From assembly GCA_964387765.1 (NCBI GenBank), contig CAYLXS010000001.1:437-64436 (forward strand): a stretch of 64,000 nucleotides of DNA, given 5' to 3'. The notes beneath the pieces were generated by a model, which saw only the letters and a program-made list of their open reading frames with translations, was not told where the DNA came from and did not search any database. The position numbers and the translations under genes were made by a program. The DNA comes from an uncultured Syntrophaceae bacterium (GTDB lineage Bacteria; Desulfobacterota; Syntrophia; Syntrophales; UBA2210). Below, one piece after another: positions 1 to 64,000 of the stretch (position 1 is the first letter of the stretch; the number at the start of each line of letters is the position of its first letter).

Positions 1-49
1 TTTGTCCATGGTTACTCTGTGCCCCTCACTCTAACCCGGAAAAGTTCAA

Positions 50-89
50 GGGTTTTGTTGGGTTTCGTGCCTTAACCCAACCTACAACT
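50..89. repeat. REP-like hairpin element, copy A (GGGTTTTGTTGGGTTTCGTGCCTTAACCCAACCTACAACT)
   Basis: An 8-bp stem (GTTGGGTT/AACCCAAC) surrounds a 9-nt loop. Near-identical copies lie at 29858-29897 and 57773-57807. This copy encodes the last codons (..CRLG) and the stop of the 72..3320 ORF. Confidence 0.8.
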
Positions 90-3000
90 TGCCAGGAATT
101 CGGATAAAATAACCTCTCTTTTAGCTGAAGGAAACCGTTGGCCCGGTCTTTTTGCATCAAGGATGTTATATGGAATGCTTTTTTTGAGAATTGCCAAAAC
201 TTTCAGGGGATTACTTTCCTTTTCGATTTTTTTCTTGATATTCTTTGTAGTATTTTTTGGAATCACCCCGTCTTCATATCCCCTTAAAACCAGCCTGATG
301 TATTCCTCGTCGTCATCGGTGAAGCCCTGATACTTTTTGAATTCTTTTGCCTTCAAACGTGTGATAACATAGCGTTCATTGGAAAGCCCGCCACGTCCGC
401 CTGATCCTTTCGGTTCAAAATTTTCGCCTGAAGTGATAAAATGGAACTGTTCTTTGTTGTCTTCCAGCATCGGATAGAACTGTTTTGGTATTTTCTCCCG
501 TTTTGTATCTTTGTCGCATTCCAGGATATCCGCAGCTTCGAAGAAGGTGCATTCTCGGGAACCATTGCCGCCTGACATAAAGAACTTTTTCAATTTGCCT
601 TTTCGGAAGAAGGTAAGCAACTGATCGTTTTCCATATCACATTGTCTGGATGATCGTGCTTTCTTCGGAAGGTTTTTAATCTCTTCAAAAAGCGAGGGTT
701 GATTATCACGAATATCACGAATAAACTTCAGGTATTTCAACTCGGATTGTCCTTCTTCATCATCACCCACATACGTCCTTTTGTCCGCAAGGCGTTGATA
801 CAGAGTGTCTCCGAATAATTCATGGGACGACACGACTTCTTCATCGGTAAGATATTTTGCATCCTCTCCAAGCGTGTCGTGGAAAGCCTGAATCTTGGAT
901 TTGATGTTATCTTCCAAGCCGATATGTCTGTCTGATTCATCCGTGGGGAAAAAGTTAAACACATAAATACTTGTGTGTTTAGTTCCTACACGATTCACAC
1001 GCCCAACCCTTTGAAGCACCTTTGTCGGATTCCAGGGCAGGTCATAATTTACTACGATATTTGAACGGTGCAGGTTGATGCCTTCCGCAAGGATGTCAGT
1101 GCTGATAAGAATCCGCAAATCGCCATTCTGGGTCTTGTGGGTGGGGTCGTAATTTTCTTTGATAATACGCCGCGCATCTATGACTGATTTTTTGCCTTCC
1201 GCGGTTTCTCCACCTTCGCTGGAGTAAAACAATACCTTGTTCGGGAACTGCCTGTTAAGATTATCATAAAGATAATCGCCTGTTTCTTTTGATTCTGTAA
1301 ATATTATAAGTTTCTTGTCTTTCAGCTCATTGTTTGTTTTCAGATTATCAATAAAGGTTTCTATTTTCGGATCCGAATCAACAACCGACCACAGATCGCG
1401 TATTGCTTTCAGTATCTTCAAGTCAGACTTGAGGTCTTCAATTAATTTTGGAGTAAATTCATCGGCGCTATATTTTTCAAGCTTTTCCTGCTCTATGAGC
1501 TGAAGTATTTTTTCTTCGTTGTCTTCATCCAGAAGATCGTAAACATCCACTTTTTTGCTGATAAGAATTGTCCCCTTATTGAACATATCAATGAAATTAA
1601 TATAGGATTCAACAAAGCGATCCAATGTATTGCGAAAGGCATAGAAGCTGCTTTCAAGACGTTTAACGAGAATGACCTTCATAAAGCCACCGACATTTCG
1701 CTGGCTTTGCTTTTCAAATTCAGGAAGTTCCCTTTTTAGGTAGAGTAGCGGTGTGTAACGTGCGTATTTAATTTTTTTCAGCAGTTCTATAGTTTGACCA
1801 AAAACAGCGCTTATATGTTCATCAAACTGGTAAATGAACCGCCTCGGATCTTCAACATCAGGGAAAAATAGGCCCTGTTCATCAATATCCTTATTGAAGT
1901 ATTTTGTAATTTCAGACCGCGTCCTCCGCACCATCGTATATTTCAGGATATTTTCCCTGATTTTTCCGGAACCTTCCTTAATGGCGCTGATGTATTCCGG
2001 GTCTGATTTTTTGATATTTTTGAGTCTGTGCATGAGACTCTTAAAGAATTTTTCTAGATTCGGCACTCCCGGAATTGTTGATTTCTTGGGGATCTGAAAG
2101 AGCTTCAATTGGCTTAAAATATCATCAAAGGTATTGTTCAAGGGTGTCGCGGAAACCAGAATGACTTTTTTGCCGTGGCAGACCTGATGAATCATTTCAA
2201 AGCCCTGGGTATATTCATTTCTGAAACGGTGCGCCTCATCAATGAAGATGTAATCATATCTTTCCGTTCCATCTTTGATGATCTGGTCAAGTTTACCGAG
2301 AGATTCCACCCTTGTTTTCTTGATTCCAAAGTCAAAGAATGTCTCTTCCCAGTAATCCTTGAGTACGGGAGGGCATATAACCAGCTTACCACCAGGCAGC
2401 TGTTGAGCCAGCATGGCGGATATAAATGTTTTTCCCAGACCGACAACATCGGCCAGAAACACTCCGTTGTAAGCATCCAGGATTTTCTTGGCGGAGACGA
2501 CTGCCTGTTTTTGATATTCAAGCTCCATAAAACCTTCAGGCAGGTCCAACTCAATCTCTTCATCAAGATTGATGTCTTCCTTCAGGTATTCGTAGAGCAT
2601 TTTCAGATATAGCTGATAGGGGATGATGGCGTCATTGAGCCAGGTTTTGTTCCGGATAGTTTCGACATATTCCTGTGAGATGTTTACGCCGTCTTTCCAC
2701 AGCGCTTCAAATTGCTTCAGGGCGAATTCAACATCAATCCTGCCTTTTAATTCGACGTTGAATTCCCTGTTTGCGATAAGGCCGCTTTCTGAAAAATTGC
2801 TGGAACCTGTGATTACCCTGCCAAAATCCAACTCCCCCTCTTTGAAACGGCTGACATAGACCTTGGCATGTATGTTTTCACTTGGATAGGCGCGCAGTTC
2901 CATCTTTTTCCCGTTGCCGCCATTGGCCATGTCTTGCTCTTTGTCGGCACAATCGGCAGTCAGAAATTCCAGGAATTTTCTGATGCCTATTTCAGTTTCG

Positions 3001-3320
3001 TAAGAGTCTTCCGATTCATCCATTTCGGATGCCGTCTGTTCGCTGAACATGCGTTTGGTTCTGCTGTGTGATTCAAAATCGAATTCGCCCCCGGATCGTG
3101 TCTCTTCAATAATCTCATAGGTCTTCTGATCTACATTGAGACCAACCAGGATTCTGATTTTGTCAATGGATTCAAAGGATTCGTATAACTGATAGAACCC
3201 GCTGGTGCGAAAATACCCGACCAGAACATCAAAGTATTGCACGTGCTCTAATGTCTTTTTGAACCTGTCAAGCAGTGCGTAACCCGGTTCATTTGTGAAA
3301 AAGGTTGTATCGGTAATCAT
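72..3320 (-). CDS. PLD-family nuclease domain fused to an SNF2-family helicase (1082 aa)
   Basis: The N-terminus has a single HKD-type motif (HAKVYVS...GSSNFSESG). SNF2/SF2 motifs are I LADVVGLGKT, II FIDEAHRFRN, III LVSATPLNN and VI QRVGRVNRVG. The last ~250 aa carry no motif I recognise. Confidence 0.85.
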   Translation of the reverse strand: MITDTTFFTNEPGYALLDRFKKTLEHVQYFDVLVGYFRTSGFYQLYESFESIDKIRILVGLNVDQKTYEIIEETRSGGEFDFESHSRTKRMFSEQTASEMDESEDSYETEIGIRKFLEFLTADCADKEQDMANGGNGKKMELRAYPSENIHAKVYVSRFKEGELDFGRVITGSSNFSESGLIANREFNVELKGRIDVEFALKQFEALWKDGVNISQEYVETIRNKTWLNDAIIPYQLYLKMLYEYLKEDINLDEEIELDLPEGFMELEYQKQAVVSAKKILDAYNGVFLADVVGLGKTFISAMLAQQLPGGKLVICPPVLKDYWEETFFDFGIKKTRVESLGKLDQIIKDGTERYDYIFIDEAHRFRNEYTQGFEMIHQVCHGKKVILVSATPLNNTFDDILSQLKLFQIPKKSTIPGVPNLEKFFKSLMHRLKNIKKSDPEYISAIKEGSGKIRENILKYTMVRRTRSEITKYFNKDIDEQGLFFPDVEDPRRFIYQFDEHISAVFGQTIELLKKIKYARYTPLLYLKRELPEFEKQSQRNVGGFMKVILVKRLESSFYAFRNTLDRFVESYINFIDMFNKGTILISKKVDVYDLLDEDNEEKILQLIEQEKLEKYSADEFTPKLIEDLKSDLKILKAIRDLWSVVDSDPKIETFIDNLKTNNELKDKKLIIFTESKETGDYLYDNLNRQFPNKVLFYSSEGGETAEGKKSVIDARRIIKENYDPTHKTQNGDLRILISTDILAEGINLHRSNIVVNYDLPWNPTKVLQRVGRVNRVGTKHTSIYVFNFFPTDESDRHIGLEDNIKSKIQAFHDTLGEDAKYLTDEEVVSSHELFGDTLYQRLADKRTYVGDDEEGQSELKYLKFIRDIRDNQPSLFEEIKNLPKKARSSRQCDMENDQLLTFFRKGKLKKFFMSGGNGSRECTFFEAADILECDKDTKREKIPKQFYPMLEDNKEQFHFITSGENFEPKGSGGRGGLSNERYVITRLKAKEFKKYQGFTDDDEEYIRLVLRGYEDGVIPKNTTKNIKKKIEKESNPLKVLAILKKSIPYNILDAKRPGQRFPSAKREVILSEFLASCRLG

Positions 3321-3337
3321 TCGTTTTTCCTGTGATG

Positions 3338-3408
3338 AAAACTCCCGTTTCTGTTTTGAAAGAAACGAGGCTTTTGTGATTATCTGCCATCTTTAGAACC
3401 TTTTTGAG
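3338..3408. repeat. Cassette-flanking box plus hairpin, copy 1 (also terminator-like)
   Basis: The 22-nt core TTTTGTGATTATCTGCCATCTT (3372-3393) is identical to 4589-4610. An adjacent 9-bp bulged hairpin (3344-3370) has T/A runs on both sides. It lies just 3' of the HEPN stop and 5' of the SNF2 start. Confidence 0.8.
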
Positions 3409-3429
3409 ATTGTTGAAATCGTAATATAT

Positions 3430-3873
3430 TTATACCAGCTCAGGGTGCTTTTCTTTGAGCCACTTCATGACATCTTTCCTTAATTCTCCGGCAAACTCAA
3501 TCAGTTCGTTTGCATCTTTTTCAGTAACACCCCCGACATAATCGTATTCAACGATATTTCTCTTGCTTCTGCATGTGTCGAGGTATTTGACATCTTCTTC
3601 CCTTTCTTTGCCAAGGATTACAGAAAGTGCCTTTATCGTCCTGTAATGCTGTAGAGTCCTTTCCGGCCTGAACCCTTCAGCATGCAGGGGTATTGTGCAA
3701 AGTTTTAACGCGGCATTATATGCGATACCGAATCGCCAGTCGGGCGAAATATCCCCGGCGGCATCTTCCAGATCTCTATTCACAATCTGGAGCAGATTAT
3801 CTATCTCTTCCCTGCTGGATTTATGCAGACGTAACCAACCGTATTCAACCCATTGCTCCAAGCTCATTTTCAT
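3430..3873 (-). CDS. HEPN-domain protein (toxin partner of the MNT gene)
   Basis: A small helical protein that overlaps the upstream MNT gene by 29 nt. The RSKRNIVEYDY region sits where the HEPN R-x4-6-H/Y signature lies. The MNT-HEPN pairing is the classic arrangement. Confidence 0.7.
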   Translation of the reverse strand: MKMSLEQWVEYGWLRLHKSSREEIDNLLQIVNRDLEDAAGDISPDWRFGIAYNAALKLCTIPLHAEGFRPERTLQHYRTIKALSVILGKEREEDVKYLDTCRSKRNIVEYDYVGGVTEKDANELIEFAGELRKDVMKWLKEKHPELV

Positions 3874-4432
3874 TTCCTATAACGAAAATCTTTGGCTTCT
3901 TAAGTATGCCTGTAATGAAATGATCGCCTTTTTCCCTGCGTTTCATAAATTCTTCATTATTCATGACATGGGGATTAATTTCTCTCCCGATTTTTCCAGA
4001 TAGTTCGGAAAGCAGAGCGGTTACTTCCCGCAATCCGAGGGTTCCGATCACCATAAGATCTATGTCGCTTTGTGTCTTTTCATCATGACGGGCAATCGAA
4101 CCAAAGACAAAAGCATATTCGATATCGGAAGACTTATTCAAGACTTCTTTTATAATATCAACCAGTCCGATGGTTTTTAGTACAATGTTTCGGATTTCGG
4201 GATAGAGCGGATGTTCTTTGTTAGCTTGATAATAAAGGCGGTTCCCGTCCCTGTTTTTCTTGATCAACTCCAGACGATGCAGTTTTTTCAACTCCTGCTG
4301 TACTGTGCCTGTTGTAAATCCTGACCGCCTCTCGATCTCGCGCATGTGCAGCGCATCGTCACGGGTACCGAAGAGTATCCGGAAGATTTCCGCTCTTATC
4401 TTCGATGAAAGTATTTCGGCGAGTATATTCAT
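3845..4432 (-). CDS. Winged-HTH plus minimal nucleotidyltransferase (MNT) antitoxin-type protein
   Basis: N-terminal wHTH (HMREIERRSGFTTGTVQQELKKL) and an NTase motif, FGSIARHDEKTQSDIDLMV (G-S...D-x-D). Confidence 0.85.
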   Translation of the reverse strand: MNILAEILSSKIRAEIFRILFGTRDDALHMREIERRSGFTTGTVQQELKKLHRLELIKKNRDGNRLYYQANKEHPLYPEIRNIVLKTIGLVDIIKEVLNKSSDIEYAFVFGSIARHDEKTQSDIDLMVIGTLGLREVTALLSELSGKIGREINPHVMNNEEFMKRREKGDHFITGILKKPKIFVIGNENELGAMG

Positions 4433-4446
4433 ACTGTATGTCTATA

Positions 4447-4462
4447 CCATACAATTGTATGG
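4447..4462. promoter_or_regulatory. Perfect 16-bp palindrome CCATACAATTGTATGG, candidate operator of the wHTH-MNT operon
   Basis: A perfect inverted repeat ending 14 nt upstream of the MNT ATG (4432). A -10-like TATAGA follows, and there is no Shine-Dalgarno sequence. Confidence 0.5.
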
Positions 4463-4557
4463 TTATTCCAAACAATTTTGAGACTGTGTCTATAGTGCCG
4501 AATCTCTGGTAACCACCTCATCATCTATCTGTCTGGCTTTACCTGGAGCGAACAAAT

Positions 4558-4626
4558 AAAACCCCGTCTCTGTTAAGAGCAACGGGGTTTTTGTGATTAT
4601 CTGCCATCTTCAAGGCCTTTTTTGTG
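4558..4626. repeat. Cassette-flanking box plus hairpin, copy 2 (bidirectional terminator-like)
   Basis: The same 22-nt core lies at 4589-4610. The CCCCGT..ACGGGG hairpin (4562-4587) is flanked by AAAA and TTTTT. It lies just 3' of the 4653..4898 ORF stop. Confidence 0.8.
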
Positions 4627-4652
4627 TTTAAAAAGAAAAGATCATTTGTTGT

Positions 4653-4898
4653 TTAATGTATGGCACCCTTGTTTTTTGTTAAGACTTTTGCATATTCAAC
4701 AAAAATCCGTGGAATGTCAAGGGAAACATGGAGCATTAGAGGTTTCAGAAGCTCTTCCATAGTGACACCGATGGATAGCCCGCCGGGATTCCGGAAGGGG
4801 TGAGAAATGAGTTCGCTATTCAGTTCAAGGATAAAGGTTTGACGCTGTTTCCTCATTGAGATATAGATACCGATTTCAGAACAAATCCATGAGAACAC
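4653..4898 (-). CDS. Hypothetical small protein (GTG start; an internal ATG would give 67 aa)
   Basis: ORF only, with no recognisable motif. It is followed by the same box/hairpin element as the HEPN gene. Confidence 0.3.
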   Translation of the reverse strand: MFSWICSEIGIYISMRKQRQTFILELNSELISHPFRNPGGLSIGVTMEELLKPLMLHVSLDIPRIFVEYAKVLTKNKGAIH

Positions 4899-4979
4899 AA
4901 TTGTAACTTATCGGATTAAGACGCGTATTTTGATTGGCCACCGTGTTGTGGAAAATGCTATGGAAATGTATTTTAACGG

Positions 4980-6386
4980 ATGAAAACACCTGCAAGAGAA
5001 GTGATTAACAGTAATGTATTGCCGGGAAAGAGTATCATCATTTCCGTTATGATGACTTCTTTTTTTACGACATTTATCGGCAGTTCAACAAATCTGGCAT
5101 TACCGCTAATCGGGAAGGAATTCGCGGGGAGCGCCCTTGTCCTGAGCTGGATTGTAACCGGTTATATCCTGGCATCAGCCGTATTCCTGTTGCCCATGGG
5201 AAGAATTGCCGATATTGTTGGGAGAAAAAAGATCTTTCTTCTGGGGACGACAGGTTTTACACTTTTCACGTTTCTGTGCGCGGTTTCGTGGTCGAATGCT
5301 TCGCTCATCCTTTTCCGGGTATTGCAGGGAATAACAGCTTCCATGATATACGCGACGGGAATGGCAATAATATCTTCCGCCTATCCGGCCGGGCAAAGGG
5401 GGAAGGCGATGGGGCTGGCCGTGACGGCAACGTATACCGGCCTTTCACTCGGGCCTGCTCTAGGAGGCTTTATATGCCAGCATCTGGGTTGGAGGAGTAT
5501 TTTTTACTTTACCGCTTTAGTCGGTTTGGCCTCTGTTGTGTTCATTATAACCCGCGTGCGGGATAAATGGCCCGGTCGGCAGGGAGAAAAATTCGATCTC
5601 GCCGGAAGTATGCTGTATATGTTCGGGCTTGCCGCATTTTTGTATGGCATGTCATCAATGTACAGTACACCACTGGCAAAGTACATCTTTATAGCCGGTG
5701 TGATTCTCATGACGGGTTTTATCCTTCTCGAATCAAGGCTCCCCTTCCCTCTCATAAATCTGCGATTGTTTTCCCATAACATTGTCTTTGCTTTTTCCAA
5801 CCTCGCTGCCATGATCAATTACAGCGCGACATTTGCTATCGGGTTTCTCCTTTCTCTTTATCTCCAGGTAATCCGGGGATACAGTCCTCAGACAGCCGGT
5901 TTTGTCCTTCTCGCGCAACCTGTTATCATGGCCCTGTTTTCATCATTCGCCGGTTCGCTTTCAGATAGAATCGAACCTCGTATCGTTGCTTCATGTGGAA
6001 TGGGGCTTAACGCGCTGGGTCTTTTTCTTTTTGCGCTTCTCGGCGCCGCTACACCTGTCTGGATGGTAGCACTGAATCTGGCACTGATCGGTCTCGGTTT
6101 TGCTCTGTTTTCCTCACCCAATACCAACGCGATCATGGGGTCTGTAGATGAACAATTCTATGGGGTTGCCGCGTCAACGGTTTCAACCATGCGTATGATC
6201 GGAATGGCTACGAGCATGACTATTGTGACTCTGCTGATTGCGCTGTTTGTCGGTGACACGGAACTCCATCAAACGGATCCCGTCCTTTTCCTGACCAGCT
6301 TCAGAATCGCCTTTGCAGTCTTTGGTATTCTTTGCGCCGGCGGTGTCTTTGCCTCTCTCGCCAGGGGAAATGTGCGGTCTTCGTGA
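4980..6386 (+). CDS. MFS transporter, DHA2 (14-TM drug:H+ antiporter)-like
   Basis: 468 aa with about 14 hydrophobic segments and an MFS motif-A-like GRIADIVGRKKIFLLG. Confidence 0.85.
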   Translation: MKTPAREVINSNVLPGKSIIISVMMTSFFTTFIGSSTNLALPLIGKEFAGSALVLSWIVTGYILASAVFLLPMGRIADIVGRKKIFLLGTTGFTLFTFLCAVSWSNASLILFRVLQGITASMIYATGMAIISSAYPAGQRGKAMGLAVTATYTGLSLGPALGGFICQHLGWRSIFYFTALVGLASVVFIITRVRDKWPGRQGEKFDLAGSMLYMFGLAAFLYGMSSMYSTPLAKYIFIAGVILMTGFILLESRLPFPLINLRLFSHNIVFAFSNLAAMINYSATFAIGFLLSLYLQVIRGYSPQTAGFVLLAQPVIMALFSSFAGSLSDRIEPRIVASCGMGLNALGLFLFALLGAATPVWMVALNLALIGLGFALFSSPNTNAIMGSVDEQFYGVAASTVSTMRMIGMATSMTIVTLLIALFVGDTELHQTDPVLFLTSFRIAFAVFGILCAGGVFASLARGNVRSS

Positions 6387-6454
6387 AAATCGGGAAACAT
6401 CGTGACCGGTTTTAAAAAGTTTCTCCGAACGATTTCAGCATCTTTATACCCCTG

Positions 6455-6865
6455 TCATTGGGAACGGGGTGGCGGCGGGCGAAACATCCGGTGTTTGCCC
6501 CGCTGCTGGAATCTTTTCTGAAACCGGTCAAATTTCTGTTTCTGGTCGTCGGTGAGAATTTCCCGAATCATTCCAAAGTCGTGCTCTATGATTCCCCGTA
6601 TCTCAGGCTGGCACCTCTGGCTGATCTGGGCCAGTCTCTGGTGCGAGTTCCTGAGGATCTTCCCGATTTCGGTTCGTTGCTCCTCTGTCAGGTCGAGATC
6701 GCGCGAGAGTCTTCCCAGGAATAGTTCCGATCGTGCCTCCTGGCCTCTCTGCACAAAGTGGGAAACACGGTATTTCATATAGGCCTGTGTTCCGAACGAT
6801 CCCGCGAGGATTCCGAGGGCAAACACAAGCAGTACCCCGACAGATACTTTCAGTTTATTATTCAT
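6455..6865 (-). CDS. Periplasmic Spy/CpxP-like (LTxxQ) protein
   Basis: N-terminal TM/signal anchor, LTEEQRTEIGKIL and LTDDQKQKF motifs, and a position last in the ECF sigma operon. Confidence 0.65.
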   Translation of the reverse strand: MNNKLKVSVGVLLVFALGILAGSFGTQAYMKYRVSHFVQRGQEARSELFLGRLSRDLDLTEEQRTEIGKILRNSHQRLAQISQRCQPEIRGIIEHDFGMIREILTDDQKQKFDRFQKRFQQRGKHRMFRPPPPRSQ

Positions 6866-6877
6866 TCTCTTTTCTCC

Positions 6878-7192
6878 TTATAGCCCCCAGATCTGTTCGG
6901 CAGTGCTCTCAATCGGATTGGCCATGAATGTCGCGGTTATTTCGTATTCCGGAGAGTAATCAAGGTTTATTAGTGCCACCATCAGCACTACTATCAAAAG
7001 ACTGGCAACGGGGGCAAAACGCCACACAAACCGGCCAAAAAGCGCGGAGAAGTTTGCCGGGGATGCGGGGGCGCCGAGGCTTCGAATATCGCCCATCACA
7101 CGTGTCTCCCAGAACTCACCTGCATGAACAGTATCATTTTCCCGATACGCCGCGCCGAGTGCTTCTGTGATCTTTGTCGTGTTGTCTTTCAT
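6878..7192 (-). CDS. Putative membrane anti-sigma factor (single TM)
   Basis: A 4-nt start/stop overlap with the upstream ECF sigma gene and one TM helix (FAPVASLLIVVLMVALI). There is no zinc-binding anti-sigma motif. Confidence 0.45.
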   Translation of the reverse strand: MKDNTTKITEALGAAYRENDTVHAGEFWETRVMGDIRSLGAPASPANFSALFGRFVWRFAPVASLLIVVLMVALINLDYSPEYEITATFMANPIESTAEQIWGL

Positions 7193-7803
7193 TGTATCAT
7201 CCCCTCTCCTATCGGTCCCGAAAGGAGTTTCTTAAGTTTTCTCCGGGACCGGAACGACCGGACCTTGACATTGGCTGTGGTCCAGCCTAGCATTTCGGCC
7301 GCTTCTTTTACCGTCAGGCCTTCAAGATAGACCAGTTCCAGTACCATTCTGTCTTCGGCGGACAGTTTTGCCAGGGCCCAGTCAAGTACTTCCCGCGCCT
7401 CTTTCCGTGAACCGTGCTCGCCGAATGCACGGTCCGATGTATCCGATATGACGTTTTCGAGCCACTCCTGGTGTTTTTCCGTCAGAGAGCTCATGGGAAC
7501 CTCTTTCGACCGGTAGCGCTGCCTCCAGAAATCATAACAGGTCCGTACCGCGATAGAAGACAGCCAGTGCCTGAAGTTGTCTTCTCCCCTGAAAGTCGCC
7601 AGCGACTGATATGTCTGTATGAAGGCGTTGTGCGCTGTTTCTTCCACCTGATCATAGGGCACGTGTCTGCTCACAATTCCCATTACATGGTCCTTATATC
7701 GTGTCAGTATCTCCGCGAACGCGTCTGCGTCTCCGTCAATAATCCGTTGGATGATCTCGCGATCGCTGGGCTTGCTGGAAGTATTATGCATCGATTCACA
7801 CAA
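7189..7803 (-). CDS. ECF-type RNA polymerase sigma-70 factor
   Basis: Region 2 (VEETAHNAFIQTY..FRHWL) and a region 4 HTH (LEGLTVKEAAEMLGWTTANVKVRSFRSRRKL). Confidence 0.9.
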   Translation of the reverse strand: MCESMHNTSSKPSDREIIQRIIDGDADAFAEILTRYKDHVMGIVSRHVPYDQVEETAHNAFIQTYQSLATFRGEDNFRHWLSSIAVRTCYDFWRQRYRSKEVPMSSLTEKHQEWLENVISDTSDRAFGEHGSRKEAREVLDWALAKLSAEDRMVLELVYLEGLTVKEAAEMLGWTTANVKVRSFRSRRKLKKLLSGPIGEGMIQ

Positions 7804-7980
7804 TCAGGTTTGTTCAGTCTGCTGTCATAGTAAACGAAAATGGGTTCAATTTGCAATGCATAATCACCGGCACTGGCTCGGGGGTCGTCTGCACCTTCCG
7901 GTATACCAGTAAAGCGGGAATCGGAAGGGGCCAAGGAGGGAAAGCATCACCTATCCGTTCCCGCTTTTATTGGAATAATC

Positions 7981-8514
7981 TTACCTTCGGGGGCCGTCGC
8001 CGGGCAATCTGCCGGCAAACGACTTGCCATAACCTCGCTGTGATTCCATCCGGTCAGATCGTTCGGCCGTACGCTCATCGAGCAGTTTTGCCTGCTCAGG
8101 GGTAAGAACCGCTTTTATCTCGGTTATCATTTTTGTCCGCGAGATCAGCATGTCCTCTCGCACCGAAGACAACTTTTTATAGGCCTTGCGAACGCCCTGC
8201 TCGTTAACCTTGTCGGCCTGGAGGGCCTTCCTGAGGTTGTCACGATCCTTTATGAGGTCTCCTCTGGCCTTTACCCTGTCAATCTGATGGGTTTCCATAA
8301 TCTTGATGACCTGGTCCCTTTGAGAATCTGAAAGATTCAGGTCCATCACCGCTCTCAGGCCCGGTCCACCCGGCCCCGATCCCGTCAATCCCTGTTCGGC
8401 GCAATACCCTTCGCTACTTCTCCCGTGCCCTCTGGCTATTGCCACCGATGAAACGGCAAATACAACTGCCAGAACAACTGCCATCACCACTATGCTTTTT
8501 CTTGTTGATTTCAT
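7981..8514 (-). CDS. Periplasmic Spy/CpxP-family chaperone-like protein
   Basis: A signal peptide followed by LSDSQRDQV and LTPEQAKLL LTxxQ-type motifs. Confidence 0.7.
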   Translation of the reverse strand: MKSTRKSIVVMAVVLAVVFAVSSVAIARGHGRSSEGYCAEQGLTGSGPGGPGLRAVMDLNLSDSQRDQVIKIMETHQIDRVKARGDLIKDRDNLRKALQADKVNEQGVRKAYKKLSSVREDMLISRTKMITEIKAVLTPEQAKLLDERTAERSDRMESQRGYGKSFAGRLPGDGPRR

Positions 8515-8759
8515 TGATTACCTCCATCTTGTTTTTTATTGTGCCTGTGAAATGCTTTCCATTGCTGTGTTAGTCGCATGTTATTTCGAAAAGGTTACAA
8601 AGAAAATGCCTTGAACTAATTTCGATAGGTTATATAGTAGTATTCTTTCACACATTTCCGGGTCGTAAAACTTTTTTGTAACTACTTGTGGAATTGAAAC
8701 GACTATACTAAAATACAGTAAAGCACAGATTAAAAAATGCGGCTATTTAAGGATGGGGA

Positions 8760-10220
8760 ATGGCACATCGGGGTCTGAATACATTTCTACTGATCATTGT
8801 TGCAGTTTCTTTTATATCGTCATGCAGTCCTTTCAGACCCCCCGTTAGAACATCACCGGCCGGCGAAGTGCCCCTGACCTTCTCTCTCTACCCAACCGGA
8901 CCCGAGCGGTCGGAGCGGTGGTGGGAAGAATTCGATGACGAGGATTTGAACTCCCTGATCGAGGAGGCCTTGTCGGGCAGTTTCACTCTCAAAGAGGCCT
9001 GGGCCCGCCTGAGACAGGCGAAGGCCCTGGCAGTTCAGTCGGGAGTGGATCTCTATCCCGACCTCTCAGTCACGTCCGGGTCTTCTTTCAAACGCCAACG
9101 GTCAGAAAACAGTTCCGGCAGCCGGTCAACCGCATCGACCGAGAGCTATTCCCTGGGACTGAGCAGCAGTTACGAACTGGACCTCTGGGGACGAATACGC
9201 TCCGAACAGGAGGCAAAGATTCTCGATGCGACCGCCACCCGCGAGGACATCAATACGGCAGCCATGACGCTCACCGCAGAGGTTACGAGAAACTGGATCA
9301 ATATCATTTCGCAGAGAAGACAAAAAAAGATCCTGAATGAGCAATTCGCCATCAATATAACCTATCTGGAATTGATAGAACTTCGATTCCGTAAAGGGAT
9401 GGTCTCCGCTCTCGATGTCTATCAGCAGCGGCAGGTTGTCGAGCAGGTCAGGGCGCAACTACCCCTCGTCGAAGAGCAGGAACAGCTCCTGATGCACAAA
9501 CTGGCCCTGCTCCTCGGGAAGCCGCCCCGGACGTCGCTCACGATCAGCAGAAACACGCTCCCTGAATCTTCCGAAATCCCGAAAACGGGTCTCCCCGCGG
9601 ATCTTCTCGCGGCCAGGCCGGATGTGCGCTCGGCGGGTTTTAAACTGCGTTCAGCGGACTGGCAGGTCTCTTCCGCGCGGGCAAATCGTCTTCCCTCCAT
9701 CAGCCTGACCGCTTCGGCGACGTACCAGGCACCCGAAATTAACCTGCTCTTTCATACCTGGCTGATAAATCTCGCTGCAAACCTGACGGCCCCCCTCATT
9801 GACGGAGGACGTCGGGCGGCGGAGGTAGATCGTGCACGAGCGGTGGTGGATGAAAATCTGTCCGCTTACCGGAGGACGGTCTATACGGCGATCAAAGAGG
9901 TTGAAGATGCGCTGGTCACCGAGGAGAAAAAACGCCGGCATATCAAGGCCCTCAAGGCGGAGATTACCGCCGCCGGCCGGGCCCTCGATGAGGCCCGAGA
10001 TCGGTATCTAAAGGGAATAGACAATTATCTGCCTGTCCTGACACAGATCCTCAAGGTCCAGAGCCTTGACGTTGATCTGATCAAACGGCAGGCAGAACTG
10101 CTGATCGCACGTGTGGGCCTCTACCGTTCACTGGGAGGAACCTGGACGGACAAGCTTACCCCCGGCGGCGGTATGAAAGCAATAGAACCAACAAAAACCT
10201 CCAGCAATGATAAAGGGTGA
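8760..10220 (+). CDS. RND efflux outer-membrane factor lipoprotein (NodT family)
   Basis: Lipobox (..FISSC), 486 aa with two OEP-type repeats, and first position in a three-gene efflux operon. Confidence 0.9.
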   Translation: MAHRGLNTFLLIIVAVSFISSCSPFRPPVRTSPAGEVPLTFSLYPTGPERSERWWEEFDDEDLNSLIEEALSGSFTLKEAWARLRQAKALAVQSGVDLYPDLSVTSGSSFKRQRSENSSGSRSTASTESYSLGLSSSYELDLWGRIRSEQEAKILDATATREDINTAAMTLTAEVTRNWINIISQRRQKKILNEQFAINITYLELIELRFRKGMVSALDVYQQRQVVEQVRAQLPLVEEQEQLLMHKLALLLGKPPRTSLTISRNTLPESSEIPKTGLPADLLAARPDVRSAGFKLRSADWQVSSARANRLPSISLTASATYQAPEINLLFHTWLINLAANLTAPLIDGGRRAAEVDRARAVVDENLSAYRRTVYTAIKEVEDALVTEEKKRRHIKALKAEITAAGRALDEARDRYLKGIDNYLPVLTQILKVQSLDVDLIKRQAELLIARVGLYRSLGGTWTDKLTPGGGMKAIEPTKTSSNDKG

Positions 10221-10227
10221 AACTTAC

Positions 10228-11493
10228 ATGGAAAGACAGGAAAATACGAACACATCACCAGCGGATCAGACGGAACCAACCGGCACGAGCCGAAAGAGCC
10301 TGAAGATCATACTACCGTTTCTGATTCTCATTATCGCGATTGCCGTCGCGTTCTATGTCGGTAGCACCGCCCCCAAGGCACTTAGAACCCCTCCCGTGCG
10401 GGAGGCGCCTCTGGTGGAGACACTGCCGGCTCAGCACACTTCGGAACGGATAATAATCCCGGCGATGGGAAGCATCATCCCGGCCCGGGAGATCACGCTC
10501 AAATCACAGGTTTCGGGAGATATCTTGAAGATAAACCCCCGATTCACGGAAGGCGGACATCTAAAAAAGGGCGATGAGCTCCTGAAGATAGATGATCAGG
10601 ACTACCGCCTGGCCGTGGCCGAGCAGCACAGTCAGGTTGTCGGCGCCGAGTACGCTTTGAAACTGGAAATGGGACGTCAGGATGTCGCGCAGCGAGAGTG
10701 GGAACTGTTGGGCGGCGGCGACTCCTCGAAGGCTCCCGATTCCGAACTGGCCCTCCGCAAACCCCATCTTGAAAAGGCGCAGGCGGATGTCGCGTCAGCA
10801 CATGCCGCGATGAAGCGGGCCGAGCTGGATCTCGCCCGCACTACCGTTCGCGCTCCCTTTAACTGTATTGTGCGCACAAAAAATGTGGACCTGGGTTCCC
10901 ACGTCTCTTCCCAGGACCAGCTAGCAGAACTGGTGGGAACGGATGAATACCGGGTGCGGGCTTCCGTACCGCTCGACCGCCTCAAATGGATCTCCATCCC
11001 CCGTGGAAGGGATGATTATGGATCTAAGGCGCGTATCATCTACGGGAACGGGACCGGATATGAACGGAAGGGCAGCGTCGTCAAGTTGCTGGCAGACCTC
11101 GAAGAGGGGGGAAGAATGGCCCGTATCATAATCGCGGTCAAAGATCCGCTCGACTTAAAATCCCCGGAAAGCACCCGGCCGCCTCTTCTGATAAGCGAAT
11201 ATGTCCGCGTCGCGATCGAGGGCCCAGAGCTGAAAGGGATCATCGCCCTGCCCCGCTCCGCCCTGCGTGATGGTAAAAATATCTGGATCGCGGGCAAAGA
11301 TGACAGGCTCGATATACGGAGTGTAAATATCGTCTGGCGAGGAGAGACTACCGTACTGGTACAGGATGGAGTGGCGGACGGCGATCGGATTATTATTACC
11401 GATCTTGCAACCCCGATACAGGGAATACATGTCATGGTGAACAAACCGGCGAGCACAACCGCGGTGACAACACCCGGGCCTGAGAAACAGTAA
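10228..11493 (+). CDS. RND efflux periplasmic adaptor (MFP/HlyD family)
   Basis: A TM anchor plus coiled-coil and barrel segments, located between the OMF and the pump. The ATG at 10228 follows AAGGGTGA and is preferred over the overlapping 10207 start. Confidence 0.85.
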   Translation: MERQENTNTSPADQTEPTGTSRKSLKIILPFLILIIAIAVAFYVGSTAPKALRTPPVREAPLVETLPAQHTSERIIIPAMGSIIPAREITLKSQVSGDILKINPRFTEGGHLKKGDELLKIDDQDYRLAVAEQHSQVVGAEYALKLEMGRQDVAQREWELLGGGDSSKAPDSELALRKPHLEKAQADVASAHAAMKRAELDLARTTVRAPFNCIVRTKNVDLGSHVSSQDQLAELVGTDEYRVRASVPLDRLKWISIPRGRDDYGSKARIIYGNGTGYERKGSVVKLLADLEEGGRMARIIIAVKDPLDLKSPESTRPPLLISEYVRVAIEGPELKGIIALPRSALRDGKNIWIAGKDDRLDIRSVNIVWRGETTVLVQDGVADGDRIIITDLATPIQGIHVMVNKPASTTAVTTPGPEKQ

Positions 11494-11520
11494 TCATTAG
11501 CGAAGGAACCGATACTGACG

Positions 11521-14500
11521 ATGATGGAAAAGAACAGCGAAAAACGAGGTCCTCTCGCATGGATGGCGGGCAATTCCGTTGCCGCCAACCTGCTGATGAT
11601 CGTCCTGCTCGTGGGAGGCCTTATCTGGGCCCTTCAGATCAAGCAGGAGGTGTTCCCCGATTTTGACCCGGACCATGTAAACATCACCGTTGCCTATCCC
11701 GGGGCGAGTCCTGAAGAGGTTGAGCAGGCGATTATTCTTGCCGTTGAGGAGGCCGTTTCCGGCCTGGAGGGTATTAGAGAGATTACTTCCAGCGCGCGAG
11801 AAGGCTCAGGCTTTGTACAGGTAGAGATGATCGAGGGCTATGATAATCAGAAACTGGCACGGGATATTGAAAACGAGGTGGATCGCATCAGTTCCTTTCC
11901 TGAGGAAGCGGAAGATCCGCGAGTGGAGAGCACCCCTCATCGTCGGCAGGTCATCTCGCTGGTTTTGTACGGTGATCAGGATGAGCGAATACTCCGGGAA
12001 AAGGTTGAAGAGATCCGGGACAAACTCCTCCAGAACCCGGAGATTACCCAGGTGGACCTGTCCGGTATTCGTGACCTGGAGATCAGCATCGAGGTATCCC
12101 AGGATAAGCTGCGGGCCTATAACCTGACGCTCGATGATGTCGCGACAAAGGTACGGCAAGCATCCGTTGATCTCCCCGGAGGCGGCATCAAGACTGCCGG
12201 GGGCGAGATCCTGGTCCGCATGACGGAGCGGCGTGATTTCGGGGAACAATTCGCCCGCATCCCCATTATTTCCTCCAGCGACGGCACCCGCGTGCTCCTT
12301 GAAGATATCGCCACGGTGATCGATGGATTTGAGGATACGGATACTTACGCAACATACAACGGTAAGCCCGCCATGATGATCGACGTCTACCGGGTGGGCG
12401 ATCAAACCCCCCTGTCGGTGGGGGATGCCGTTATGCCATACGTGGAGGAATGGCGTCAGACACTGCCGGAGGGGATCAGTATCGATATACTGAGGGACAG
12501 TTCGGACGTGTACCGCCAGCGCCTGACCATGCTTCTCCATAACGGCTATATGGGTCTCGCCCTCGTGCTGATACTGCTCGGACTGTTTCTGGAGGCACGC
12601 CTGGCCTTCTGGGTGACCATGGGGATTCCAATATCCTTTCTCGGCTCGATCCTTTTTTTGCCGCATTTCGGAGTCAGCATCAACATGATGTCGATGTTCG
12701 CCTTTATCGTGGCGCTGGGAATCGTCGTGGACGACGCCATCGTGGTGGGAGAGAACATCTATACTTTCCGCGAAAAGGGTTATTCCTTCCGGAGGGCGGC
12801 CATTGAGGGAGTGCGCGAGGTGGCCATGCCAGTCACGTTCAGCATACTCACCAACATCGTGACCTTTACGCCTCTCCTCTTTGTACCAGGGATTCCCGGA
12901 AAAATCTTCAAGTCGATCCCGATTGTTGTGATCATCGTTCTAGCCATTTCCCTGGTGGAGAGTCTCTTCATACTTCCGGCCCACCTGGGACGCCGGAGCG
13001 ATAAGCCCGACCATGCGATCATGGCATGGTTGCACATGAGGCAGCAACGCTTCAGTAACCGGTTCAGCCGGCTTGTCAGGGAACGGTACGGACCCTTTCT
13101 GGACTGGGCCCTTACCTGGCGGTACCTGACGGTCGCCATCGGACTGGCGATCCTGATCATCACCCTTGTCTATGTGAACAGCGGGCGGCTGGGAATCACA
13201 CTGATGGAGCGGATCGAGTCGGACTTCGCCCAGGTGGAAGTCGCACTCCCCTACGGATCGGCAATTGAGAAGACAGAGGCGGTACAGACAACCCTTATAC
13301 AGGCGGCACGGAAGATTGCAGACGAAAACGGCGGGAAAACTCTGGTCAAGGGTATCTATTCTCGAATCGGGGCCCCGGTCAATGGAACGGCAGGCAGCCA
13401 TACCTGCCGATTGCGCGTATATCTCACCCCGGCCAATGAGCGCCCCATGGAGACGGGTGATTTTGTGAAGGTCTGGCGCCGCGAGGTAGGCGCGATTGCC
13501 GGTCTGGAAAGCCTCATTTTCAAGTCTGATGCCGGGGGACCCGGTTCACGGGCCTCCATGTCCATTGAACTGAGCCACCGGGATCTGGCGGTGCTTGAGG
13601 CCGCTGGTGCTGAGTTAGCCGAAGACTTGAGGTATTTCCCCAAAGTTAAGGATATTAATGATGGTTTCGCTCCTGGAAAGCAGCAGATCGACTTCATGAT
13701 TCGCCCGGAAGGCAGGGCCCTCGGTCTGACAGCTCGTGATGTTGCCGGCCAGGTCCGCAACTCCTTTTACGGAAGCATGGTGCTGCGTCAGCAACGAGGA
13801 CGCAACGAGGTAACCGTCATGGTGCGCCTCCCCGAAAATGAGCGCACGTCGGAATACACCCTCGAAGAACTGATGCTCAGGACGCCGACCGGCCAGGAGG
13901 TCCCGCTGAAGGAAGCAGTCACCATGAAGCGGGGACGTGCCTACACGGAGATAGACCGCAGAGATGGACGGCGGGTCATCACGGTGACAGCGAATATAAA
14001 TCCCCCCAGCGAGGCAAGCAGTGTTCTGAACACCCTCAAGGCGGAAACTCTTCCGGAGCTGAAACGGAAGTATGCCGGTCTGAACTATGGGTTTGAGGGA
14101 CGTCAGGCGGATCTTACGGACAGCATGAATAGCCTCTTTATGGGACTGGTGCTGGCCATGCTGGTTGTATACGCCCTGCTTGCTATCCCGTTTCGCAGTT
14201 ATATCCAGCCGCTGATTATCATGGTGAGCATCCCCTTCGGAATCGTGGGAGCGATCTTCGGTCATCTTCTCATGGGCTACAGCCTCAGCGTGATGAGCCT
14301 GTTCGGGATTGTGGCCCTCACTGGTGTGGTGGTCAACGATTCGCTGGTGTTGATCGATTTTGCCAACCGACAGCGGGCAAAGGGCAAAAATCCGCACGAT
14401 GCTATTCATACGGCGGCAATCAACCGCTTCCGCCCGATCCTCCTGACATCGCTCACGACCTTTGGAGGACTGACCCCTATCATGCTCGAAACCGCTAGAC

Positions 14501-14679
14501 AGGCCCGTTTCATGATTCCCATGGCCATTTCACTCGGCTTCGGGGTCCTCTTCGCAACCCTGATCACACTGATTCTGGTGCCCTGCTTCTACCTGGTGGT
14601 TGAGGATCTTAAGTTGAAAAAACCCGGCGAGTTATCGGACGTCGGAGTGAGAGAACCCGTTGATGTAACGGGTAGATGA
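11521..14679 (+). CDS. RND efflux permease (AcrB/CzcA family)
   Basis: 1052 aa with 12-TM architecture and conserved GIVVDDAIVVGENI / GVVVNDSLVLIDF segments. Confidence 0.95.
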   Translation: MMEKNSEKRGPLAWMAGNSVAANLLMIVLLVGGLIWALQIKQEVFPDFDPDHVNITVAYPGASPEEVEQAIILAVEEAVSGLEGIREITSSAREGSGFVQVEMIEGYDNQKLARDIENEVDRISSFPEEAEDPRVESTPHRRQVISLVLYGDQDERILREKVEEIRDKLLQNPEITQVDLSGIRDLEISIEVSQDKLRAYNLTLDDVATKVRQASVDLPGGGIKTAGGEILVRMTERRDFGEQFARIPIISSSDGTRVLLEDIATVIDGFEDTDTYATYNGKPAMMIDVYRVGDQTPLSVGDAVMPYVEEWRQTLPEGISIDILRDSSDVYRQRLTMLLHNGYMGLALVLILLGLFLEARLAFWVTMGIPISFLGSILFLPHFGVSINMMSMFAFIVALGIVVDDAIVVGENIYTFREKGYSFRRAAIEGVREVAMPVTFSILTNIVTFTPLLFVPGIPGKIFKSIPIVVIIVLAISLVESLFILPAHLGRRSDKPDHAIMAWLHMRQQRFSNRFSRLVRERYGPFLDWALTWRYLTVAIGLAILIITLVYVNSGRLGITLMERIESDFAQVEVALPYGSAIEKTEAVQTTLIQAARKIADENGGKTLVKGIYSRIGAPVNGTAGSHTCRLRVYLTPANERPMETGDFVKVWRREVGAIAGLESLIFKSDAGGPGSRASMSIELSHRDLAVLEAAGAELAEDLRYFPKVKDINDGFAPGKQQIDFMIRPEGRALGLTARDVAGQVRNSFYGSMVLRQQRGRNEVTVMVRLPENERTSEYTLEELMLRTPTGQEVPLKEAVTMKRGRAYTEIDRRDGRRVITVTANINPPSEASSVLNTLKAETLPELKRKYAGLNYGFEGRQADLTDSMNSLFMGLVLAMLVVYALLAIPFRSYIQPLIIMVSIPFGIVGAIFGHLLMGYSLSVMSLFGIVALTGVVVNDSLVLIDFANRQRAKGKNPHDAIHTAAINRFRPILLTSLTTFGGLTPIMLETARQARFMIPMAISLGFGVLFATLITLILVPCFYLVVEDLKLKKPGELSDVGVREPVDVTGR

Positions 14680-14682
14680 GAT

Positions 14683-14715
14683 AAAATATTGGGGTGAGTG
14701 ACCGGATTTGAACCG
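14683..14715. repeat. Direct repeat (att-like): partial copy of the tRNA-His 3' end
   Basis: The 33-nt sequence AAAATATTGGGGTGAGTGACCGGATTTGAACCG is identical to 20114-20146. It covers 26 nt of the tRNA-His 3' half plus 7 nt beyond the CCA. Confidence 0.9.
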
Positions 14716-14789
14716 AGCACTTTGGCCCTAAATAATTGAAATAACTATGGTTCAAATGACCTTGGCATCAAAATGACACTATCTGTGAT

Positions 14790-14834
14790 TGGGGCGGCAG
14801 GATTTGACCTGCAAACGCTGGCATCGCCAAGCCA
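14790..14834 (-). pseudogene. Degenerate tRNA-like 3' fragment (T-arm/acceptor-like)
   Basis: The reverse complement reads ..GCAGGTCAAATCCTGCCGCCCCA, a T-arm with a 6-nt loop (one base short) plus an acceptor 3' strand. There is no matching 5' half and no CCA. Confidence 0.3.
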
Positions 14835-15213
14835 GAAGGCTAAGGCGGTCAAGACTGCAAATACAAAGCTTCACTGTGGCTGATCGGGCCAAATCATTGA
14901 ATGCGGGATGAAACATGCTACTACCTGACAACTTGTTTTCCGCTCATCCCGGCTATAGCTTACTTCCTGAACTCCTTAGATGACGGATATCCAACATTTC
15001 AATCTTATTGATGTTTTTTCTCAGAAATGAAATAAAAATGGCCTTGAAGACCTGTATATGATATTGTAGTAGAAATTTGTATTTTCTAAGGACACAAATC
15101 TAGCGCATTGAATAAAAAGTAATGTTAATAGAATGCGAAGTCTCGGATTTTCGAAAGGTGGTGAGATACCGAGGGGTTATGAAAAACTACCACCATAGAG
15201 AAAGGATTGACCG

Positions 15214-15573
15214 ATGAATACAGACATGAAAGCAAAGATCAAGTTTGGAGCCGGAGGCATTATTATTGGGGCCGCACTCGCCATGATTATTGGTTTCAGC
15301 TGGGGTGGATGGACAACCTCCAGCACTACCACCGAGATAACGGAAAAGGCGATCCTGGCAAATAAGGTGGCGATCTGCGTCGCCCAATTTATTAAGGACC
15401 CGAACTACGAAGAAAACCTTAAGAAATTTGAGAAACTCGACTCATACGGAATGAAAAACACAAGTGACTATGTACGGAAATTTGGCTGGGATAAAATGCC
15501 CGGGGAAGAAAAAGTCGACAGTGATGTATGCAAGGCATGTGCTAAGGGCATTGAAGCTCTTATCAAAAAATGA
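15214..15573 (+). CDS. Hypothetical small membrane-anchored protein
   Basis: One N-terminal TM helix (GGIIIGAALAMIIGFSWGGW). No family recognised. Confidence 0.5.
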   Translation: MNTDMKAKIKFGAGGIIIGAALAMIIGFSWGGWTTSSTTTEITEKAILANKVAICVAQFIKDPNYEENLKKFEKLDSYGMKNTSDYVRKFGWDKMPGEEKVDSDVCKACAKGIEALIKK

Positions 15574-15700
15574 GATAAACTGTTATCTTCACAACTAACT
15601 TCGTCTTTAAACCCTTTTTGGAAAAGTTATAACAGTATTTCCGCTTCTCAAGTGAGGGCTGGGTTTTATGTTTTAATCATTCTTTTTAATAGGTGATCTT

Positions 15701-17623
15701 GTGAGAGATAATAATAAGACAAAGAAGCAGCTCGTACAGGAACTGACGGCATTGCGCTCGCAAAATGCCGATCTGAAAAAATCAACAGCCGGAAATCTAT
15801 CAACTGCGTCTGCATCCGAGGAGTCCGCTCGCTATGCAGAAAGTATTTTGGGAACTGTTCGAGAGCCCCTTTTGGTCCTGGATGCGGATCTGAAAATAGT
15901 CTCGGCAAACCACAACTTTTACAAAACTTTTAAAGTAACTCCGGATGAGACGATTGGGAGTTTTATCTATGACCTTGGAAACAAACAATGGGACATCTCT
16001 AAACTTCGGGAGCTGCTTGAAGAAATTCTTCCTGAAAAAGAAACGTTCAACGGCTTCGAGGTTACCCATAATTTTCAAGACATCGGTCATAAAATCATGC
16101 TGCTCAATGCCCGCCAGATTGAACAGGGGATGGGCAAGGAACGGATCATTCTGCTGGCTATCGAGGATATCACCGCGCGCAAAAAGGCCGAAAACGACCT
16201 GCATCTTAGCGATGAGAAATTTCGCAGCTATGTAGAACAGGCTTCCGAAGCAATTTACCTTTTTCAATTGAAAGAACCAATATCGGTTGATATGCCCGTT
16301 GAAGAACAAATCAAAAATCTTTACGAAGGTTATGTAATTGAAGCAAACGATTCCCTGGCAAAAATGTATGGTTTCGACAAAGCAAACGAACTAAATGGAA
16401 TGACCCTTGCCGAATTTCATGGAAGCACAGATAATCCGAAGAATTTAGAATTCCTTAGAGCTTGGATTGAAGCAAATTACCGCATTACTGATACGGAGTC
16501 TAAAGAAGTTGACAACGATGGAAATGAACTTTGGATTACGAATAATTTAATAGGACATGTTGAAGACGGTTATTTGATACATATATGGGGTACACAAACC
16601 AATATAACAGAAAGAAAGCAGGCAGAAGAGAAGCTTGAAGAAGCAAATACAATAATTAATAAAAGCCCTTCAGTAGCTTTTACATGGAAAAATGAGGAAG
16701 GGTGGCCAGCCAAATATGTTTCGAAAAACGTAGGTTCACTACTCGGATATACTGTAAAAGATTTCACATCCGGGAATGTAGCTTACCTAAAGTGTATTCA
16801 TCCTGATGATATCGAACGTGTAATACAGGAAGTCATGGAGGTTAGCAGTGATAAGAGTAAAGAGGAATTTGTTCACGAACCATATAGAGTCGTTACAAAA
16901 GATGGCAAAGTGAAATTTGTTAGTGACTGGACATTTATCGTTAGAGATGAAAAGGGTAATATCACGCATTATAAAGGGATTATAGCAGACATCACCAAGC
17001 GCAAGCAGGCAGAGGAAAACCTTCAGGATACCCTTGAAAGTCTCAGGAAGGCTGTTGCCACGACCATCCAAGTCATGGTGTCCACAGTGGAGGCACGAGA
17101 CCCCTATACGGCCGGCCACCAACTCCGAGTTGCCGATCTTGCCCGTACCATCGCCACGGAGATGGGATTACCCCAGGAGAAGATCGAAGGTATTCGTATG
17201 GCGGGTTCCATCCATGACATCGGTAAATTATCCATCCCCGCGGAGATATTGTCCAAACCCGGCAAGCTGTCAGACATTGAGTTTTCCCTGATAAAAGAGC
17301 ACGCCCGGAAAGGGTATGAGATGCTGAAGGATGTGGACTCCCCCTGGCCCCTGGCAGAGATTGTCTACCAGCATCATGAACGGATGGATGGTTCCGGCTA
17401 CCCCAGAAATTTGAAGGGGGATGAGATTCTCATGGATGCCCGCATTATGGCTGTGGCCGACGTGGTGGAGGGCATGGCTTCTCATCGGCCTTATCGTGCT
17501 ACTCTGGGGATTGACGCAGCTCTGAAGGAGATCGAGGATCAGCGGGGGGTTCTTTACGACGCGGACGTGGTGGATACCTGCCTGCGGTTGTTTAGGAAGA
17601 AAGATTATCAGCTTCAATCCTGA
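15701..17623 (+). CDS. PAS-domain sensor with a C-terminal HD-GYP domain (c-di-GMP phosphodiesterase type)
   Basis: GSIHDIGK and HHERMDGSGYP motifs, preceded by several PAS-like segments. GTG start. Confidence 0.9.
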   Translation: MRDNNKTKKQLVQELTALRSQNADLKKSTAGNLSTASASEESARYAESILGTVREPLLVLDADLKIVSANHNFYKTFKVTPDETIGSFIYDLGNKQWDISKLRELLEEILPEKETFNGFEVTHNFQDIGHKIMLLNARQIEQGMGKERIILLAIEDITARKKAENDLHLSDEKFRSYVEQASEAIYLFQLKEPISVDMPVEEQIKNLYEGYVIEANDSLAKMYGFDKANELNGMTLAEFHGSTDNPKNLEFLRAWIEANYRITDTESKEVDNDGNELWITNNLIGHVEDGYLIHIWGTQTNITERKQAEEKLEEANTIINKSPSVAFTWKNEEGWPAKYVSKNVGSLLGYTVKDFTSGNVAYLKCIHPDDIERVIQEVMEVSSDKSKEEFVHEPYRVVTKDGKVKFVSDWTFIVRDEKGNITHYKGIIADITKRKQAEENLQDTLESLRKAVATTIQVMVSTVEARDPYTAGHQLRVADLARTIATEMGLPQEKIEGIRMAGSIHDIGKLSIPAEILSKPGKLSDIEFSLIKEHARKGYEMLKDVDSPWPLAEIVYQHHERMDGSGYPRNLKGDEILMDARIMAVADVVEGMASHRPYRATLGIDAALKEIEDQRGVLYDADVVDTCLRLFRKKDYQLQS

Positions 17624-17638
17624 AGGAAGAGAACGGAA

Positions 17639-19684
17639 ATGTGGAGTTACAGGCTCGTGTCACTGCGATCGATTGTTAACAATAATTTCCAGAGTCTGAT
17701 CATAGGGCTTTTGCTGTTTACGGGGCTTTATCTCACAAGTCTGTACAGCTATCTTCTGTTTCATACTCTCGCGGAAGGTTTTTCAATCGTCATCGCCGTC
17801 TCCCTCTTCCTGATAGCCTGGAACACACGTCAACATACAGCAAATAATTATGTCCTGTTTCTCAGCATCGCCTTTCTGTTTGCCGGCCTCATCGATTTTT
17901 TCCACACCATGGCCTACAGGGGGATGGGGATCTTTACCGGCTATGATGCCAACCTGCCTACGCAGCTATGGATTGCCGCCCGCTACCTTCAAAGTCTGTC
18001 TCTGCTCGCAGCGCCATGGTTCATCGATCGGAAACTGAACATCCGCGCCATCCTGGTTTTTTATCTTTCCGCGACCATCCTGCTGCTGGCGACCGTCTTT
18101 TCCGGCACGCTGTTTCCCGCCTGCTTTGTCGAAGGCCAGGGGCTGACCCCCTTCAAAATCGTCAGCGAATACATCATCTGCTTTGTCCTTATAGCTTCCC
18201 TGGTCTTGCTGTTACGGCGGCGTGACAAGTTTGATCCACACATCCTGCGATTGATTGTCTGGTCCATCCTCTTTACAATCGTCTCGGAACTGGCCTTCAC
18301 CTTTTACGTTAGCGTCTACGGCTTATCAAATCTGATCGGCCATTATTTCAAAATACTCGCGTTTTACCTCATTTACAGAGCGATCATCGTGACCGGTCTG
18401 GAAAATCCGTACAGCCTCATTTTTCACGATTTAGAGCAGAATCGCCAAGAGACACAGACCATTCTTGATGCCTCCCCCATCATGATCTTTTACAAGGACA
18501 GCGAAAACAGATTCATCCGCGTGAACAAGGCGTTTGCCGAGGCAATGAAGCTGGCCAAAGAGGGAATCGAGGGGAAAACAGCCCTTGAAGTTTTTCCCGA
18601 TCAGGCGACGAACTATTTGAAGGACGACAAGGAGGTTATCGCATCGGGTAAGCCAAAAATCGGCATTATCGAACCGATCGACACCGCAAGCGGCACCAGG
18701 TGGCTGCACACCGATAAGATACCGTACAGGGATATCGACGGGAACATTATCGGCATTATCGGCTTTGCCGTCGACATCACGGAGCGCAGGCATGCGGAGG
18801 AGGCGCTACATGAGAGCGAGAAACGTTACCGGAGCTTATTTGAAGAGACTCATGCCATCATGCTGCTCATTGATCCGGATAACGGCACCATTGTAGATGC
18901 CAATCCCGCCGCGTTTACCTACTATGGCTGGAGCCGTGAAGAGTTGAAAAGGCGCAAAATTGATGGAATAAACACGATGACAAGCAAAGAAGTTTCAGCG
19001 GAGATACAATTGGCGCTCTCTGAGAAGCGCAATGTATTTTTTTTCAAACACCGCCGTGCTGACGGGACGCTCCGCGATGTGGAAGTTTACGCTGGACCGG
19101 TACCCATGAAAGGCAAAGTCCTGCTTTTGTCCATTGTTCACGATATCACCGACCGCAAGCGGGCGGTGGAACAGATCGAGCAGATGGCCTACCAGGATTC
19201 CCTGACGGGCCTTCCCAACCGGAAGCTCTTCTCCGATCGCCTTGGCATTGCCTTGACTCAGGCCCAGAGAAATAAAAAAGAGGTGGGAATCGCGATGCTC
19301 GACCTCGACAATTTTAAGGACGTGAATGACACCTTGGGCCATGCTGCAGGAGACCTTCTACTCAAGGCAGCGGCAGAGCGGCTGAGCGCAGCGCTGAGGA
19401 AGGGTGATACCGTTGCACGCATCGGTGGCGATGAGTTTGTGCTGATCCTTCCTGAACTGAAGGAAGCAGAAGATGCGATCCAGGTTGCACAGAAGATCGT
19501 TGACGGTTTTCGGAAACCCTTCCTCATTGACACCAATCAACTGGTTGTGACGACAAGTATCGGTATCGCAGTCTATCCCAATGATGGAGCAGATGGAGAT
19601 ATTCTTCTAAAAAATGCTGATATCGCTATGTATCAAGCCAAGGAGGCGGGTCGGGATCGATACCAGATCTACAACAAGGCATGA
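17639..19684 (+). CDS. Multi-TM sensor with PAS-PAS-GGDEF (diguanylate cyclase)
   Basis: An N-terminal multi-TM region of ~250 aa, two PAS domains, and RKGDTVARIGGDEF (an RxxD I-site plus GGDEF). Confidence 0.9.
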   Translation: MWSYRLVSLRSIVNNNFQSLIIGLLLFTGLYLTSLYSYLLFHTLAEGFSIVIAVSLFLIAWNTRQHTANNYVLFLSIAFLFAGLIDFFHTMAYRGMGIFTGYDANLPTQLWIAARYLQSLSLLAAPWFIDRKLNIRAILVFYLSATILLLATVFSGTLFPACFVEGQGLTPFKIVSEYIICFVLIASLVLLLRRRDKFDPHILRLIVWSILFTIVSELAFTFYVSVYGLSNLIGHYFKILAFYLIYRAIIVTGLENPYSLIFHDLEQNRQETQTILDASPIMIFYKDSENRFIRVNKAFAEAMKLAKEGIEGKTALEVFPDQATNYLKDDKEVIASGKPKIGIIEPIDTASGTRWLHTDKIPYRDIDGNIIGIIGFAVDITERRHAEEALHESEKRYRSLFEETHAIMLLIDPDNGTIVDANPAAFTYYGWSREELKRRKIDGINTMTSKEVSAEIQLALSEKRNVFFFKHRRADGTLRDVEVYAGPVPMKGKVLLLSIVHDITDRKRAVEQIEQMAYQDSLTGLPNRKLFSDRLGIALTQAQRNKKEVGIAMLDLDNFKDVNDTLGHAAGDLLLKAAAERLSAALRKGDTVARIGGDEFVLILPELKEAEDAIQVAQKIVDGFRKPFLIDTNQLVVTTSIGIAVYPNDGADGDILLKNADIAMYQAKEAGRDRYQIYNKA

Positions 19685-20113
19685 AGATGCGATACCATTG
19701 CATTGCTTGTTCAAAGATTTTCAACTTGAAAGCGCCTGATTTCGAATTGGCACCAATAACCGGCACTCTTGACGGTTTCCTTTATCTTACCTGGGCAGTA
19801 CGGGTTGAAAGCTGCTACGCGAAACTATTTCCCTCATTTATTGACTTCAATAAACTATACGTAACAAAATGATGGTTGACTATTTGCAGGACAGTTGTCA
19901 TCATCTATCTGTATTTCTTATTGAATTAGGAAGTGGAGGCAGAGATGACAAAAAGCAATAAGGCGTTTGAGCGATATTGTAAAATCGAATCAGATGATGC
20001 CAGGATGGTTTATCAGAGGAATCGGGGACAAGTAACTCCCATTCAAAGATCACAAAAAAAATTGACCCTGTGTTTTCACTGTCAAAAAAAGAGGGTATTA
20101 TGGATTTTATTAG

Positions 20114-20146
20114 AAAATATTGGGGTGAGTGACCGGATTTGAACCG
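20114..20146. repeat. Direct repeat (att-like) within and flanking the intact tRNA-His
   Basis: Identical 33-mer to 14683-14715. Confidence 0.9.
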
Positions 20147-20198
20147 GCGACCTCCTGGGCCACAACCAGGCACTCTAACCAACTGAGCTACACCCACC
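20121..20198 (-). tRNA. tRNA-His (GTG)
   Basis: The hand-folded cloverleaf has G-1, acceptor GTGGGTG/CACTCAC, anticodon loop TTGTGGC, T-loop TTCAAAT, and an encoded CCA. Confidence 0.9.
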
Positions 20199-20210
20199 AC
20201 ATAATATTTA

Positions 20211-20287
<77 letters not shown>

Positions 20288-20308
20288 ATTGTTCGGAAAA
20301 GAAAGGTT

Positions 20309-20337
20309 CTTTTAGTCACTTTGCTCATATTTGTCAA
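20309..20337 (-). promoter_or_regulatory. Possible sigma70 promoter for the tRNA-Arg/tRNA-His pair
   Basis: The minus strand reads TTGACA-N17-TAAAAG, about 21 nt upstream of the tRNA-Arg 5' end. The -10 is weak. Confidence 0.35.
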
Positions 20338-20358
20338 GACAAAACACCAGACATTCCG

Positions 20359-23316
20359 TTACCTGACATAGCCTGCCACCCCGTCGTATATATATCCCAT
20401 TTTCTCACGATTTTCACTTTTTGTGTCCGTCGTATAGAAATATGCCCCCGTTTCAGGATTAAACCACCTGTACAGGTCTCTTGTATGGGACAGTTTCAGG
20501 GTTGCTATGTTTCCTATAGTTCCATCAAAGATATACCCTTTGAGAGGATGTTTTCCACCTGAGCGACTGTAGGAATAGAAATGAGTTCCCTTTGACGGAT
20601 TATGCCACTGGAAGAATTCCGCTGTTCCCGGAGTGCCTCTGCGAAAGAGTCTGAATGCCAGTTCACCTTTCCTGTACCTTTCAAGTGGAAAATCTCCCCG
20701 CGCGACAGCTGAAGATAACAGGCTCTCCGTTTCATTTGTATATCTGTAGATATCAATTAATTCTGAAAGGTTACCACTCATAACGTCAAGTCCCACTTCA
20801 ACTTTCTCGACCCCTTCCCCGGAGTAAAAGAGTATGTTCTCGCTGTAAGAACCGGGAGACAGATCCGTGGAGCTGGCCGTTACGTTAATGTAATCCACTT
20901 CATTCGTTGTAGTCCCTTTTTCAGGAGATATCTTTATCCATCCTTTTATACCCTCTATAAGGTCCGAGGTATAAACTCTCACACCCTCAACTTCCACGGT
21001 TCCACCCCTTACCGCAAGAGCAAGCAAATGTGGTTCTCCATCCGCCAGGATTTCCGCCACCGGGAACTCGATCCTTTCCCTCTTCTCAGACGCACAATCT
21101 ATTTCACCTGCCATCCGGTTATCAACAAACACATCGAGGGTCCCTCCATATATGTCTTTCCACAGGAACAGGACTATACCACTCCCCGAAAATGAATACC
21201 TCAGAAGGTCATTCTCGCCAGTGCTATAGGGATACCCACCCTCTTCAGACCATTCGCCGGAGATTTCGAGTTCATTCTTCAGACGTCGCGGTATGCTGTA
21301 GTCGTCTTTTCCTGAAACAGCCTCATTGGCAAAAGAAACATACCTGCCCCTTTCAAGAGCCACCCCACGGAAATTCTTTCTCTTTCCCTGCAACATTGCT
21401 TTCCATTTCAGGACATTTTTCCCCACATTTTTCAATTCAATTCGTTTCACCACTTTTCTGCCGGTCTCAACGCTGCCGAAATCTATCCCGAGCGGTTTTA
21501 CATCCATACAGGGTCGGGACCCCTTTTCCGCCACCTCAAATTTCAGGAATGCAGTCCGCTCTTCACCATTAAAGTGTAGTGTTAATTCTTCTCTGTAACC
21601 TCCGGGAACTAATAGCTTTTCATAAGATATTGAATTCCGGCCTGTCTCGAATTTCATCCGAACGGGAAAGAGTCCATTAACAGAAATCTCTTCGTCCGCC
21701 ATGGACTCAATGGAAATACGAAGGTAGCGCGCGGATGTCCCGGCCGTCCCCGAAAGTGTATCACCATATGGAGATAACCAATCTCCCATCCCATGCACCA
21801 TCCATGTCAGGTCCCCTCCTCCAACATTTTTCAGGGAAATCACACCTTTTGAACTCTCGCCGGGACCTATCGTGCCAAGATCCACTTCACGGGGAGACAC
21901 CATCAGGACAGGGCCGGCAACATCATCTTTAACATCAACAATCGCAACATTGCTGACCACACCTCCCCTCACCCTCCTGACCTCCGCTCTGCCGGCTGTC
22001 CTGGCCGTAAAAACAGGTTTTCTGCGCAGGAAGTATCCAACAGATGGATCAGAAACTGTCCACCTGCCATCCGAACCACCTGAAAGATCGGTCCTGCTTC
22101 CGTCAGACCATATACCGGTCGCCCTGAATACCATTTTATGCTTAACAGCCATTCTTACAGAAACAGGGGCAATGGATATGGATTCGAGAGAGATAATGTT
22201 TACAGGAATAGTTATTTCTTCATCTCCTCCGTTTGATCTTATTAAAACAGTGCCATTGTACCTTCCTTCCGGAAGCCCCGTAACATCCACAACGATTTTT
22301 ATATTCTTCCGGCCTGTACCGCGCAGTCTGCTGATATATCCTGATTTCAGTTTGTCCGGTGCATTTTCTTCCAAATCAGTAAACTCGAGACTCTCTTTAT
22401 CCGCTATTTGCCTGCCTGTGCCACCTGAAGAGGTACCTCCATCTAATACCAGCCAAGGTGTCCTGCTTATAACTTCCCATTCCAATTCTCCTTTGCCGGC
22501 ATTTCGCAGGGTCATGGAAATATTTTCAATTGAGTCTTTCTCCATACGATCCAGTCTGATCTTCGGCAGAGAAACCTTTAAGAGCGGTCCATCAAGGGCA
22601 TCTATATGAATTGTCACGACAGGACTTTTAACCCTGCCCTCCTTCGCGAAGACACGGACATCTCCCTTGTGTTTTCCAATGAATAGTCCCTTATCGACAA
22701 AATATCCTGTCCTTTTATTCGCAGATATCCACTTTATCTTTTTTGTAATATCTCTTTTGGAGCCATCCGAATATATACCGATAGCGCTCATACGAATCTT
22801 TCTGCCGGCCCGAGTGCTGGTAATCGATGTCAGCCTGATTTCCTCCAGTTTTGATCTGTATGTGTCATTATTATCCCTGAGAATGGTAGCGGAGACCGGA
22901 ATCATTATAATTCCGCAAGATGATGTTATGGCAATTCCGCCCTTATGATAGCCAGGGGAAAGGTCACGCGGGTCCGCTGTAACTGACACGATCTGTGTGC
23001 CATCCTCCACAACTCCGGAATATTTATCGAGTGCCAGCCAGGGGTCTATCCACTTAACCATCCACTTTATTTTCCCCTGTCCTCTTTTGCTTACTTCAAT
23101 CGACGCAACTCCGGTCTCTGTATCTCTCAGAATACCGAAATCTATTCCGTCTGGTGTTACAGAAAGAATCGGCTTCTCTTTGACAGGCTGGTTGACCTGT
23201 GCGAACAGGGAGGGCAATCCTCCAAACATCAAAATCGCGGCAAACACCGCGGCAATTATAGCTTTTGATTTAAGCACTGTTACATCCCTTTTCAGTTTCA
23301 TAGTTGACGGTTTCAC
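20359..23316 (-). CDS. Large secreted Ig-like repeat protein (Big_2/ASH-like repeats, C-terminal duplicated NPxxGxHFY motif)
   Basis: Signal peptide, Big_2-like segments (MSAIGIYSDGSKRDITKKIKWISAN; FRATGIWSDGSRTDLS), and repeated 'IDFG...L.N.G...L.W' modules. The C-terminus carries FFQWHNPSKGTHFYSYS and LYRWFNPETGAYFYTTD. Confidence 0.75.
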   Translation of the reverse strand: MKPSTMKLKRDVTVLKSKAIIAAVFAAILMFGGLPSLFAQVNQPVKEKPILSVTPDGIDFGILRDTETGVASIEVSKRGQGKIKWMVKWIDPWLALDKYSGVVEDGTQIVSVTADPRDLSPGYHKGGIAITSSCGIIMIPVSATILRDNNDTYRSKLEEIRLTSITSTRAGRKIRMSAIGIYSDGSKRDITKKIKWISANKRTGYFVDKGLFIGKHKGDVRVFAKEGRVKSPVVTIHIDALDGPLLKVSLPKIRLDRMEKDSIENISMTLRNAGKGELEWEVISRTPWLVLDGGTSSGGTGRQIADKESLEFTDLEENAPDKLKSGYISRLRGTGRKNIKIVVDVTGLPEGRYNGTVLIRSNGGDEEITIPVNIISLESISIAPVSVRMAVKHKMVFRATGIWSDGSRTDLSGGSDGRWTVSDPSVGYFLRRKPVFTARTAGRAEVRRVRGGVVSNVAIVDVKDDVAGPVLMVSPREVDLGTIGPGESSKGVISLKNVGGGDLTWMVHGMGDWLSPYGDTLSGTAGTSARYLRISIESMADEEISVNGLFPVRMKFETGRNSISYEKLLVPGGYREELTLHFNGEERTAFLKFEVAEKGSRPCMDVKPLGIDFGSVETGRKVVKRIELKNVGKNVLKWKAMLQGKRKNFRGVALERGRYVSFANEAVSGKDDYSIPRRLKNELEISGEWSEEGGYPYSTGENDLLRYSFSGSGIVLFLWKDIYGGTLDVFVDNRMAGEIDCASEKRERIEFPVAEILADGEPHLLALAVRGGTVEVEGVRVYTSDLIEGIKGWIKISPEKGTTTNEVDYINVTASSTDLSPGSYSENILFYSGEGVEKVEVGLDVMSGNLSELIDIYRYTNETESLLSSAVARGDFPLERYRKGELAFRLFRRGTPGTAEFFQWHNPSKGTHFYSYSRSGGKHPLKGYIFDGTIGNIATLKLSHTRDLYRWFNPETGAYFYTTDTKSENREKMGYIYDGVAGYVR

Positions 23317-23391
23317 AAAAAAGTCCGTTATTCTTATGTGAAATTATTATAACTATGGAGCGATGTCAAGCGGATGACGAATCAAAAAGAC

Positions 23392-23420
23392 TTGACACCT
23401 CTCAAAGATACTCATATATA
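23392..23420 (+). promoter_or_regulatory. Near-consensus sigma70 promoter for dprA-topA-trmFO
   Basis: TTGACA (23392-23397), a 17-nt spacer, then TATATA (23415-23420). Confidence 0.6.
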
Positions 23421-23448
23421 GTGCCCATCTTGTATAGTGCCCATCTTG
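23417..23448 (+). repeat. Perfect tandem duplication (2 x 16 nt TATAGTGCCCATCTTG)
   Basis: Read directly from the sequence. It overlaps the -10 and the predicted 5' UTR of dprA. Confidence 0.9.
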
Positions 23449-23494
23449 ATAATTATCTATAACTATTGCAACTTTGCTTTTTAAGGGTATATCG

Positions 23495-24619
23495 ATGACC
23501 CATAATGATCTAAAATACTGGCTGGCCCTTAAGTCCTTGGAAAATGTGGGGAATGTCGGCTTTAACAGCCTTGTAAACACGTTTGGCTCTCCACTGGCCG
23601 TCTTCGACGCTCCCACAACATCCCTGCAAAAAATAGACCGCATTACGCGAAAAATAGCCCACAGTATAAAGAACTTTGATAACTGGGCAACTATCGAAAA
23701 AGAGCTTGAACTGGCTGACAAGTTGAATGTTTCAATAATCACATCCGATTCCCCATCTTACCCCAGACTGCTTTTAAACATATACGATTTTCCACCCATT
23801 CTGTACGTCAAAGGAACACTGTCCGATCAGGATGTAAATGTTGCCGTGGTGGGCTCCAGGATGGCAAGCACTTATGGCAGGTTTACAACTGAAAAGTTGT
23901 GCCGTGAGCTCGCCATGAAAGGAGTAACCGTCGTAAGTGGTATGGCAAGGGGTATTGATTCTGCTGCTCATGCCGGCGCGATCGCAGGCAAGGGAAGGAC
24001 AATCGCTGTACTGGGATCCGGCATCGATGTTATCTATCCCCCGGAAAACAGAAAACTCTTTGAAAAGATTTCTGAAAATGGCGCCGTGATTACCGAATTC
24101 CCCTTTTGCACCCAGCCGCTGGCCTTCAACTTTCCCGCCAGAAACAGGATAATAAGCGGCCTTTCGCTGGGAGTTGTCGTGGTTGAAGCCAATGAGAAGA
24201 GCGGGTCCCTGATAACTGCGCGACTCGCCCTGGAACAGGGGAGAGAAGTCTTTGCCGTGCCGGGAAATATCGATTCCTTGAGAACAAAAGGGACCCACAG
24301 GCTCATAAGGGAAGGCGCGAAACTTGTTGAAAATACATATGACATATTAGAGGAAATTCTGCCCCAGGTGAGTTTTGGCGACAAAGCTGCCAAATCACCA
24401 GGTGAAATACCTCTGCAGGATCATTCGATTAAATCCGAGGGATTAAACGCTGATGAAAAAACCATTCTGAAGTTAATAGGCAAAAAACCTGTTCATATAG
24501 ACAGTCTGGCCGCTGATTCCGACTATCAAATACAGGATGTCCTGAGCATCCTCATGTCACTTGAGCTCGGAGGCTACGTCGAGCAGCTTCCAGGCAAAAA
24601 TTTTGTTGTTAAGGGGTAA
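23495..24619 (+). CDS. dprA: DNA-processing protein DprA
   Basis: GVTVVSGMARGIDSAAHAGAI core. The ATG at 23495 is preferred over the TTG at 23474. Confidence 0.9.
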   Translation: MTHNDLKYWLALKSLENVGNVGFNSLVNTFGSPLAVFDAPTTSLQKIDRITRKIAHSIKNFDNWATIEKELELADKLNVSIITSDSPSYPRLLLNIYDFPPILYVKGTLSDQDVNVAVVGSRMASTYGRFTTEKLCRELAMKGVTVVSGMARGIDSAAHAGAIAGKGRTIAVLGSGIDVIYPPENRKLFEKISENGAVITEFPFCTQPLAFNFPARNRIISGLSLGVVVVEANEKSGSLITARLALEQGREVFAVPGNIDSLRTKGTHRLIREGAKLVENTYDILEEILPQVSFGDKAAKSPGEIPLQDHSIKSEGLNADEKTILKLIGKKPVHIDSLAADSDYQIQDVLSILMSLELGGYVEQLPGKNFVVKG

Positions 24620-24621
24620 AT

Positions 24622-26886
24622 ATGTCCAGTTCTCTTATTATCGTTGAATCGCCGGCAAAGATAAAAACGATAAAAAAGTATCTCGGCCCGGAATTTGAGG
24701 TGCAGGCTTCTGTCGGACATGTAAAAGACCTTCCCAAAAGCAAACTGGGGATTGATCTTGAAAATAACTTTAAACCAACCTACGAAGTTATCACTGAAAA
24801 AAAGAAAATCATTTCTGAGCTGAAAAAATCCGCGAAGAAAGCAGATAACATCTTTCTGGCGTCTGACCCTGACAGGGAGGGAGAGGCCATTGCATGGCAC
24901 GTGGCGAGCGAAATAGGAAAGAACAAAAATATCTACAGGGTGCTCTTCAACGATCTTACAAAAAAGACCATCATCGCGGCTATCAAAAATCCTCTGGAGC
25001 TTAACGTCAATAAATATGAGGCCCAGCAGACCAGACGGATTCTTGACAGGCTTGTGGGATATCAAATCAGCCCGATACTCTGGAAGAAGGTGCGGCGGGG
25101 ACTGAGCGCGGGACGGGTCCAATCGGTTGCAGTAAGAATAATATGCGACAGAGAGGCCGAGATCCGGGCGTTTGTATCGGAGGAATACTGGAACATTACC
25201 GCCCTGCTGGAGGGAAACAGTCCTCCTCCCTTTGAAGCGCGGCTGACAAAAGTAGGTTCCAGAAAGTTAAAACTTAAAAATGAAACGCAGACAAAAGAGC
25301 TTCTCGAAGAACTGAAGGGCTCTTCATTTATTGTAAAAAAGGTGGAAAAAAAGGAGGCAAAACGCTCTCCGGCTCCCCCATTTACTACAAGCAAGCTCCA
25401 GCAGGAGGCATCGAGAAGGCTTCGTTTCACGGCCAAGAAAACGATGAGTGTCGCCCAGAGACTGTATGAGGGAATAGCGCTCGGAGAAGAAGGTTCCGTT
25501 GGCCTTATCACATATATGAGAACCGACTCGGTCCGTATAGCATCGGAAGCCCTGGAAAACGCGAGGGAATACATAGAAAAGAATTATGGAAAGGAATTCC
25601 TTCCTGCAAAGGCCAGGCTCTTCAAATCCCCAAAGTCTTCCCAGGACGGACATGAGGCGATTAGGCCTACATCCACAGCGTACGCGCCACAAAACATCAA
25701 ACAGTATCTCAAGAATGACGAATTTCGTCTGTATCAACTGATATGGAACCGCTTTATAGCAAGTCAGATGAATCCGGCTGTATTTGACCAGACAGCTGTT
25801 GATATACAGGCAGGCCGCTGTCTTTTTCACGCGCAAGGCTCCGTAATAAAATTCCCCGGGTTCAGCATTGTTTATTCTGAAAACAGAGAGAAGGAAGACA
25901 AAGGTAATGATACCGAGTCGGTTAGTCCCGATTTGTCCGCACTTCCGGAGGTTTCCGAGGGTGAAGAGCTGACACTAATTTCCCTCGAACCAAAGCAGCA
26001 CTTCACGCAGCCGCCGGCACGGTTTTCCGAAGCGACTCTTGTGAAAGAGCTGGAGGAAAAAGGGATCGGCAGACCCAGCACATACGCCGCCATTATAAGC
26101 ACTATTCAAAATCGAAAATATACAAAACTTGAAAAAGGCAGATTTCACCCCACGGAACTTGGCACACTTGTCAACGGACTTCTCGTGGATAACTTTCCAA
26201 ACATCATGGATGTCCAGTTCACCGCTTCCATGGAAAACAACCTGGACATGATTGAGGACGGGAAGATCACACGATATAAAACACTCGAAGACTTCTATAC
26301 GTCTTTTAAATCAGAGCTGGAAAAGGCCGGTGATGAAATGAAAAGTGTCAAGGGAGAAATGATCCCCACCGATCTTACATGTGATAAGTGCGGGGGGCCA
26401 ATGGTCATAAAATGGGGGAGAAACGGAAAGTTCCTGGCCTGCTCCAACTATCCCGAATGCAAGAATACAGGCAATATCGCGCAGGATGAGAATGGCGCAA
26501 TCAGCAAAATGGAGGCAGAGACAACCGATATTATCTGCGATGTGTGCGGTAAGAACATGATTATAAAGGAGGGCAAATTCGGAAGATTTCTGGGATGCTC
26601 GGGGTACCCGGAATGCAAGAATACAAAACCAATAGATACAGGGGTAAAGTGCCCCAGGGAGGGGTGTGGCGGCAGTATCTGTGAGAGACTTTCAAGAAAA
26701 GGCAAAACGTTCTTTGGATGTTCAAACTATCCGAACTGCACCTATGCCCTGTGGGACAGGCCGATACCGGAAAAATGCCCCCTGTGCGGACATCCTTTTC
26801 TGGTCGAGAAATATTACCGTGGAAAAGGTCTCGTAAAGACGTGCCCTAACAAGGAATGCGGGTATAAGGAAACGGCTGAAGGCTGA
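24622..26886 (+). CDS. topA: DNA topoisomerase I
   Basis: TOPRIM N-terminus ([16 protein letters not shown]) and four C-terminal CxxC..CxxC zinc ribbons. Confidence 0.95.
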
Positions 26887-26890
26887 AGGG

Positions 26891-28246
26891 GTGAATCAAA
26901 ACTTGAAATCAGATACCCAAAAGGCGACTTCCTCCAAACCTGTTATAATCATAGGTGGCGGTCTTGCGGGGTGTGAGGCCGCGTGGCAGATCTCAAGAAG
27001 GGGAATCGACGCCTTTCTTTACGAAATGAAACCCGCCCTGTTTTCTCCGGCCCACAAGTCTCCCCTCCTCGCGGAACTTGTATGCAGCAACTCTTTCCGC
27101 TCCAACGCGACAGAAAATGCGGTTGGTCTTCTCAAGGAAGAGATGCGCATGGCAGGATCATTGATAATGGAGGCGGCCGATGCCACAGCAGTGCCGGCAG
27201 GTAAGGCTCTGGCCGTGGACAGAACCCTTTTTTCAAACTATATCGAAGACAGGCTCGCGTCGACAGGAACCCGGATAATAAGGGAAGAGGTCACCGAAAT
27301 TTTTGAAGACTCTATTGTCATCATAGCTACCGGCCCTCTCACATCCGAATCTCTGGCAAAACAAATCTCTTCCGTTACAGGAAACGAGTATCTCTATTTT
27401 TATGATGCCATTTCACCCATCGTGGAAGCACAGTCCATCGACTATAACAGAGTCTTCAGGGCGTCAAGATACGACACCAGCGGTGAGGGAGATTATCTGA
27501 ACTGCCCCATGACAAGGGAGGAATACGAAAGGTTCTGGACGGAGTTATCGGGCGGCAGTGAAGTGCCTCTCAGGGATTTTGAAGAGAAGCGCTTTTTTGA
27601 AGGATGCCTGCCTGTTGAAGTCCTCGCGAAAAGAGGACCGAAGACCCTGCTTTTCGGCCCGATGAAACCGGTGGGGCTTACAGACCCAAAAACAGGCAAG
27701 CGCCCCCATGCCGTGATCCAGCTCAGACAGGAAAACAGCAAAGGAACTCTCTACAACCTGGTAGGATTTCAGACAAAACTGACATGGCCGGAGCAGAAAC
27801 GCATCCTCAGAATGATACCGGGGCTGGAAAAAGCAGATTTCGCGAGATATGGCAGCATACACCGCAATACCTTCATAAATTCCCCTGCCCTGCTCAAAAA
27901 ATCACTGCAGCTTCGCTCCAATGATAACATCTTTGTTGCGGGACAGATTACCGGTGTCGAGGGATATGTGGAATCGGCGGCGATGGGATTAATGGCAGGT
28001 ATAAACGTTTGCCGGCAGATCGCGGGAAAGGATATGACGGTTCCTCCTGAAACAACCGCTCTGGGCGCACTTTTGCATCACATTACAAACGCCGATCACA
28101 AGACCTTTCAGCCGATGAATGTGAATTTTGGTCTTTTTGCTCCACTTGAAAAGCGTGTGTCAAAAAAAGAGAGAGGCGAACTTTATGCCAGGCGCTCCAT
28201 TGATACACTGAAAAAATGGATGGAAATACATACGTTGCATTTGTAA
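26891..28246 (+). CDS. trmFO: Methylenetetrahydrofolate--tRNA-(uracil-5-)-methyltransferase TrmFO
   Basis: FAD-binding [14 protein letters not shown], 451 aa, and conserved dprA-topA-trmFO synteny. Confidence 0.9.
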
Positions 28247-28280
28247 GAGGAACGCAGAAATTGGACTTTTTACAAAGCCG

Positions 28281-29045
28281 TCATATGTTTCTTAAATGGA
28301 TTATCTTAAGTCCTTCCAGCGTAAGCATCTCATCGACAAAATCAATGCTGCTGGTTTCCGCGGCTATGACACTCGCCAGTCCGCCGGTTGCGATAACGGT
28401 GGACTCCACCGCTGTTTCCTTCTTTATTCGATTCACGATCCCATCCACAAGACCGGCATAACCAAACATAATACCCGCCTGTATACTGCTCACAGTATCC
28501 CTGGCCACTACAGATTTAGGCCTGCTTAATTCAACCGGCGGCAGTTTGGAGGCCTTCTCAAAGAGCGCCTCACTTGATATAACAACACCTGGCGATATGC
28601 ACCCACCCATATATTCTCCCTTTTTCGTAATATAATCAAAGGTGGTCGCTGTGCCAAAATCCACAATAATGAGATTTCCTTCGTATTTATCATGGGCGGC
28701 AACGGCGTTGACAATCCTGTCAGCTCCTACTTCTTTCGGATTGTCATAGTATATCGGCATACCCGTCTTTATACCCGGGCCCACGATGAGCGGAGTAACA
28801 TGAAAATACTTCTTACAAAGGGGTTCCAGTATATTCAGCATGGATGGAACCACGCATGATATAATAATGTCGTTGATAGATCTCGATCCGACTTTGCTCG
28901 TCCTGTAGAGATTCAATATCAGCATTCCATATTCATCAATGGTGTGATCCGCTACAGTACGAACTCTCCAGTGATTTAGCAGTTCATCTCCCTCATAGAG
29001 GCCGACAACTGTATTTGAATTTCCCACATCGATAACCAGAAGCAT
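28281..29045 (-). CDS. coaX: Type III pantothenate kinase
   Basis: MLLVIDVGNSNTVVGLY N-terminus and ASKHA-fold motifs. Confidence 0.9.
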   Translation of the reverse strand: MLLVIDVGNSNTVVGLYEGDELLNHWRVRTVADHTIDEYGMLILNLYRTSKVGSRSINDIIISCVVPSMLNILEPLCKKYFHVTPLIVGPGIKTGMPIYYDNPKEVGADRIVNAVAAHDKYEGNLIIVDFGTATTFDYITKKGEYMGGCISPGVVISSEALFEKASKLPPVELSRPKSVVARDTVSSIQAGIMFGYAGLVDGIVNRIKKETAVESTVIATGGLASVIAAETSSIDFVDEMLTLEGLKIIHLRNI

Positions 29046-29051
29046 AATAGA

Positions 29052-29849
29052 TTACCTGCTTTCCGCCACACTTACATCCCCGGACAGAATGCGTTTTGTC
29101 CTGTTTTTCTCATCAATGAGCAGAAGCACACCTTTGTTGTCGATCCCCTGGCATGTCCCCCTCTGCACAATGCCCCTGTCTGCTACCTCAATAGTTTTGC
29201 CTATTATATCCGAATATTCTATCCACCGGTCTCTTACAGGGAGAAATCCCTCATTAATAAATATCCTGTACCATTTTTCAAACGACTTGCACAAACCGGC
29301 GGTAAGGTCAAGACGTGAAATGGTGTTCGATGTCTGCTCTTTCAGCGATGTGGATATATGACGAAGTTCATCCCGAAAATCGGCTGGTTCCATATTTACA
29401 TTAATACCGATTCCCACAACAACAGAATCAAGATTCTGTCCCTTGATTCTCATTTCCGTCAGGATGCCGGAAATCTTTCTCCCCCCAGCAAGTATATCGT
29501 TGGGCCACTTGAGTGAGACAGGACAATAACCGGAAAGCATTTCAGCCACCGCAACTCCGGCGACAAGGGTCAGCCCCTGAGCAGAAGCGGGTTGTATATC
29601 AGGTCTTAATATGATGGAGATATACAGGTTTATGTTAGAGGGTGAGTACCAGATTCTGTCTCTCAGCCTTCCCCTTCCCGCTGTCTGGCAGTCGGCTATT
29701 ACGACTTCACCTTCGCCGGCCCCATCACCAGCAAGCAAAACCGCATGGTTATTCGTCGAATCAATCTCGTCAAAGAAGTGAATCCTGTTTCCTATGAGGC
29801 TGCCGGAAACGAGTTTCTCCAGATTGGCTTTATTAAAACTCTGTTCCAT
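29052..29849 (-). CDS. birA: Biotin--[acetyl-CoA-carboxylase] ligase (no DNA-binding domain)
   Basis: GRGRLRDRIWYSP motif. At 265 aa it lacks an N-terminal HTH. Confidence 0.9.
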   Translation of the reverse strand: MEQSFNKANLEKLVSGSLIGNRIHFFDEIDSTNNHAVLLAGDGAGEGEVVIADCQTAGRGRLRDRIWYSPSNINLYISIILRPDIQPASAQGLTLVAGVAVAEMLSGYCPVSLKWPNDILAGGRKISGILTEMRIKGQNLDSVVVGIGINVNMEPADFRDELRHISTSLKEQTSNTISRLDLTAGLCKSFEKWYRIFINEGFLPVRDRWIEYSDIIGKTIEVADRGIVQRGTCQGIDNKGVLLLIDEKNRTKRILSGDVSVAESR

Positions 29850-29857
29850 AATTCTGA

Positions 29858-29897
29858 GGGTTTTGTCGGGTTTCGTACCTCAACCCAACCTACAACT
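29858..29897. repeat. REP-like hairpin element, copy B
   Basis: GGGTTTTGTCGGGTTTCGTACCTCAACCCAACCTACAACT, with one stem mismatch. It fills the nadC-birA spacer and supplies the last two nadC codons and the TAG stop. Confidence 0.8.
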
Positions 29898-30753
29898 CTG
29901 ATCCCTGATCCATAAACACAAGTGATATGTCAGCGGCGGGAGCGGAATGGGTGAGAGCTCCGACGGATATAAAATCCACTCCGGTCCCCGCAATCTCCCT
30001 CACATTCGACAGGGTGACATTCCCTGAGGCCTCAACCATAGCCTTTCCATTAATAAGAGAAACCGCCTTGTTCATTTCACCTGCCCCCATATTATCCAGC
30101 ATGATTATATCGACTCTCGAGGCAAGGGCCTCTTCAACTTCCTTAAGGTTTTTAACCTCCACTTCGATCTTTACGGTGGGTGGAATATTTCCAATCACTT
30201 TTCTTACCGCATTCGAAATACCCCCTGCAGCGTTTATGTGATTATCTTTGATCATCACACCGTCATACAGACCAAATCTGTGATTAAATCCTCCACCTGT
30301 TTTTACCGCGTATTTCTCAAGGCTTCTCAGGTTTGGCGTTGTCTTTCTCGTATCCAGTATTTTGACTCCAGTGCCTCTTACTTCTTCAACATATTTGCGC
30401 GTCATCGTGGCAATCCCGCACATCCTCTGAAACAAATTCAACGCGACGCGTTCCGCAAGGAGAATGCCTTTCAGTCTGCCCGATATACAGGCAAGGATTT
30501 CTCCTCTTCCAGCCGGTTGGCCGTCGCAGAAATACGCCTCAAAGTTCAGGGATGAATCCATGACATGGAATACCTTTTTAAAAACATTGATACCCGCGAC
30601 AATGCTTTCGCCCTTCGAAATTACCTGCGCAACACCGGTTTCATCACCTGTAAGAACAGCTGACGTGGTAAGGTCACCCGATCCCATATCTTCATCGAGC
30701 GCTGTCCGGATAAATTCATTCAACCTGATATCTGAAATCATGATAATCCTCAC
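29890..30753 (-). CDS. nadC: Nicotinate-nucleotide pyrophosphorylase (carboxylating)
   Basis: QPRTase length and sequence pattern (..KDNHI.., ..SGNV..). Confidence 0.9.
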   Translation of the reverse strand: MRIIMISDIRLNEFIRTALDEDMGSGDLTTSAVLTGDETGVAQVISKGESIVAGINVFKKVFHVMDSSLNFEAYFCDGQPAGRGEILACISGRLKGILLAERVALNLFQRMCGIATMTRKYVEEVRGTGVKILDTRKTTPNLRSLEKYAVKTGGGFNHRFGLYDGVMIKDNHINAAGGISNAVRKVIGNIPPTVKIEVEVKNLKEVEEALASRVDIIMLDNMGAGEMNKAVSLINGKAMVEASGNVTLSNVREIAGTGVDFISVGALTHSAPAADISLVFMDQGSEL

Positions 30754-33404
30754 GCTATATTACGGAGTCTGCCCAGTGCGTCTTCCAGCACTCCGTTTTT
30801 TTCCTTCAGGTCTCTGAATTTATTTTCTTCTTTTTTAATTATATCCTTGGACGCCTTTTCCATAAAATCCTGATTCCCCAGTTTTTTGGAGATGAAACCG
30901 AGGTCTTTATCAAGCTTTTTTATTTCCTTTTCCAGCCTTGTCTTCTCGGCCTCGATATCTACGGCACCCTCAAGGAATACATACACCTTGACGGGACCGA
31001 CTACTCCTATTGCGGATCCTTTCGGCTCAGTGGCATTTTCCTCTATCGTCAGGTCTTCCAGCTTCGCAATGTCCCTTATATAGTCCCTGCCTGCCTCTAT
31101 AATAGACAGCATATCACCATTGGGAGCGGAAATGAGTGCCTTCAATTTCTTTGAAGGGCTGATATTCATTACACCCCTTATATTCCTGATACTGTTTATG
31201 ATATTTTTAATGAGATCCATGCGATGCCTTGCATCTTCATCCCTGAGAGAATCATCCTGCTCGGGAAATTTGCTTATCATTATGTATCCCTCATCTGTTG
31301 TTAATTTATGCCATATTTCCTCTGTGACAAAAGGCATGAAAGGATGAAGGAGCTGGAGGGCTGTCTTTAATACTGAGAGCAACGTCTGCTGCGCGGCAAG
31401 CTTTCTCTGTCGCGATTGCTTGTCATACAGTGCCGGCTTTATCAGTTCAAGATACCAGTCACATAATTCATGCCAGATAAACTGATATATCCTGCCGGCG
31501 GCATCGTTAAACCGATATTCGTCAAGGGCCTTTCCAACATCCACCACGGTGCTGTTAAGGCTGTCTTTGATCCATCTGTCACAAAGGGAATATTCTTCCC
31601 TTTCCAGCGCGGTTTCCCCGGGATAATCCTCAAGGTTCATCAAAGAAAATCTGGCCGTGTTCCATATCTTATTTACAAAATGCCTGTATCCCTTAATACG
31701 TTCCTCAGACATCTTCACATCCCTCCCCTGCGCGGTAAAGGCTGCCAGTGTAAAGCGAAGAGCGTCTGCACCATATTTGTCAATCATTTCCAGAGGATTT
31801 ACGCTGTTTCCACTTGATTTGCTCATCTTGTCGCCCATTTCATCGCGAACAAGGGCATGGAGATAAACATCCTTGAAAGGCACCTTTCCCATAACGTAAA
31901 GACCCATCATCATCATCCTGGCTACCCAGAAAAATATGATATCAAACCCGGTAACAAGGAGCGAAGTGGGATAAAATGTCTCAAGCGCTTCTGTTTTGTC
32001 GGGCCATCCCATAGTCGAGAATGGCCAGAGAGAGGAGCTGAACCATGTATCCAGAACATCCTCATCCTGCCTGAGAGAAGTCCCTCCACATTTGGGGCAA
32101 CTGTCAGGGTCTTCGACTGCCACTATGGTGTTGCCACAATCATTACAATACCATACCGGGATTCTGTGTCCCCACCATATCTGCCTGGAAATGCACCAGT
32201 CTCTTATATTGTCCATCCAGTCGAAATATGTGGCTTCCCACATGGGGGGAACAATTTTCGTCTCGCCCTTCACAACCGCGGCGATCGCGGCCTTCGCCAG
32301 GGGTTTCACCTTGACAAACCACTGTTTGGACACCGCGGGTTCCACAGTAGTCTTGCATCTGTAACAACGTCCCAAGTTGTGTGAATAGGGCTCTGTTTTC
32401 ACAAGATATCCGCCCTTTTTCAGATCCTTAACGATATTCTCACGGCAGGTGTAACAGTCCTGACCCTGATATATCCCTCCATTTTCATTGATAATGGCAT
32501 TGCCGTCCATAATGGTAACTACATCAAGATTGTGTCTCTGCGCCATGGCAAAGTCGTTGGGGTCCGCTGAAGGAGTTATCTTCACCGCGCCGGTGCCGAA
32601 TTCCCTTGATACGTAATCATCGGCGATAACCGGTATTCTTTTGTTCACAATAGGAAGAATTACTTCTTTCCCTATAACATCCAAGTATCTTTCGTCATCG
32701 GGGTTGACCGCAACGGCAGTATCGCCCAGCATGGTCTCCGGACGTGTCGTGGCGACAATTATTTCGCCCTCTCCTTCGGCATATGGATACCGTATATGCC
32801 AGAGACTGGTTTCTTCTTCTTCATATTCAACTTCAAGATCGGATATGGCTGTATGGCACCTCGGGCACCAGTTGACTATATAATCACCCTGATATATCAG
32901 ATCATCGTTGTAGAGCTGGACGAAAACCTCCCTGACCGCCCTGGAAAGTCCTTCATCCATGGTAAACCGCTCCCGCGACCAGTCACAGGAACACCCCAGC
33001 TTATGCAGCTGGTTTATGATCTCACCGCCATATTCTTTCTTCCACTCCCATACTTTCTCTATAAATTTTTCTCTTCCTATATCGTGCCTTGTCATTCCCT
33101 CTCTGGCAAGTTGCTGCTCCACTACGTTCTGCGTGGCTATTCCCGCGTGATCGGTGCCGGGCATCCAGAGTGTATTGCAGCCCTGCATTCTCTTGTATCT
33201 CACGATAATATCCTGCAGCGTATTATTCAGTGCGTGTCCTATATGGAGTATCCCGGTAACATTAGGCGGCGGTATAACTATCGAGAATGGTTTTTTGTCA
33301 CTTGTATCTTCCGCTTTGAACAAGCCTTCATCCAGCCAGCATCGGTACCATTTTTCCTCAACATCATGAGATTCATAAGACTTGCTCAACTCTTCTTTTT
33401 TCAT
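30750..33404 (-). CDS. valS: Valine--tRNA ligase
   Basis: HIGH (LHIGHALN) and KMSKS motifs, with a C-terminal coiled coil. Confidence 0.95.
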   Translation of the reverse strand: MKKEELSKSYESHDVEEKWYRCWLDEGLFKAEDTSDKKPFSIVIPPPNVTGILHIGHALNNTLQDIIVRYKRMQGCNTLWMPGTDHAGIATQNVVEQQLAREGMTRHDIGREKFIEKVWEWKKEYGGEIINQLHKLGCSCDWSRERFTMDEGLSRAVREVFVQLYNDDLIYQGDYIVNWCPRCHTAISDLEVEYEEEETSLWHIRYPYAEGEGEIIVATTRPETMLGDTAVAVNPDDERYLDVIGKEVILPIVNKRIPVIADDYVSREFGTGAVKITPSADPNDFAMAQRHNLDVVTIMDGNAIINENGGIYQGQDCYTCRENIVKDLKKGGYLVKTEPYSHNLGRCYRCKTTVEPAVSKQWFVKVKPLAKAAIAAVVKGETKIVPPMWEATYFDWMDNIRDWCISRQIWWGHRIPVWYCNDCGNTIVAVEDPDSCPKCGGTSLRQDEDVLDTWFSSSLWPFSTMGWPDKTEALETFYPTSLLVTGFDIIFFWVARMMMMGLYVMGKVPFKDVYLHALVRDEMGDKMSKSSGNSVNPLEMIDKYGADALRFTLAAFTAQGRDVKMSEERIKGYRHFVNKIWNTARFSLMNLEDYPGETALEREEYSLCDRWIKDSLNSTVVDVGKALDEYRFNDAAGRIYQFIWHELCDWYLELIKPALYDKQSRQRKLAAQQTLLSVLKTALQLLHPFMPFVTEEIWHKLTTDEGYIMISKFPEQDDSLRDEDARHRMDLIKNIINSIRNIRGVMNISPSKKLKALISAPNGDMLSIIEAGRDYIRDIAKLEDLTIEENATEPKGSAIGVVGPVKVYVFLEGAVDIEAEKTRLEKEIKKLDKDLGFISKKLGNQDFMEKASKDIIKKEENKFRDLKEKNGVLEDALGRLRNIA

Positions 33405-33439
33405 AACGCGTCCTTCTTGTTTTATTATATGTACATAAA

Positions 33440-34402
33440 CTACCCATCTAAATTTTCAATCGCACCCCTTATCATATTTTCATCCTGAGGAGCAAACCAT
33501 TTGATGTCCGGATCTCTCTTGAACCACGTCAGTTGTCTCCTGGCATAGTGCCTCGTGTCACGTTTGATCAATCTCACCATATCCTGCTCGCTCTGTTTCC
33601 CTCTGATGAAGGAAATAACGTTCCTGTAGGTCATGGATTGCATCGGCCTGACTAATTCGTCATAACCCTTGTCCATGAGCTTCTCTACTTCCTCCACAAG
33701 TCCGGCCTCCATCATTTTTCCAACCCTGTCGTTTATCCTGTCGTACAGAATACTCCTGTCGACATTAAGGCCTATCTTCACGAAATCATATACAGTGTTG
33801 CCGAACCTGTGTTCTCTCTGTATTTCAGCAATGGACTGCCCGGTATGCTCCAGCACCTCAAGCGCCCTTATTGTCCTGACAAGATCATTCGGATGTATTC
33901 TTTCGGCGGCCGTTGTATCCATCTCTCGCAACCGCCTGTAAAGGTGTCCTTTCCCATATTGCGCGGCGTCTTTTCTATAGGAATCGCGGAGCCTCCCGTC
34001 AGCGCCGGGGGCATTCAAAAGCCCTCCGAGCAGAGCGTCCAGATACAACCCTGCACCGCCCACCACAAATACCCTTTTATGCCTGCTGTGAAGAAGAGCA
34101 ATCGCCTCATCGGCTTTTTTCACAAACATCGCAGCGTTAAATTCTTCATCCGGATTTACAACATCAATCAGGTGATGAGGTATACGAAGTTTCTCTTCAG
34201 GAGAGGGTTTTGCGGTGCCTATATCCATGTGCCGGTATACCTGCATCGAGTCGGCACTGATAATTTCTCCATCGTATTTCTCGGCAAGCCTGATAGCCAG
34301 GTCGGTCTTTCCCACCCCGGTGGGACCTGTGATAACAATAAGCGGAGGTTTTGGGCGTGTCTCCATTTGGGGGTTTTGAGTTTCCGGTTTCGAGTTTTCC
34401 AT
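33440..34402 (-). CDS. miaA: tRNA dimethylallyltransferase
   Basis: P-loop GPTGVGKT and the MiaA pattern. Confidence 0.9.
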   Translation of the reverse strand: MENSKPETQNPQMETRPKPPLIVITGPTGVGKTDLAIRLAEKYDGEIISADSMQVYRHMDIGTAKPSPEEKLRIPHHLIDVVNPDEEFNAAMFVKKADEAIALLHSRHKRVFVVGGAGLYLDALLGGLLNAPGADGRLRDSYRKDAAQYGKGHLYRRLREMDTTAAERIHPNDLVRTIRALEVLEHTGQSIAEIQREHRFGNTVYDFVKIGLNVDRSILYDRINDRVGKMMEAGLVEEVEKLMDKGYDELVRPMQSMTYRNVISFIRGKQSEQDMVRLIKRDTRHYARRQLTWFKRDPDIKWFAPQDENMIRGAIENLDG

Positions 34403-34447
34403 TTAGATCAATCCTTGATGGACCCATAAAAAGTCCCAAAAACGTCA

Positions 34448-34486
34448 TGCCGCACTTGATAAGCCTGCCCCGTACTTGATACGGGG
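34448..34486. repeat. Tandem half-repeat ending in hairpin CCCCGTACTTGATACGGGG
   Basis: ..GCCGCACTTGATAAGCC.. is followed by CCCCGTA-CTTGA-TACGGGG (34468-34486). It sits at the miaA-proximal edge of the islet. Confidence 0.5.
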
Positions 34487-34693
34487 CCATCCAGAACGTA
34501 TTGAATGGAAACTTAGGGTTATAGGGAAGCTTGTCAGAAGCTTGGGATTAAAGTTTGAATCCCTACCTTGAATGGGTGTCCCCTATCCTCCTCTCAAAAA
34601 TGGCAAGAAAAATTTGATTCGAGTCTGAGCCCATTTCCCATTAAAGAAAGATAGTCGTTGTCACTGTTTTAACGTTCGAGTGAATTTGCCTTG

Positions 34694-34912
34694 CTACGTG
34701 CGGTTTTGCAATTCCGATTCTTCAATTTCTACTATCTTCATCAGATGCTTTAGCAACCCTATTTTTAATGGAGTATTGCCATGAACAGGAACAGATATGC
34801 GGGCAGTATTCCCGGCTTTTGCATAAATATGGTGACTTCCGTTGATACGCTTTAATTTCTACCCTTTGGATTCTAAGATACTGCAAAATCGTTTTCCGCT
34901 AACAACTTTCAA
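34694..34912 (-). pseudogene. hicA: hicA toxin gene interrupted by an in-frame amber codon
   Basis: My translation is (TTG)KVVSGKRFCSILESKG*KLKRINGSHHIYAKAGNTARISVPVHGNTPLKIGLLKHLMK.., a typical HicA. The TAG at 34859-34861 sits where HicA proteins have a Trp/aromatic residue. The start overlaps the hicB stop. Confidence 0.75.
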
Positions 34913-35112
34913 ACTGCTATCTCCATTACTTTGCCTTTTCCTGAGATGACTATGTCTTGAACATTTACTGATAGACAACCTTCGACGGCTTCGTAAATGT
35001 TACTCAACAATTCGTCAAAAGAATCGCCTTGAGTAGCACATCCCGGGATGGACGGCACTTCAGCCCAATACCCACCTTCTTCTGCTTCATGTACTACTAC
35101 TTTTAATTTCAT
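34909..35112 (-). CDS. hicB: HicB-family antitoxin (N-terminal domain only, 67 aa)
   Basis: MKLKVVVHEAEEGGYWAEVPSIPGCATQGDSFDELLSNIYEAVEGCL matches the HicB/UPF0150 pattern. Confidence 0.85.
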   Translation of the reverse strand: MKLKVVVHEAEEGGYWAEVPSIPGCATQGDSFDELLSNIYEAVEGCLSVNVQDIVISGKGKVMEIAV

Positions 35113-35304
35113 AATATATCCTTTGATTAATAGACTAATTGCCCTGCCCTATTATCTTCGGTCTCGTGACTACTTTTATCAGACAAGAATATCACATATC
35201 AATGCTTGAAAACACATCTAAAAACAGGACGCTGCCTGGATGAAGTGCGGGACGGAATAGACGGAAACGAGTATCTGAACGTAGAAGTTGAGTTATTTAC
35301 TTAT

Positions 35305-35913
35305 TTACGGACGTTCCCCCATCTCCCTTTTATCTTGTTGTGCATCCCATTTCCATTCCTCGAATGTCTGCTGGTTAAGTGAACGAAAAGAGATGAATAC
35401 GCTTGAGAAGAAGCCATGGTCGAGTGACCAGTCGGTCTTGTAGCATGCATCCCTCATCTCGTCGCGATCAAACCACGGGCTCTTCACGGCAACAAGGAGC
35501 ATTCCGGAGCCGTATTTCTTGTGCGGGTTTTCGTAGCTTTTCTTGGACAACTTCTTTTTCAGCAGCGTAACGAAGCGCCCGGCTGCTTGGGCATCCATAC
35601 CGACGTAAGGCCCAGACTTCATAGGCTTGTGGGTTTCTCCGGGAGTTGCGTCTGAGTATCGGTCTTTCGCCCACTCGTCTGAATAGAATGCATCGGTCAC
35701 TTCAATCCAACTAGTCCTGAGGTCAGACTGAATGATGGCATCGGGAGGGTCTGGTCGTGAAATCACTTGGAACTGTTCTCCTGTCTCTGACGCCCACCAT
35801 CGGATGAAAGCATCTACAAGAAATCGTTCACACTTGTCTTTGACTATGCTGCGGCTGGTCATTTTGCACTCTCTTGCACAAAACTGCATCAGTAGCATCA
35901 CCACACTTTTCAC
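35305..35913 (-). CDS. Hypothetical protein, possible PD-(D/E)xK-like fold
   Basis: No family recognised. The RPDPPDAII...WIEVTD spacing resembles a nuclease core but the Lys position is not conserved. The start is uncertain (GTG 35913 or the ATG 17 codons in). Confidence 0.4.
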   Translation of the reverse strand: MKSVVMLLMQFCARECKMTSRSIVKDKCERFLVDAFIRWWASETGEQFQVISRPDPPDAIIQSDLRTSWIEVTDAFYSDEWAKDRYSDATPGETHKPMKSGPYVGMDAQAAGRFVTLLKKKLSKKSYENPHKKYGSGMLLVAVKSPWFDRDEMRDACYKTDWSLDHGFFSSVFISFRSLNQQTFEEWKWDAQQDKREMGERP

Positions 35914-36279
35914 CGGCTACTGAATGCTTTTGTTCGGCGATTATTGCCGGTTAACTTGTTAAGGGTGGTGGATAAAAAATCCGTCGCCTTTTCCTTATTA
36001 TTACCGGAAATTGGAAGTAGCCAAGATTCTTTCAAATCCAGGAAATATTCTTTCAAAAGCTTGCAGTGTAGTCTCAAAACTCACAAGATATATCCTCTTT
36101 CCTCTAATGCAGAATATTTTCCGGGCGACTACGTCAATTTCTATATTGATATTTTTGATTGTGTAATATGTTGTTATTAAATATGCTGGAAATTCACCTA
36201 AAAAGGTGTCTCTATGTTCTCCTAATTCTGCATCTGGAAAACGTTGCTGTAATCACGATATTGTCCCATTTTTATCCTT

Positions 36280-37056
36280 TTATCTTGTGCAATCTTTTGT
36301 TAATTGTTTTACTCGCATTTTAATGTAAAGGGCTTTTGTCTTTTCAAGATTACCTTCCGTATCAGTAAAAGCTTTGGCATATATCGCTTTATTATATGTG
36401 CCGTCCTCTAATTCTCCCCAAACTTTTTCATAAAAATCGTTAGCATTAGATGATTCAACAAGCTCTTCCACATTTTTATTTAGAAATTCAGCTTTTTTAA
36501 CAGAGGAGTACTCACTAAATTTTGCACAAACAATCTGTGCCAATTCCCTTGCATTTTTCCCAGTCAACTTGTATTTTTCAGTAATAATTTTGTTTGGTTT
36601 TCCGGGGTGCGTTTTTGTTATTGTAATTACTTCTCTATCGCTACTAAACAACCCACCATCACGAGATTTGGATTCATCAATAGAGACTCCTATTATCGAT
36701 GACCATGGCACTTCATCAAACGGTCCGTCGTGGTACCAAATAAAGCCAGTTTTAGTAACAAGAATATCCCATTCGTTAGACAAAGCGAAAAAATCAATAG
36801 CTCCGACTTTTTTAGCTGTATTCTTAAGTTTCCGGTTTTGACTAAGGTCCAACGCGAGTGAAGCGACACCACCAAGCAATACAGCAGGCCCAAGTGCTAC
36901 TACAATGGCTGTTGTACTAATCCATTTCGCCGTACTCATTGTATTATTGCTTTGGCTTTCCTCGCTTTTTTCAACTGTTGGTTTTCCACAAGCAGGGCAA
37001 ATCAATGCAGTTTCTGATATTTCATGCTTACAGTTGAAGCAATTGACTAAATACAT
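36280..37056 (-). CDS. Zinc-ribbon / single-TM protein with a conserved C-terminal helical motif
   Basis: N-terminal CxxC..CxxC (CFNCKHEISETALICPACG), one TM (TAIVVALGPAVLLGGVASLAL), and C-terminal AIYAKAFTDTEGNLEKTKALYIKMRVKQL. A GGAGGGAG RBS precedes the ATG. Confidence 0.6.
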   Translation of the reverse strand: MYLVNCFNCKHEISETALICPACGKPTVEKSEESQSNNTMSTAKWISTTAIVVALGPAVLLGGVASLALDLSQNRKLKNTAKKVGAIDFFALSNEWDILVTKTGFIWYHDGPFDEVPWSSIIGVSIDESKSRDGGLFSSDREVITITKTHPGKPNKIITEKYKLTGKNARELAQIVCAKFSEYSSVKKAEFLNKNVEELVESSNANDFYEKVWGELEDGTYNKAIYAKAFTDTEGNLEKTKALYIKMRVKQLTKDCTR

Positions 37057-37255
37057 ACGCTCCCTCCATAGTTATCAAGGATTGATAAATTTGTTGACAG
37101 TTATTCAAAATAAAATACAAAAATAAAGAAATAAAGGAACAAATTTATTTATTTTCGATCTCCCTGTCTACGAAAGTCCACCTGCCTCGCAATTTTCGGC
37201 TTGATCTCATCCACAAATCTGAACTGCCGGCCAACTGTCCCCTTTCCCCGTCTTT

Positions 37256-37693
37256 TTACTCAGTCCATGGCACCGGTTGCCAGACAGGAAGGTCAAGTTT
37301 TTTCAGGGCTGCGCTGAATTTCCGGTCGAATGTTGCTATCATAGCCCCTTTTTTGGCACAGCAGACGGACGCAACGATAGCATCGCCATAATCCTGAATC
37401 TTATCAGGCCAGTACGAAAAAAGGATTTTCAGATCTACTTCGTGGACAATTTCTATTCCGGGCATGGTAACGAAATCATCTATCATGTCCCTTATTGCCG
37501 ATTGTGGAACATTATAGACCTTGTCCAGCACATAGACAAACTCGGTTATGACATTCTGTGGGCACAAAACCGACAACCGCAGTCCGGCGGCGTTTTCAAA
37601 AAGCCCGGCTATTTTGCCCTGCTGGGCCTTGTTTCTATCCGTCACAAAGGATATCAGCGCATTGGTGTCTATTACAATAGTATGTCTTTTCAC
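37256..37693 (-). CDS. vapC: PIN-domain toxin VapC
   Basis: IVIDTNALISF N-terminal acidic motif, 145 aa, and a 4-nt overlap with the upstream antitoxin. Confidence 0.85.
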   Translation of the reverse strand: MKRHTIVIDTNALISFVTDRNKAQQGKIAGLFENAAGLRLSVLCPQNVITEFVYVLDKVYNVPQSAIRDMIDDFVTMPGIEIVHEVDLKILFSYWPDKIQDYGDAIVASVCCAKKGAMIATFDRKFSAALKKLDLPVWQPVPWTE

Positions 37694-37923
37694 AGGTATC
37701 TTTCTCCCCGCCGTTTTCTTGATAATTTGACGTCGTTTTCGATATCCCCGCTACCTGTTTTGACAGCGTTTCTAAAGTTTAAAAAGTTTTTCTGCATGGG
37801 TAAAACTACGATCTTCCCATTTTCTACGTTCCATTCAAGAGTATCATGGATGGATAGACTGAGATCTTCTCGAACAGCTTTAGGTATGGTTGTCTGATAC
37901 TTGGAAGTTATAGTTGTTCGCAT
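37690..37923 (-). CDS. vapB: AbrB/SpoVT-type antitoxin VapB
   Basis: SKYQTTIPKAVREDLSL swapped-hairpin motif. Confidence 0.85.
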   Translation of the reverse strand: MRTTITSKYQTTIPKAVREDLSLSIHDTLEWNVENGKIVVLPMQKNFLNFRNAVKTGSGDIENDVKLSRKRRGERYL

Positions 37924-37959
37924 AACCTGATTCCCCTTTTTTTATTTTTGCACGAACCC

Positions 37960-38010
37960 TTACACTAATTCTTACAAAACACTATTAGCGTAAGAAATAA
38001 TAAATGTCAA
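37960..38010 (-). promoter_or_regulatory. vapBC promoter with an overlapping inverted repeat (candidate operator)
   Basis: The minus strand reads TTGACA (38005-38010), N17, TAATAG (37982-37987). The inverted repeat TTACACTAAT (37960-37969) / ATTAGCGTAA (37984-37993) matches at 9 of 10 positions. Confidence 0.55.
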
Positions 38011-38024
38011 GATAATGTAAACCC

Positions 38025-39833
38025 TCATCTCCTCTTGAACATCCTCTCTAAATCCCTTATGTCAAGCACTGCATAGGTAGGTCTTCCGTGAGGACAGGTT
38101 GCCGCGAATGGTATCGAATCGAGGTCTTTACACAACGCCGCGACCTCTGAGTCTGTCAATTTGTGGTTGGCTTTAACGGCACCTTTGCATGCCATGAGGG
38201 CAAGGATTTTGTCTTTTATTTCAGTAGCATTCTCAGTCTTCCCTGTATCCTCAACCTCTTCTATTATATCGGAAATAAGCTCCTCAATGTTGCACCCTGT
38301 CAGGAATGCGGGAATCTGTTTTACCAGTATCGTATTCTCGCCATACCCTTCCACGCCAAGGCCCACAGCTTTCAGCGCGTCAATATTGTTTATAAGCAGG
38401 TCAAAGCGCCCGGGCTGAAGGTTCACAACCTCCGGTATCAGCAAGCCCTGAATATGTGTCATCTCTCTCGTGGACACCTTCAGCCTTTCAAAAAGAACCC
38501 TTTCGTGGGCGGCATGCTGATCCATAAGAATAAAGGCTCCCTCCGATGAAAACGCGAGGTATGTGCCCGCAATCTGTCCCAGATAGTTGAGAGATGAAAA
38601 GTTTACCGCGTCTTCCGACACATCACGCTCATTGAAAAGTTCCGGCAGTTCCTCCCCGCCTTCTCTCCCACCGAAGGAATCCGGCGCTTTCCTCATTCCC
38701 TTCTCAGAAACATTTACGTTAAAGGTTTTCTTTTCAGTACCCGACAAAACGGTGTACCTTTTTAAAACGTTTCCAACCCTTTCTCTGTAAGCATCCGCTC
38801 TCACTCCGAAAGAGGGTCCGGAGAGTTCACTCCTGTCAGTGGACATACCGGACAATGCACTGGAGAGGGTGTCTGTAACAAGGCTGTATATATCTCCCGA
38901 GCTTCTGAAGCGCACCTCCAGCTTGGCCGGATGGACATTTATATCCACATCGGACGCGGGCATATCTATAAACAGGACAACATAAGGAAACCTCCTGGGC
39001 TCTATCAATCTCCTGTAAGAGCTTATAACCGAATGATTCAGGAGTCTGTCCCTTATGAACCGGTTGTTGATAAAATAGAACTGCCCCTTTGTGTTTGCCC
39101 TTGTGCGGTCGGGCATGGAGATAACGCCCCGAATGGTTGCGTCTCCCCTCTGTCCTTTTACTTCAAGTGTGTGTCTCCCGAAATCTTCGCCAAATACAAG
39201 CGCGATTCTATCTGACAGATTTTTTGTTCTGGGTACATTAAAGATAGTTTTGCCCTTTGCGACGACCCTCATCTTCACTTCCGGGTTGGAAAGTGCCAGT
39301 CTCATTATAGCGTCTACGCAGTGGGTCTGTTCGGTGGAATCCCTCTTCATGAACTTCATCCGGGCCGGTGTGGAATAAAAGATATCGCTGACAAACACCG
39401 ACGTACCGACAGGGCAGCCGGCATCAATAATCTCCTCGACTCTGCCCCCCCTTACCACCGCCCGGGTACCTGACAAAGATTCGTTTTTCCTTGTCAGTAT
39501 TTCAATTCTGGATATGGAAGCTATACTTGCAATGGCCTCCCCCCGAAATCCAAAGGAGGTTATATTGTGAATGTCTTCAAATGTGTATATCTTGCTCGTG
39601 GCGTGTCTCTCAAAGGCGAGTTTTACGTCATCCCTGTCGATCCCCCTGCCGTTATCCACAATCTTTACAGATTGTTTCCCTCCACCTTCAAGTTCAATAA
39701 GGATATCGGTCGCGCCGGCATCAAGAGAATTCTCGACAAGCTCCTTGACTATGGAGGCGGGCCTTTCAATAACCTCGCCCGCGGCTATCCTGTTGGATAG
39801 ATCCTCAGGCATAACAACTATCTTTTCCTGCAA
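38025..39833 (-). CDS. mutL: DNA mismatch repair protein MutL
   Basis: GHKL ATPase N-terminus RIAAGEVIERPASIVKELVENSLDAGA. Confidence 0.95.
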   Translation of the reverse strand: MQEKIVVMPEDLSNRIAAGEVIERPASIVKELVENSLDAGATDILIELEGGGKQSVKIVDNGRGIDRDDVKLAFERHATSKIYTFEDIHNITSFGFRGEAIASIASISRIEILTRKNESLSGTRAVVRGGRVEEIIDAGCPVGTSVFVSDIFYSTPARMKFMKRDSTEQTHCVDAIMRLALSNPEVKMRVVAKGKTIFNVPRTKNLSDRIALVFGEDFGRHTLEVKGQRGDATIRGVISMPDRTRANTKGQFYFINNRFIRDRLLNHSVISSYRRLIEPRRFPYVVLFIDMPASDVDINVHPAKLEVRFRSSGDIYSLVTDTLSSALSGMSTDRSELSGPSFGVRADAYRERVGNVLKRYTVLSGTEKKTFNVNVSEKGMRKAPDSFGGREGGEELPELFNERDVSEDAVNFSSLNYLGQIAGTYLAFSSEGAFILMDQHAAHERVLFERLKVSTREMTHIQGLLIPEVVNLQPGRFDLLINNIDALKAVGLGVEGYGENTILVKQIPAFLTGCNIEELISDIIEEVEDTGKTENATEIKDKILALMACKGAVKANHKLTDSEVAALCKDLDSIPFAATCPHGRPTYAVLDIRDLERMFKRR

Positions 39834-39843
39834 GGCTATCTCC

Positions 39844-40686
39844 TCAACTTATGCGGGCCATATAGTCCTTCAGCGCTATCTGCCAGAATTTCATCGTTCT
39901 ATGGGTGACATCGGCAAACCTTCTGCAACTGAGAACCGAATATCCAGGACGGGTGGCGCCCTTGCCAAGTGTTGCGGATTTTATCGGAACAATCCTGACA
40001 TCTTTCATCTCTCTGTATTCCAGTATTTTCAAAGCAAACTGATACCAGCTGCAGGTTCCCCTGTTCGTTACGTGGAAAATGCCCCTGTAATTGCCTTCAA
40101 CAAACACCTTCACCGCCGCGGCCAGCTCCACTGTACAGGTAGGAGATCCCGTCTGGTCATCAACCACCTCCAGCTTCCCTGTTTTCTCCGCCTTTTCCAT
40201 TATTGCCCCGACAAAATTCCTTCCATTCTTCCCATAAAGCCAGGACGTTCTCAACAATATGTAATTATCGGAAATCTCCCTGAGATACTCCTCACCCTTC
40301 AGCTTCGATCGCCCATAGGCGTTGATAGGATTGCATGCATCATCTTCTGTATAGGGAGTCCTCTTCGTACCATCAAACACATAATCGGTGCTGAAGTGAA
40401 TCAGCTTAATGCCGGGCTCTCTGCATGCCAGAGCCACATTTTTTACACCATCGGCATTTACTGAAAAGCACCCGGCCTCATCCGTCTCACAGCCATCTAC
40501 ATTCGTATAGGCGGCCGCATTTATAACGACATCTGCTCCTGATTCTTCAACCACACGCCTGCAATCGGAGGCAGACGCAATATCAAAATCCTCAATGTCC
40601 TTTCCAACCACATCATGAACTCCGCCAAGAGTTATCACAAGATCGGTGCCGAGCATACCCTTATATCCAAGTACCAGTATCTTCAT
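39844..40686 (-). CDS. rfbD: dTDP-4-dehydrorhamnose reductase
   Basis: N-terminal GxxGxxG-like motif (GYKGMLG), YGRSKLKGE catalytic YxxxK, 280 aa. Confidence 0.85.
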   Translation of the reverse strand: MKILVLGYKGMLGTDLVITLGGVHDVVGKDIEDFDIASASDCRRVVEESGADVVINAAAYTNVDGCETDEAGCFSVNADGVKNVALACREPGIKLIHFSTDYVFDGTKRTPYTEDDACNPINAYGRSKLKGEEYLREISDNYILLRTSWLYGKNGRNFVGAIMEKAEKTGKLEVVDDQTGSPTCTVELAAAVKVFVEGNYRGIFHVTNRGTCSWYQFALKILEYREMKDVRIVPIKSATLGKGATRPGYSVLSCRRFADVTHRTMKFWQIALKDYMARIS

Positions 40687-41420
40687 CAGTATCTGACCTC
40701 CCTGAGAAAAAGTCCCTGCGGAGGGGCCGTAATGCCAGCCCTGGCCCTGTCCATTGCACCCATTATTTCTTCAAATCCGGCAGGTGTGATGATTCCCCTC
40801 CCTACATCGACAAGAAGACCGACAATATTTCTCACCATATAGCGTAGAAAACCGTTTGCCTCTATTGTAAAGGAAACCACATCACCCTTCATATCAACAG
40901 AGGTATCAATAACCGTTCTTACGTGGTCTTTGGAATCGCATCCGGCAGCACAGAAAGATGAAAAATCGTGTTTTCCTTTAAGCAGTATCGCTGCTTCTCC
41001 CATCGCCTTCGTATCAAGGGGGGCACGCACATGCCAGGAATAATTTCTGTAGAGAGCTGTTCTCACCGGACTGTTTAATATTTTGTACAGATATGTCTTG
41101 CTCTTCACGCTGTAGCGCGCATGAAAACCCTCATCCACATCTATCAGGTCTTTTACGACGATGTCTCCGGGAAGAAGACTGTTTATTCCCTTCAAGAGAC
41201 TCCTACACTCTATGGTCGACTTTGTCCTGAAGTTTGCCACCTGATGCATGGCATGAACGCCGGCATCCGTTCTTCCTGAGGCCGTCAATCTTATTTTTTC
41301 CTGTGTGATTGTCCCTATCTTTTCTTCAAGTACCTCCTGAATACTGATACCGTTGGGCTGCACTTGCCACCCATGATAGGAGGTACCGTCATATTCACAA
41401 ATAATCCTGACGTTTCTCAT
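40686..41420 (-). CDS. truA: tRNA pseudouridine synthase A
   Basis: MRNVRIICEYDGTSYHGWQVQ and ..SGRTDAGVHA.. motifs. The start is set at ATG 41420, because the 349-aa ORF extension overlaps pgk. Confidence 0.9.
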   Translation of the reverse strand: MRNVRIICEYDGTSYHGWQVQPNGISIQEVLEEKIGTITQEKIRLTASGRTDAGVHAMHQVANFRTKSTIECRSLLKGINSLLPGDIVVKDLIDVDEGFHARYSVKSKTYLYKILNSPVRTALYRNYSWHVRAPLDTKAMGEAAILLKGKHDFSSFCAAGCDSKDHVRTVIDTSVDMKGDVVSFTIEANGFLRYMVRNIVGLLVDVGRGIITPAGFEEIMGAMDRARAGITAPPQGLFLREVRY

Positions 41421-41436
41421 AGGGTCCGGCCCCCGG

Positions 41437-42633
41437 TCAACCCACCTTTTTTTCACATTCATTAAGCGCTTCAACAGCCGGCAATTTTTTGCCCCCCAGA
41501 AGTTCGAGAGATGCGCCGCCTCCGGTGGATATATAGGTAATATAATCGCTTTGTCCCGCCCTGTGAACCGCGACATCCGTATCCCCGCCTCCCACAATCG
41601 TAAGGGCATGGGACTGCGCAACAGTATGAACCATGGAAAAGGTTCCCATGCTGAACGCGTCAATCTCAAACACACCCATAGGACCGTTCCACATAATTGT
41701 TTTCGCGTCGGTGAGCACCTCACGAAAGAGGGCAATGGAGGCGGGCCCGATATCCAGACCCATCCAGTCAGGATCTATTTCCTGAATAGGAACAATTTTT
41801 GTAACTGCTTTTGAGTCCGCCCTTTCGGCAATGACACAATCAACGGGAAGATATAATTTCACGCCTCTTTCCTTTGCTATTTTAATACCACGGCGCGCCG
41901 TATTGACAAGATTCTCTTCTATAATGGATTTGCCTACCTCATATCCCATCGCTTTCAGAAAAGTAAAGGCCATGCCTCCACCTATTATCATTTTGTCAAC
42001 TTTTCCAATAAGATTCGCGAGGGCCTCGAGCTTTCCTGATACTTTTAAACCACCGATTATGGCAACAAAAGGACGAAAGGGGGTTTTAAGGGTAGTGCTG
42101 AAATAGTTCAGCTCTTTTTTCATCAGGAAACCGGCGCAACACACCTTTGCGAATTTTGTTATTCCGACATTAGAAGCATGGGTCCTGTGAGCATTTCCAA
42201 AGGCATCGTCCACGTACACATCGGCATAACCGGCCAGTTCTCTCGCAAATTCATCAGAATTTTCTGCTTCTTCAATGTGAAACCGGAGGTTTTCGAGCAA
42301 CAAGACACAACCGGGTTTCATATCCTTAATCAGTGTTTTTACATCATCGCCAATACAGTCCTTCGCCAGCACAACCTCTTTGCCAAGGAGGCGCGACAGT
42401 CTCCTGGCCACGGGCCTGAGACTGAGACTATCGATTACTTCTCCTCCCGGCCTGCCCAAATGAGCCATCACTATTACCCGCGCGTCCTCATCCAGCGCAT
42501 AGTTGATTGTAGGAATCGCCGTCTTTATCCTCCTGTCATCGGTAATATGCAGATTCTCATCCAGCGGAACATTAAAGTCAAAACGGCACAGCACCCGTTT
42601 TCCTTTGATATCGATTTCATTTATGTATTTCAC
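41437..42633 (-). CDS. pgk: Phosphoglycerate kinase
   Basis: KRVLCRFDFNVPLD N-terminus, 398 aa. Confidence 0.95.
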   Translation of the reverse strand: MKYINEIDIKGKRVLCRFDFNVPLDENLHITDDRRIKTAIPTINYALDEDARVIVMAHLGRPGGEVIDSLSLRPVARRLSRLLGKEVVLAKDCIGDDVKTLIKDMKPGCVLLLENLRFHIEEAENSDEFARELAGYADVYVDDAFGNAHRTHASNVGITKFAKVCCAGFLMKKELNYFSTTLKTPFRPFVAIIGGLKVSGKLEALANLIGKVDKMIIGGGMAFTFLKAMGYEVGKSIIEENLVNTARRGIKIAKERGVKLYLPVDCVIAERADSKAVTKIVPIQEIDPDWMGLDIGPASIALFREVLTDAKTIMWNGPMGVFEIDAFSMGTFSMVHTVAQSHALTIVGGGDTDVAVHRAGQSDYITYISTGGGASLELLGGKKLPAVEALNECEKKVG

Positions 42634-42648
42634 AAATTCATCACCTCT

Positions 42649-42769
42649 TCAGTTATTGGTTACCGGTTATCAGTTGCCCGGTCACAGTTTTTTAACTGCA
42701 AACCGTGAACTGTGAACCGTAAACCATTTTTCAGTTATCAGTTACTTCTCCCTGCTCCCTGCTCCTCAT
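42649..42769. repeat. Heptanucleotide-periodic tract / imperfect palindrome across the ispF 3' end and the ispF-pgk spacer
   Basis: The 7-mers read TCAGTTA TTGGTTA CCGGTTA TCAGTTG ... GTGAACT GTGAACC GTAAACC ... (TCAGTTA)x2 CTTCTCC (CTGCTCC)x2. The left and right halves are roughly reverse-complementary. Confidence 0.6.
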
Positions 42770-43228
42770 CGTAACCACGGCAAAAGCCGCTACCCCTTCA
42801 CACCGTCCGGTAAAGCCCATACCTTCGTTGGTTGAAGCCTTGACGTTTACCAAATCCGGTTCCATATTGAGAAAATCGGCTATATTCTCAACCATGTTAT
42901 GTATATACTCTCTTAATTTCGGTTTCTCCAAGACAAGCGTTGAATCAACATTATTCACCCGGTAACCCTTTCGGGCCGCTAGTTCATTAACCTTAATCAA
43001 CAGATCTCTGCTGGGAATGTCCTTGTAGGCGGGATCGCTGTCGGGAAAGTGTATCCCAATATCACCTTCTCCAATAGCGCCAAGAATAGCGTCGCAAAGG
43101 GCGTGAAGCAGGACATCCGCATCGGAATGACCAAGGAGTCCCTTTTCACTGGAGATTTCCACACCCCCCAGAATCATCTTTCTCCCTGTCACCAGTCTGT
43201 GACTGTCGTATCCAAAGCCGATTCTCAT
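42731..43228 (-). CDS. ispF: 2-C-methyl-D-erythritol 2,4-cyclodiphosphate synthase
   Basis: MRIGFGYDSHRL and HSDADVLLHA motifs. Confidence 0.95.
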   Translation of the reverse strand: MRIGFGYDSHRLVTGRKMILGGVEISSEKGLLGHSDADVLLHALCDAILGAIGEGDIGIHFPDSDPAYKDIPSRDLLIKVNELAARKGYRVNNVDSTLVLEKPKLREYIHNMVENIADFLNMEPDLVNVKASTNEGMGFTGRCEGVAAFAVVTMRSREQGEVTDN

Positions 43229-43929
43229 ATGCCCGATCCGATCTTTTTAAGCAACAGTTCACCGAGGGCGAGATCTTCCGGTGTGGTAATCTTGATATTA
43301 TCATGCGAACCGGGGATTGTCTTCACGGATACACCCATGCGTTCCACAAGGGATGCGTCGTCTGTGCCATAAAATCCCTCTTTGTACGCATTTCTGTATG
43401 CCTCCAGGATAATCTCCCTTCGGAATGCCTGAGGTGTCTGAGCAAGCCGCAGGTTATTTCTGCCGGGGGTTTCTCCTATAATCCCGCCTTCACCAACTAT
43501 CTTAATCGTATCCGTCAAGGGAATTACCGGAATCACTGCCCCGCTCCGGGCAGCTTCTCTAATGGAAAGGTCTATTAATTTTTCAGGGAGGAATGGCCTG
43601 ACACCGTCATGGATAACTACAACATCGTCTCTACCGTCAACCATCTCCAGACCATTTCTGACGGAGTCCTGTCTTGTGTCTCCCCCGGCCTGGATATGTT
43701 TCACCTTGGAAATCCGGTATTTGTCAGCGATTTCATCCCTGACATAATCCATATCGCCCTTTGGAACTACAAGCACGATGCGAACAATAGACGAGGCCCT
43801 TTCAAATTTGATAAGGGTGCGACCTAATACGGGAATGCCATCCAGAGATAAATATTGCTTGGGGATATCATATGACATTCGCTTTCCGGATCCCCCGGCA
43901 ACTATAATCGCGACAGATTGCACCATCAT
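43225..43929 (-). CDS. ispD: 2-C-methyl-D-erythritol 4-phosphate cytidylyltransferase
   Basis: VAIIVAGGSGKRM motif and a 4-nt overlap with ispF. Confidence 0.95.
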   Translation of the reverse strand: MMVQSVAIIVAGGSGKRMSYDIPKQYLSLDGIPVLGRTLIKFERASSIVRIVLVVPKGDMDYVRDEIADKYRISKVKHIQAGGDTRQDSVRNGLEMVDGRDDVVVIHDGVRPFLPEKLIDLSIREAARSGAVIPVIPLTDTIKIVGEGGIIGETPGRNNLRLAQTPQAFRREIILEAYRNAYKEGFYGTDDASLVERMGVSVKTIPGSHDNIKITTPEDLALGELLLKKIGSGI

Positions 43930-44016
43930 TAATTGTTTTTCTATTTGCTGTTTAGGCTGTCAGTTTTACTACTCAAGATTGAAGAGTTTTTCAACCCGAA
44001 ACCCGAAACTTCTTTC

Positions 44017-45033
44017 CTACATCTGCGCAGGCATTCCGTTATGCTCATCATCTTTCGCATTGGAAAAGATCATCCTCCCGGCCGCCGTCTGAAGAACGCT
44101 GGTTACGATCACCTCTACGCTTTTTCCCATATATTTCATTCCATTATCCACAACTACCATGGTGCCATCATCAAGATATGCCACGCCCTGCCCGGCTTCT
44201 TTTCCCTCTTTTATAACCTTGGTTATCATTGTTTCTCCGGGTAGAATCGGAGGCTTCAAGGTATTTGCAAGTTCATTCACGTTCAGGATTTTTACACCCT
44301 GAAGCTCAGCAACCTTGTTCAGATTGTAGTCGTTGGTCACGATTTTGCCCCCTTTTTCTTTGGCAAGGGCGACAAGCTTCGCGTCAACTCCTCTTATCTT
44401 TGGAAAATCGACATCTACAATATCAATCCTTACATCATCACTTTTCTGCATCCGGTTGAGTATATCCAGCCCTCTTCTACCTCTTGAACGTTTCATGTGG
44501 TCGGATGAATCGGCTATCTGCTGCAATTCATCCAATACGAAACGAGGAACTATCAGACTGCCCTCGATAAATCCCGTATCACATATATCGGCCATTCTGC
44601 CGTCAATAATAACGCTGGTATCGAGTATCCTGTAATTTGGATCTTTTGCAGCTTTCAAAGAATGGGGTCTGGGAAAATGGAATTCTTCACTCTTTTTTGA
44701 ACCCAGAACGAGACCGAGATATCCCAGAATAAAAGTAATTGTGACGTAGATATACCCCCATGGCAGTATCTCCTGCTTCTCCAGCCCCGGTATAAACTTC
44801 AAACCATAGGTAAAGAGAAGGGCGATTAAAAGCCCGAGAACCGTTCCAATAACACCTCCGAATATAACTCGCAGTGAAAGTTTTCTTATGGCCTGTTCGG
44901 TTTGTATTACAAAAATTGAAAGAAAAAGTCCCAACGCCAAACCTATTAAAGAAAGCGGAAAAGTATAATATTTTAAAGCAATAAAATAACCACTTAAGGA
45001 ACAGGCCAGTATGAGTAAAAGCTTTATAATCAA
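44017..45033 (-). CDS. Membrane-anchored PIN/TRAM domain protein (YacL-like)
   Basis: N-terminal TM helices, PIN core ([12 protein letters not shown]), a C-terminal TRAM-like segment, and yacL-ispD-ispF synteny. Confidence 0.8.
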
Positions 45034-45089
45034 GTTTCACCTCCTGATATTTAAAAACCTGTCATTATTTCAAGGAGCAGAATGCAACC

Positions 45090-45572
45090 CTATGCTGCAA
45101 ATATAGCGTTTAAATGTTCTTCTACCTCTGTTTCATCGCAGTCACCGGCTATCGATATCTCTCTTATCAACAGACTTTTAGCGGTATCCATCATTTTTCT
45201 TTCACCGAATGACAGATCCTTGTCAATCTTTAACGTAAAAAGATCACGCAATACTCCCGCTATTTCATAAACCGATCCTGTTTTTATCTTTTCCCAGTAC
45301 TCTTTGTATCTTTTATTCCATGTCTGCTTGTCTACTACCACATTCTTCTCTTTTAATATTTCATAGACCATGGGTATCTCTTCTTCTGAAATCACCTCTC
45401 TGAGACCAACAAACTCCGCACCATCCCTCGGTATCATAATAGTAGCGTTATTACCTAATATCCTCATTACGTAGAAGGATTGTTCGCTTCCCATAATGTT
45501 TCTGGCTTCTATAGCCTCAATAAGCCCTACCCCATGCGCCGGATAAACAGCCATATCTCCCACATTAAACAT
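45090..45572 (-). CDS. carD: CarD-family transcriptional regulator
   Basis: MFNVGDMAVYPAHGVGLIEAIE, a CarD/TRCF RID-type N-terminus. Confidence 0.9.
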   Translation of the reverse strand: MFNVGDMAVYPAHGVGLIEAIEARNIMGSEQSFYVMRILGNNATIMIPRDGAEFVGLREVISEEEIPMVYEILKEKNVVVDKQTWNKRYKEYWEKIKTGSVYEIAGVLRDLFTLKIDKDLSFGERKMMDTAKSLLIREISIAGDCDETEVEEHLNAIFAA

Positions 45573-45771
45573 TTCTTTTCACACACCCTTCTTAATCTAA
45601 AATGTATCTATATTCGCCAAGAAAAACATATATCACCATTCTGTATTGCGGTCAATCAAATCCTCCGAAAAACCCACTGAATGCAGAAATTTGTCTTGAC
45701 TTTGCAAGATGGAATGAGCTAAGCAACCTCGGTTGTAGCACCACAACAAACAACTACAGGAAGGGAGCATC

Positions 45772-47850
45772 ATGGCAAAATACGATTCTAATTCACTAAG
45801 GAACATTGCAATCGCTGGACATGGAGGAACGGGGAAGACCTCCCTCTGCGAATCTTTCCTGTTTTTAAGCGGAAAATCTGACAAACTTGGGCGGGTCGAC
45901 GATGGAACCTCTTCCATGGATTTTGAACCGGAAGAGCAAAAAAGACATATTTCCATAGCTTCGGCAATAAACTTTTTTGAATGGAAAAAATATAAGGTAA
46001 ACATTATTGATACTCCCGGCGATTCCAATTTTCTCATGGACACCAAATACAGTATGCGCATCGCCGATAGCGTGATAGTTGTGGTGGATGCTGTGGGCGG
46101 GGTTGAATTTCAGACGGAAAGGGTATGGAGATACGCTGACGAGTTATCACTCCCACGCATGGTATATATCAGCAGGATGGACAGGGAGCGTGCCAATTTT
46201 TTCAAGACAGTGGACGATATAAACAATAAACTCGGCAAAAAGACAACTGTTTGCTATCTCCCGGTAGGTTCCGAAGAATCCTTTAAAGGTGTGATAGACC
46301 TTGCGAATATGAAGGCACTTATTTTTGACAACTCCAGTGGGAAACCCGGGAAAGAAGATATTCCTGAAGATCTCCTGGAAGATGCAAAAGCATATCGCGA
46401 GACTATGGTGGAAGATATAGCTGAATGTGACGAAGAATTGATGGACAAATATCTGGAAGAGGGTGAGCTTTCTATCGATGACATTCAAAATGGTCTCCGA
46501 AAGGGAGTGGCCTCAGGAAACTTGATCCCTGTCATATGTGGATCGGCCCTGAATAGCATAGGGATTATCCCCCTTATGGATATTATTGTAACCTCTCTCC
46601 CCTCCCCCCTGGATCGAGGAGTTGTCGTGGGTAAGAAACCGAATACGGAGGAAGAGATTGAGAGAACACCGGATGAAAAAGAACCCTTTTCCGCAATGGT
46701 ATTCAAGACTATTGCCGATCCATACGCAGGTAAACTTACATTGTTCAAGGTCTTTTCAGGAACACTCACATCTGATTTTGTATTTTATAACGCATCGAAG
46801 AACCTGAGTGAAAAATGCGGGAATATCTTCTATCTAGAGGGTAAAACCCAGGTTCCGGTGGAATCACTTATCCCCGGAGACATTGCCGCTCTTGCCAAGC
46901 TGAAAGAAACTTCCACCGGTGATACCATGTGTGATGCAAAATCACCCATCGTCTATGATAAGGTTCCTCTGATAAATCCAGTTGTTCGCTACGCAGTGGA
47001 ACCCAAGTCCAAGGGAGATGAGGAAAAGATACATTCGTCCCTCAACAGACTGATCGACGAAGATCAAACCCTCTCGATCTATAGAGACCCCCAGACAGGA
47101 GAAACTATCCTTTCAGGTGTCGGACAGGTACATATTGATATAACCCTGGAAAAGCTCAAAAGAAAGTTTGGCGTTAGCGTAAACCTGAAACAACCGAAAG
47201 TCCCTTATAAGGAAACCATCAAGGGAAAGACAAGGATCCAGGGCAAATACAAAAAACAATCGGGTGGCAAGGGACAGTACGGAGACACCTGGCTTGAGAT
47301 AGAACCTCTTCCCAAGGGAAGCGGATTCGAGTTTGTCGACAGGATCGTAGGCGGAGTCATACCCAGAACATACATACCGGCAGTGGAAAAAGGCATCGTG
47401 GAGGCAATGCTTGATGGTATTTTGGCCGGTTATCCTATCGTCGATCTAAGGGTCTCCCTTGTCGATGGCACGTACCATGCCGTGGATTCATCTGAGATGG
47501 CCTTTAAGATAGCGGGTTCCATGGGTTTCAAGAAGGGATTTCAAGAGTGCCATCCAACACTCCTGGAGCCGATAGTCGACATCAGTATTGAAATGCCGGA
47601 TGAATATATGGGAGAGGTAATCGGCGATCTCAACAGCAGGCGGGGACGTGTACTGGGTATGGACAAAGAGGGGTCGAACCAGGTTATCAAAGGACAGGTT
47701 CCACTGGCTGAAATTCTTTCATACGCACTCGACCTTACGTCGATTACCAGCGGCAGAGGCACCTTCTCTTATGAGATCTCTCACTATGAGGAGGTCCCCG
47801 CGCACCTGCAGGAAAAGATTATTGCTGAATCGAAAAAGGAAGAGACTTAA
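45772..47850 (+). CDS. Elongation factor G paralogue (EF-G2-like)
   Basis: Full five-domain EF-G length (692 aa), but the G1 motif is IAGHGGTGKTS rather than the canonical AHIDAGKTT. It is not in an str operon context. Confidence 0.85.
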   Translation: MAKYDSNSLRNIAIAGHGGTGKTSLCESFLFLSGKSDKLGRVDDGTSSMDFEPEEQKRHISIASAINFFEWKKYKVNIIDTPGDSNFLMDTKYSMRIADSVIVVVDAVGGVEFQTERVWRYADELSLPRMVYISRMDRERANFFKTVDDINNKLGKKTTVCYLPVGSEESFKGVIDLANMKALIFDNSSGKPGKEDIPEDLLEDAKAYRETMVEDIAECDEELMDKYLEEGELSIDDIQNGLRKGVASGNLIPVICGSALNSIGIIPLMDIIVTSLPSPLDRGVVVGKKPNTEEEIERTPDEKEPFSAMVFKTIADPYAGKLTLFKVFSGTLTSDFVFYNASKNLSEKCGNIFYLEGKTQVPVESLIPGDIAALAKLKETSTGDTMCDAKSPIVYDKVPLINPVVRYAVEPKSKGDEEKIHSSLNRLIDEDQTLSIYRDPQTGETILSGVGQVHIDITLEKLKRKFGVSVNLKQPKVPYKETIKGKTRIQGKYKKQSGGKGQYGDTWLEIEPLPKGSGFEFVDRIVGGVIPRTYIPAVEKGIVEAMLDGILAGYPIVDLRVSLVDGTYHAVDSSEMAFKIAGSMGFKKGFQECHPTLLEPIVDISIEMPDEYMGEVIGDLNSRRGRVLGMDKEGSNQVIKGQVPLAEILSYALDLTSITSGRGTFSYEISHYEEVPAHLQEKIIAESKKEET

Positions 47851-47929
47851 CCCGGACAAGCCTGAAGCTCATAGCTCATAGCAAAAATAAGAATTCTTAG
47901 TTGTGAATTTTTAATGGGGAACGAATATT

Positions 47930-48418
47930 TTGATTACCGGCGGAGTTATAACAGTAAGTGACAAGGGTTCCCGCGGCGAGAGGGAGGACATAAGCGGCAG
48001 GGAAGTTATTCGCATGCTGGTCGATATCAATATCCGGATTGACGATTACGAAATAATTCCCGACGAAAAAGATGTCATAAAAAACAGGCTGATAGAGTAT
48101 ACAGATAAAAAGAATCTGGATCTGGTTGTAACAACCGGAGGAACCGGCGTAAGTCCACGGGATGTCACGCCCGACGCGACCCTGGAAATAATAGAAAAAG
48201 AACTCCCTGGCATGGCCGAAGCCATGAGAAGGGAAAGCATGAACAAAACACCTCATGCAATGATATCAAGAGCTGTAACGGGGATAAGGGGGCAATCTCT
48301 CATCATTAACCTGCCCGGAAGCCCCAGGGGAGCCAGGGAAAACCTGGCAGTTCTTCTTCCCGCCCTGAAACACACAATAGAAAAACTAAGAGGGGACACG
48401 TCGGACTGTGGCGGTTAG
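47930..48418 (+). CDS. MogA/MoaB-family molybdenum cofactor biosynthesis protein
   Basis: ..VVTTGGTGVSPRD.. motif, 162 aa, TTG start. Confidence 0.85.
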   Translation: MITGGVITVSDKGSRGEREDISGREVIRMLVDINIRIDDYEIIPDEKDVIKNRLIEYTDKKNLDLVVTTGGTGVSPRDVTPDATLEIIEKELPGMAEAMRRESMNKTPHAMISRAVTGIRGQSLIINLPGSPRGARENLAVLLPALKHTIEKLRGDTSDCGG

Positions 48419-48433
48419 TTTACCATTGGCTTG

Positions 48434-48757
48434 TTACGAATTCCACTTGCCCGTTGTCTCTTCGGCTTTCGTCTCCTGAATGGCGAGAGAATTCTCGTTC
48501 GGTATCTTTTTTTCCAGTGTCTTAACCTTCTTTTTCAGTTTTGCAACTTCTCTGGAAAGCCTGAATCTCTCTACTATTCCTATGAAACCTGCGAATATTA
48601 TGCCTATGCCAAAGGATATGAAGATCAGCATATAGGCAGCCACGTTGACGTCTATAAAGCTGTAATATGTAAGATGAACAGGATCAGTATTTACCAGCGA
48701 GAAAGTAATGATAAACAGCATGATCAACGTTAAAAGAATTGTATAAAAAAGCTTCAT
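48434..48757 (-). CDS. LapA-family (DUF1049-like) small membrane protein
   Basis: Two TM helices plus a C-terminal coiled coil (REVAKLKKKVKTLEKK). The start is set at ATG 48757, because the longer ORF overlaps the HIT gene. Confidence 0.6.
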   Translation of the reverse strand: MKLFYTILLTLIMLFIITFSLVNTDPVHLTYYSFIDVNVAAYMLIFISFGIGIIFAGFIGIVERFRLSREVAKLKKKVKTLEKKIPNENSLAIQETKAEETTGKWNS

Positions 48758-48758
48758 T

Positions 48759-49241
48759 CTACATTCCCTTTCTTTCTGTAAAATAAGATAATAAAATATT
48801 CCGGGTCTTTGCAATATCCTCCGGAATAACCCTGACCTCTCCCAGTACTGTAGCGAAATTGGTGTCACCCAGCCATCTGGGGACAATATGTATGTGCAGA
48901 TGATCATCAACACCGGCACCTGCTGCCTTCCCAAGATTCATCCCTATGTTGAAACCTTCGGGAGCAAGCGCTTTTTTCAAACCTCTCACACACATAGCGG
49001 TGAGTTCCATCATTTCCATCTTCTCTTCGGCGCTCGTGTCTTCTATATTACATATATGTCTAAAGGGAATCACCAGAAGATGACCGGAGGTATATGGATA
49101 CTTGTTCATCATGATATAACAGGATTTCCCCTCGTACAATACAAGGTCTTCCTCCCTGGCAGACCCCTCGCAAAAAATGCACCCGTCCGGCTTCCTGCCT
49201 TTAATATATTCCATTCTTCCGGGTGCCATTATGCTATCCAT
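48759..49241 (-). CDS. HIT-family nucleotide hydrolase/transferase
   Basis: Histidine triad DDHLHIHIVPR. Confidence 0.85.
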   Translation of the reverse strand: MDSIMAPGRMEYIKGRKPDGCIFCEGSAREEDLVLYEGKSCYIMMNKYPYTSGHLLVIPFRHICNIEDTSAEEKMEMMELTAMCVRGLKKALAPEGFNIGMNLGKAAGAGVDDHLHIHIVPRWLGDTNFATVLGEVRVIPEDIAKTRNILLSYFTERKGM

Positions 49242-49257
49242 TAGTCGATATCCTGTC

Positions 49258-49740
49258 CTAATCTTCCAGATCTATAATTTTCCCTACTATCTCTTTCCCG
49301 ACATCCAGGATCCCCACGGAATTATGTCTCGCGAATCTCTGATCTGTAGGCGAACCGGGATTGAACAGCAATACTCCATTTCTCACTTCATTCATGGCCC
49401 GGTGTGTGTGACCATATACTATACACTCAACATTCTCAAATTCTCTTATCACCTTCTCTTCCAGACCAAATGGAGACCCCCAGCCATGTATCAAGCCTAT
49501 TCTCTGTCCTTCAATCTCAAGTATCTGCTTCCCGGGAAACACCTCCCTTACAGAATCATGGTCCATGTTTCCACTGACGGCATACACCTTTTTGCCTCTG
49601 AAGACATCGAGGACATCCAGTTCGACAATATCACCCGCATGCAGGATCAAGTCAACATCATGAAAATAATCTTTTACGATCTTTTCAAGTCTGCCATCGG
49701 AAATATTAAGATGAGTGTCGGAAATAACGCCTATTTTCAT
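49258..49740 (-). CDS. YfcE/MJ0936-family metallophosphoesterase
   Basis: MKIGVISDTHLN, ..HAGD.., ..GNMD.., ..YGHTH.. motifs. Confidence 0.85.
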   Translation of the reverse strand: MKIGVISDTHLNISDGRLEKIVKDYFHDVDLILHAGDIVELDVLDVFRGKKVYAVSGNMDHDSVREVFPGKQILEIEGQRIGLIHGWGSPFGLEEKVIREFENVECIVYGHTHRAMNEVRNGVLLFNPGSPTDQRFARHNSVGILDVGKEIVGKIIDLED

Positions 49741-49808
49741 AATCAGTAACAGCGAATTTTCTATTATATCTATAATAAAAAGACAAGTGTTATTTTACAG
49801 TTTTTGGT

Positions 49809-49837
49809 TTGACATTTTACCGGTATATAGCTAATAT
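49809..49837 (+). promoter_or_regulatory. Near-consensus sigma70 promoter for the small ORF-ligA unit
   Basis: TTGACA (49809-49814), a 17-nt spacer, then TAATAT (49832-49837). Confidence 0.55.
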
Positions 49838-49868
49838 TCTCGTAAAATCTATTGCTGAAAGTTCGATA

Positions 49869-52506
<2,638 letters not shown>

Positions 52507-52608
52507 GAAGGGGTGGCAGGTCTGCATAAAATTTGTTGACACGCAGCATCCATTCCCCTATAGTCTTTGAGAAATTACAACATCATCAAACAAAAAGGGG
52601 GGTCTAAA

Positions 52609-53139
52609 ATGAAGAAGATATTTTTTGTGGTTTTATTGGTGTTATTATGGACAGTTTCAGGCGCGATCGCAGGCGATTTAAAGGTAGGAGACAAGGCTTC
52701 AGACTGGTCACTAACGGACGCGGATGGTGCGGCGTATACTATGCAAAGCTGGGCCGGTAAAGTGCTTCTGATTAATTATAACGACCCGGACGAAGCCGAC
52801 ATAAACGAGCATTTTACCGATGCAATGAAAAAGGCAAAAGATGACGGACTACTTACAGATGCAGACTACAAAGGGATAGGGATTGCCGACTGCAAGGCGT
52901 CATGGAAACCGGACGCACTTATTAAGATAATTGGCGGCAAGAAAGCAACGAAGTACAATACCGTTATCCTTTTTGATTATGATGCATCATTGAGGAATGC
53001 TTGGGACCTCAAGGAAGACAGCGCAAACGCGATACTTCTCGACAAAAATGGGGTGTGCCGTTCCATCGTGCGTGGTCCCGTGCCGGACGATAAGGTCGCG
53101 GTCATCGTACAGCTGGCCATTGATCTCCAGAACGAGTAA
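52609..53139 (+). CDS. Secreted thioredoxin-fold (YtfJ/AhpC-TSA-like) protein without CxxC
   Basis: A signal peptide with a GGGGGG RBS before ATG 52609. The family assignment is tentative. Confidence 0.5.
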   Translation: MKKIFFVVLLVLLWTVSGAIAGDLKVGDKASDWSLTDADGAAYTMQSWAGKVLLINYNDPDEADINEHFTDAMKKAKDDGLLTDADYKGIGIADCKASWKPDALIKIIGGKKATKYNTVILFDYDASLRNAWDLKEDSANAILLDKNGVCRSIVRGPVPDDKVAVIVQLAIDLQNE

Positions 53140-53169
53140 ATATTCACGGGTATTACAAATACAAAAAAA

Positions 53170-53198
53170 GCGTCTCCCGATTGAAGGGGGCGCTTTTT
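53170..53198 (+). terminator. Rho-independent terminator (bidirectional-looking)
   Basis: A GCGTCTCCC/GGGGGCGC stem with a 7-nt loop and one bulge. It is followed by TTTTT and preceded by AAAAAAA. Confidence 0.65.
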
Positions 53199-53281
53199 AC
53201 TTTAATCGAGTAAACCTTTCATCTTGACAAACAGGGTCACCTGTTATTATGTCCCTTAGAAAAAACATCCGGATGCAAATT

Positions 53282-53764
53282 ATGAAGATCAAATTTTTCA
53301 CAGTCGGAGGCACAATAGACAAAGTGTATTTCGACAGGAAAAATGACTATCAGATAGGAGATTCCCGTCTATTCGAGATATTGAAGGAAGTAAATGTCGG
53401 TTTCGAATACGAATGCGAATCCATCCTAAGAAAAGACAGCCTGGACATCACCGATGAGGAACGTCAGATAATCCTTGGCAGGGTAGCAGAAGAAAAATGC
53501 CGGCATATCGTGATAACGCATGGAACCGATACCATGGTGCAAACCGCGGAAATACTGCGATCAATACCGAATAAAGTGATAGTTATTACCGGCTCGATGG
53601 AACCGGCAAGATTCAGATCGAGTGACGCGGAATTTAATATCGGAAGCGCTATAGCCGCGGTTCAATTGTTGCCACCGGGTGTATATGTCGCGATGAACGG
53701 ACGTATTTTTGATTCCGGGAGGGTTAGAAAAAACGTTGAACTCGGTCAGTTTGAAGATATCTGA
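53282..53764 (+). CDS. Short asparaginase-domain protein
   Basis: TVGGTIDK and HGTDTM motifs of the asparaginase N-domain. About 160 aa. Confidence 0.75.
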   Translation: MKIKFFTVGGTIDKVYFDRKNDYQIGDSRLFEILKEVNVGFEYECESILRKDSLDITDEERQIILGRVAEEKCRHIVITHGTDTMVQTAEILRSIPNKVIVITGSMEPARFRSSDAEFNIGSAIAAVQLLPPGVYVAMNGRIFDSGRVRKNVELGQFEDI

Positions 53765-53785
53765 TCAGTATCAAGGCCCTTACCC

Positions 53786-54604
53786 TTATTCCAGGAAACT
53801 GAGCCGTCCGTCCGCAATCTCGATTTGCATAAGGTCCTCGGCACAGACAAGCTTGCCGCCATATGTTTTTCGACATTGTGCCTCTATATCAACCCCTTCG
53901 CAATCAGGGTAAAAATGCGTGAGGACGAGGTTCTTTACGCGGGCCTCGGAGGCAATCCTGCCCGCGAGCGAGGGAGTCAGATGACCGTCAACCTTCAGCT
54001 CATCCGGAAATGCGGACTCACATATAAGCAAATCGGCATCCATGGCAATCTTTACCACGTTTTCACAGTAATCGGTATCCCCTGTATAGACAACGGATAT
54101 ATTGTCAGGCGTCGTCACGCGGTAACCAATGCTACTTTCTATATGCGCCATGGGAAGGGTGCTTACGGCCGCAAAATTGAGCTGCATGGAATCCGGCTCT
54201 GAATTGCTCATCTCAACAATATTAATAATTCCCTCTTCCAGCTCAATCCACCGTCCATACACATCTCTCAACCCTTCATAAAAATCCATAAATCCCGAGG
54301 CGGCTGTAATCCTGATCCTGTCATGCCTCCGGCTCGCCTCAGGGTATTTGCTCGCGAAGAGAAAATTGACCAGTTCCCCGGTATGATCAGGATGAAGGTG
54401 ACTGAAGAAGAGATAAGACACCTCTCCTATCGTGACGCCCATTTCGAGTAGACGCCTCATAGTACCAGTGCCCATGTCAAATACGATTTTAGCTCTGCCC
54501 ATCTCCATAAGCACAGAGCAGGAACTGCGCGAAAGAGAGGGGACACATGTCCCCGACCCAAGTATGGTAATCTTTATTGCTTCCATATTAGCTGTCCAAT
54601 CCAT
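53786..54604 (-). CDS. MBL-fold metallo-hydrolase (RNase Z-like)
   Basis: HLHPDH motif and downstream His/Asp ligand positions. Confidence 0.8.
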   Translation of the reverse strand: MDWTANMEAIKITILGSGTCVPSLSRSSCSVLMEMGRAKIVFDMGTGTMRRLLEMGVTIGEVSYLFFSHLHPDHTGELVNFLFASKYPEASRRHDRIRITAASGFMDFYEGLRDVYGRWIELEEGIINIVEMSNSEPDSMQLNFAAVSTLPMAHIESSIGYRVTTPDNISVVYTGDTDYCENVVKIAMDADLLICESAFPDELKVDGHLTPSLAGRIASEARVKNLVLTHFYPDCEGVDIEAQCRKTYGGKLVCAEDLMQIEIADGRLSFLE

Positions 54605-54636
54605 GATTCCGTTGATTTATGCATCAACAGAATCAT

Positions 54637-54975
54637 TTAGATCCGTCCATAATCATCCTCAACCCGTTCGATATCGTCTTCACCAAAGTAATCGCCAGTC
54701 TGGACTTCTATAAACTGTACAGGCCCTGTCCCGGAATTTGTCATACGATGCAACATACCCCTGGGAATATCCACCGATTGTCCTCTTTTTACATGCAGAT
54801 CTTCACTACCGATGGTGACAATGCCCTCCCCGCCCAGCAGATACCAGTGTTCATCACGATGGCGGTGTCTCTGTAAACTCAGCCGCTTGCCGGAATAGAC
54901 AACTATCCTCTTAACCTTGTGATCCGTTTCATCAGAAAGTACCTCATAATATCCCCATGGCCGGTATTCTTTCAT
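54637..54975 (-). CDS. Cupin-domain protein (mannose-6-phosphate isomerase type II C-terminal-like)
   Basis: RPWGYYEVL..LSLQRHRHRDEHW.. cupin motifs. Confidence 0.8.
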   Translation of the reverse strand: MKEYRPWGYYEVLSDETDHKVKRIVVYSGKRLSLQRHRHRDEHWYLLGGEGIVTIGSEDLHVKRGQSVDIPRGMLHRMTNSGTGPVQFIEVQTGDYFGEDDIERVEDDYGRI

Positions 54976-54995
54976 TTAACCCTCCGGACGCCCCC

Positions 54996-56183
54996 TTAAT
55001 TCTTTTTGTACTTTTTCATGACTGCCTCAAACCCATCCATCGAGTTTATAATCGTGGAATCGTCAACGCAGTAAGAAATACGAATATGTCCGGGGCCTCC
55101 GAATCCGCTCCCGGGGACAACAAGGATATTTTTCTCCTGCAGTGCACGGACAAATTCCACATCATCGTCTATCGGCGTTCTGGGAAAGAGATAGAAGGCA
55201 CCGTCAGGCTTCTTAAACTCGAATCCGGTTTTCCACAGACCGTCACACAGCAGGTCTCGCTTCCTTCTGTAATGCTCGACATCGACATATATCCCCTGCA
55301 TTCGCTCTATGATTCTCTGTATAAATGCCGGGGCGTTCACAAACCCGAGTATCCTGTTGCACAGGGCAATCCCCTCGATAAGCTTGTCAACATCCGATAT
55401 CCCGGGATTTAGAGCTATATAGCCGATCCTTTCACCCGGAATGGACAGACTCTTTGAATATGATGTGACTATTATGCTGCTTTTGCAGGCACCAAAAATG
55501 CCGGGAACTTTTATTCCATCGTAAACTATCGCGCTGTAAGGCTCATCGGAAACAAGATATATATCTTTATCATATTCCCTTTCCTTTTCCTCGATAAGCA
55601 GCGAAAGGCCCTTTATGGATTCCTTGTCATACACCTTTCCGGTGGGATTATTCGGAGAATTGATTAAAATTACCTTTGTTTTCTCTGTCACCGCCATCTC
55701 AATGGCATCCAGATTCAGGGAAAAATCCTCATTTGTCTCCACAAATACAGGAACGCCGCCATGGTTATCCACATAAAAGGTGTATTCGGCAAAAAACGGC
55801 TTCAGTATGATAACCTCTTCCCCTGGATCAAGAAGCGTTTTAAATACAACATTCAGCCCTCCTCCCGCTCCGCAGGTCATAATAACATGTTCCGGAGACA
55901 GGGCCACCGAATGTTTATCGGAAAGATGTCCCGCTACCGCAGCCCTGGTCTGAACGTAACCGACATTCTGCATGTACTTGTGGGCGCCCGGCACGTTCTC
56001 CTCCGCAATCTCCACTAGCAGTTCTCTGAACCTGTCGGGAGGGGCAACATTGGGATTTCCGAGACTGAAGTCGAACACGTTTTCCGCGCCATATTCGTCC
56101 TTCAGCTTTATTCCATCCTCAAACATCCTCCTTATCCAGGAAGACTTCGACATAAAACCTTCGACTTTTCGCGAGATTGTCAT
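54996..56183 (-). CDS. PLP-dependent class I/II aminotransferase (aspartate/alanine type)
   Basis: SYSKSLSIPGERIGY PLP-lysine region, 395 aa. Confidence 0.9.
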   Translation of the reverse strand: MTISRKVEGFMSKSSWIRRMFEDGIKLKDEYGAENVFDFSLGNPNVAPPDRFRELLVEIAEENVPGAHKYMQNVGYVQTRAAVAGHLSDKHSVALSPEHVIMTCGAGGGLNVVFKTLLDPGEEVIILKPFFAEYTFYVDNHGGVPVFVETNEDFSLNLDAIEMAVTEKTKVILINSPNNPTGKVYDKESIKGLSLLIEEKEREYDKDIYLVSDEPYSAIVYDGIKVPGIFGACKSSIIVTSYSKSLSIPGERIGYIALNPGISDVDKLIEGIALCNRILGFVNAPAFIQRIIERMQGIYVDVEHYRRKRDLLCDGLWKTGFEFKKPDGAFYLFPRTPIDDDVEFVRALQEKNILVVPGSGFGGPGHIRISYCVDDSTIINSMDGFEAVMKKYKKN

Positions 56184-56367
56184 GATTGTTAAACTCCTGT
56201 GATGCTGATTTGTGAAACCGGGTTACACTGTTTTTGTAATACATTTTTACTGAAACCACAAGACGAGACACTGATATTATACAGAGGTATTAATGGGCCG
56301 CATTATTTGCGGTATGCAGGCAAAATTGATATATGAAACGGCAGACATATAAATAAGGAGAAGATTT

Positions 56368-56640
56368 GTGGATATTAAAGCCCTCTCTGTTGTATTTTCT
56401 GCTGTCTTTATAGCAGAACTCGGCGACAAAACACAACTGGCCACCATGCTCTTCGCGACGGACAAGGGCGTGAGCAAACTAACCGTGTTTCTGGGTGCGT
56501 CTCTGGCCCTCATCGTCGCATCGGCAATCGGTGTCCTTGCAGGTAGTTTTATTTCCGATTATATCAGCGAGAAATATCTCTCCGTGATTGCAGGCATCGG
56601 TTTTATCGCTATTGGCGCTCTGACTATTTTCAGGGCATGA
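56368..56640 (+). CDS. UPF0016/GDT1-family half-size cation transporter
   Basis: ELGDKTQ motif, three TM helices, and a GTG start after AAGGAGAAG. Confidence 0.8.
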   Translation: MDIKALSVVFSAVFIAELGDKTQLATMLFATDKGVSKLTVFLGASLALIVASAIGVLAGSFISDYISEKYLSVIAGIGFIAIGALTIFRA

Positions 56641-56727
56641 AGCAGACGTTTTATGATATAGGCATGGCAGCAATATTTCATTTTTTATTCAGCAACACTC
56701 ACTCTTAACGAGGCAAGCGGTCATTAT

Positions 56728-57759
56728 ATGGAATTTTTTCGCTGGCTATGGGACGCGACTGTCCTTCACAATCTGATGACGGGGGCTCCTGCCCTTCTTC
56801 TCCTGCTCTTAATCGTCATCTGCATAGCGCTCCTGTCCAAGGGCGCGAACTGGATGATAGACGGCGTTGTCGCGCTGGCAGAACGAACCGGCCTTTCCAA
56901 GATCATAATCGGCGCGACCATTATCTCTCTCGGTACCACAATGCCTGAGGCGTTCGTGTCCGTGATGGCGGCATGGATGGGAAATCCTGGACTCGCCCTT
57001 GGAAATGGCGTCGGTTCCATAATCGCCGACACCGGTCTGATCTTCGGTCTTGCCTGCATACTGGCTCCGATTCCGGTCAATCGCTTCATCCTTAACAGGA
57101 CAGGCTGGGTGCAGGTGGGAGTTGCCACGCTGCTGGTCATTATTTCTATCCACGCTTTCGTTTCAATGTCCGGCCACCCCGTGCTGAATAGATGGGTGGG
57201 AATCTTTTTCCTGATACTCCTTGCGGGTTATATGTACCTGACCTATAGATGGTCCAGACAGGACACAGGCTCAAATGAAGAGAATCACAGCGATGCTGGG
57301 ATCACGAATACTGGCAGATGTTGGGTAATGGTTGTGGGGGGATTGTTTATGGTCGTCGCCGGGGCGCGTATACTCGTTCCCGCGGCAGCGGAAATCGCGC
57401 TGCGGATCGGTGTCCCCGATGATGTCATAGCCGCCACCATGGTGGCCTTCGGCACTTCACTGCCGGAACTCGTGACCGCCCTTGCATCCATCCGGAAGGG
57501 TCACCTGGATATCATTGTCGGAAATATTATTGGGGCCGACGTACTCAACTGTCTCTTTGTCATAGGGGCCGCGGCAGCTGTAAGGCCACTGTACATACCG
57601 CCAAACTTTTTCATCTTTCACTTTCCCGTCATGCTCATTATCCTCTACTCATTCAGGACGTTCATCTTTATGAACAGAGACGGGGGATTCAGGAAGTGGC
57701 AGGGGGCATGGCTGCTGGGTATCTACCTGATCTACGTGATACTTCAGTATACAAGCTGA
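56728..57759 (+). CDS. Ca2+/cation antiporter (CaCA/YrbG family)
   Basis: Alpha-repeat motifs GTTMPE and GTSLPE. Confidence 0.9.
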   Translation: MEFFRWLWDATVLHNLMTGAPALLLLLLIVICIALLSKGANWMIDGVVALAERTGLSKIIIGATIISLGTTMPEAFVSVMAAWMGNPGLALGNGVGSIIADTGLIFGLACILAPIPVNRFILNRTGWVQVGVATLLVIISIHAFVSMSGHPVLNRWVGIFFLILLAGYMYLTYRWSRQDTGSNEENHSDAGITNTGRCWVMVVGGLFMVVAGARILVPAAAEIALRIGVPDDVIAATMVAFGTSLPELVTALASIRKGHLDIIVGNIIGADVLNCLFVIGAAAAVRPLYIPPNFFIFHFPVMLIILYSFRTFIFMNRDGGFRKWQGAWLLGIYLIYVILQYTS

Positions 57760-57772
57760 GGGCTGAAGATTC

Positions 57773-57807
57773 TTGTTGGGTTTCGTGCCTCAACCCAACC
57801 TACATCT
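57773..57807. repeat. REP-like hairpin element, copy C
   Basis: TTGTTGGGTTTCGTGCCTCAACCCAACCTACATCT, between the convergent antiporter and nnr genes. Confidence 0.8.
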
Positions 57808-57856
57808 AAACCTGCTAATAATATCCGAGTTTCCAGTTTCCCTCGACCCCTTTAAC

Positions 57857-59431
57857 TTATATTACAATTGCTCCCTCATATTTCTCGAGAAGTTTATTAT
57901 CCAGGCCCTCACGATCCATCTTTACAGCGAGAGGAAGATAATCCATAATATCCTGAGCTGTCATGCCGTCTTCGCCTTCATACTCCGCGGCGAGGTCGCC
58001 GGCAAATCCATGCATGAATACACCCTTTCTGACTGCGTCCCCGATGGGCAGCCCCAGTCCGAACATGGCGGCAATTATGCCGGTGAGCACATCACCCGAC
58101 CCGGCCGTTGCCATCCCCGGATTTCCACTGAGATTTATAAAAATCCTTCCATCGGGGTATCCTGTAAGTGAGTGAGCGCCCTTCATCACAATGATCGCGT
58201 TCAGGTCACGGGCGGCGTTCTGCAGTATGCTTATCCTGTCTGCCTGTATCTCTTTCACATCGACGCCTGTAATTCTGGACATCTCGCCGAGGTGGGGCGT
58301 CAGGATAGTAGGCGCCGTTCTTTCTCTGACAATTTGAAGATCCGCGCACATAGCGGTAATTCCATCACCGTCTATCAGCAAAGGCTTTGTGATCCCGCGG
58401 GCAAGTTCTCTCACTAACATCTGCGTTTCTTCATCAAGCGACAGACCCGGCCCCAGCACAACCATATCCATCTTCTCTGATAGTTTCAGCAGATCATCTT
58501 TATTTTTAGAAGCGATACTGCCGGAAATTGTCTCTTCCTGAGGGATAAAGACAATCTCACTTCCCTTACCAGCTATGAAAGGGATGACAGACCGCGGAGA
58601 TGCCAGTCGCGAATATCCGCCCCCGGCCTTCATGAATGAAAAGGCCGCGAAATAAGGAGCTCCAAAATAACCGGCGGCGCCCGCAATAAAGAGTGCATTG
58701 CCAAAATCTCCCTTGTGGGCGTCCACTTTTCTCGGTGGAATATCAGAAGGATGGTTGATTTCTACCTTTATGGAATCATCATTGTAGTGTGAAGGGGGAA
58801 ACGAAATATGGGTCACGTACAGCTTTCCGCACAGATCATATCCCGGAAAGAGCATATTCCCCGCCTTGGGCAGTCCGAATGTAACGGTGTAATCCGCCTT
58901 CACCGCTGCACCCATAATCATTCCCGTGTCGCCGTTGACACCCGATGGTATGTCAACACTGAAGACCGGTTTCCCGCTGTTATTTATCATTTCTATAACA
59001 TCCCGGTACAATCCCTCGACATCGCGCGCAAGGCCTGTCCCGAAAATTGCATCTACAATTCCATCGGAATCGAGCAGATATGCCTTCACGGAGTCCGCAT
59101 CGACAATCTCTCTGATCTCTATTGGAAGCTTTTTGATAATATTAAAGTTCATCCTCGCGGAATCCGCGAACCGGTCCGGATTACCAACAATCAGGACCTT
59201 CACATCTCCGCCGTTTGAGTGCAGTTTTCTCGCGACAACACACCCGTCACCACCGTTGTTCCCTACGCCACAGAAGACAGCGAATCTTCTTCCGGCAACA
59301 CCGATCTCGCTCTGAATGGCATCGCATACAGCAAACCCCGCGTTTTCCATCAGCAGCTTGTCTTCTATTCCAAACTTCTCTATGGCTGTCCTGTCCAGAC
59401 CCCTCATTTGTGCTACGCTGCTTATCTTCAT
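57857..59431 (-). CDS. nnr: Bifunctional NAD(P)H-hydrate repair enzyme (epimerase/dehydratase)
   Basis: YjeF N-terminal (GVGNNGGDG) and C-terminal (GDVLTG) motifs, 524 aa. Confidence 0.9.
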   Translation of the reverse strand: MKISSVAQMRGLDRTAIEKFGIEDKLLMENAGFAVCDAIQSEIGVAGRRFAVFCGVGNNGGDGCVVARKLHSNGGDVKVLIVGNPDRFADSARMNFNIIKKLPIEIREIVDADSVKAYLLDSDGIVDAIFGTGLARDVEGLYRDVIEMINNSGKPVFSVDIPSGVNGDTGMIMGAAVKADYTVTFGLPKAGNMLFPGYDLCGKLYVTHISFPPSHYNDDSIKVEINHPSDIPPRKVDAHKGDFGNALFIAGAAGYFGAPYFAAFSFMKAGGGYSRLASPRSVIPFIAGKGSEIVFIPQEETISGSIASKNKDDLLKLSEKMDMVVLGPGLSLDEETQMLVRELARGITKPLLIDGDGITAMCADLQIVRERTAPTILTPHLGEMSRITGVDVKEIQADRISILQNAARDLNAIIVMKGAHSLTGYPDGRIFINLSGNPGMATAGSGDVLTGIIAAMFGLGLPIGDAVRKGVFMHGFAGDLAAEYEGEDGMTAQDIMDYLPLAVKMDREGLDNKLLEKYEGAIVI

Positions 59432-59547
59432 TTCCTGTTCCTCTGCCTGGTTTAGTTCAAGAATTTATTTGACATTATAACAGGATACGTATACTCCATC
59501 TGATTCGCGTCTGCAATAGACTAAAATTTCACTGTCAGGTTTTTTCC

Positions 59548-62211
59548 ATGAACAAATATATCAAGCTCGTCCTGCGAAGGCCCGTGCACATACTGATCAT
59601 GCTTGTCATTTTCACAGCGGTGCTTGTCCCCGGAATGACCATGCTGAAATTCGACAACTCTGTTGAATCCTTCATGCCCAAAGATGACAACGAGTATATT
59701 TATTACACCGGACTGAAAGAGATCTACGGCGATAACGGCAGATTCATCATCATGGCTGTTTCCGATGATGATCTGTGGAACGTCGAGACTTTTCGAAAAC
59801 TCGATGTTTTCCTTGCCGACCTGGAAGAATATAAAGACTTTGACGAGGAGAAAGAGAATTCCCGTTTAAAGGAATTTGATTCGATAATATCACAGAAAAC
59901 CGTCCGATATGATGATCTTATGGCAGCCTTTAGCGATGATCCAGGCTTTAGTAGGCTGCTTGAAAGAAAGATCGAAAAAGTCTTCAGTAAAAAAAAGATG
60001 TTCAGCGGGAGCGATCTGAAAATACTGCGAGAACAGATACTCCGCTCCATGGATTTCAAGAGAAAAGAGACCGTAGACGCGATTATCTCTCCACTGACGT
60101 CAGCAGATATAACAGGCAAAAACGATACACTCGAAACATACGATCTAATCGAAAAAGATGATGACGGGAAGCGTATACTCCCCTCATCTGATAAAGAGAT
60201 CGATGAATTCAGGCAACGACTGGGACATAATCCTTCCTTCGACAAAGGTCTGTACAGCAGAGATTCTCAGACCGGGGAAATAACCGATTTCTGTGTTGTC
60301 GTGAAGTTTATCAATCTCGATGATCAGGACCCGGTTGTGCGCGAGATGATGGAGGTAATCGACAGTCACAGCGACAATCTTACTATCGTATCATCGGGCG
60401 TTCCTGTCGTAAATATGTGGATGAACAAGTATATGCACGCGGACCTGTTCAGAAACATCCCCCTTGTTCTGCTGGTTGTTGTTATCGTGTTCTATTTCAA
60501 TTTCCGATCAATTCGGGGCGTGCTGCTGCCCCTCGTTACGCTAGGACTGGCGGAACTGTGGATTCTGGGACTTATGGGATATATAGGATACAGGATAACC
60601 CCTGTCGGTGTATCCATTCCACCGTTGATAATCGCGGTGGGAAGCTCTTACGCTATTCATCTGCTCAATCAGTATTACTCCGATTTCAATAAAATTATGA
60701 AGATGGATAAGAAAGCGGGGTTATATAAATCCATGTCCCACATATCGCTGACAGTGCTTCTGGCCGGGCTGACAACCTTTATGGCTTTTATGACGCTGGC
60801 AACTAGTCAGGTTTCGGCTGTGCGTGAGTGGGGCATAGCTTCCGCCGTCGGCGTAATGTTCGCCGTGTTTATTTCCTCTTCCCTGATTCCCGCGTGTCTT
60901 GTACTCCTGCCGGGAACGAGGCCTTCCGTACTGTTCCAGAAGGACAAAAGCAGAAAAACAGTGGTCGATGGAATCATCACACTTATGGCCAAAGGCTCCA
61001 TCGTTCACTACAGAAAAGTGCTTATCGTTGTCGGCATTCTCATCGCCGTATCAGCGGCGGGAATTTTCAGGATCAATATAGAAACCGCGTTCCTGAACTA
61101 TTTCAAGGAAACCGACCAGATAAGGGTGAATGCACGTGCCATCGGCGACAAATTCGGAGGGGGATGGTGTTACGATATCCTTATTGATTCAGGGAAAACC
61201 GATGGCATAAAGGATCCCGAATTTCTTGTCACGATTGAAAATCTTAGAAAATGGCTGGTATCCGACAAAAACCCCGACCTCAATATCGGCCGGACGGAGT
61301 CCTTCTCAGACTTCATCAAGACCATGCACATGGCCATGAATAATGATGATATATCCTTCTATAAAATTCCTGAAAACCGCGTTGATATCATTGATTATCT
61401 GGAAATATATTCCGGAGATGACGACAACTCAGACGGCAGATTCGACGAGTTCGAACCCTTCATCGATATTGATTTCAGAACATGCAACCTGCTCGCCAGG
61501 CTGTGCAAGAAAGAAGACTATACCGTGGGTACGACGGAGATAAAAAGAATTGCCGGCAAGATATCGAATTTCCTCGATAAAAATTTGCCGGAAGGCGCCT
61601 CTTACACCATCAGCGGATTCCCGATGATGAACGTCAAATCGGTCTATTATATAATCAGGGGACAGATGCAGAGCCTTTCTCTCTCACTCCTGATAGTGGG
61701 AATCATCGTCGCGCTGCTGTTTCAGCAGATCAAGGCGGGACCCCTGGCTCTGATACCAATGAGTATCGCCGTTATTGTCAACTTCGGTGTTATGGGATGG
61801 CTGCAAATCAACCTGGATATGGCCACCTCTGTCATCGCCGCGATCACCATAGGAATCGGCGTGGATGATACCATACACTTTCTCAACGCATTCAGACAAA
61901 ACAGGGCACGGGGATTGGATATTGATGAAACAATAAGGCGTACCCTTGCCGTCTCCGGAAAAGCGATACTATTTACGTCGCTCGCGCTGATCCTTGGATT
62001 CTCGGTTCTCATAACCTCCAATTTTCTGCCGATAATCTTATTCGGCATACTAACCGCCACCACAATGATAAACACAACAATAGGGGCACTCCTTATACTC
62101 CCCTCCGTTATCAAGGCCACCGGAATCAATCTTGACAGACCGCCGTCCGATTCATGGGTAAGCAGACATTTGGATATTGACAAATTTCTTGGGATGAAAG
62201 AGGATGACTGA
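59548..62211 (+). CDS. MMPL/RND-superfamily exporter
   Basis: 887 aa with two six-TM bundles separated by large soluble loops and a GVDDTIHFL-type segment. Confidence 0.85.
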   Translation: MNKYIKLVLRRPVHILIMLVIFTAVLVPGMTMLKFDNSVESFMPKDDNEYIYYTGLKEIYGDNGRFIIMAVSDDDLWNVETFRKLDVFLADLEEYKDFDEEKENSRLKEFDSIISQKTVRYDDLMAAFSDDPGFSRLLERKIEKVFSKKKMFSGSDLKILREQILRSMDFKRKETVDAIISPLTSADITGKNDTLETYDLIEKDDDGKRILPSSDKEIDEFRQRLGHNPSFDKGLYSRDSQTGEITDFCVVVKFINLDDQDPVVREMMEVIDSHSDNLTIVSSGVPVVNMWMNKYMHADLFRNIPLVLLVVVIVFYFNFRSIRGVLLPLVTLGLAELWILGLMGYIGYRITPVGVSIPPLIIAVGSSYAIHLLNQYYSDFNKIMKMDKKAGLYKSMSHISLTVLLAGLTTFMAFMTLATSQVSAVREWGIASAVGVMFAVFISSSLIPACLVLLPGTRPSVLFQKDKSRKTVVDGIITLMAKGSIVHYRKVLIVVGILIAVSAAGIFRINIETAFLNYFKETDQIRVNARAIGDKFGGGWCYDILIDSGKTDGIKDPEFLVTIENLRKWLVSDKNPDLNIGRTESFSDFIKTMHMAMNNDDISFYKIPENRVDIIDYLEIYSGDDDNSDGRFDEFEPFIDIDFRTCNLLARLCKKEDYTVGTTEIKRIAGKISNFLDKNLPEGASYTISGFPMMNVKSVYYIIRGQMQSLSLSLLIVGIIVALLFQQIKAGPLALIPMSIAVIVNFGVMGWLQINLDMATSVIAAITIGIGVDDTIHFLNAFRQNRARGLDIDETIRRTLAVSGKAILFTSLALILGFSVLITSNFLPIILFGILTATTMINTTIGALLILPSVIKATGINLDRPPSDSWVSRHLDIDKFLGMKEDD

Positions 62212-62235
62212 CATGATTACGAAAAGGAGTCGCAG

Positions 62236-62976
62236 ATGAAATCAAGATTTTTTCTGACAATCTTTCTTGTATTTTTTTTAGCTCAGCCCCTGTTCGCGCT
62301 AACCGGAAGAGAGGTTATGGAGAAAAACGAGGCCCTTCCCGAGTCAAAAACCGCTGTGAGCAGTGTATTGATGCAGATACATAAAGGCGGAAGGGTTATG
62401 GAGAAGGAGTTCGAGAGCAGGACAAAGAAATTTAAAGATGATGAAGACAAGATGCTTATATCCTTCACAAAACCGACAAAGATAAAACTTCTGACTCACA
62501 CACACAGGGGAAGAGATGATGATCAGTGGTTAAGATTATCTTCGGGAAAAATAAAAAGAATAGCCGCGTCCGACAAGGGAAAACCCTTCGTTAATTCACA
62601 CTTCTATTATGATGACATCAGCTCCCGGAATATCGATGATTACACATACCGACTCCTGGACGACGGAGAGGCCGCCGGTTCTGATTGCTATAGAGTGGAG
62701 GCGATAAGACAAAACGGCACAAAAGTGTACAGCAGGCTGATACTATATGCGCGCAAATCGGACTGTTTTATTGTAAAAATCGACTTCTACAGAAAAGGCA
62801 AATTCCATAAATATCTCGAAAATCACGATATAAGAACAGTCAAGGGTATCCTGACGCCCTTCAGCTCCATCATGACGCCGGCAAATAAGAAGGGAAAGAC
62901 AGAACTCAGGATTGAAAAGCTGGAATATAACAGGGATTTAAGAAATTCGACCTTTAACAAAGAAGCCTTGCGATAA
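62236..62976 (+). CDS. LolA-like outer-membrane lipoprotein-sorting protein
   Basis: Signal peptide and a 246-aa beta-rich sequence. This family is commonly paired with MMPL exporters. Confidence 0.7.
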   Translation: MKSRFFLTIFLVFFLAQPLFALTGREVMEKNEALPESKTAVSSVLMQIHKGGRVMEKEFESRTKKFKDDEDKMLISFTKPTKIKLLTHTHRGRDDDQWLRLSSGKIKRIAASDKGKPFVNSHFYYDDISSRNIDDYTYRLLDDGEAAGSDCYRVEAIRQNGTKVYSRLILYARKSDCFIVKIDFYRKGKFHKYLENHDIRTVKGILTPFSSIMTPANKKGKTELRIEKLEYNRDLRNSTFNKEALR

Positions 62977-63151
62977 AGATCTTCGAAATGCTGATATCGC
63001 CATGTATCAAGCCAAGCAAGCGGGGAATGCGCTCGCCGTTCAATTCAACGGTATCTATGATATATTGAAAAATGACTGTACTGCAAACAAGTCTCAACAA
63101 AGAATATATTGTGAGAACGAAAGCTTCTTCCTGGAAGCGATAATTGACTGA
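62972..63151 (+). pseudogene. 3'-terminal remnant of a GGDEF-domain gene
   Basis: The frame reads DKDLRNADIAMYQAKQAGNALAVQF.., the last GGDEF helix. It begins at the stop codon of the preceding gene with no upstream GGDEF sequence. Confidence 0.7.
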
Positions 63152-63259
63152 ATTTGAAAAATATGCAACATTACGATTAATAATGAAGTGCCCGCTGTGG
63201 TTGCAACAGAAACCACGTTGCAAGGAGTTGTTTCGGACAACGAGAAAAGGAGAGATGTA

Positions 63260-63373
63260 ATGGGAGACAAGGGCGGCAAGAAAAATAAGGAAAAAGGGCA
63301 GAAACAGAACGTCGAAAAAGTGAAACAAAATAAACAAAACAAGCTTGATAAACAGCCAAAAAGAAAACCTTAA
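63260..63373 (+). CDS. Possible 37-aa lysine-rich micro-protein
   Basis: MGDKGGKKNKEKGQKQNVEKVKQNKQNKLDKQPKRKP, with an AGGAGA RBS 6 nt upstream of the ATG. Confidence 0.4.
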   Translation: MGDKGGKKNKEKGQKQNVEKVKQNKQNKLDKQPKRKP

Positions 63374-63583
63374 TATTTTATGGAGACACCGAATGAGATC
63401 GGGGAAATGTGTGCTTCTTCCTGTTATCCACAAATCGTCTACATCAACGAACACGCTGGATTTCGAATAAGCGTCAATCCAGAGTTGGGGTAAAGACAAT
63501 AAATATATTCACGGTATTGATTCAATTTTGGATTGACGCATGAAGAACGGAGCCGCTACGTGAACAACAGATTTTCCTATGGG

Positions 63584-63620
63584 GTTTCAATAGGGGTCTC
63601 TCCCCTACAAGTTGCAAAAC
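63584..63620. repeat. Single 37-nt palindromic, CRISPR-repeat-like / REP-variant element
   Basis: The minus strand reads GTTTTGCAACTTGTAGGGGAGAGACCCCTATTGAAAC, with an internal TAGGGG/CCCCTA stem and an ATTGAAAC end. Only one full copy is present. Confidence 0.4.
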
Positions 63621-64000
63621 TCAACAACATGAGCTACTGAATAACAGATAGAACGGGATTGTCAATAATTCTTTATTCTAGGATTTCCCCACAAGTCCTC
63701 TGTATCTACCACCGCGAAGCGGTTTAGTTCTTCAAGCGGTAATAGTCGATTTTATCCGAAAGCGAGTTTGAGGACTTGTAGGTGGAGACAATGTCTGGCT
63801 CATGTCATATTTCCATGAACCACACTCATCCAGTTCAAAGACAACGGTGCAGATTGATTTTTCAGACTCACTCATTTACTACGGGATGAAATCTGATCTT
63901 AACTGCGCTCTCGTTGCGTCATATATGGAAGCAGTCTGTCTATTCACCGGAAAAATACAGTCTATATAGCCATTGAATTACGTAAACAATACGGCCGTCT

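Follow-up and report, generated by a model that had tools for sequence, protein, structure and literature searches.

The question raised by this locus is whether a large gene uniting a nuclease motif with an SNF2 ATPase works by itself or as one half of a larger system. The gene occupies positions 72-3320 on the minus strand of the analysed window, a 64,000-nucleotide stretch of DNA from an uncultured Syntrophaceae bacterium. Its open reading frame of 1082 amino acids was confirmed, and a ribosome-binding site (AGGAAA) is located 8 nt 5' of the ATG at 3320. In the initial annotation, which was made from the sequence alone, the product was described as a stand-alone factor with no methyltransferase in its vicinity. 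The present analysis, however, favours an ATP-dependent, restriction-modification (RM)-like defence module of two genes, in which the product of this gene would be the motor and nuclease ("restriction") subunit and a 1187-aa methyltransferase the second component. The probability of this reading is put at about 0.7, and the coupling of the two proteins is suggested by genomic evidence.

The N-terminal part of the protein (residues 1-212; 2685-3320, minus strand) is predicted to be a PLD-fold nuclease domain, as indicated by the Pfam family PLDc_2 and by the secondary structure of the AF2 model. The domain is acidic (pI 4.7) and harbours a single HKD motif, HAKVYVSRFKEGELDFGRVITGSSN (2796-2870, minus strand), in which H151, K153 and G172-S-S-N175 fall in invariant columns. 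The alignment of 48 homologues revealed that the H, K and GSSN (GSxN) residues are the same throughout; they are of the catalytic type, contrary to the possibility, raised in the initial annotation, of a non-catalytic PLD motif. Since the HKD/PLD superfamily is defined by the motif HxK(x)4D(x)6G(S/T)xN, the protein can be assigned to this superfamily and is predicted to possess nuclease activity. In PLD-type nucleases one active site is built from two HKD motifs, so that a protein with a single motif must dimerise. Two features of the domain count against the two-gene RM-like reading: Arg158 stands where the textbook motif HxK(x)4D has its Asp, and the PLDc_2 match (residues 139-208) is barely above the Pfam cut-off (28.0 versus 27 bits). 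Some of the helicase homologues also match RE_NgoFVII (PF09565), a PLD family of restriction enzymes.

The SNF2 ATPase core (residues 266-825; 846-2525, minus strand) was delineated by Pfam, by structure and profile comparison, and by its motifs. Walker A (GLGKT, residues 294-298; 2427-2441), DEAH (residues 361-364; 2229-2240) and motif VI (QRVGRVNR, residues 770-777; 990-1013) can be read directly from the sequence of the same strand, and all SNF2 motifs are invariant among the aligned homologues. Both Pfam scores exceed the cut-offs (SNF2-rel_dom, 48.7 bits versus a cut-off of 24.9; Helicase_C, 63.3 bits versus 23.5), and SNF2 proteins are the best PDB matches both by sequence and by fold. 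Membership in the SNF2 family implies that both Pfam domains score above cut-off and that motifs I (GxGKT), II (DEAH/DExx) and VI (QxxGRxxR) are present; by this measure the protein is predicted to be an SNF2 family ATPase with a complete core. The combination of a single HKD motif with an entire SNF2 core, which was already recognised in the initial annotation, is thus confirmed, with its motifs intact.

The absence of a methyltransferase proved to be an artefact of the window edge, because the partner gene starts at base 9 of the window and leaves through its left end. Positions 9 to 1 (minus strand) read ATGGACAAA, the codons ATG GAC AAA, with the start codon at 7-9, and represent the beginning of an Eco57I/TaqI_C methyltransferase of 1187 aa. 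This was recognised from metagenome contigs that run past the left end of the window; positions 1-13320 of contig L001 correspond to window positions 13320-1 with 99.96% identity, and the remainder of the gene is found beyond that end (L001:13312-16875). The inspection of this sequence therefore contradicted the one-gene reading. The methyltransferase gene is on the same strand as the helicase gene and 62 nt 3' of its stop codon; the spacer (10-71, minus strand) includes a Shine-Dalgarno-like site, GAGGGG, which is conserved in the related locus L088.

More than 8000 near-full-length homologues of the helicase, 60-90% identical, are found in unrelated phyla. A tblastn search over 80 genome loci showed that all 26 full-length orthologues followed by at least 1 kb of downstream DNA have a methyltransferase homologue on the same strand, usually starting 8-20 nt past the helicase gene and up to ∼1.1 kb away in a few loci. 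All-against-all clustering of the ORFs of 46 loci, representing many bacterial and archaeal phyla, identified only two conserved genes, namely the helicase (46/46) and the methyltransferase (42/46), the four loci with no adjacent methyltransferase being truncated or short contigs. Within this set the two genes adjoin each other on one strand, frequently with an overlap, and both gene orders occur. An example is a RefSeq plasmid on which an "SNF2-related protein" is followed by an "N-6 DNA methylase" and then by a TIR protein. The genomic coupling of the helicase to the methyltransferase is hence strict, and the family itself is patchy and horizontally spread. These data bear directly on the idea of a stand-alone, one-gene defence or repair factor which needs no methyltransferase and uses its C-terminal tail as a sensor, similarly to SauUSI or Hna. 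SauUSI, a Type IV enzyme, consists of a PLD domain, an SF2 helicase and a C-terminal reader domain, and the layout of our ORF matches this order; in addition, no methyltransferase ORF is visible inside the window. Nevertheless, with the methyltransferase start codon inside the window, the full gene on identical contigs, the partner adjoining in nearly all clustered loci and a tail that resembles no solved reader domain, this explanation seems highly improbable.

The partner protein contains the Pfam domains Eco57I (145 bits), TaqI_C (73 bits) and N6_Mtase. Motif I (DPAIGSGAF) and motif IV (NPPY) are both present, and the C-terminal half shows homology to CamA and M.BseCI, m6A methyltransferases of solved structure. 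In gamma-class N6-adenine methyltransferases, AdoMet motif I (DPAxGxG) precedes the catalytic motif IV (NPPY), and a target-recognition domain comes after both. Judged by these features, the partner is predicted to be a gamma-class N6-adenine DNA methyltransferase of the MmeI/PglX/DrmMI (Eco57I) type with a TaqI_C-type target-recognition domain of its own.

Whether such a protein could cut DNA as well is of importance, since the partner might be a self-sufficient Type IIG/IIL enzyme (MmeI/Cj0031-like), leaving the HKD-SNF2 protein an auxiliary or back-up effector for processive degradation after the first cut. Its best PADLOC model is REase_MTase_IIG (1e-286), a label derived from predicted REBASE classes, and partners of this kind have been called Cj0031-like Type II R-M enzymes (PMC9881135); auxiliary nucleases around BREX-like cores have been described too (PMC12839542). 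Type IIG/IIL enzymes, however, are characterised by an N-terminal PD-(D/E)xK nuclease in which D, E and K are fully conserved (D70, E80 and K82 in MmeI), whereas the MmeI-nuclease-like D-x10-E-x-K pattern of the partner reads D68...H79-L-K81, with His79 at the Glu position. The canonical pattern is retained in only 5-6 of 20 methyltransferase orthologues, so that the methyltransferase may itself cut in those loci, and is lost in most of them. MmeI homologues devoid of the motif showed no cleavage (PMC2731913). Matches of the partner to the MmeI families are weak (MmeI_hel, E 0.06; MmeI_Mtase, 27.1 bits), and a profile of the N-terminal domain gave no MmeI match among PDB sequences, for which reason the argument for nuclease decay is one of pattern only. 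Given also that so strict a coupling would not be expected of an optional accessory, the self-sufficient enzyme is regarded as unlikely.

The helicase locus resides in a low-GC island and adjoins PD-Lambda-5-like and PDC-M05 modules. The neighbours of an orthologue with 82% identity are BglII-type restriction-modification genes, a ThsB-TIR gene and AAA_15. The context of the locus is therefore that of a defence island, which supports the broader proposal of the initial annotation, a defence factor acting on nucleic acids. Housekeeping surroundings, which the annotation had named as a possible objection, were not encountered among the homologues. Still, RapA of E. coli ranks first among the structural neighbours of the full-length model (E 4e-17), and a weak match to the NCBIfam RapA model was obtained as well (PRK04914, 45.6 bits versus a cut-off of 576). 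A housekeeping role, either in RNA polymerase recycling as for the SNF2 protein RapA or in DNA repair as a translocase, with the gene placed in the island by chance, therefore had to be considered. RapA is recognised by a tandem Tudor N-terminus, RapA-specific C-terminal domains and at least 576 bits to PRK04914, and it has no HKD domain. When the family profile was compared with E. coli RapA by hhalign, the alignment was confined to ATPase lobe 2 and left the tail unmatched, and the tail alone has no RapA fold match; membership in the RapA family was consequently rejected. Besides, one copy per genome in core-gene synteny was not seen; the gene belongs to a patchy, horizontally spread family that is always methyltransferase-adjacent, and it lies among defence genes in the low-GC island. 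Of all the explanations weighed here, the housekeeping one appears to be the least probable.

The tail itself (about residues 826-1082, ∼250 aa; 75-845, minus strand) is family-specific and conserved in homologues. Its confident alpha+beta core (residues 860-1082) is basic (pI 9.4), and the conserved motifs are LPKKAR, FFRKGKLKKF, FTDDDEEY, IPKNTTK and REVILSEYL. RapA-like C-terminal domains have been suggested for related helicases (PMC12839542); a domain of this type is not supported for the present tail by the hhalign result. No Pfam match was detected at E<=10. Foldseek searches with the confident model (core pLDDT >90) yielded no fold match either in PDB (best E 0.35, TM <0.2) or in BFVD (best E 9e-3, TM 0.13). 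The search with phmmer against 1.84 billion representatives returned 478 matches; among the best 150 of these, the match reaches the protein C-terminus or nearly so, the full-length proteins are mostly ∼1050-1130 aa long, the shorter ones resemble gene fragments, and no other architecture carries the tail. The tail thus has no fold or sequence relative outside its own family, and the statement of the initial annotation that it could not be placed still holds. As a guess, this basic, family-specific region would be the best candidate for docking on the methyltransferase and/or gripping DNA.

An SF2 motor and a nuclease tied to a site-specific m6A methyltransferase are known from Type III (EcoP15I) and Type ISP (LlaGI) enzymes, in which cleavage involves ATP-driven long-range communication. 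These enzymes, however, use PD-(D/E)xK or Mrr nucleases and Rad25/Type I-like motors, whereas an SNF2 motor with an N-terminal HKD domain is found here; Type ISP enzymes are also a single chain and not the product of two genes. ZorD of Zorya (PDB 8QY7) is, like our ORF, an SNF2-type motor fused to a nuclease and serves as a DNA-degrading defence effector, and its ATPase lobe 2 is similar to that of the ORF (E 1e-15). Yet the nuclease of ZorD is Mrr-like, and the partner of this protein is the ZorABC membrane complex rather than a methyltransferase.

Class 1 DISARM, which comprises the core of DrmA helicase, DrmB (DUF1998) and DrmC (PLD nuclease) together with the SNF2 helicase DrmD and the methyltransferase DrmMI, shares with the present locus an SNF2 protein, a PLD nuclease and a large Eco57I-type N6A methyltransferase. 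Partial HMM similarity was detected between the helicase and DrmD (1e-40) and between the methyltransferase and DrmMI (3.6e-38). In contrast to DISARM, PLD and SNF2 are parts of one polypeptide here, DrmA and DrmB are absent from L001 and from the 46 related loci, and the score to the NCBIfam DrmD equivalog (140 bits) is far below its cut-off of 610. The locus was therefore not assigned to DISARM.

The same helicase layout is found in the Hma/Type-2 BREX-related (BR) systems, for which a role in phage defence has been reported (PMC12839542). In their helicase an N-terminal HKD endoDNase replaces the Tudor domain, and the HKD plus Swi2/Snf2 core is paired with an N6-adenine methyltransferase; the HKD-SNF2 protein was understood by the authors to restrict, and the methyltransferase to protect self DNA, in an RM-like manner (PMC12839542). 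Both components are found in our locus. However, the DUF499 AAA+ ATPase (HmaC) is the defining component of BR/Hma systems, to which Type 2 adds a DUF3780 gene present in 98% of taxa (PMC12839542). Every gene within 10 kb of the present locus could be accounted for, and neither DUF499 nor DUF3780 is among them or in any of the 46 related loci, which share no third conserved gene; membership in Hma/BR type 2 was therefore rejected. In addition, the PADLOC match to HmaA is limited to residues 539-783, and the tail of the ORF shows no RapA-like inactive-REase domain. Flanking helicase genes were also noted for MmeI homologues lacking the nuclease motif, and the same division of labour was proposed by Morgan et al. 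2009 (PMC2731913). The YeeA/YeeB/YeeC proteins (PMC2731913) and ArmA/ArmB of ARMADA (PMC12458937) follow the logic proposed here: an MmeI/PglX-like methyltransferase provides both specificity and protection, and the cutting falls to a nuclease and an SF2/SNF2 helicase encoded next to it. The core of ARMADA, an SNF2 helicase with a PglX-like methyltransferase, has been validated experimentally (PMC12458937). YeeB, unlike the HKD-SNF2 fusion, is a helicase of the DEAD type accompanied by YeeC as a GIY-YIG protein of its own, and ARMADA includes two further helicases where the present module has the fusion and the methyltransferase alone.

In the mechanism proposed, the methyltransferase of the two-gene module would recognise a short asymmetric site and methylate host DNA. 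On unmethylated incoming DNA it would recruit or license the SNF2 motor, which would then translocate along dsDNA at the expense of ATP. As each polypeptide carries one HKD and a PLD-type active site takes two, cutting should need two HKD domains, which might meet either in a constitutive dimer or by convergence of two motors. It is conceivable, albeit short of an even chance in our estimate, that the pair represents a self-contained minimal class of ATP-dependent RM systems, the smallest in the "SNF2 + PglX-like methylase" lineage of DISARM, BREX-3, Hma and ARMADA, where a motor-coupled PLD nuclease has taken over the function of a decayed MmeI-type nuclease domain and the ∼220-aa basic tail, a domain of new structure, attaches the motor to the methyltransferase or acts as a DNA clamp. 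Public records name the helicase family merely "helicase-related" or "SNF2-related" and the partner is listed as "Type IIG" in the PADLOC library; as a result, the two proteins are not recognised as belonging together. The architecture has already been noted in the literature; in the full texts searched it is neither named nor tested, and no experimental study of this exact HKD-SNF2/methyltransferase pair was found. Should the two-gene reading be true, the pair would represent, in its simplest natural form, the core shared by DISARM class 1, BREX type 3, Hma/BR and ARMADA, and, being a two-protein system with a built-in nuclease, a tractable model for the handover of unmodified DNA from methyltransferase to SNF2 motor.

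Upstream of the helicase gene lies an MNT and HEPN-like pair (3430-4432, minus strand), a secondary insertion into the helicase leader. The MNT gene (3845-4432), coding for a wHTH and a Polbeta nucleotidyltransferase domain, is well supported (Polbeta, 43 bits; PADLOC PDC-M05A, 1e-62). The HEPN-like gene (3430-3873) matches PDC-M05B (9e-44) but is below the threshold in Pfam (HEPN, 15.5 versus 22 bits, E 0.019), and a clear Rx4-6H motif was not found in its product. Type VII toxin-antitoxin systems of the MNT-HEPN kind combine an MNT nucleotidyltransferase with a HEPN RNase bearing Rx4-6H, and it is the MNT part that is predicted to conform. The insertion, ∼1.2 kb in length, is missing from an orthologous locus of 90% identity, and tblastn located no MNT-HEPN or PD-Lambda-5-like homologues near the helicase in any of the 80 other loci. 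A functional link of the helicase to either pair was thus rejected. The flanking module pointed out in the initial annotation does exist, but it is an unrelated later insertion outside the conserved module.

Two copies of a leader element delimit the insertion. At copy B (3350-3405, minus strand) there is a terminator-like hairpin (3344-3369) with a T-run, the end of which is 24 nt away from the helicase ATG on its 5' side; the 90% orthologue locus has one equivalent copy of the element at the same place. Copy A (4567-4622, minus strand), which shares 80% identity with copy B, has preserved the ancestral upstream flank and forms the opposite border of the insertion. A promoter scan gave nothing above the shuffled background, and a terminator-like hairpin at this distance with no promoter found after it is a further point against the two-gene reading.

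On the opposite flank, the REP element mentioned in the initial annotation turned out to be a genuine REP-like palindromic repeat (50-89, plus strand; core GTTGGGTTTCGTGCCTTAACCCAAC at 57-81). It is situated in the helicase-methyltransferase spacer and overlaps the stop and last codons of the helicase gene. Its 25-mer occurs three times in the window versus 0 expected, the further copies being at 29865 and 57775; the repeat is an element of the host genome and no part of the system.

The same helicase protein was found by exact-sequence look-up on at least 23 metagenome contigs, one of which (L001) matches positions 13320..1 of the window with 99.96% identity and then continues for another ~9.9 kb to the left. 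There, 62 nt beyond the end of the helicase gene and in the same orientation, begins a gene for a 1187-aa protein (L001:13312-16875). The product of this gene matches the Pfam models Eco57I (145 bits), TaqI_C (73 bits), N6_Mtase and MmeI_Mtase, carries the AdoMet motif DPAIGSGAF and the catalytic motif NPPY, and shares homology in its C-terminal half with CamA and M.BseCI, two m6A methyltransferases of known structure; its top PADLOC model is 'REase_MTase_IIG' (1e-286), with DrmMI and PglX being weaker. The start codon of the methyltransferase gene lies within bases 1-9 of the window (tttgtccat, the reverse complement of ATGGACAAA), hence the reading of the helicase in the initial annotation as stand-alone, with no methyltransferase in view, was an artefact of where the window ends. 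The REP element noted on this side is a genuine repeated palindrome, although the site itself is the helicase-methyltransferase spacer: the 25-mer GTTGGGTTTCGTGCC(T/C)(T/C)AACCCAAC, located inside a conserved unit of ~40 nt, occurs three times in the window (57-81, 29865-29889 and 57775-57799, all on the plus strand) versus none expected, and its first copy contains the stop codon of the helicase gene and the codons just before it.

A conservation survey, in which one genome per species was scanned, yielded 80 loci from taxa including Bacteroidota, Acidobacteriota, Clostridia, Alpha-, Gamma- and Deltaproteobacteria, candidate-phyla-radiation bacteria and a Woesearchaeote. All 26 full-length helicase orthologues (39-57% identity) for which 1 kb or more of sequence downstream was available were followed by a same-strand homologue of the methyltransferase (tblastn), usually starting 8-20 nt past the helicase gene. 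All-against-all ORF clustering of 46 loci revealed exactly two conserved genes, that of the helicase in 46/46 and that of the methyltransferase in 42/46; the four loci lacking the latter are truncated or short contigs. Helicase relatives of ~30% identity are likewise paired with a methyltransferase, in both gene orders. Annotated plasmids carry the same pair under generic names; in Parabacteroides distasonis, for example, an 'SNF2-related protein' is followed by an 'N-6 DNA methylase'. The genomic coupling of the helicase and the methyltransferase is obligate, and the pair has spread horizontally; as a very widespread putative minimal R-M-like pair it retains moderate interest.

The helicase gene itself (72..3320, minus strand) codes for 1082 aa, in which Pfam detected SNF2-related and Helicase_C domains and, at residues 139-208, a PLD-like domain that scored barely over the 27-bit cut-off (28.0 bits). 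With a single HKD motif (HAKVYVSRFKEGELDFGRVITGSSN, positions 2796-2870) and the SNF2 motifs GLGKT, DEAH and QRVGRVNR in place, the domain-level description of this protein as a PLD/SNF2 fusion was right. The textbook HKD motif reads HxK(x)4D, its Asp being replaced by Arg158 in the helicase and in the family consensus alike. Residues H151, K153, G172, S173, S174 and N175, as well as the ATPase motifs, showed no variation whether 30 or 48 homologues were aligned, so the nuclease and motor residues are of catalytic type. The family profile found SNF2 remodellers as its top PDB-sequence matches (Fft3, the Sulfolobus Rad54-like enzyme, Chd1, ISWI and RapA), and the best structural neighbour of the whole AlphaFold2 model (pLDDT 82.5, pTM 0.75) was E. 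coli RapA (E 4e-17), with Mot1, CSB and PBAF ranking next.

The fusion of HKD and SNF2 domains is already known rather than new: the best PADLOC match of the helicase is 'HKD+Snf2' (C3a139, 2e-49), a model that originated in a neighbourhood survey of type III CRISPR systems (PMC6546367), and HKD-Swi2/Snf2 helicases have been described as the effectors of Type-2 BREX-related (Hma) systems (PMC12839542). The defining components of the Hma systems are a DUF499 ATPase and a DUF3780 gene, those of DISARM are DrmA/DrmB; all are absent from the window's locus and 46 related loci. For DrmD, RapA and 'phospholipase D anti-phage', the curated models scored far below their own cut-offs. The locus would function like Hma/DISARM systems yet belongs to none of them, and the most apt description is that of a two-gene variant of a core that recurs, 'SNF2 helicase + PglX-like methylase'. 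In the literature searched, no experiments on the pair were found.

Judged from its motifs, the locus encodes an HKD nuclease, an SNF2 motor and an m6A methyltransferase with its own recognition domain, all three intact. The methyltransferase would recognise and methylate host sites and, on unmethylated DNA, license the motor-nuclease, the SNF2 core of which would translocate along dsDNA. Cleavage would presumably require two HKD domains coming together, given that in PLD nucleases, Nuc and BfiI among them, two motifs make up one active site. A direct precedent for such a division of labour comes from Morgan et al. 2009 (PMC2731913): MmeI homologues without a PD-ExK motif have helicase genes as neighbours and do not cleave alone, and the methylase was proposed to provide specificity, with cutting left to the helicase and nuclease partners. 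In the N-domain of the partner methyltransferase (L001:13312-13800), the D-x10-E-x-K pattern resembling D70/E80/K82 of MmeI is intact in only 5-6 of 20 orthologues (e.g. DVLIVEVK in Bacteroidota); the partner at the window's locus has D68...H79-L-K81 in this position, and HLK, KVH and YLQ are degenerate forms in others. Such a distribution suggests that the nuclease is being lost across orthologues, but this argument is weak because no alignment of the domain to solved MmeI could be obtained. In the 90%-identical orthologous locus (L088:11332-14747) the partner call is split into 941 aa and a separate ORF of 186 aa, perhaps through a frameshift or because the recognition domain has been rearranged; programmed inversions have been reported in such genes (PMC9881135).

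The C-terminal tail of the helicase (residues ~826-1082) is conserved throughout the family and, as initially stated, still cannot be placed: no Pfam model matched even at E<=10, and Foldseek returned no match in the PDB (best E 0.35, TM <0.2) or BFVD (best E 9e-3, TM 0.13). Related helicases were described with RapA-like C-terminal domains (PMC12839542); these were undetectable here, hhalign of the family profile against RapA aligning ATPase lobe 2 only. A separate model of residues 786-1082, confident from ~860 on (most 10-residue blocks with pLDDT >90), predicts a four-stranded sheet (888-924), to which the last strand (1068-1077) is added, and a helical bundle. Only 478 phmmer matches were found among 1.84 billion representative proteins; in the best 150 of these the aligned region reaches or nears the C-terminus and the full-length proteins are mostly ~1050-1130 aa, hence the tail is specific to the helicase family. 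Its core is basic (computed pI 9.4) in contrast to the acidic PLD domain (4.7), and its most conserved stretches are the Lys/Arg-rich LPKKAR and FFRKGKLKKF. The tail might serve docking or DNA grip and, as a domain predicted to fold confidently and without a detectable relative, is of moderate interest.

The pair resides in a defence island with a G+C of 0.34-0.45 versus 0.50-0.58 in the flanks. The right-hand edge is marked by a step near position 5000, from ~0.39-0.45 (1-5000) to 0.47-0.61 (5000-12000), next to an MFS transporter gene (4980..6386). Left of the window are a PD-Lambda-5-like pair, a ParB-methyltransferase fusion and an FRG protein. The PD-Lambda-5-like pair (L001:16898-19119, G+C only 0.34) consists of proteins of 455 aa and 285 aa, the second a Dam-like methyltransferase, which match PD-Lambda-5 A/B (1e-44 and 1e-109), and is a second, separate R-M-like system directly after the partner methyltransferase. 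Between samples, contigs agree at ~99-100% identity as far as 19.4-21.5 kb and diverge beyond (L001:20094-23249, L003 from 21505, L005 from 19401), with ParB-methyltransferase and FRG, Lactamase_B and adenylate kinase, or DUF2238 as alternative contents; within the population, the island varies at its far end.

Upstream of the helicase gene, the MNT (3845..4432; wHTH and Polbeta nucleotidyltransferase) and HEPN-like (3430..3873) genes, both on the minus strand, strongly match the PADLOC candidate PDC-M05A/B; no homologue of either was found near the helicase in the other 80 loci. In the window, the two genes sit between copies of a 56-nt leader element (AAGATGGCAGATAATCACAAAA, a hairpin and a T-run) forming an 80%-identical direct repeat, with the upstream flank kept at 4567-4622 and the downstream flank and RBS at 3350-3405; the hairpin stems vary between the copies with pairing preserved. 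Since the 90%-identical orthologues (L088/L089) have a single leader right before the helicase ATG (L088:7879-8000) and lack the MNT-HEPN pair, the latter is a later insertion of ~1.2 kb, which looks like a cassette insertion with target duplication. Among genes of L001 with a Pfam annotation, no integrase was seen. The 82%-identical orthologue has a DUF2281 and PIN (VapBC-like) pair inserted between its helicase gene and that of the methyltransferase (L087:11128-11784), this being the second of two independent toxin-antitoxin insertions into the operon. A terminator-like hairpin with a T-run (3344-3369, minus strand) ends just 24 nt before the helicase start codon, likewise in the orthologue, leaving no room for a downstream promoter; it is possibly an attenuator restraining expression of the restriction gene.

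Follow-up and report, generated by a model that had tools for sequence, protein, structure and literature searches.

A conserved non-coding unit with a predicted promoter, leader and terminator precedes defence operons in an uncultured Syntrophaceae bacterium and its relatives

Genes and repeated elements at the locus

The window, a 64,000-nucleotide stretch from an uncultured Syntrophaceae bacterium (GCA_964387765.1, CAYLXS010000001.1:437-64436), carries an MNT-HEPN gene pair bracketed by two copies of a short element, each consisting of a 22-nt box beside a hairpin, and followed by an HKD-SNF2 gene. The initial annotation gave the layout as an 81-codon ORF, a box, MNT-HEPN, a second box and PLD-SNF2, a gene order that stands, but it read the wrong strand, all four ORFs lying on the minus strand. 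Given this orientation of the flanking ORFs, the box precedes the hairpin in the transcribed sense, and the element runs on the minus strand from an A-rich AAAAAGG stretch through the box AAGATGGCAGATAATCACAAAA and a GC hairpin to a U-run. The features are listed below; L numbers denote the loci compared.

72-3320, minus strand: HKD(PLD)-SNF2 helicase-nuclease, first gene of a defence operon
3339-3405, minus strand: orphan 3' fragment of the unit, with AAAAAGG, box copy 1 (3372-3393) and hairpin H1 (3341-3371); nhmmer E = 6e-17
3342-4553, minus strand: 1212-nt block absent from L027, made up of a 58-nt spacer, the presumed operator, MNT, HEPN, box 1 and H1
3430-3873, minus strand: HEPN-fold partner, 147 aa; PADLOC PDC-M05B, E = 9e-44
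3845-4432, minus strand: wHTH-MNT nucleotidyltransferase, 195 aa; Pfam Polbeta/NTP_transf_2 and MarR-type HTH; PADLOC PDC-M05A, E = 1e-62
4447-4462, minus strand: perfect palindrome CCATACAATTGTATGG upstream of MNT; near-identical palindromes in L040 and L041
4554-4588, minus strand: predicted terminator, hairpin H2 (4561-4588) and U-run (4554-4560), from terminator scan and folding
4558-4727, minus strand: complete conserved non-coding unit (predicted promoter, leader, P1, box, terminator), with box copy 2 in its last 70 nt
4589-4610, minus strand: box copy 2, of which 4589-4605 is the predicted single-stranded linker from P1 to the terminator
4604-4645, minus strand: predicted hairpin P1, AUGAUCUUUUCUU paired with AAAGG..CUGAAGAU (RNAalifold, 8 units)
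4655-4682, minus strand: second promoter-like site inside the leader, TTAACA-16-TACATT (consensus scan)
4692-4720, minus strand: sigma-70-like promoter P, TTGACA (4715-4720), 17 nt, GAATAT (4692-4697)

The 22-mer TTTTGTGATTATCTGCCATCTT (plus strand) occurs exactly twice in the 64-kb window, at 3372-3393 and 4589-4610 (0 expected), each time beside a foldable hairpin, as the initial annotation had described. No further match with up to 3 mismatches was found in the window, nor in 100 shuffles. The repeat is wider than the 22-mer, with 80% identity over 56 nt (3350-3405 versus 4567-4622) and similarity over about 56-70 nt, and nhmmer profiles recover two box copies and one promoter copy in the 64 kb. 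A supposed third copy at 30232 (81%) has no hairpin, is missed by the unit profile and was discarded, as were likenesses of the box to a Fur box or a sigma-54 site, which proved poor on inspection.

H1 folds at -10.6 kcal/mol and is followed on the minus strand by the U-run UUUU(C); H2 folds at -14.0 kcal/mol and is followed by UUUUAUUU. Both have the GC-rich stem-loop and adjoining U-run on the transcribed strand that characterise intrinsic terminators, and both would be expected to terminate transcription. The stem had been described as covarying between copies; across 17 copies, none of the 10 terminator pairs is changed on both sides, and H1 is a diverged, re-registered outlier with a weaker stem. 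Box 1 has kept all 22 nt while the hairpin beside it is changed at about 30% of positions, a combination that plain terminator function does not explain. The orphan 70-nt fragment that carries box 1 lies 24 nt past the HEPN stop and 18 nt ahead of the HKD-SNF2 start.

The MNT-HEPN pair between the boxes is filed by PADLOC as candidate system PDC-M05. The nucleotidyltransferase has a weak, sub-threshold match to MntA (29.6 bits against a cut-off of 60). Sequence searches of its partner in Pfam, NCBIfam and PDB gave no match; the best PDB folds for its AF2 model (pLDDT 93.9) are HEPN (3o10, 1wol and 5yep_C, with TM 0.6-0.7 and E about 0.09). The pair may be related to type VII toxin-antitoxin systems of the MntA/HepT kind, which join a nucleotidyltransferase antitoxin to a HEPN-fold partner with an Rx4-6H RNase motif; it has the nucleotidyltransferase domain, and structure search assigns the fold to the partner, but the Rx4-6H position of the latter reads R-N-I-V-E-Y, with Tyr in place of His, invariant in 39 homologs. 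The palindrome upstream of MNT is presumed to be the autoregulatory operator of the wHTH-MNT protein.

The box lies at the 3' end of a larger non-coding unit

Alignment of relatives places box 2 at the 3' end of a unit of about 190 bp, in the order GTTTCCC-TTGACA-17 nt-GAATAT, A-rich leader, P1, box and terminator. The unit is homologous at 74-98% in L001, L003, L005, L006, L013, L019, L027, L028, L039, L046 and L049, and the TTGACA-17-nAnnAT pattern, leader, P1 and terminator align across 11 distinct loci. The TTGACA of promoter P is invariant in 11 full units and reads TTGACG in L041; its sequence suggests that P is active. A-R-N triplets abound in the 5' part of the unit. The leader extends over about 130 nt. 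Directly behind the second promoter-like site within it, the MNT operator is joined in L039 and L040. A micro-ORF in the leader, MPYIKQQMIFSF, is present in 6 of 8 units, but it has no usable SD, is broken in L019 and L049, and was set aside.

In the RNAalifold prediction P1 sequesters the box's initial AUG together with an SD-like AAAGG, leaving GGCAGAUAAUCACAAAA, the 17-nt core of the 22-mer, single-stranded between P1 and the terminator. One P1 pair is found as CG, UA and AU, with 4 changes on both sides; 2 pairs have both-side changes, and the covariation score was equalled by 1 of 500 shuffles in a set of 8 related sequences. P1 contains three conserved G-U pairs and the terminator a fourth, all of which can form only in minus-strand RNA; they argue that the structure is selected on that strand. 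The unit matches no family in Rfam 15, where the best matches (E above 1) reached 18-22 bits and the gathering thresholds are 37-54. No alternative antiterminator structure was found in the unit, so nothing in it shows that read-through is regulated.

The 81-codon ORF of the initial annotation (4653-4898) is probably a mis-call and not a gene, as it overlaps the conserved promoter and leader, cross-genome homology in it ends at 4727, and it has no family hit.

Distribution and conservation in relatives

When species-representative genomes were scanned for an exact 20-mer, five true homologs emerged, in MAGs of Syntrophobacterales, Syntrophaceae and 'Deltaproteobacteria', with one copy each, together with two chance matches. 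An 18-mer scan of metagenomes added ten loci, and loci independent of the box were reached through contigs encoding MNT and SNF2 homologs. The element therefore recurs in relatives, with about 20 related MAG and metagenome contigs holding the unit, once each. The multi-copy element family that had been envisaged did not emerge, as the 64 kb contain two copies and each of the five species-representative genomes a single exact one; searches allowing up to 3 mismatches and nhmmer profiles revealed no further, dispersed members in the window and 58 loci. The unit had no matches in plasmids, phages or viral contigs; a viral-contig match to the 18-mer box core (L033) is without hairpin or unit context and was dismissed as a chance match.

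The apparent perfection of the box in relatives is a product of ascertainment, since exact 18- and 20-mers were used to find them. Where the search did not depend on the box, the copies have 2 (L039), 5 (L040), 2 (L046) and about 6 (L049) mismatches. Box identity in these copies is 0.82-0.95, against 0.78-0.82 for the remainder of the unit, and when a 22-nt window is slid along the unit, 50-68 of its 149 placements, about one-third, are conserved at least as well as the box. The box, which had been described as perfectly conserved, is accordingly not exceptional in its conservation. Every one of the 17 copies, diverged ones included, has ATGGCAG and AAAGG without change, save for AAAGA in L009.

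HKD-SNF2 homologs at up to 82% identity (L048 and L052-58) are without the unit, indicating that the unit is confined to a lineage and that the defence system can do without it. SNF2 was accordingly rejected as the owner of the unit, which belongs to the host lineage or island.

Defence genes lie directly behind the unit

At every locus a co-oriented gene begins 18-90 nt past the U-run (187 nt in L039). By PADLOC the downstream genes are HKD-SNF2 with type IIG RM, DrmD, Cas3c and a type I methyltransferase; the L039 gene, which lies outside the PADLOC scan, resembles the L026/L027 helicase and is on that ground taken as a PLD-helicase. In the present genome a type IIG RM enzyme and PD-Lambda-5 A/B (PADLOC) follow in the part of the defence operon that lies outside the window. 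An RBS, TTTTTTCATGnCAGGAAG, lies past the U-run and is common to the SNF2 and Cas3c contexts. In most contexts the gap to the downstream start codon is 18-54 nt, which is too short for a separate promoter, and the unit most plausibly supplies promoter, leader and attenuating terminator.

Upstream neighbours vary and are often co-oriented toxin-antitoxin genes (Fic, DUF3024, VapBC-like, HicAB, MNT). The promoter-leader also precedes DUF3024 in L003 and L041 and a VapBC-like pair in L040, and the island is thus mosaic, with common 5' and 3' modules recurring in it. The earlier description of units that each end in the same element, as in a cassette array, holds for the shared ends, which island units do reuse, but not for the cassettes, as there is neither an array in the window or the related contigs nor an integrase among called genes within 10 kb.

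Origin of the two-box arrangement

Comparison of relatives for the presence or absence of MNT-HEPN, which the initial annotation had proposed as a check, identified L027 as a locus with a single box and no MNT-HEPN. From 4550 rightwards L026/L027 are 97.7% identical to the window, against only 81-85% on the left side; they carry one box and H2 (the hairpin identical in L026 and one base different in L027), then directly the SNF2 leader, and to the left they keep only a 190-nt SNF2 remnant before a different helicase. The junction of the 1212-nt block lies in the T-run past H2, outside the 22-mer, with a 1-nt overlap and no target duplication.

In L040 the promoter-leader is joined straight to MNT-HEPN-box-hairpin-SNF2, with a single box; this locus is collinear with window positions 4495-3229 at 87% identity, and its box at the position orthologous to box 1 has the 5 mismatches given above. 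L039 and L040 share one junction, in which window position 4655 is joined to 4495; loss of 159 nt from an ancestor with two boxes could explain it. The two-box layout is also present in five independent metagenome contigs, and the orphan copies in the window and in L007 have the same 5' limit.

The flank of box 1 groups with its L040 ortholog (0.84) and that of box 2 with L026/L027 (1.00). These differing groupings indicate that the two copies are old paralogs joined by block recombination, in keeping with the earlier view that they are no fresh local duplication.

Discussion

The reading favoured here, which is considered moderately probable, is that the module is the promoter and attenuating leader of defence operons and that the box 1 copy is an orphan left by block recombination in a mosaic island. 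Both boxes would be parts of a single type of non-coding module with minus-strand orientation. Transcripts starting at promoter P would mostly stop at the hairpin, and read-through would give low-level expression of the defence operon behind it, the box being the terminator-proximal single-stranded segment of the leader RNA. The orphan copy at 3339-3405 would now terminate the MNT-HEPN operon, again ahead of HKD-SNF2, and the two-box state would be the product of block recombination within a mosaic island of toxin-antitoxin and defence genes and not of cassette integration at the box. Two of the roles suggested in the initial annotation, a shared terminator and a small-RNA 3' module, come close to this leader-terminator unit.

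Known 5' leader attenuators include the pyrBI leader-peptide attenuator and terminator-containing riboswitch leaders. The unit resembles them in its predicted promoter, untranslated leader and intrinsic terminator directly upstream of an ORF, with no promoter between, and resembles leader-peptide attenuators in a possible short ORF across the terminator. It differs in that no antiterminator, ligand pocket, conserved leader peptide or Rfam family was found, and in that one leader precedes unrelated defence operons. It also resembles Rho-independent (intrinsic, bidirectional) terminators, in its GC-rich stem-loop between an A-run and a U-run and in the placement of box 1 between the upstream operon, whose HEPN stop is about 24 nt away, and the next gene; unlike them, it has about 35 nt upstream of the stem conserved across genera, and the whole element sits within a larger conserved promoter-leader unit.

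The order of hairpin, single-stranded stretch and terminator also fits other kinds of RNA. In the 3' modules of Hfq-type small RNAs, a hairpin is followed by an A/U-rich single strand, a terminator hairpin and a U-tail, and the unit shows this same order behind its own predicted promoter. It might accordingly be a stand-alone gene for a trans-acting small RNA of about 90-130 nt, with the box as a single-stranded seed or protein-binding region and the defence genes marking an insertion hotspot. The conserved promoter and terminator, the conserved single-stranded stretch between two hairpins and the A-R-N triplets of the 5' part are all in its favour, and 'empty' units share internal sequence across genomes, so that they are not independent deletion scars. 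This account is nonetheless unlikely, as the usual gap of 18-54 nt to the start codon leaves no room for another promoter, the RBS-containing stretch past the U-run belongs to the conserved block, and a co-oriented ORF with a shared RBS follows directly, unlike the situation in Hfq-type small RNAs; upstream neighbours vary, the unit has no core-gene anchor, and it has no known target. A translation-coupled attenuator, in which AAAGG and the AUG of the box start a short uORF (MADNHK...) through the terminator, is improbable. A ribosome on this uORF would block the hairpin and open the defence operon, and P1, by masking the SD and AUG, would keep it off. The invariance of AAAGG (or AAAGA) and ATGGCAG noted above fits this scheme, as do the exact pairing of P1 with the SD-like and AUG segments, an ORF that runs uninterrupted across the hairpin in 16 of 17 copies, spread over several indel-shifted frames, and two synonymous changes in independently found copies, AAT>AAC (L046) and CAC>CAT (L039). 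Against it, frame and peptide are not conserved past codon 7, the ORF ranges from 12 to 43 codons, L040 and L049 have non-synonymous changes, and conservation at third codon positions equals that at the first and second. Only three lineages have the stop abutting the next start, which equals the 1-in-3 chance expectation, and translational coupling of the box ORF to SNF2 was rejected in the same way, its stop abutting the ATG in only three SNF2-type leaders. That the box acts from the plus strand, as an antisense promoter with an extended -10 (TGTGATTAT) and a -35 of TTGAAA/TTAAGA in the hairpin loop, giving RNA antisense to the leader or to HEPN-MNT, is scarcely credible: the promoter scan does report TTGAAA-16-GATTAT with an upstream TG at 3356-3383, where the corresponding bases are conserved, but promoter-like matches in the region equal the shuffle expectation (11 versus 12.5), the -35 is poor in most copies, and the G-U pairs favour selection on the minus strand.

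A recombination site had also been suggested; that the box and hairpin form an attC-like, att or dif-like site, at which a trans-acting recombinase would insert or excise promoterless or toxin-antitoxin cassettes, is very unlikely. Such a site would account for 5' (promoter-leader) and 3' (box-hairpin) modules that bound nothing, DUF3024, MNT-HEPN or a VapBC-like pair, for the precise presence or absence at L027 with a junction right behind the hairpin, and for the common 5' limit of the orphan copies in the window and L007. That junction lies outside the 22-mer, however, and the hairpin of the empty site is H2 and not H1, which contradicts crossover in the core; an att site was rejected for this reason, as L026/L027 keep H2 beside the SNF2 leader and the crossover falls outside the identical core. 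The attC core sites R'' (RYYYAAC) and R' (GTTRRRY) are absent on both strands from 17 of 17 copies. Xer/dif sites of the pdif type are 28 bp long, with a XerC arm, a 6-bp spacer and a XerD arm; the XerD-arm pattern (TTATGTNAANT) is likewise absent from all copies, and only GCAGATAAT is loosely XerC-arm-like by inspection. There is no integrase or recombinase in the 1212-nt block or among called genes within 10 kb, no target duplication, and only one or two copies per genome, and the two copies fall in different sub-lineages. The resemblance to integron cassette arrays is that units with different cargo end in a similar structured element and that the cargo is toxin-antitoxin genes, typical of chromosomal arrays; the differences are the missing R'/R'' core sites and integrase, the low copy number, a junction outside the conserved core, and a promoter that the units share as well. 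A REP, MITE or IS end, the last two of which the initial annotation had named as cases that would overturn its reading, was not borne out either, with two copies in the window, a single exact copy in each of five genomes, a 1-nt junction overlap, and neither dispersed copies nor a target duplication.

The context of the promoter-leader unit recalls core defence hotspots and defence islands (PMC10250203, PMC10121019) as well as the minimal mobile elements that are swapped in Neisseria by homologous recombination in conserved flanks (PMC3787668). As in those cases, a fixed landmark has different defence systems beside it in different strains, and mosaic identity breaks at the landmark (here 97.7% versus 81-85%). 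Unlike core defence hotspots, the landmark here is a non-coding unit of about 190 bp and not a core gene, and the genes upstream of it vary between genomes too.

A further proposal, which is speculative and rather unlikely, is that the unit is a riboregulatory 'defence leader' switch that would gate any promoterless defence operon placed behind it (HKD-SNF2/RM, DISARM DrmD, type I-C Cas3 or type I RM). A ribosome or another factor on the box would set the level of read-through, with P1 masking the SD and AUG and a short ORF spanning the terminator, and the conserved ends would serve as homology handles for swaps of toxin-antitoxin and defence genes.

The unit is an undescribed non-coding element of an ordinary kind, with the box at the terminator end of a conserved leader, and its association with interchangeable defence operons is unusual and consistent. 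What appeared to be a cassette site becomes a concrete anatomy, which provides a landmark for the starts of defence operons in uncultured Syntrophales-like bacteria. If the unit is only a terminator, the finding is ordinary. As it stands, the unit is a candidate, open to test, for the shared transcriptional control of different defence systems; should the leader prove regulatory, it would parallel at the RNA level the protein regulators that lie upstream of diverse defence systems.

Promoter-leader module and ORF81

The promoter-leader module, the 5' part of the conserved non-coding unit upstream of the defence genes, is repeated within single loci, each copy preceding a different toxin-antitoxin cargo (VapBC-like, DUF3024 or MNT). 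Copies lie at the following positions of three related loci:

L039: 5864-5918 and 8129-8183
L040: 4175-4230 and 5863-5915
L041: 4794-4849 and 5355-5406

In L003 and L041, the TGA stop codon of Fic falls within the -35 hexamer of the module, and L001, L028 and L039 carry a second leader variant in which the P1 hairpin region is swapped for a different hairpin, CACTCCGGTGAAAACCGGAGT. In the window, the conserved promoter and leader are overlapped by ORF81:

4653-4898, minus strand: ORF81

A family search with ORF81 returned no match, the JGI annotation places a 67-aa gene here, and cross-genome homology in this region ends at 4727. ORF81 is probably not a real gene.

Repeat elements

The window has three copies, all in a single orientation, of a 41-nt hairpin repeat with the core GTTGGGTTTCGTGCCTYAACCCAACCTAC; the repeat was also found in L014 and L020:

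49-89, 29857-29897 and 57767-57807: 41-nt hairpin repeat

One copy overlaps the final codons of the helicase-nuclease gene HKD-SNF2. The repeat is REP-like and makes a stronger case for being a dispersed element family than the 22-nt box does. A 26-nt stretch at 30232-30257 of the window shares 81% similarity with the box, but was rejected as a further copy; this likeness is attributed to chance because no hairpin adjoins it and the profile search did not pick it up.

HEPN-fold partner of MNT

The HEPN-fold partner of MNT (3430-3873, minus strand) carries Tyr at the catalytic His position (R-N-I-V-E-Y), which is invariant among 39 homologs. The protein is possibly not a canonical HEPN RNase.

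Defence island and a possible island remnant

In the window, a perfect direct repeat flanks 5.4 kb of lower GC content, and the 3' end of tRNA-His lies within the second of its two copies:

14683-14715 and 20114-20146: 33-nt direct repeat
20121-20197, minus strand: tRNA-His

The intervening genes include PAS-HD-GYP and MASE3-PAS-GGDEF, with no integrase among them, and the stretch looks like an island remnant at tRNA-His that lacks an integrase.

Past the left end of the window, HKD-SNF2 is followed in L034 by:

L034 14424-20231: type IIG RM enzyme (1187 aa) and a PD-Lambda-5 A/B pair

At this same place, other related loci instead have inserted NYN, PIN/DUF2281, ThsB-TIR, SIR2 or nSTAND genes, a variety in gene content that makes the defence island very fluid.

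Follow-up and report, generated by a model that had tools for sequence, protein, structure and literature searches.

A probably decayed islet at the 3' end of tRNA-His, with a predicted c-di-GMP gene pair and the stump of a two-recombinase unit, in an uncultured Syntrophaceae bacterium

Islands and islets anchored in tRNA genes by tyrosine integrases, decayed ones included, carry direct repeats of the tRNA 3' end and an intact tRNA at one end; their site varies by strain or species, and the replaced tRNA 3' segment is strain-dependent. Cis-mobilisable elements (CIMEs), which lie between attL- and attR-like repeats without recombination and transfer genes, are catalogued in ICEberg 2.0 (PMC6323972) and have been reviewed together with IMEs (PMC5704250). 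Transposons with multiple tyrosine recombinases include RIT (RitA/B/C), Tn554 (TnpA/B/C) and GInt (GinA-D) (PMC10214605; also PMC8138268), and strand-biased circularising elements (SEs) encode IntA/Tfp/IntB/Srap (PMC10214605). Integron cassette arrays hold co-oriented genes, and behind each gene lies a tyrosine-recombinase site that belongs to a family of repeats. IS1397 and REP-targeting IS110-family elements target repeated extragenic palindromes, using DDE or DEDD transposases. Here, we analysed a 5.4-kb islet in a 64,000-nucleotide stretch of DNA (the window) from an uncultured Syntrophaceae bacterium, and compared it with these systems.

The islet is bounded by two copies of a 33-bp sequence, AAAATATTGGGGTGAGTGACCGGATTTGAACCG. 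A pattern search of the 64-kb window, with 3 mismatches allowed, identified exactly two copies (14683-14715 and 20114-20146), both on the plus strand and with 0 mismatches, and the number expected by chance was 0 (100 shuffles). As parts of a tRNA, both copies read on the minus strand. The right copy (20114..20146) was found to consist of 7 nt of flank and the 3' 26 nt of an intact tRNA-His, namely part of the T-stem, the T-loop, the acceptor strand and CCA (pattern search, ARAGORN, Rfam). This tRNA-His(gtg), located at 20121..20197 on the minus strand (ARAGORN; Rfam 66 bits), anchors the variable region and is followed by tRNA-Arg(tct) at 20211-20287 (ARAGORN and Rfam). The left copy (14683..14715), made of 26 nt of displaced tRNA-His 3' end and 7 nt of flank, starts 3 nt past the stop of an RND permease gene (ORF 11521-14679) and would be the distal att scar. 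It is also present in L002-L007, L009 and L011-L014, and with a single mismatch in L001. Both repeats with the islet between them were found in at least eight separate contigs, which derive from different samples in ENA and JGI. Since these assemblies are independent, the arrangement is not an assembly artefact. The preliminary description had reported a perfect 33-bp tRNA-His repeat and read it as an attL/attR-type signature. Pattern search, ARAGORN and Rfam confirm the repeat, and the reading is supported: the duplicate of the tRNA-His 3' end is genuine, and its geometry is that expected for attL/attR. In a tRNA-integrated island, a direct repeat of the tRNA 3' end would be expected at each boundary, and the intact tRNA at one of them.

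The DNA beside tRNA-His differs between strains and species. L017 and L019 belong to the same species as the window and are 98.8% identical to it from 33301 down to 20115-20120; left of the tRNA-His T-arm they are unrelated or only 77-89% identical, and they have different T-arm sequences. Three alleles of the tRNA-His 3' end occur within one species, and the T-stem changes are compensatory. The window carries the T-arm allele GCCGG/CCGGT, the L017 strain and 7 related genomes carry a GGGGG/CCCCT-like one, and the GCCGG type together with ATATTTT was found only in the window strains, L019 and L102. Both repeats of the islet have this non-native GCCGG-type T-arm, which is awkward for an insertion scar: the 3' end of the tRNA must then have been replaced earlier, or else the crossover must have lain outside the bases that differ. 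Sister species retain the tRNA-Arg/tRNA-His-BACON-dprA-topA block, followed on the downstream side of tRNA-His by a histidine kinase and a sigma-54 response regulator with variable inserts of 0.3-3 kb. The islet is absent from strains L017 and L019 and from sister species L098, L100 and L177, which have other DNA at the site. The loss of homology at the T-arm in L017/L019, taken with the different downstream DNA of the sister species, indicates that tRNA-His is a real recombination boundary.

The islet is no more than the tRNA-proximal part, 5.4 kb long, of an accessory region that is variable and extends over more than 30 kb, with genes for RND efflux, ECF sigma factors and defence. This region yielded no integrase, and no recombinase ORF was found in the remainder of the window or in the adjoining 10 kb on its left. 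The empty site proposed in the preliminary description, with the RND stop joined directly to tRNA-His, occurs in none of the contigs recovered. Without such a precise site, the repeat is the one pointer to insertion of exactly this segment, and the integrase responsible for the tRNA repeat was never seen; both points count against an insertion scar.

Compared with tRNA-anchored islands, the islet shares the variation by strain and species and the strain-dependent tRNA 3' segment. However, it has no integrase gene and no recovered empty-site allele, its pieces have close relatives in other contigs (some of the same sample series), and its only recombinase trace belongs to a different, nested unit that targets a dispersed repeat (B, below) and not the tRNA. 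It resembles a CIME in lying between attL-/attR-like repeats without recombination and transfer genes. In contrast to a CIME, it shows no evidence of mobilisation, and a search of viral contigs, of the window and of the 10 kb left of the window found no cognate ICE or IME that shares its att site. The recombinase stump points to decay, not to a maintained parasitic lifestyle.

The first gene of the islet (15214-15573, or 14980..15573 with its upstream region, plus strand) encodes a small membrane protein of 119 aa, with one predicted TM segment and no Pfam match. Of its 605 homologues, those with names come from Desulfobacterales, Thermodesulfobacteriota and Deltaproteobacteria MAGs; the homologues occur alone in unrelated neighbourhoods. 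Its own upstream region, of ~235 bp, shares 81% identity with the corresponding region of a stand-alone homologue (L025-L027; BLAST). The second gene (15701..17623, plus strand) encodes a PAS-domain HD-GYP protein, predicted to be a c-di-GMP phosphodiesterase (Pfam HD_5 9e-39, and PAS families). Its translation contains IHDIGK (HD) and HHERMDGSGYP, the motifs of an HD-GYP phosphodiesterase. This gene is chimeric in composition with a break near 16990: GC3 is 0.377 in codons 1-430 and 0.635 in codons 431-640, and the segment 16991-17613 is 80-86% identical to the HD-GYP domains of L187/L188 and L056. The third gene (17639..19684, plus strand) starts 15 nt past the HD-GYP stop and encodes a MASE3-PAS-PAS-GGDEF protein, a predicted membrane diguanylate cyclase (Pfam MASE3 2e-93, GGDEF 8e-53). 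It has the diguanylate cyclase active-site motif RIGGDEF, and an RxxD I-site (RKGD) five residues upstream. The gene has a copy in another signalling cluster (L187), with 92.9% nucleotide identity over 2020 nt, and its last 540 nt are 87% identical to L041.

Pfam and the translated motifs show that the earlier domain calls for the enclosed genes were right. The c-di-GMP gene pair therefore stands. The pieces of the islet, however, each have relatives in other contexts, and the islet is a mosaic, not a coherent or self-contained c-di-GMP element. GC3 is 0.45-0.53 in the core, and 0.377, 0.517, 0.635 and 0.619 in the islet pieces. The islet is heterogeneous in composition and not uniformly foreign; that composition does not flag the whole of it as foreign fits poorly with an insertion scar. 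The HD-GYP and GGDEF genes keep their predicted catalytic motifs, and nothing suggests that they would fail as ordinary chromosomal signalling genes.

Next to the left repeat is a non-coding spacer of 142 bp (14716..14857), which is common to the window allele and to an allele with alternative cargo (L014/L043; alignment, BLAST). It holds a T-arm/acceptor-like motif at about 14790-14812, and ARAGORN and Rfam detected no tRNA in it, including in a run cut to permit a truncated match. The spacer is followed by the dispersed repeat B' (14858..14978, plus strand), which begins with CAAATACAAAGCTTCACTGTGGCTGATCGGGCC. Copies of B' with 75-91% identity were identified in L054, L041, L066, L095, L073, L084 (two), L042 and L043; they share the start CAAATAC, and each has a B repeat of like orientation 1.6-8.7 kb to its right. 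Repeat B of the window (19683..19854, plus strand; 103 bits, E 4e-30, with an nhmmer profile of 51 distinct copies) ends in the 7-bp CAATAAA (19848-19854), a putative crossover or duplication sequence. The similarity between B' and B is very weak (4 bits). Unoccupied sites of the form B-AATAAA-B'' were found in L087, L066 and L105. In L105, from a related species, the unoccupied B/B'' site is ~130 nt from tRNA-His, which suggests that B beside tRNA-His may predate the islet, an awkward fit with the position of B inside the repeats. At the right end, the 158-bp non-coding stretch between the recombinase stump and the tRNA-proximal repeat (19956..20113) showed no similarity to any fetched locus, and no convincing repeated arm motifs shared with 14716-14855; its ORFs matched nothing in Pfam at E<=10.

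Directly after B, we identified the 101-bp stump of a two-tyrosine-recombinase unit (19855..19955, plus strand), comprising the left inverted repeat, a promoter/leader, an RBS, and ATG plus 3 codons. The 16-bp terminal inverted repeat CTATACGTAACAAAAT lies at 19855-19870 and the ATG of recombinase 1 at 19945, and homology to intact units ends at ~19955. We found the 22-mer of 19849-19870 in 59 metagenome contigs. Intact units are ~2.3 kb long and encode two Xer-like tyrosine recombinases (355-375 aa and 297 aa, Phage_integrase) between 16-bp inverted repeats of this sequence, with the 7-bp CAATAAA at both ends. They occur in both orientations, empty docking sites also exist, and the flanking DNA diverges between loci immediately past the right inverted repeat. 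Many contigs break 70-100 nt into the unit. L076, which overlaps the right end of the window with 98.7% identity, has a further copy ~10 kb beyond the window; the window itself contains neither the right inverted repeat nor B''. The unit is found in contigs of many metagenome datasets, with named relatives and homologues in Syntrophales, Desulfobacterales and other deltaproteobacterial MAGs, and our literature search found no description of it.

No recombinase ORF was found in 14716-20113 by translation and Pfam, and Pfam at E<=10 returned nothing recombinase-like from the small ORFs of both non-coding ends. The earlier statement that the islet has no integrase is thus correct for ORFs, but it passes over 19855-19955, the stump of a unit that is intact elsewhere. 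The recombinases of this unit probably did not make the tRNA repeat, since their own target (B/CAATAAA) is unlike the 33-mer.

The two-recombinase unit resembles RIT, Tn554, GInt and SE elements in its adjacent, overlapping tyrosine-recombinase genes between terminal inverted repeats, and in being multi-copy and site-selective with a short sequence repeated at both junctions. Like RIT elements, it has terminal inverted repeats and several copies per genome, but two adjacent recombinase genes where RIT has three. In contrast to these elements, its two genes are plain Xer-like (a SAM-like N-terminal and a catalytic domain) without a third or accessory gene, it measures only ~2.3 kb, and its target is a dispersed repeat of ~200 nt. 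Its deltaproteobacterial lineage is not among the listed hosts of SEs, GInts and Tn554 (PMC10214605). The unit shares with REP-targeting insertion sequences the insertion at a fixed position in a dispersed intergenic repeat, in either orientation, but uses a pair of tyrosine recombinases, not a DDE or DEDD transposase. The co-oriented genes followed by a repeat recall an integron array, whereas there is no attI/Pc platform and a likeness of repeat B to attC is not established. The recombinases were rejected as integron IntI: their scores against NCBIfam integrase_gron are 81 and 106 bits (cut-off 265), and their best matches are generic Xer models, all below the cut-offs of those models.

The L014/L043 allele provides a second version of the locus. 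Its RND gene, 33-mer and 142-bp spacer are identical to those of the window, and the left junction is the same to the nucleotide (…GGTCAAGACTG/CAAATAC…). Past this junction, B' is ~65% and B 83% identical, and the cargo and the subfamily of the recombinase unit differ. The cargo after the spacer consists of a CBAH hydrolase gene and an IS91-like remnant, followed by B and by a recombinase gene with an intact start, open for at least 41 codons. The same left junction with other cargo and an intact recombinase start argues that the mobility genes were lost by deletion. Between the two options of the preliminary description, loss of the mobility genes or movement in trans, the stump and this allele favour loss, and nothing supports movement in trans. 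We tentatively suggest, as a rather doubtful possibility, that the unit represents an undescribed class that docks at a fixed CAATAAA in the dispersed ~200-nt repeat and, with B/B', drives cassette-like exchange. The c-di-GMP pair of the window and the CBAH hydrolase of L014 would then be alternative cassettes at one site by tRNA-His.

We propose, with a probability of roughly 0.6, that the islet is a decayed, now immobile remnant of a tyrosine-integrase-type insertion into the 3' end of tRNA-His that was later rearranged. What we observed directly, and build on here, is the 33-bp repeat, the variation among strains and species at tRNA-His, the mosaic relationships, the stump of the recombinase unit and the L014/L043 allele. 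Within this Syntrophales-like lineage, tRNA-His would mark the border between a conserved core on its right, with the BACON protein, dprA, topA and housekeeping genes, and an accessory region on its left that varies between strains, and the 33-bp repeat would be the scar of the insertion. The 5.4 kb between the repeats would be inserted DNA that was afterwards rearranged, decayed and ceased to be mobile. Its present layout would be the mosaic of 142- and 158-bp non-coding ends, B' and B bracketing the genes, and three genes of separate relationships, with the HD-GYP gene a likely fusion of low-GC and high-GC parts. On the tRNA-proximal side, at the place where one would look for an integrase, the ~2.3-kb two-recombinase unit would have inserted into B. 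Subsequent deletion would have reduced it to its first 101 bp and removed the other half of the docking site and adjacent DNA, plausibly including the integrase that used the tRNA site. We infer this order of events, and likewise that the RND/defence DNA further left may be an older island that gained the islet.

The shared left junction could also be explained if the mobile unit were B', cargo, B and the two-recombinase unit together. Elements of this family, with varied cargo, would then insert or be swapped at the same nucleotide, and the tRNA-His repeat would be an older, unrelated scar. We consider this unlikely, although the window and L014/L043 agree up to that nucleotide and then differ in B', cargo, B and recombinase subfamily, and all 8 B' loci besides the window have B 1.6-8.7 kb downstream in the same orientation. 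Furthermore, the right end of a recombinase unit is fused to B' in L066 (GTTACGTATAG/CAAATAC/AAAGC…), like a circle junction or a tandem copy, and L041 and L056 show the same order of HD-GYP and/or GGDEF, B and recombinase unit, with 85-87% identity. However, most recombinase-unit loci with 9-13 kb of left flank have no B', and near-identical copies of the unit adjoin B repeats that are only ~65% identical. This sharp identity boundary, the empty B/B'' sites and the occurrence in both orientations show that the 2.3-kb unit is mobile by itself. The allele swap is explained equally well by homologous recombination between the shared flanks, and no element was recovered complete, with its two ends and a target duplication.

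An intact cis- or trans-mobilisable (CIME-like) islet, still mobile through an integrase located elsewhere in the genome or supplied by a neighbour element at tRNA-His, appears quite improbable. The perfect 33-bp repeats in most assemblies and an interior without recombinase ORF are what it would predict. The same is true of the repeated use of tRNA-His in this population, and of the identical 33-mer at tRNA-His in another species (L102), whose contig starts at the first base of the 33-mer. On the other hand, contigs with islet proteins or flanks revealed neither an empty site nor another location of the islet, viral contigs scanned for the 33-mer and the 26-mer gave 0 matches, and no helper candidate was found, with an integrase absent from the window and the 10 kb to its left. 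The debris-like interior (a truncated recombinase unit and a chimeric gene) is unlike a maintained element, and the left repeat is already mismatched in one assembly. It is hardly credible that no integration took place and that the repeat arose by chance, by local duplication without site-specific recombination or by mis-assembly. While neither integrase nor empty site was found, chance predicts 0 matches, and the arrangement recurs in the eight or more assemblies, from different samples and assemblers. Moreover, the duplicated piece is exactly the tRNA 3' end, in direct orientation, beside a strain and species breakpoint in the same tRNA.

Decayed tRNA-anchored islets are common, and our finding, read as a decayed insertion, is one of ordinary genome decay. 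The islet illustrates how a tRNA hotspot may collect and erode DNA until att scars and useful cargo remain, and the population data show that the locus is one of several alleles. It also calls for caution, because att repeats around cargo without an integrase need not mean trans-mobilisation; in this case, a deleted recombinase operon has left a stump that can still be seen. As a candidate for a new type of tyrosine-recombinase transposon, the compact two-recombinase unit is tractable, and it possibly drives gene-cassette turnover in these uncultured anaerobes.

We identified two exact copies of the 33-mer AAAATATTGGGGTGAGTGACCGGATTTGAACCG in the window by pattern search (14683-14715 and 20114-20146), in agreement with the preliminary description, which had placed one of them inside tRNA-His. 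No further copy was found in the window when up to three mismatches were allowed, and none is expected by chance. The right copy comprises the last 26 nt of tRNA-His(gtg), including CCA, and 7 nt of flank. This tRNA gene lies at 20121-20197 on the minus strand, beside tRNA-Arg(tct) at 20211-20287 on the same strand. The left copy starts 3 nt past the stop codon of the gene for the RND permease (11521-14679). The same arrangement of the 5.4-kb islet was seen again in at least eight independent contigs from ENA and JGI samples, and therefore it is no assembly artefact. Chance or artefact as the origin of the repeat is effectively excluded.

A third tRNA-His fragment that could serve as the outer boundary of an island was absent from the window and from the 10 kb to its left, with up to five mismatches allowed. 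We also observed a motif at 14790-14812, TGGGGCGGCAGGATTTGACCTGC, which in reverse complement resembles a T-arm and acceptor end of a tRNA and has the same orientation as the tRNA-His fragment. It was rejected as a second, stacked att scar, being recognised by neither ARAGORN nor Rfam even when cut for a truncated match.

Comparison with strains and relatives indicated that tRNA-His is really a recombination site. Integration by a tRNA-targeting tyrosine integrase yields a breakpoint within the tRNA, with the 3' segment replaced. Two strains of the same species (L017 and L019), recovered through the flanking BACON-domain protein, match the window at 98.8-98.9% identity between 33301 and 20115-20120, where homology ends. 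The T-arm of tRNA-His is GCCGGTTCAAATCCGGT in the window, GCCGGTTCAATTCCGGT in L019 and GGGGGTTCAAGTCCCCT in L017, and the stem changes are compensatory. Downstream of tRNA-His, L017 carries FecR plus ECF-sigma and MFS genes with 77-89% identity to those of the window, and has neither the RND operon nor the islet, while L019 carries non-coding debris.

Furthermore, species-representative genomes were scanned with DprA, which assigned the organism to uncultured Syntrophales/Syntrophaceae-like Thermodesulfobacteriota (best identity 83-87%). The block tRNA-His/tRNA-Arg-BACON-dprA-topA is kept in these genomes. Beyond tRNA-His they have a histidine kinase, a sigma-54 regulator and fatty-acid genes, with variable inserts of 0.3-3 kb between the tRNA and these genes. 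Seven related genomes have a GGGGG-type T-arm, and the GCCGG-type T-arm with the ATATTTT flank was found only in the window strains, L019 and one other species (L102).

In that other species, whose DprA is 83% identical, the 33-mer at tRNA-His is identical to that of the window, and the contig starts at its first base (L102 1-84). Either the same att allele is common to both species, or it was spread by a related element. One sister species (L098 4420-6545) has an extra ~2 kb between the sigma-54 regulator and tRNA-His that is absent from its relative (L100 6174-6441). Thus, the site downstream of tRNA-His is variable in other species too. One ORF of this extra DNA resembles, by eye, the C-terminus of an IS110-type transposase, and another looks like a PEP-CTERM protein.

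The islet, a mosaic in its make-up, encloses three ORFs, and Pfam and motif searches bore out the gene content reported earlier. The first encodes a 119-aa protein without a Pfam match, the second an HD-GYP protein with PAS domains in which HD and HHERMDGSGYP are in place, and the third a MASE3-PAS-PAS-GGDEF protein in which GGDEF and the RxxD site are in place. Judged by these motifs, the islet carries apparently functional c-di-GMP genes. The 119-aa family has 605 homologues, the named ones belonging to Desulfobacterales, Thermodesulfobacteriota and Deltaproteobacteria MAGs, and they stand alone in unrelated neighbourhoods. The ~235 bp upstream of the window's 119-aa gene are 81% identical to the upstream DNA of one such stand-alone homologue. 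The HD-GYP gene (15701-17623) has a sharp composition break at ~16990, with a GC3 of 0.377 before it and 0.635 after it, and from this point on it matches HD-GYP domains of other loci at 80-86% DNA identity. It appears to be recombinant, with a PAS portion of low GC joined to a catalytic portion of high GC.

A copy of the GGDEF gene with 92.9% identity over 2 kb was found in another signalling cluster, alongside genes for a cold-shock protein, a PAS protein, a MASE11-HD-GYP protein and a bactofilin. A conserved three-gene module was ruled out, since the 119-aa homologues are solitary and the closest GGDEF homologues lie in this other cluster. The proposed c-di-GMP synthesis/degradation pair is right as to its predicted domains, but the community has several paralogous HD-GYP/GGDEF arrangements (L041, L056), of which this pair is one. 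Arm-type motifs common to both anonymous ends of the islet amounted to only two overlapping 8-mers, compared with 0.7 expected, and do not convince.

The dispersed docking repeat B is located at 19683-19854 (103 bits), and it is followed in the window by a stump (19855-19955), the left end of a unit with two tyrosine recombinases. The stump consists of the left inverted repeat, a leader, an ATG at 19945 and three codons, and homology ends at ~19955. The right inverted repeat and B'', the other half of the docking site, were not found in the window. A recombinase operon thus once sat at the tRNA-proximal end of the islet and was removed by deletion. No recombinase remnants were detected in the small ORFs of 14716-15213, of 19685-20113 and of L019 (Pfam, E<=10). 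The islet had been called integrase-less, which is correct for its ORFs but overlooks the recombinase stump. The stump shows a loss of mobility genes, and this favours the first of the two options offered earlier.

The recombinases of the stump have a target of their own (repeat B, 7-bp CAATAAA) without relation to the 33-mer, and the tRNA repeat is probably not their product. The integrase behind the 33-bp repeat was not found; the deletion that removed the recombinase operon may also have taken this tRNA integrase. Three points fit this account poorly. No precise empty site was recovered, and both 33-mer copies carry a non-native T-arm. In addition, a related species (L105 131-430) has an empty B-AATAAA-B'' site ~130 nt away from the tRNA-His 3' end, followed by the native tRNA terminator hairpin, so repeat B near tRNA-His may be older than the islet.

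Metagenomes were scanned with a 22-mer (window 19849-19870) of a ~200-bp module that is shared with the alternative allele described below. The scan returned 59 contigs from many samples, many of which end 70-100 nt past the 22-mer, as expected for a multi-copy sequence. Where the contigs run on, they encode a tyrosine recombinase of 355-375 aa, overlapped by a second of 297 aa. Each combines a SAM-like N-terminal domain with a Phage_integrase catalytic domain, has the R..HxxR..H..Y residues visible, and matches generic Xer models, below every curated cut-off. The unit (for example L087 10190-12306 and L070 8970-11099, among L038-L096) is ~2.3 kb long, has 16-bp terminal inverted repeats, CTATACGTAACAAAAT, and the 7-bp (C)AATAAA at both junctions, and occupies one fixed position in a dispersed ~200-nt repeat (B-B''). 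Unoccupied B-AATAAA-B'' sites were found in L087, L066 and L105. The copies differ very little from one another, whereas the adjoining B repeats are only about 65% identical, and the unit has the opposite orientation in six loci. These observations identify it as a discrete mobile unit. Its circle junction (GTTACGTATAG-N7-CTATACGTAAC) did not occur in any of the 188 fetched loci or in viral contigs.

A full copy of the unit is located ~10 kb beyond the window, on a contig (L076) that overlaps the window's right end at 98.7% identity. Within the overlap, a partial B-type repeat without the unit was observed (window 63729-63838, L076 10247-10356; 36 bits, profile positions 18-128). In L066 (2128-2200), the right end of the unit is joined straight to B', a second dispersed repeat, as GTTACGTATAG-CAAATAC-AAAGCTTCGCTG. 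This contig begins within recombinase 2 and finishes where recombinase 1 starts, which is the assembly to be expected of a ~10-kb cargo element in circular or tandem form.

Among transposons with several recombinases, the two-recombinase unit resembles RIT, Tn554, GInt and SE (PMC10214605, PMC8138268). As its recombinases number only two, both plain Xer-like, it is not a RIT, and its proteins are not integron integrases. A literature search found no published description of a two-recombinase unit of this kind, and no close annotated relatives of recombinase 1 were found on plasmids (identity at most 35%).

An alternative allele of the islet (L014/L043) is identical to the window in the RND gene, the 33-mer and the following 142 bp. 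Its cargo then differs, with a CBAH-family hydrolase and an IS91-like zinc-finger remnant, followed by a ~200-bp module 83% identical to window 19754-19955 and by an ORF that stays open over the 41 codons up to the contig end. The two alleles could be alternative cassettes swapped at fixed points. B' is located at the left of the window's cargo (14858-14978), the other B' loci (8/8) have B 1.6-8.7 kb downstream in the same orientation, and the direct junction of B' with the unit in L066 also points to such an exchange. However, most loci of the recombinase unit lack B', and homologous recombination accounts for the allele swap equally well; we regard cassette exchange as unlikely. B' was also considered as a putative diverged B repeat, but the two share only 4 bits of similarity.

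It is more improbable still that the islet remains mobile in the manner of a CIME, as nothing positive speaks for it and no empty site, circle or helper was seen. A search of viral contigs for a helper phage or element with the same attP (33-mer, 26-mer, spacer motif, right-module motif) gave 0 matches. The suggestion that the cargo moves in trans thus gained no support.

All genes to the right of the tRNAs are housekeeping genes (dprA, topA, valS, miaA, mutL, pgk, fusA, ligA and others), and all those to the left are accessory (RND/MFP/OEP operon, metal-resistance protein, ECF sigma factor, MFS transporter and defence genes). The islet thus makes up the 5.4 kb next to the tRNA in a variable region of >30 kb. 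The OEP/MFP/RND efflux operon (8760-14679) has the highest GC3 of the window (0.63-0.67, vs 0.45-0.53 in the core), L017 has FecR at the corresponding position, and the operon is probably an acquisition of its own. Window 72-4432 encodes an HKD+Snf2 helicase (PADLOC C3a139/DrmD-like) and the candidate defence pair PDC-M05A/B (a nucleotidyltransferase and its partner). The 10 kb left of the window (L032-L037) encode an Eco57I/MmeI-type (type IIG-like) methyltransferase, Dam, a ParB-methyltransferase and an FRG-domain protein. The far end of this defence cluster varies between strains (L034 and L036 vs L032).

Neither an integrase nor a further tRNA-His fragment was found in the accessory stretch, including the 10 kb left of the window. 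We interpret the left 33-mer as a probable internal att scar that separates successive acquisitions. The histidine kinase adjoining tRNA-His in sister species was tried as a guide to the far boundary and rejected, its likely orthologue (same sample series) lying elsewhere without a tRNA-His fragment. We also noted two other repeats. One is a dispersed intergenic repeat of 41-45 nt, AGGGTTTTGTTGGGTTTCGTGCCTTAACCCAACCTACAACT, with 87-93% identity (49-89, 29857-29897 and 57763-57807). The other is a 56-nt direct repeat, 80% identical (3350-3405 and 4567-4622), just upstream of two minus-strand defence-gene units, which may be a shared promoter or operator.

Taken together, the reading of the islet as an att scar is upheld by the repeat and by the strain and species breakpoint at tRNA-His, but the integrase and the expected empty site, with the RND stop joined to tRNA-His, were not recovered among the contigs found. 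Compared with a tRNA-anchored island, the islet has the repeat but lacks the integrase, and its composition is uneven (GC3 of its pieces 0.377-0.635, vs 0.45-0.53 in the core), not foreign throughout. In descriptive terms it qualifies as a CIME (PMC6323972), but no cognate element is known. We conclude that the islet is an insertion scar of an ordinary, decayed kind at a tRNA hotspot. Greater novelty lies in the docking unit with its two recombinases, the stump of which explains the "missing" integrase.

What the first reader, a model, noticed from the sequence alone, without database searches (positions are those of the whole stretch)
34403..38024. A 3.6-kb accessory islet inserted between mutL and miaA
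mutL and miaA are immediate neighbours in many bacteria (the mutL-miaA-hfq arrangement is established knowledge). Here they are separated by vapBC with its own strong promoter directly after the mutL stop, a zinc-ribbon membrane protein, an unassigned 202-aa protein, hicB with a dead hicA, and a REP-like hairpin at the miaA edge. TA density together with unknown genes is the typical makeup of a small defence or addiction islet.
Basis: partly seen in the sequence, partly recalled or inferred. Interest (0 to 1): 0.55.

Follow-up and report, generated by a model that had tools for sequence, protein, structure and literature searches.

The report
Toxin-antitoxin islet between mutL and miaA
A 3.6-kb patchwork of foreign genes (one intact and one decaying toxin-antitoxin pair, an orphan membrane protein, and an uncharacterised nuclease-like gene whose relatives sit in anti-phage defence islands) has been inserted between two housekeeping genes that are direct neighbours in related bacteria; this kind of accessory islet is ordinary, but one passenger gene is worth a follow-up.

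Summary
All genes lie on the minus strand in the order mutL, vapB, vapC, a 258-aa zinc-ribbon membrane protein, a 185-aa unknown (the 202-aa ORF has an upstream GTG), hicB, hicA broken by one TGG-to-TAG change, then miaA. In 11 related Syntrophales genomes with both genes, 10 have a mutL-miaA gap of only 32-302 nt. One has a different 3.2-kb insert there, and a twelfth has hicB plus intact hicA beside miaA. The islet is compositionally foreign (GC 0.41 against 0.47; lowest GC3 in the window). It has no integrase, tRNA, flanking repeats or attC sites. It is 100% identical in five independent metagenome assemblies. No protein matches a known defence-system model, so "defence islet" is not shown; "addiction islet at a hotspot" is. 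The "REP-like hairpin" is a 23-nt insertion in a miaA-proximal segment shared by two relatives, and it occurs nowhere else in the window or loci. The most interesting part is the 185-aa gene. Its family has 287 clusters, no Pfam domain and no structural neighbour. It has a PD-(D/E)xK-like topology and motif, always stands alone, and lies beside BREX, Thoeris, Shedu, Abi, type I restriction or STAND genes in 8 of 12 contexts.

The parts
38025..39833 (-). mutL, the upstream core flank. The insert starts directly after its stop codon.
   Evidence: Pfam MutL_C, DNA_mis_repair and HATPase_c_3. Sequence diverges from relatives right after the TGA.
37981..38010 (-). Sigma-70-like promoter candidate for vapBC (TTGACA, 18 nt, AATAGT).
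   Evidence: 10 of 12 matches, the best in the region. A consensus match only; the count of such sites in the region equals chance.
37969..37996 (-). 7-bp inverted repeat TTCTTAC-N14-GTAAGAA spanning the -10 hexamer. Candidate VapB operator (inferred).
   Evidence: Read from the sequence.
37690..37923 (-). vapB antitoxin with an AbrB/MazE-type DNA-binding domain, 77 aa.
   Evidence: PF04014 E 2.3e-10. TIGR01439 AbrB E 1e-8.
37256..37693 (-). vapC PIN-domain toxin, 145 aa, apparently intact. 4-nt overlap with vapB.
   Evidence: PF01850 E 6.7e-10. D9, E51, D104 and D123 present.
36280..37056 (-). Orphan 258-aa protein: N-terminal CxxC...CxxC zinc ribbon, one transmembrane span, a PH/PTB-like middle domain and a helical C-terminus.
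   Evidence: Zn-ribbon Pfam hits below cutoff. Hydropathy peak at residues 49-69. Only 2 relatives among 5.8 billion proteins. AF2 pLDDT 58.7. Foldseek PH/PTB hits at E 1.6e-3, prob 1.0. GC3 0.29, the lowest in the window.
35914..36279 (.). AT-rich spacer (GC 0.36) containing the lowest-GC 600-nt stretch of the whole window. It holds a plus-strand terminator-like hairpin at 35961-35991.
35305..35862 (-). 185-aa protein of an uncharacterised, standalone family associated with defence islands. Predicted PD-(D/E)xK-like fold.
   Evidence: plus the genomic contexts.
34651..35326 (-). hicBA module as a transferable unit. It is 94.2% identical to L006, where it also lies next to miaA.
   Evidence: The flanking miaA and valS are only 85-86% identical to L006.
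34909..35112 (-). hicB, a short 67-aa antitoxin with only the toxin-binding domain.
   Evidence: PF15919 E 6.6e-7. phrog_497 HicB-like E 7.9e-10.
34695..34912 (-). hicA pseudogene with a TGG-to-TAG change at 34859-34861 (codon 18).
   Evidence: Intact TGG in L006. The TAG is present in five 100%-identical independent assemblies.
34403..34480 (-). miaA-proximal segment shared with relatives L008 and L005. It is not cargo.
   Evidence: Alignment.
34467..34487 (-). Hairpin GCCCCGTA-TCAAG-TACGGGGC, part of a 23-nt insertion or duplication specific to the window.
   Evidence: Not repeated elsewhere.
33440..34402 (-). miaA, the downstream core flank.
   Evidence: PF01715 IPPT E 1.7e-84.

Best explanation
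This is a lineage-specific accessory islet that occupies a recombination and insertion hotspot in the mutL-miaA spacer of a Syntrophales bacterium.

It is a patchwork of at least four separately acquired modules, all pointing the same way as the surrounding operon:
1. An intact type II VapBC pair. The PIN toxin is held in check by an AbrB-type antitoxin that probably represses its own promoter.
2. An orphan membrane protein with zinc-ribbon, transmembrane and PH-like parts.
3. A standalone 185-aa gene with a PD-(D/E)xK-like predicted fold.
4. A hicBA pair in which the toxin has been killed by a nonsense mutation, leaving an orphan antitoxin.

The islet has no mobility genes of its own. It was most likely assembled and exchanged by homologous recombination through the conserved flanking genes. 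VapBC addiction would then favour keeping it.

Shown: the gene identities, the inserted state, the foreign composition, the hotspot polymorphism, the dead hicA and the fixation in the population.

Inferred: the route of acquisition, autoregulation by VapB, retention by addiction, and nuclease activity of the 185-aa protein.
For: Synteny:
- The mutL-miaA gap is 32-302 nt in L001-L004, L007-L010, L013 and L014. The genes are also adjacent in more distant deltaproteobacterial and Binatia MAGs.

Hotspot:
- L005 carries a different 3.2-kb insert at the same site, made of GGDEF fragments and an MFS transporter.
- L006 carries hicB plus intact hicA next to miaA, with different DNA upstream.

Recent exchange:
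- The hicBA module is 94.2% identical to L006, while flanking miaA and valS are 85-86% identical.

Composition:
- Islet GC is 0.412 against 0.468 for the window.
- GC3 is 0.29 for the zinc-ribbon gene, 0.32 for hicB, 0.385 for vapB and 0.575 for the 185-aa gene. Core genes are 0.47-0.55.
- The differences between modules argue for separate origins.

Domain calls.

No mobility signature:
- No tRNA within about 14 kb.
- Only chance-level direct repeats.
- No attC core pairs.
- No Rfam match.

Stability:
- 3622 of 3622 nt are identical in five independent assemblies, in the same context.
Against: - No direct evidence for the route of acquisition.
- No expression or toxicity data.
- The promoter call is a consensus match in a region where such matches occur at the chance rate.
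- Only three cargo states at the site were sampled, so "hotspot" rests on few genomes.
- vapC GC3 (0.51) and the 185-aa gene's GC3 (0.575) are within or near the core range, so composition alone does not mark those two as foreign.
Confidence: 0.85

Rival explanations
1. It is a functional anti-phage defence islet. The 185-aa nuclease-like protein, possibly together with the zinc-ribbon membrane protein, would be the effector, and the toxin-antitoxin pairs would act in abortive infection.
For: - Homologues of the 185-aa protein lie next to BREX (L034), Thoeris plus SIR2 (L040), a NACHT/STAND NTPase (L041), PLD plus FRG plus FGE-sulfatase (L049/L072), type I HsdR with overlapping stop and start (L050), an AAA_21/AAA_15 ATPase (L053), Abi_C plus HigBA plus DUF4365 (L065), and Shedu SduA_C plus Abi_alpha plus a helicase-REase (L069).
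- It shows PD-(D/E)xK-like topology and conserved E12, D/E41, E54 and K104.
- It matches phrog_23471 at E 2.3e-14.
Against: - No PADLOC match for any of the five proteins.
- The 185-aa gene has no recurrent partner, and the zinc-ribbon gene is not found with it elsewhere.
- The association is by neighbourhood only and was not tested against a background rate.
- No significant structural or sequence link to a known nuclease.
Confidence: 0.2
2. The block is ancestral and was deleted in the relatives, so it is not an insertion.
For: L006 also has hicBA at miaA, and L005 has cargo at the same site. Some occupancy of the spacer is therefore older than this strain.
Against: - Ten Syntrophales relatives and many distant MAGs have the genes adjacent. 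Many independent precise deletions would be needed.
- The GC3 of the zinc-ribbon gene and of hicBA is far below core values.
- The hicBA module is less diverged than the flanking core genes.
Confidence: 0.05
3. It is a remnant integron cassette array (an attC cluster without an integrase) or another site-specific mobile element.
For: The genes are small and co-oriented, they include toxin-antitoxin pairs, their composition differs from gene to gene, and the spacers are 190-370 nt. That resembles a cassette array.
Against: - No RYYYAAC...GTTRRRY core-site pair on either strand.
- No integrase or transposase in the flanks.
- No flanking direct repeats beyond chance.
Confidence: 0.04

Closest known systems
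Type II toxin-antitoxin system VapBC (PIN toxin with AbrB/SpoVT-type antitoxin)
   Same: Antitoxin-then-toxin order, a 4-nt overlap, a PIN domain with all four acidic residues, an AbrB/MazE-type DNA-binding antitoxin, and a promoter-like site with an inverted repeat upstream.
   Different: Low similarity to curated VapC equivalogs (NF047959 14 bits against a cutoff of 80). Activity not tested.
HicAB toxin-antitoxin system
   Same: HicB N-terminal domain, and a HicA_toxin domain once the stop codon is repaired. The genes overlap.
   Different: hicA carries a nonsense codon at position 18. HicB is only 67 aa and has no DNA-binding C-terminal domain. The order is antitoxin first.
Small genomic islets at hotspots between conserved core genes (integrase-free flexible islets; defence or addiction islands)
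   Same: Presence/absence polymorphism with alternative cargo at one core-gene junction, deviant composition, toxin-antitoxin content, and a gene whose relatives live in defence islands.
   Different: Very small (3.6 kb). No recognisable complete defence system. No mobility genes.
PD-(D/E)xK nuclease superfamily (for the 185-aa protein)
   Same: Predicted helix, three strands, helices, then a fourth strand. There is an acidic residue on helix 1 (E12), D/E41 at the start of strand 2 and an invariant E54 in strand 3. Weak Foldseek hits include FokI, EcoO109I, Hjc, XisH, VRR-NUC and alk-exo.
   Different: No lysine two residues after E54 (it is Thr56); the invariant lysine is K104 on a helix. No significant sequence or structure match to any member (best Foldseek E 0.019, TM below 0.4). 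No Pfam domain in any of 11 members scanned.

Membership tests
VapBC type II toxin-antitoxin | PIN-domain toxin with the conserved acidic residues | tested here: met
   PF01850 E 6.7e-10. D9, E51, D104 and D123 present.
VapBC type II toxin-antitoxin | Adjacent upstream antitoxin with a DNA-binding domain, translationally coupled to the toxin | tested here: met
   PF04014 E 2.3e-10. TIGR01439 AbrB. The vapB stop overlaps the vapC GTG start.
VapBC type II toxin-antitoxin | Toxin arrests growth and the antitoxin neutralises it | not testable with these tools
   Needs expression experiments.
HicAB type II toxin-antitoxin | Intact HicA toxin reading frame | tested here: not met
   TAG at 34859-34861 replaces Trp18. 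The domain scores E 1.3e-15 only after repair. The stop is present in five identical independent assemblies.
HicAB type II toxin-antitoxin | HicB antitoxin domain | tested here: met
   PF15919 E 6.6e-7, 29.9 bits against a cutoff of 27.
Classical integrase-borne genomic island | Integrase or recombinase gene, tRNA target and flanking direct repeats | tested here: not met
   No such genes in the islet or its flanks. The nearest tRNAs are at about 20.1-20.3 kb. Repeats are at chance level only.
Classical integrase-borne genomic island | Deviant composition and presence/absence among relatives | tested here: met
Integron cassette array or attC cluster | attC sites with RYYYAAC...GTTRRRY cores between the cassettes | tested here: not met
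   Zero core-site pairs on either strand (0.46 expected by chance). No attC covariance model was available.
Known anti-phage defence systems (PADLOC-DB v2) | Match of any component to a defence-system model | tested here: not met
   No hit at E <= 0.1 for any of the five proteins.
PD-(D/E)xK nucleases (185-aa protein) | Helix-strand-strand-strand-helix-strand core fold | tested here: met
   AF2 model with pLDDT 88.9: H3-27, E32-35, E42-45, E50-58, helices, E120-126. This is a prediction, not a solved structure.
PD-(D/E)xK nucleases (185-aa protein) | Catalytic D ... (D/E)-x-K motif on strands 2 and 3 | tested here: inconclusive
   D/E41 in 72 of 74 sequences and E54 in 74 of 74, but position 56 is Thr, Ala or Val. 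The invariant Lys is K104 on a helix.
PD-(D/E)xK nucleases (185-aa protein) | Significant sequence or structure similarity to an established member | tested here: not met
   No PDB sequence hit. Foldseek best E is 0.019 against PDB and 0.006 against BFVD, with TM below 0.4. hhalign against a DUF4365 protein gave probability 0.1.
REP-type dispersed repeats (hairpin at the miaA edge) | Many dispersed copies in the genome | tested here: not met
   Only this locus in 64 kb. Among 57 loci, only the orthologous position in L008. The whole genome was not available.
PH/PTB-like fold (middle domain of the 258-aa protein) | Seven-strand sandwich capped by a C-terminal helix, similar to known PH domains | tested here: inconclusive
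   Strands within residues 86-165 followed by helix 169-195. Foldseek PTB/PH hits at E 1.6e-3, prob 1.0, TM(target) about 0.5. Model pLDDT is only 58.7.

The most novel reading that the evidence does not exclude
The 185-aa protein (35305-35862) would represent an undescribed, standalone, highly divergent PD-(D/E)xK-type nuclease family that acts as a single-gene anti-phage or anti-mobile-element defence. The family has 287 clusters at 50% identity, no Pfam domain and no structural neighbour. This would explain why it recurs inside defence islands next to BREX, Thoeris, Shedu, Abi and type I restriction genes with no fixed partner.
Probability: 0.2. Interest if true: 0.6.

Novelty: new member of a known kind. 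Interest (0 to 1): 0.3.

Why it matters
As an islet it is ordinary. It adds one more case of toxin-antitoxin-rich flexible DNA lodged between conserved core genes, here in an uncultured syntrophic lineage. It also shows a clean natural example of toxin decay (hicA) leaving an orphan antitoxin.

The practical value lies in two leads:
- The mutL-miaA spacer is a usable marker site for strain-level variation in these Syntrophales.
- The 185-aa family is a compact, confidently folded, uncharacterised protein that keeps company with defence systems. It is cheap to test as a candidate new defence gene.

Tried and rejected
- PADLOC on all five proteins: no hits.
- NCBIfam: only generic AbrB and weak VapC matches.
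- Rfam at gathering threshold and at E <= 1 on the islet: nothing.
- Profile searches of the 185-aa family against PDB sequences: nothing meaningful.
- Foldseek against PDB and BFVD: no hit at E <= 0.001.
- hhalign against a neighbouring DUF4365 protein: no relation. A second comparison failed on coordinates.
- Pfam on ten longer family members to look for informative fusions: none.
- tblastn of three family members and the window protein against phage and plasmid collections: no match.
- Scan of viral contigs: none.
- Search for a recurrent partner gene across 12 contexts: none.
- attC core-pair search: none.
- Flanking-repeat search: only chance-level pairs.
- Repeat status of the hairpin: single locus only.
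- Look-up of P0035: not on record.
- Literature search for a mutL-miaA hotspot: nothing relevant.
Full report
**Anatomy.** Everything in 30.7-42.6 kb is on the minus strand: pgk, truA, rmlD, mutL (38025-39833), then the 3,622-nt interval 34403-38024, then miaA (33440-34402) and valS. Pfam confirms MutL and MiaA. The interval holds the following:
- **vapB** (37690-37923): MazE/AbrB domain, E 2.3e-10.
- **vapC** (37256-37693): PIN domain, E 6.7e-10. It overlaps vapB by 4 nt, and all four PIN acidic residues are present.
- **A 258-aa protein** (36280-37056): two CxxC pairs with zinc-ribbon hits below the Pfam cutoff, and one hydrophobic span.
- **A 202-aa ORF.** Its real start is the ATG at 35862, giving 185 aa. 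This follows from 31 aligned homologues and from gene calls in other assemblies.
- **hicB** (34909-35112): E 6.6e-7.
- **A hicA reading frame** overlapping hicB and interrupted by TAG at 34859-34861. With that codon read as Trp it matches HicA_toxin at E 1.3e-15.

A TTGACA, 18 nt, AATAGT site sits 14 nt after the mutL stop. A 7-bp inverted repeat spans its -10 hexamer. This is only a consensus match.

**Is it an insertion?** A scan with MiaA returned 33 loci, mostly Syntrophales/Syntrophaceae MAGs with 67-87% MiaA identity. I mapped the window's proteins onto them.
- In ten of those loci the order is pgk-truA-rmlD-mutL-miaA-valS, with a mutL-miaA gap of 32-302 nt.
- mutL and miaA are also adjacent in more distant deltaproteobacterial and Binatia MAGs.
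- Sequence similarity to the relatives stops right after the mutL TGA and resumes about 75 nt before the miaA ATG.
- L005 has a different 3.2-kb insert at the same site, made of GGDEF fragments and an MFS transporter.
- L006 has hicB and an intact hicA (TGG) beside miaA, with unrelated DNA upstream.

The spacer is therefore a hotspot with at least three cargo states.

**Composition and mosaic origin.**
- Islet GC is 0.412 against 0.468 for the window. The lowest-GC 600 nt of the whole 64 kb lies at 36001-36600.
- GC3 is 0.29 for the zinc-ribbon gene (the lowest of all ORFs), 0.32 for hicB, 0.375 for hicA, 0.385 for vapB, 0.51 for vapC and 0.575 for the 185-aa gene. Neighbouring core genes are 0.47-0.55.
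- The block shared with L006 is only 34651-35326, the hicBA module. Its upstream edge lies inside the last 21 nt of the 185-aa ORF.
- That module is 94.2% identical to L006, while the adjacent miaA and valS are 85-86% identical. This points to recent lateral exchange of the module.

**Mobility signatures.** None were found:
- no integrase or transposase in or beside the islet;
- no nearby tRNA;
- only chance-level flanking repeats;
- no attC core pairs;
- no Rfam family.

Acquisition by homologous recombination through the conserved flanks is the most economical route, but this is inferred.

**Population status.** The exact VapC protein is on record in 40 blocks of public assemblies. Five independent ENA contigs carry the whole 3,622 nt at 100% identity in the same context, and a sixth does so at 99.9%. 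The hicA stop is therefore real and fixed, not a sequencing error.

**The hairpin.** The stem-loop at 34467-34487 is part of a 23-nt insertion within a segment that L008 and L005 also carry upstream of miaA. Its fold is unremarkable (z = -1.4). Its motifs occur nowhere else in the window, and among the 57 loci only at the orthologous spot in L008. "REP-like" is not supported with the data at hand.

**The 258-aa protein.** It has only two relatives among 5.8 billion proteins, one identical and one at 73% identity. The 73% relative sits in short contigs, in one of them next to a DUF5615 gene. The AF2 model is poor (pLDDT 58.7). It does show seven strands followed by a long helix at residues 86-195, and Foldseek places this with PTB/PH domains (E 1.6e-3, prob 1.0). 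Function is unknown. My working guess is a membrane-anchored adaptor or sensor.

**The 185-aa protein.**
- A word-indexed search found 34 clusters, none with a Pfam domain or a name.
- A full HMMER profile search found 287 clusters at E <= 0.001, nearly all standalone proteins of 170-195 aa.
- Ten longer members have no Pfam domain.
- The protein matches phrog_23471, of unknown function, at E 2.3e-14. No phage, plasmid or viral-contig hit was found by tblastn or pattern scan.
- AF2 gives a confident model: pLDDT 88.9, pTM 0.84, with the order helix, three strands, helices, strand.
- Across 74 diverse members, E54, K104 and G120 are invariant, E12 is present in 70 of 74, and position 41 is D or E in 72 of 74.
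- An acidic residue on helix 1, D at the start of strand 2 and E in strand 3 is the PD-(D/E)xK layout. However, the canonical Lys two residues after E54 is missing.
- No significant structural or sequence match to any known nuclease was obtained. I treat "nuclease" as an inference at roughly even odds.

**Genomic company of that family.** In 12 distinct contexts, 8 have recognisable conflict genes within about 5 kb:

| Locus | Neighbouring conflict genes |
|---|---|
| L034 | BREX BrxB and BrxC, plus DUF4145 |
| L040 | Thoeris ThsB and SIR2-STALD, plus another SIR2 |
| L041 | NACHT/STAND NTPase |
| L049/L072 | FRG, PLD and FGE-sulfatase |
| L050 | Type I HsdR, whose stop overlaps the gene's start |
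| L053 | AAA_21/AAA_15 ATPase |
| L065 | Abi_C, HigBA and DUF4365 |
| L069 | Helicase-REase, Shedu SduA_C and Abi_alpha |

No neighbour recurs across contexts. This is guilt by association and was not tested against a background rate.

**Verdict.** The "addiction" part is shown at the level of domain content. The "defence" part is only suggested, through one passenger gene. The islet as such is an ordinary member of a well-known kind. The uncharacterised 185-aa family is the one item worth experimental follow-up.

Noticed in passing
window 39834-39843 (rmlD-mutL junction); L001:7401-8204: Relatives L001, L004, L008, L013 and L014 have an extra gap of about 850 nt between rmlD and mutL that the window lacks. 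In L001 it holds a 267-aa metallo-beta-lactamase-fold hydrolase gene. This is a second variable spot in the same operon.
   Followed up: partly
L003:9862-10000: The mutL-miaA spacer of this relative is filled by a run of GGGATCA heptamer tandem repeats.
   Followed up: no
L006:885-1015: Downstream of hicA and just before miaA there is a long palindrome with arms of about 20 nt (AACAGGGACAGCGCCCTTTTT ... AAAAAGGGCGCTGTCCCTGTT). The MiaA N-terminus also differs from the window's.
   Followed up: no
window 6455-14679: A block of higher GC (0.52-0.56; GC3 0.55-0.67) than the rest of the window, including three consecutive plus-strand ORFs of 486, 428 and 1052 aa. It may be another acquired region. 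Not annotated here.
   Followed up: no
L060:5860-7669: In one metagenome assembly whose islet is 99.9% identical, mutL is called as two ORFs (136 and 441 aa). This could be a disrupted mutL allele or an assembly error.
   Followed up: no
window 35961-35991 (+ strand): A 13-pair terminator-like hairpin followed by a T-rich tail, on the strand opposite to all the islet genes, inside the AT-rich spacer between the zinc-ribbon gene and the 185-aa gene.
   Followed up: no
L001:8222-9868: mutL in this relative ends early (548-aa ORF), while the conserved C-terminal coding sequence continues in another frame. This is a possible frameshift or an assembly error.
   Followed up: no
L066:4200-5198 and L069:6040-6363: SNase-like (staphylococcal nuclease) genes occur near the 185-aa family gene in two unrelated contexts. 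They are weakly similar to each other (24.6% identity, E 2e-5) and are the only hint of a recurring neighbour.
   Followed up: partly
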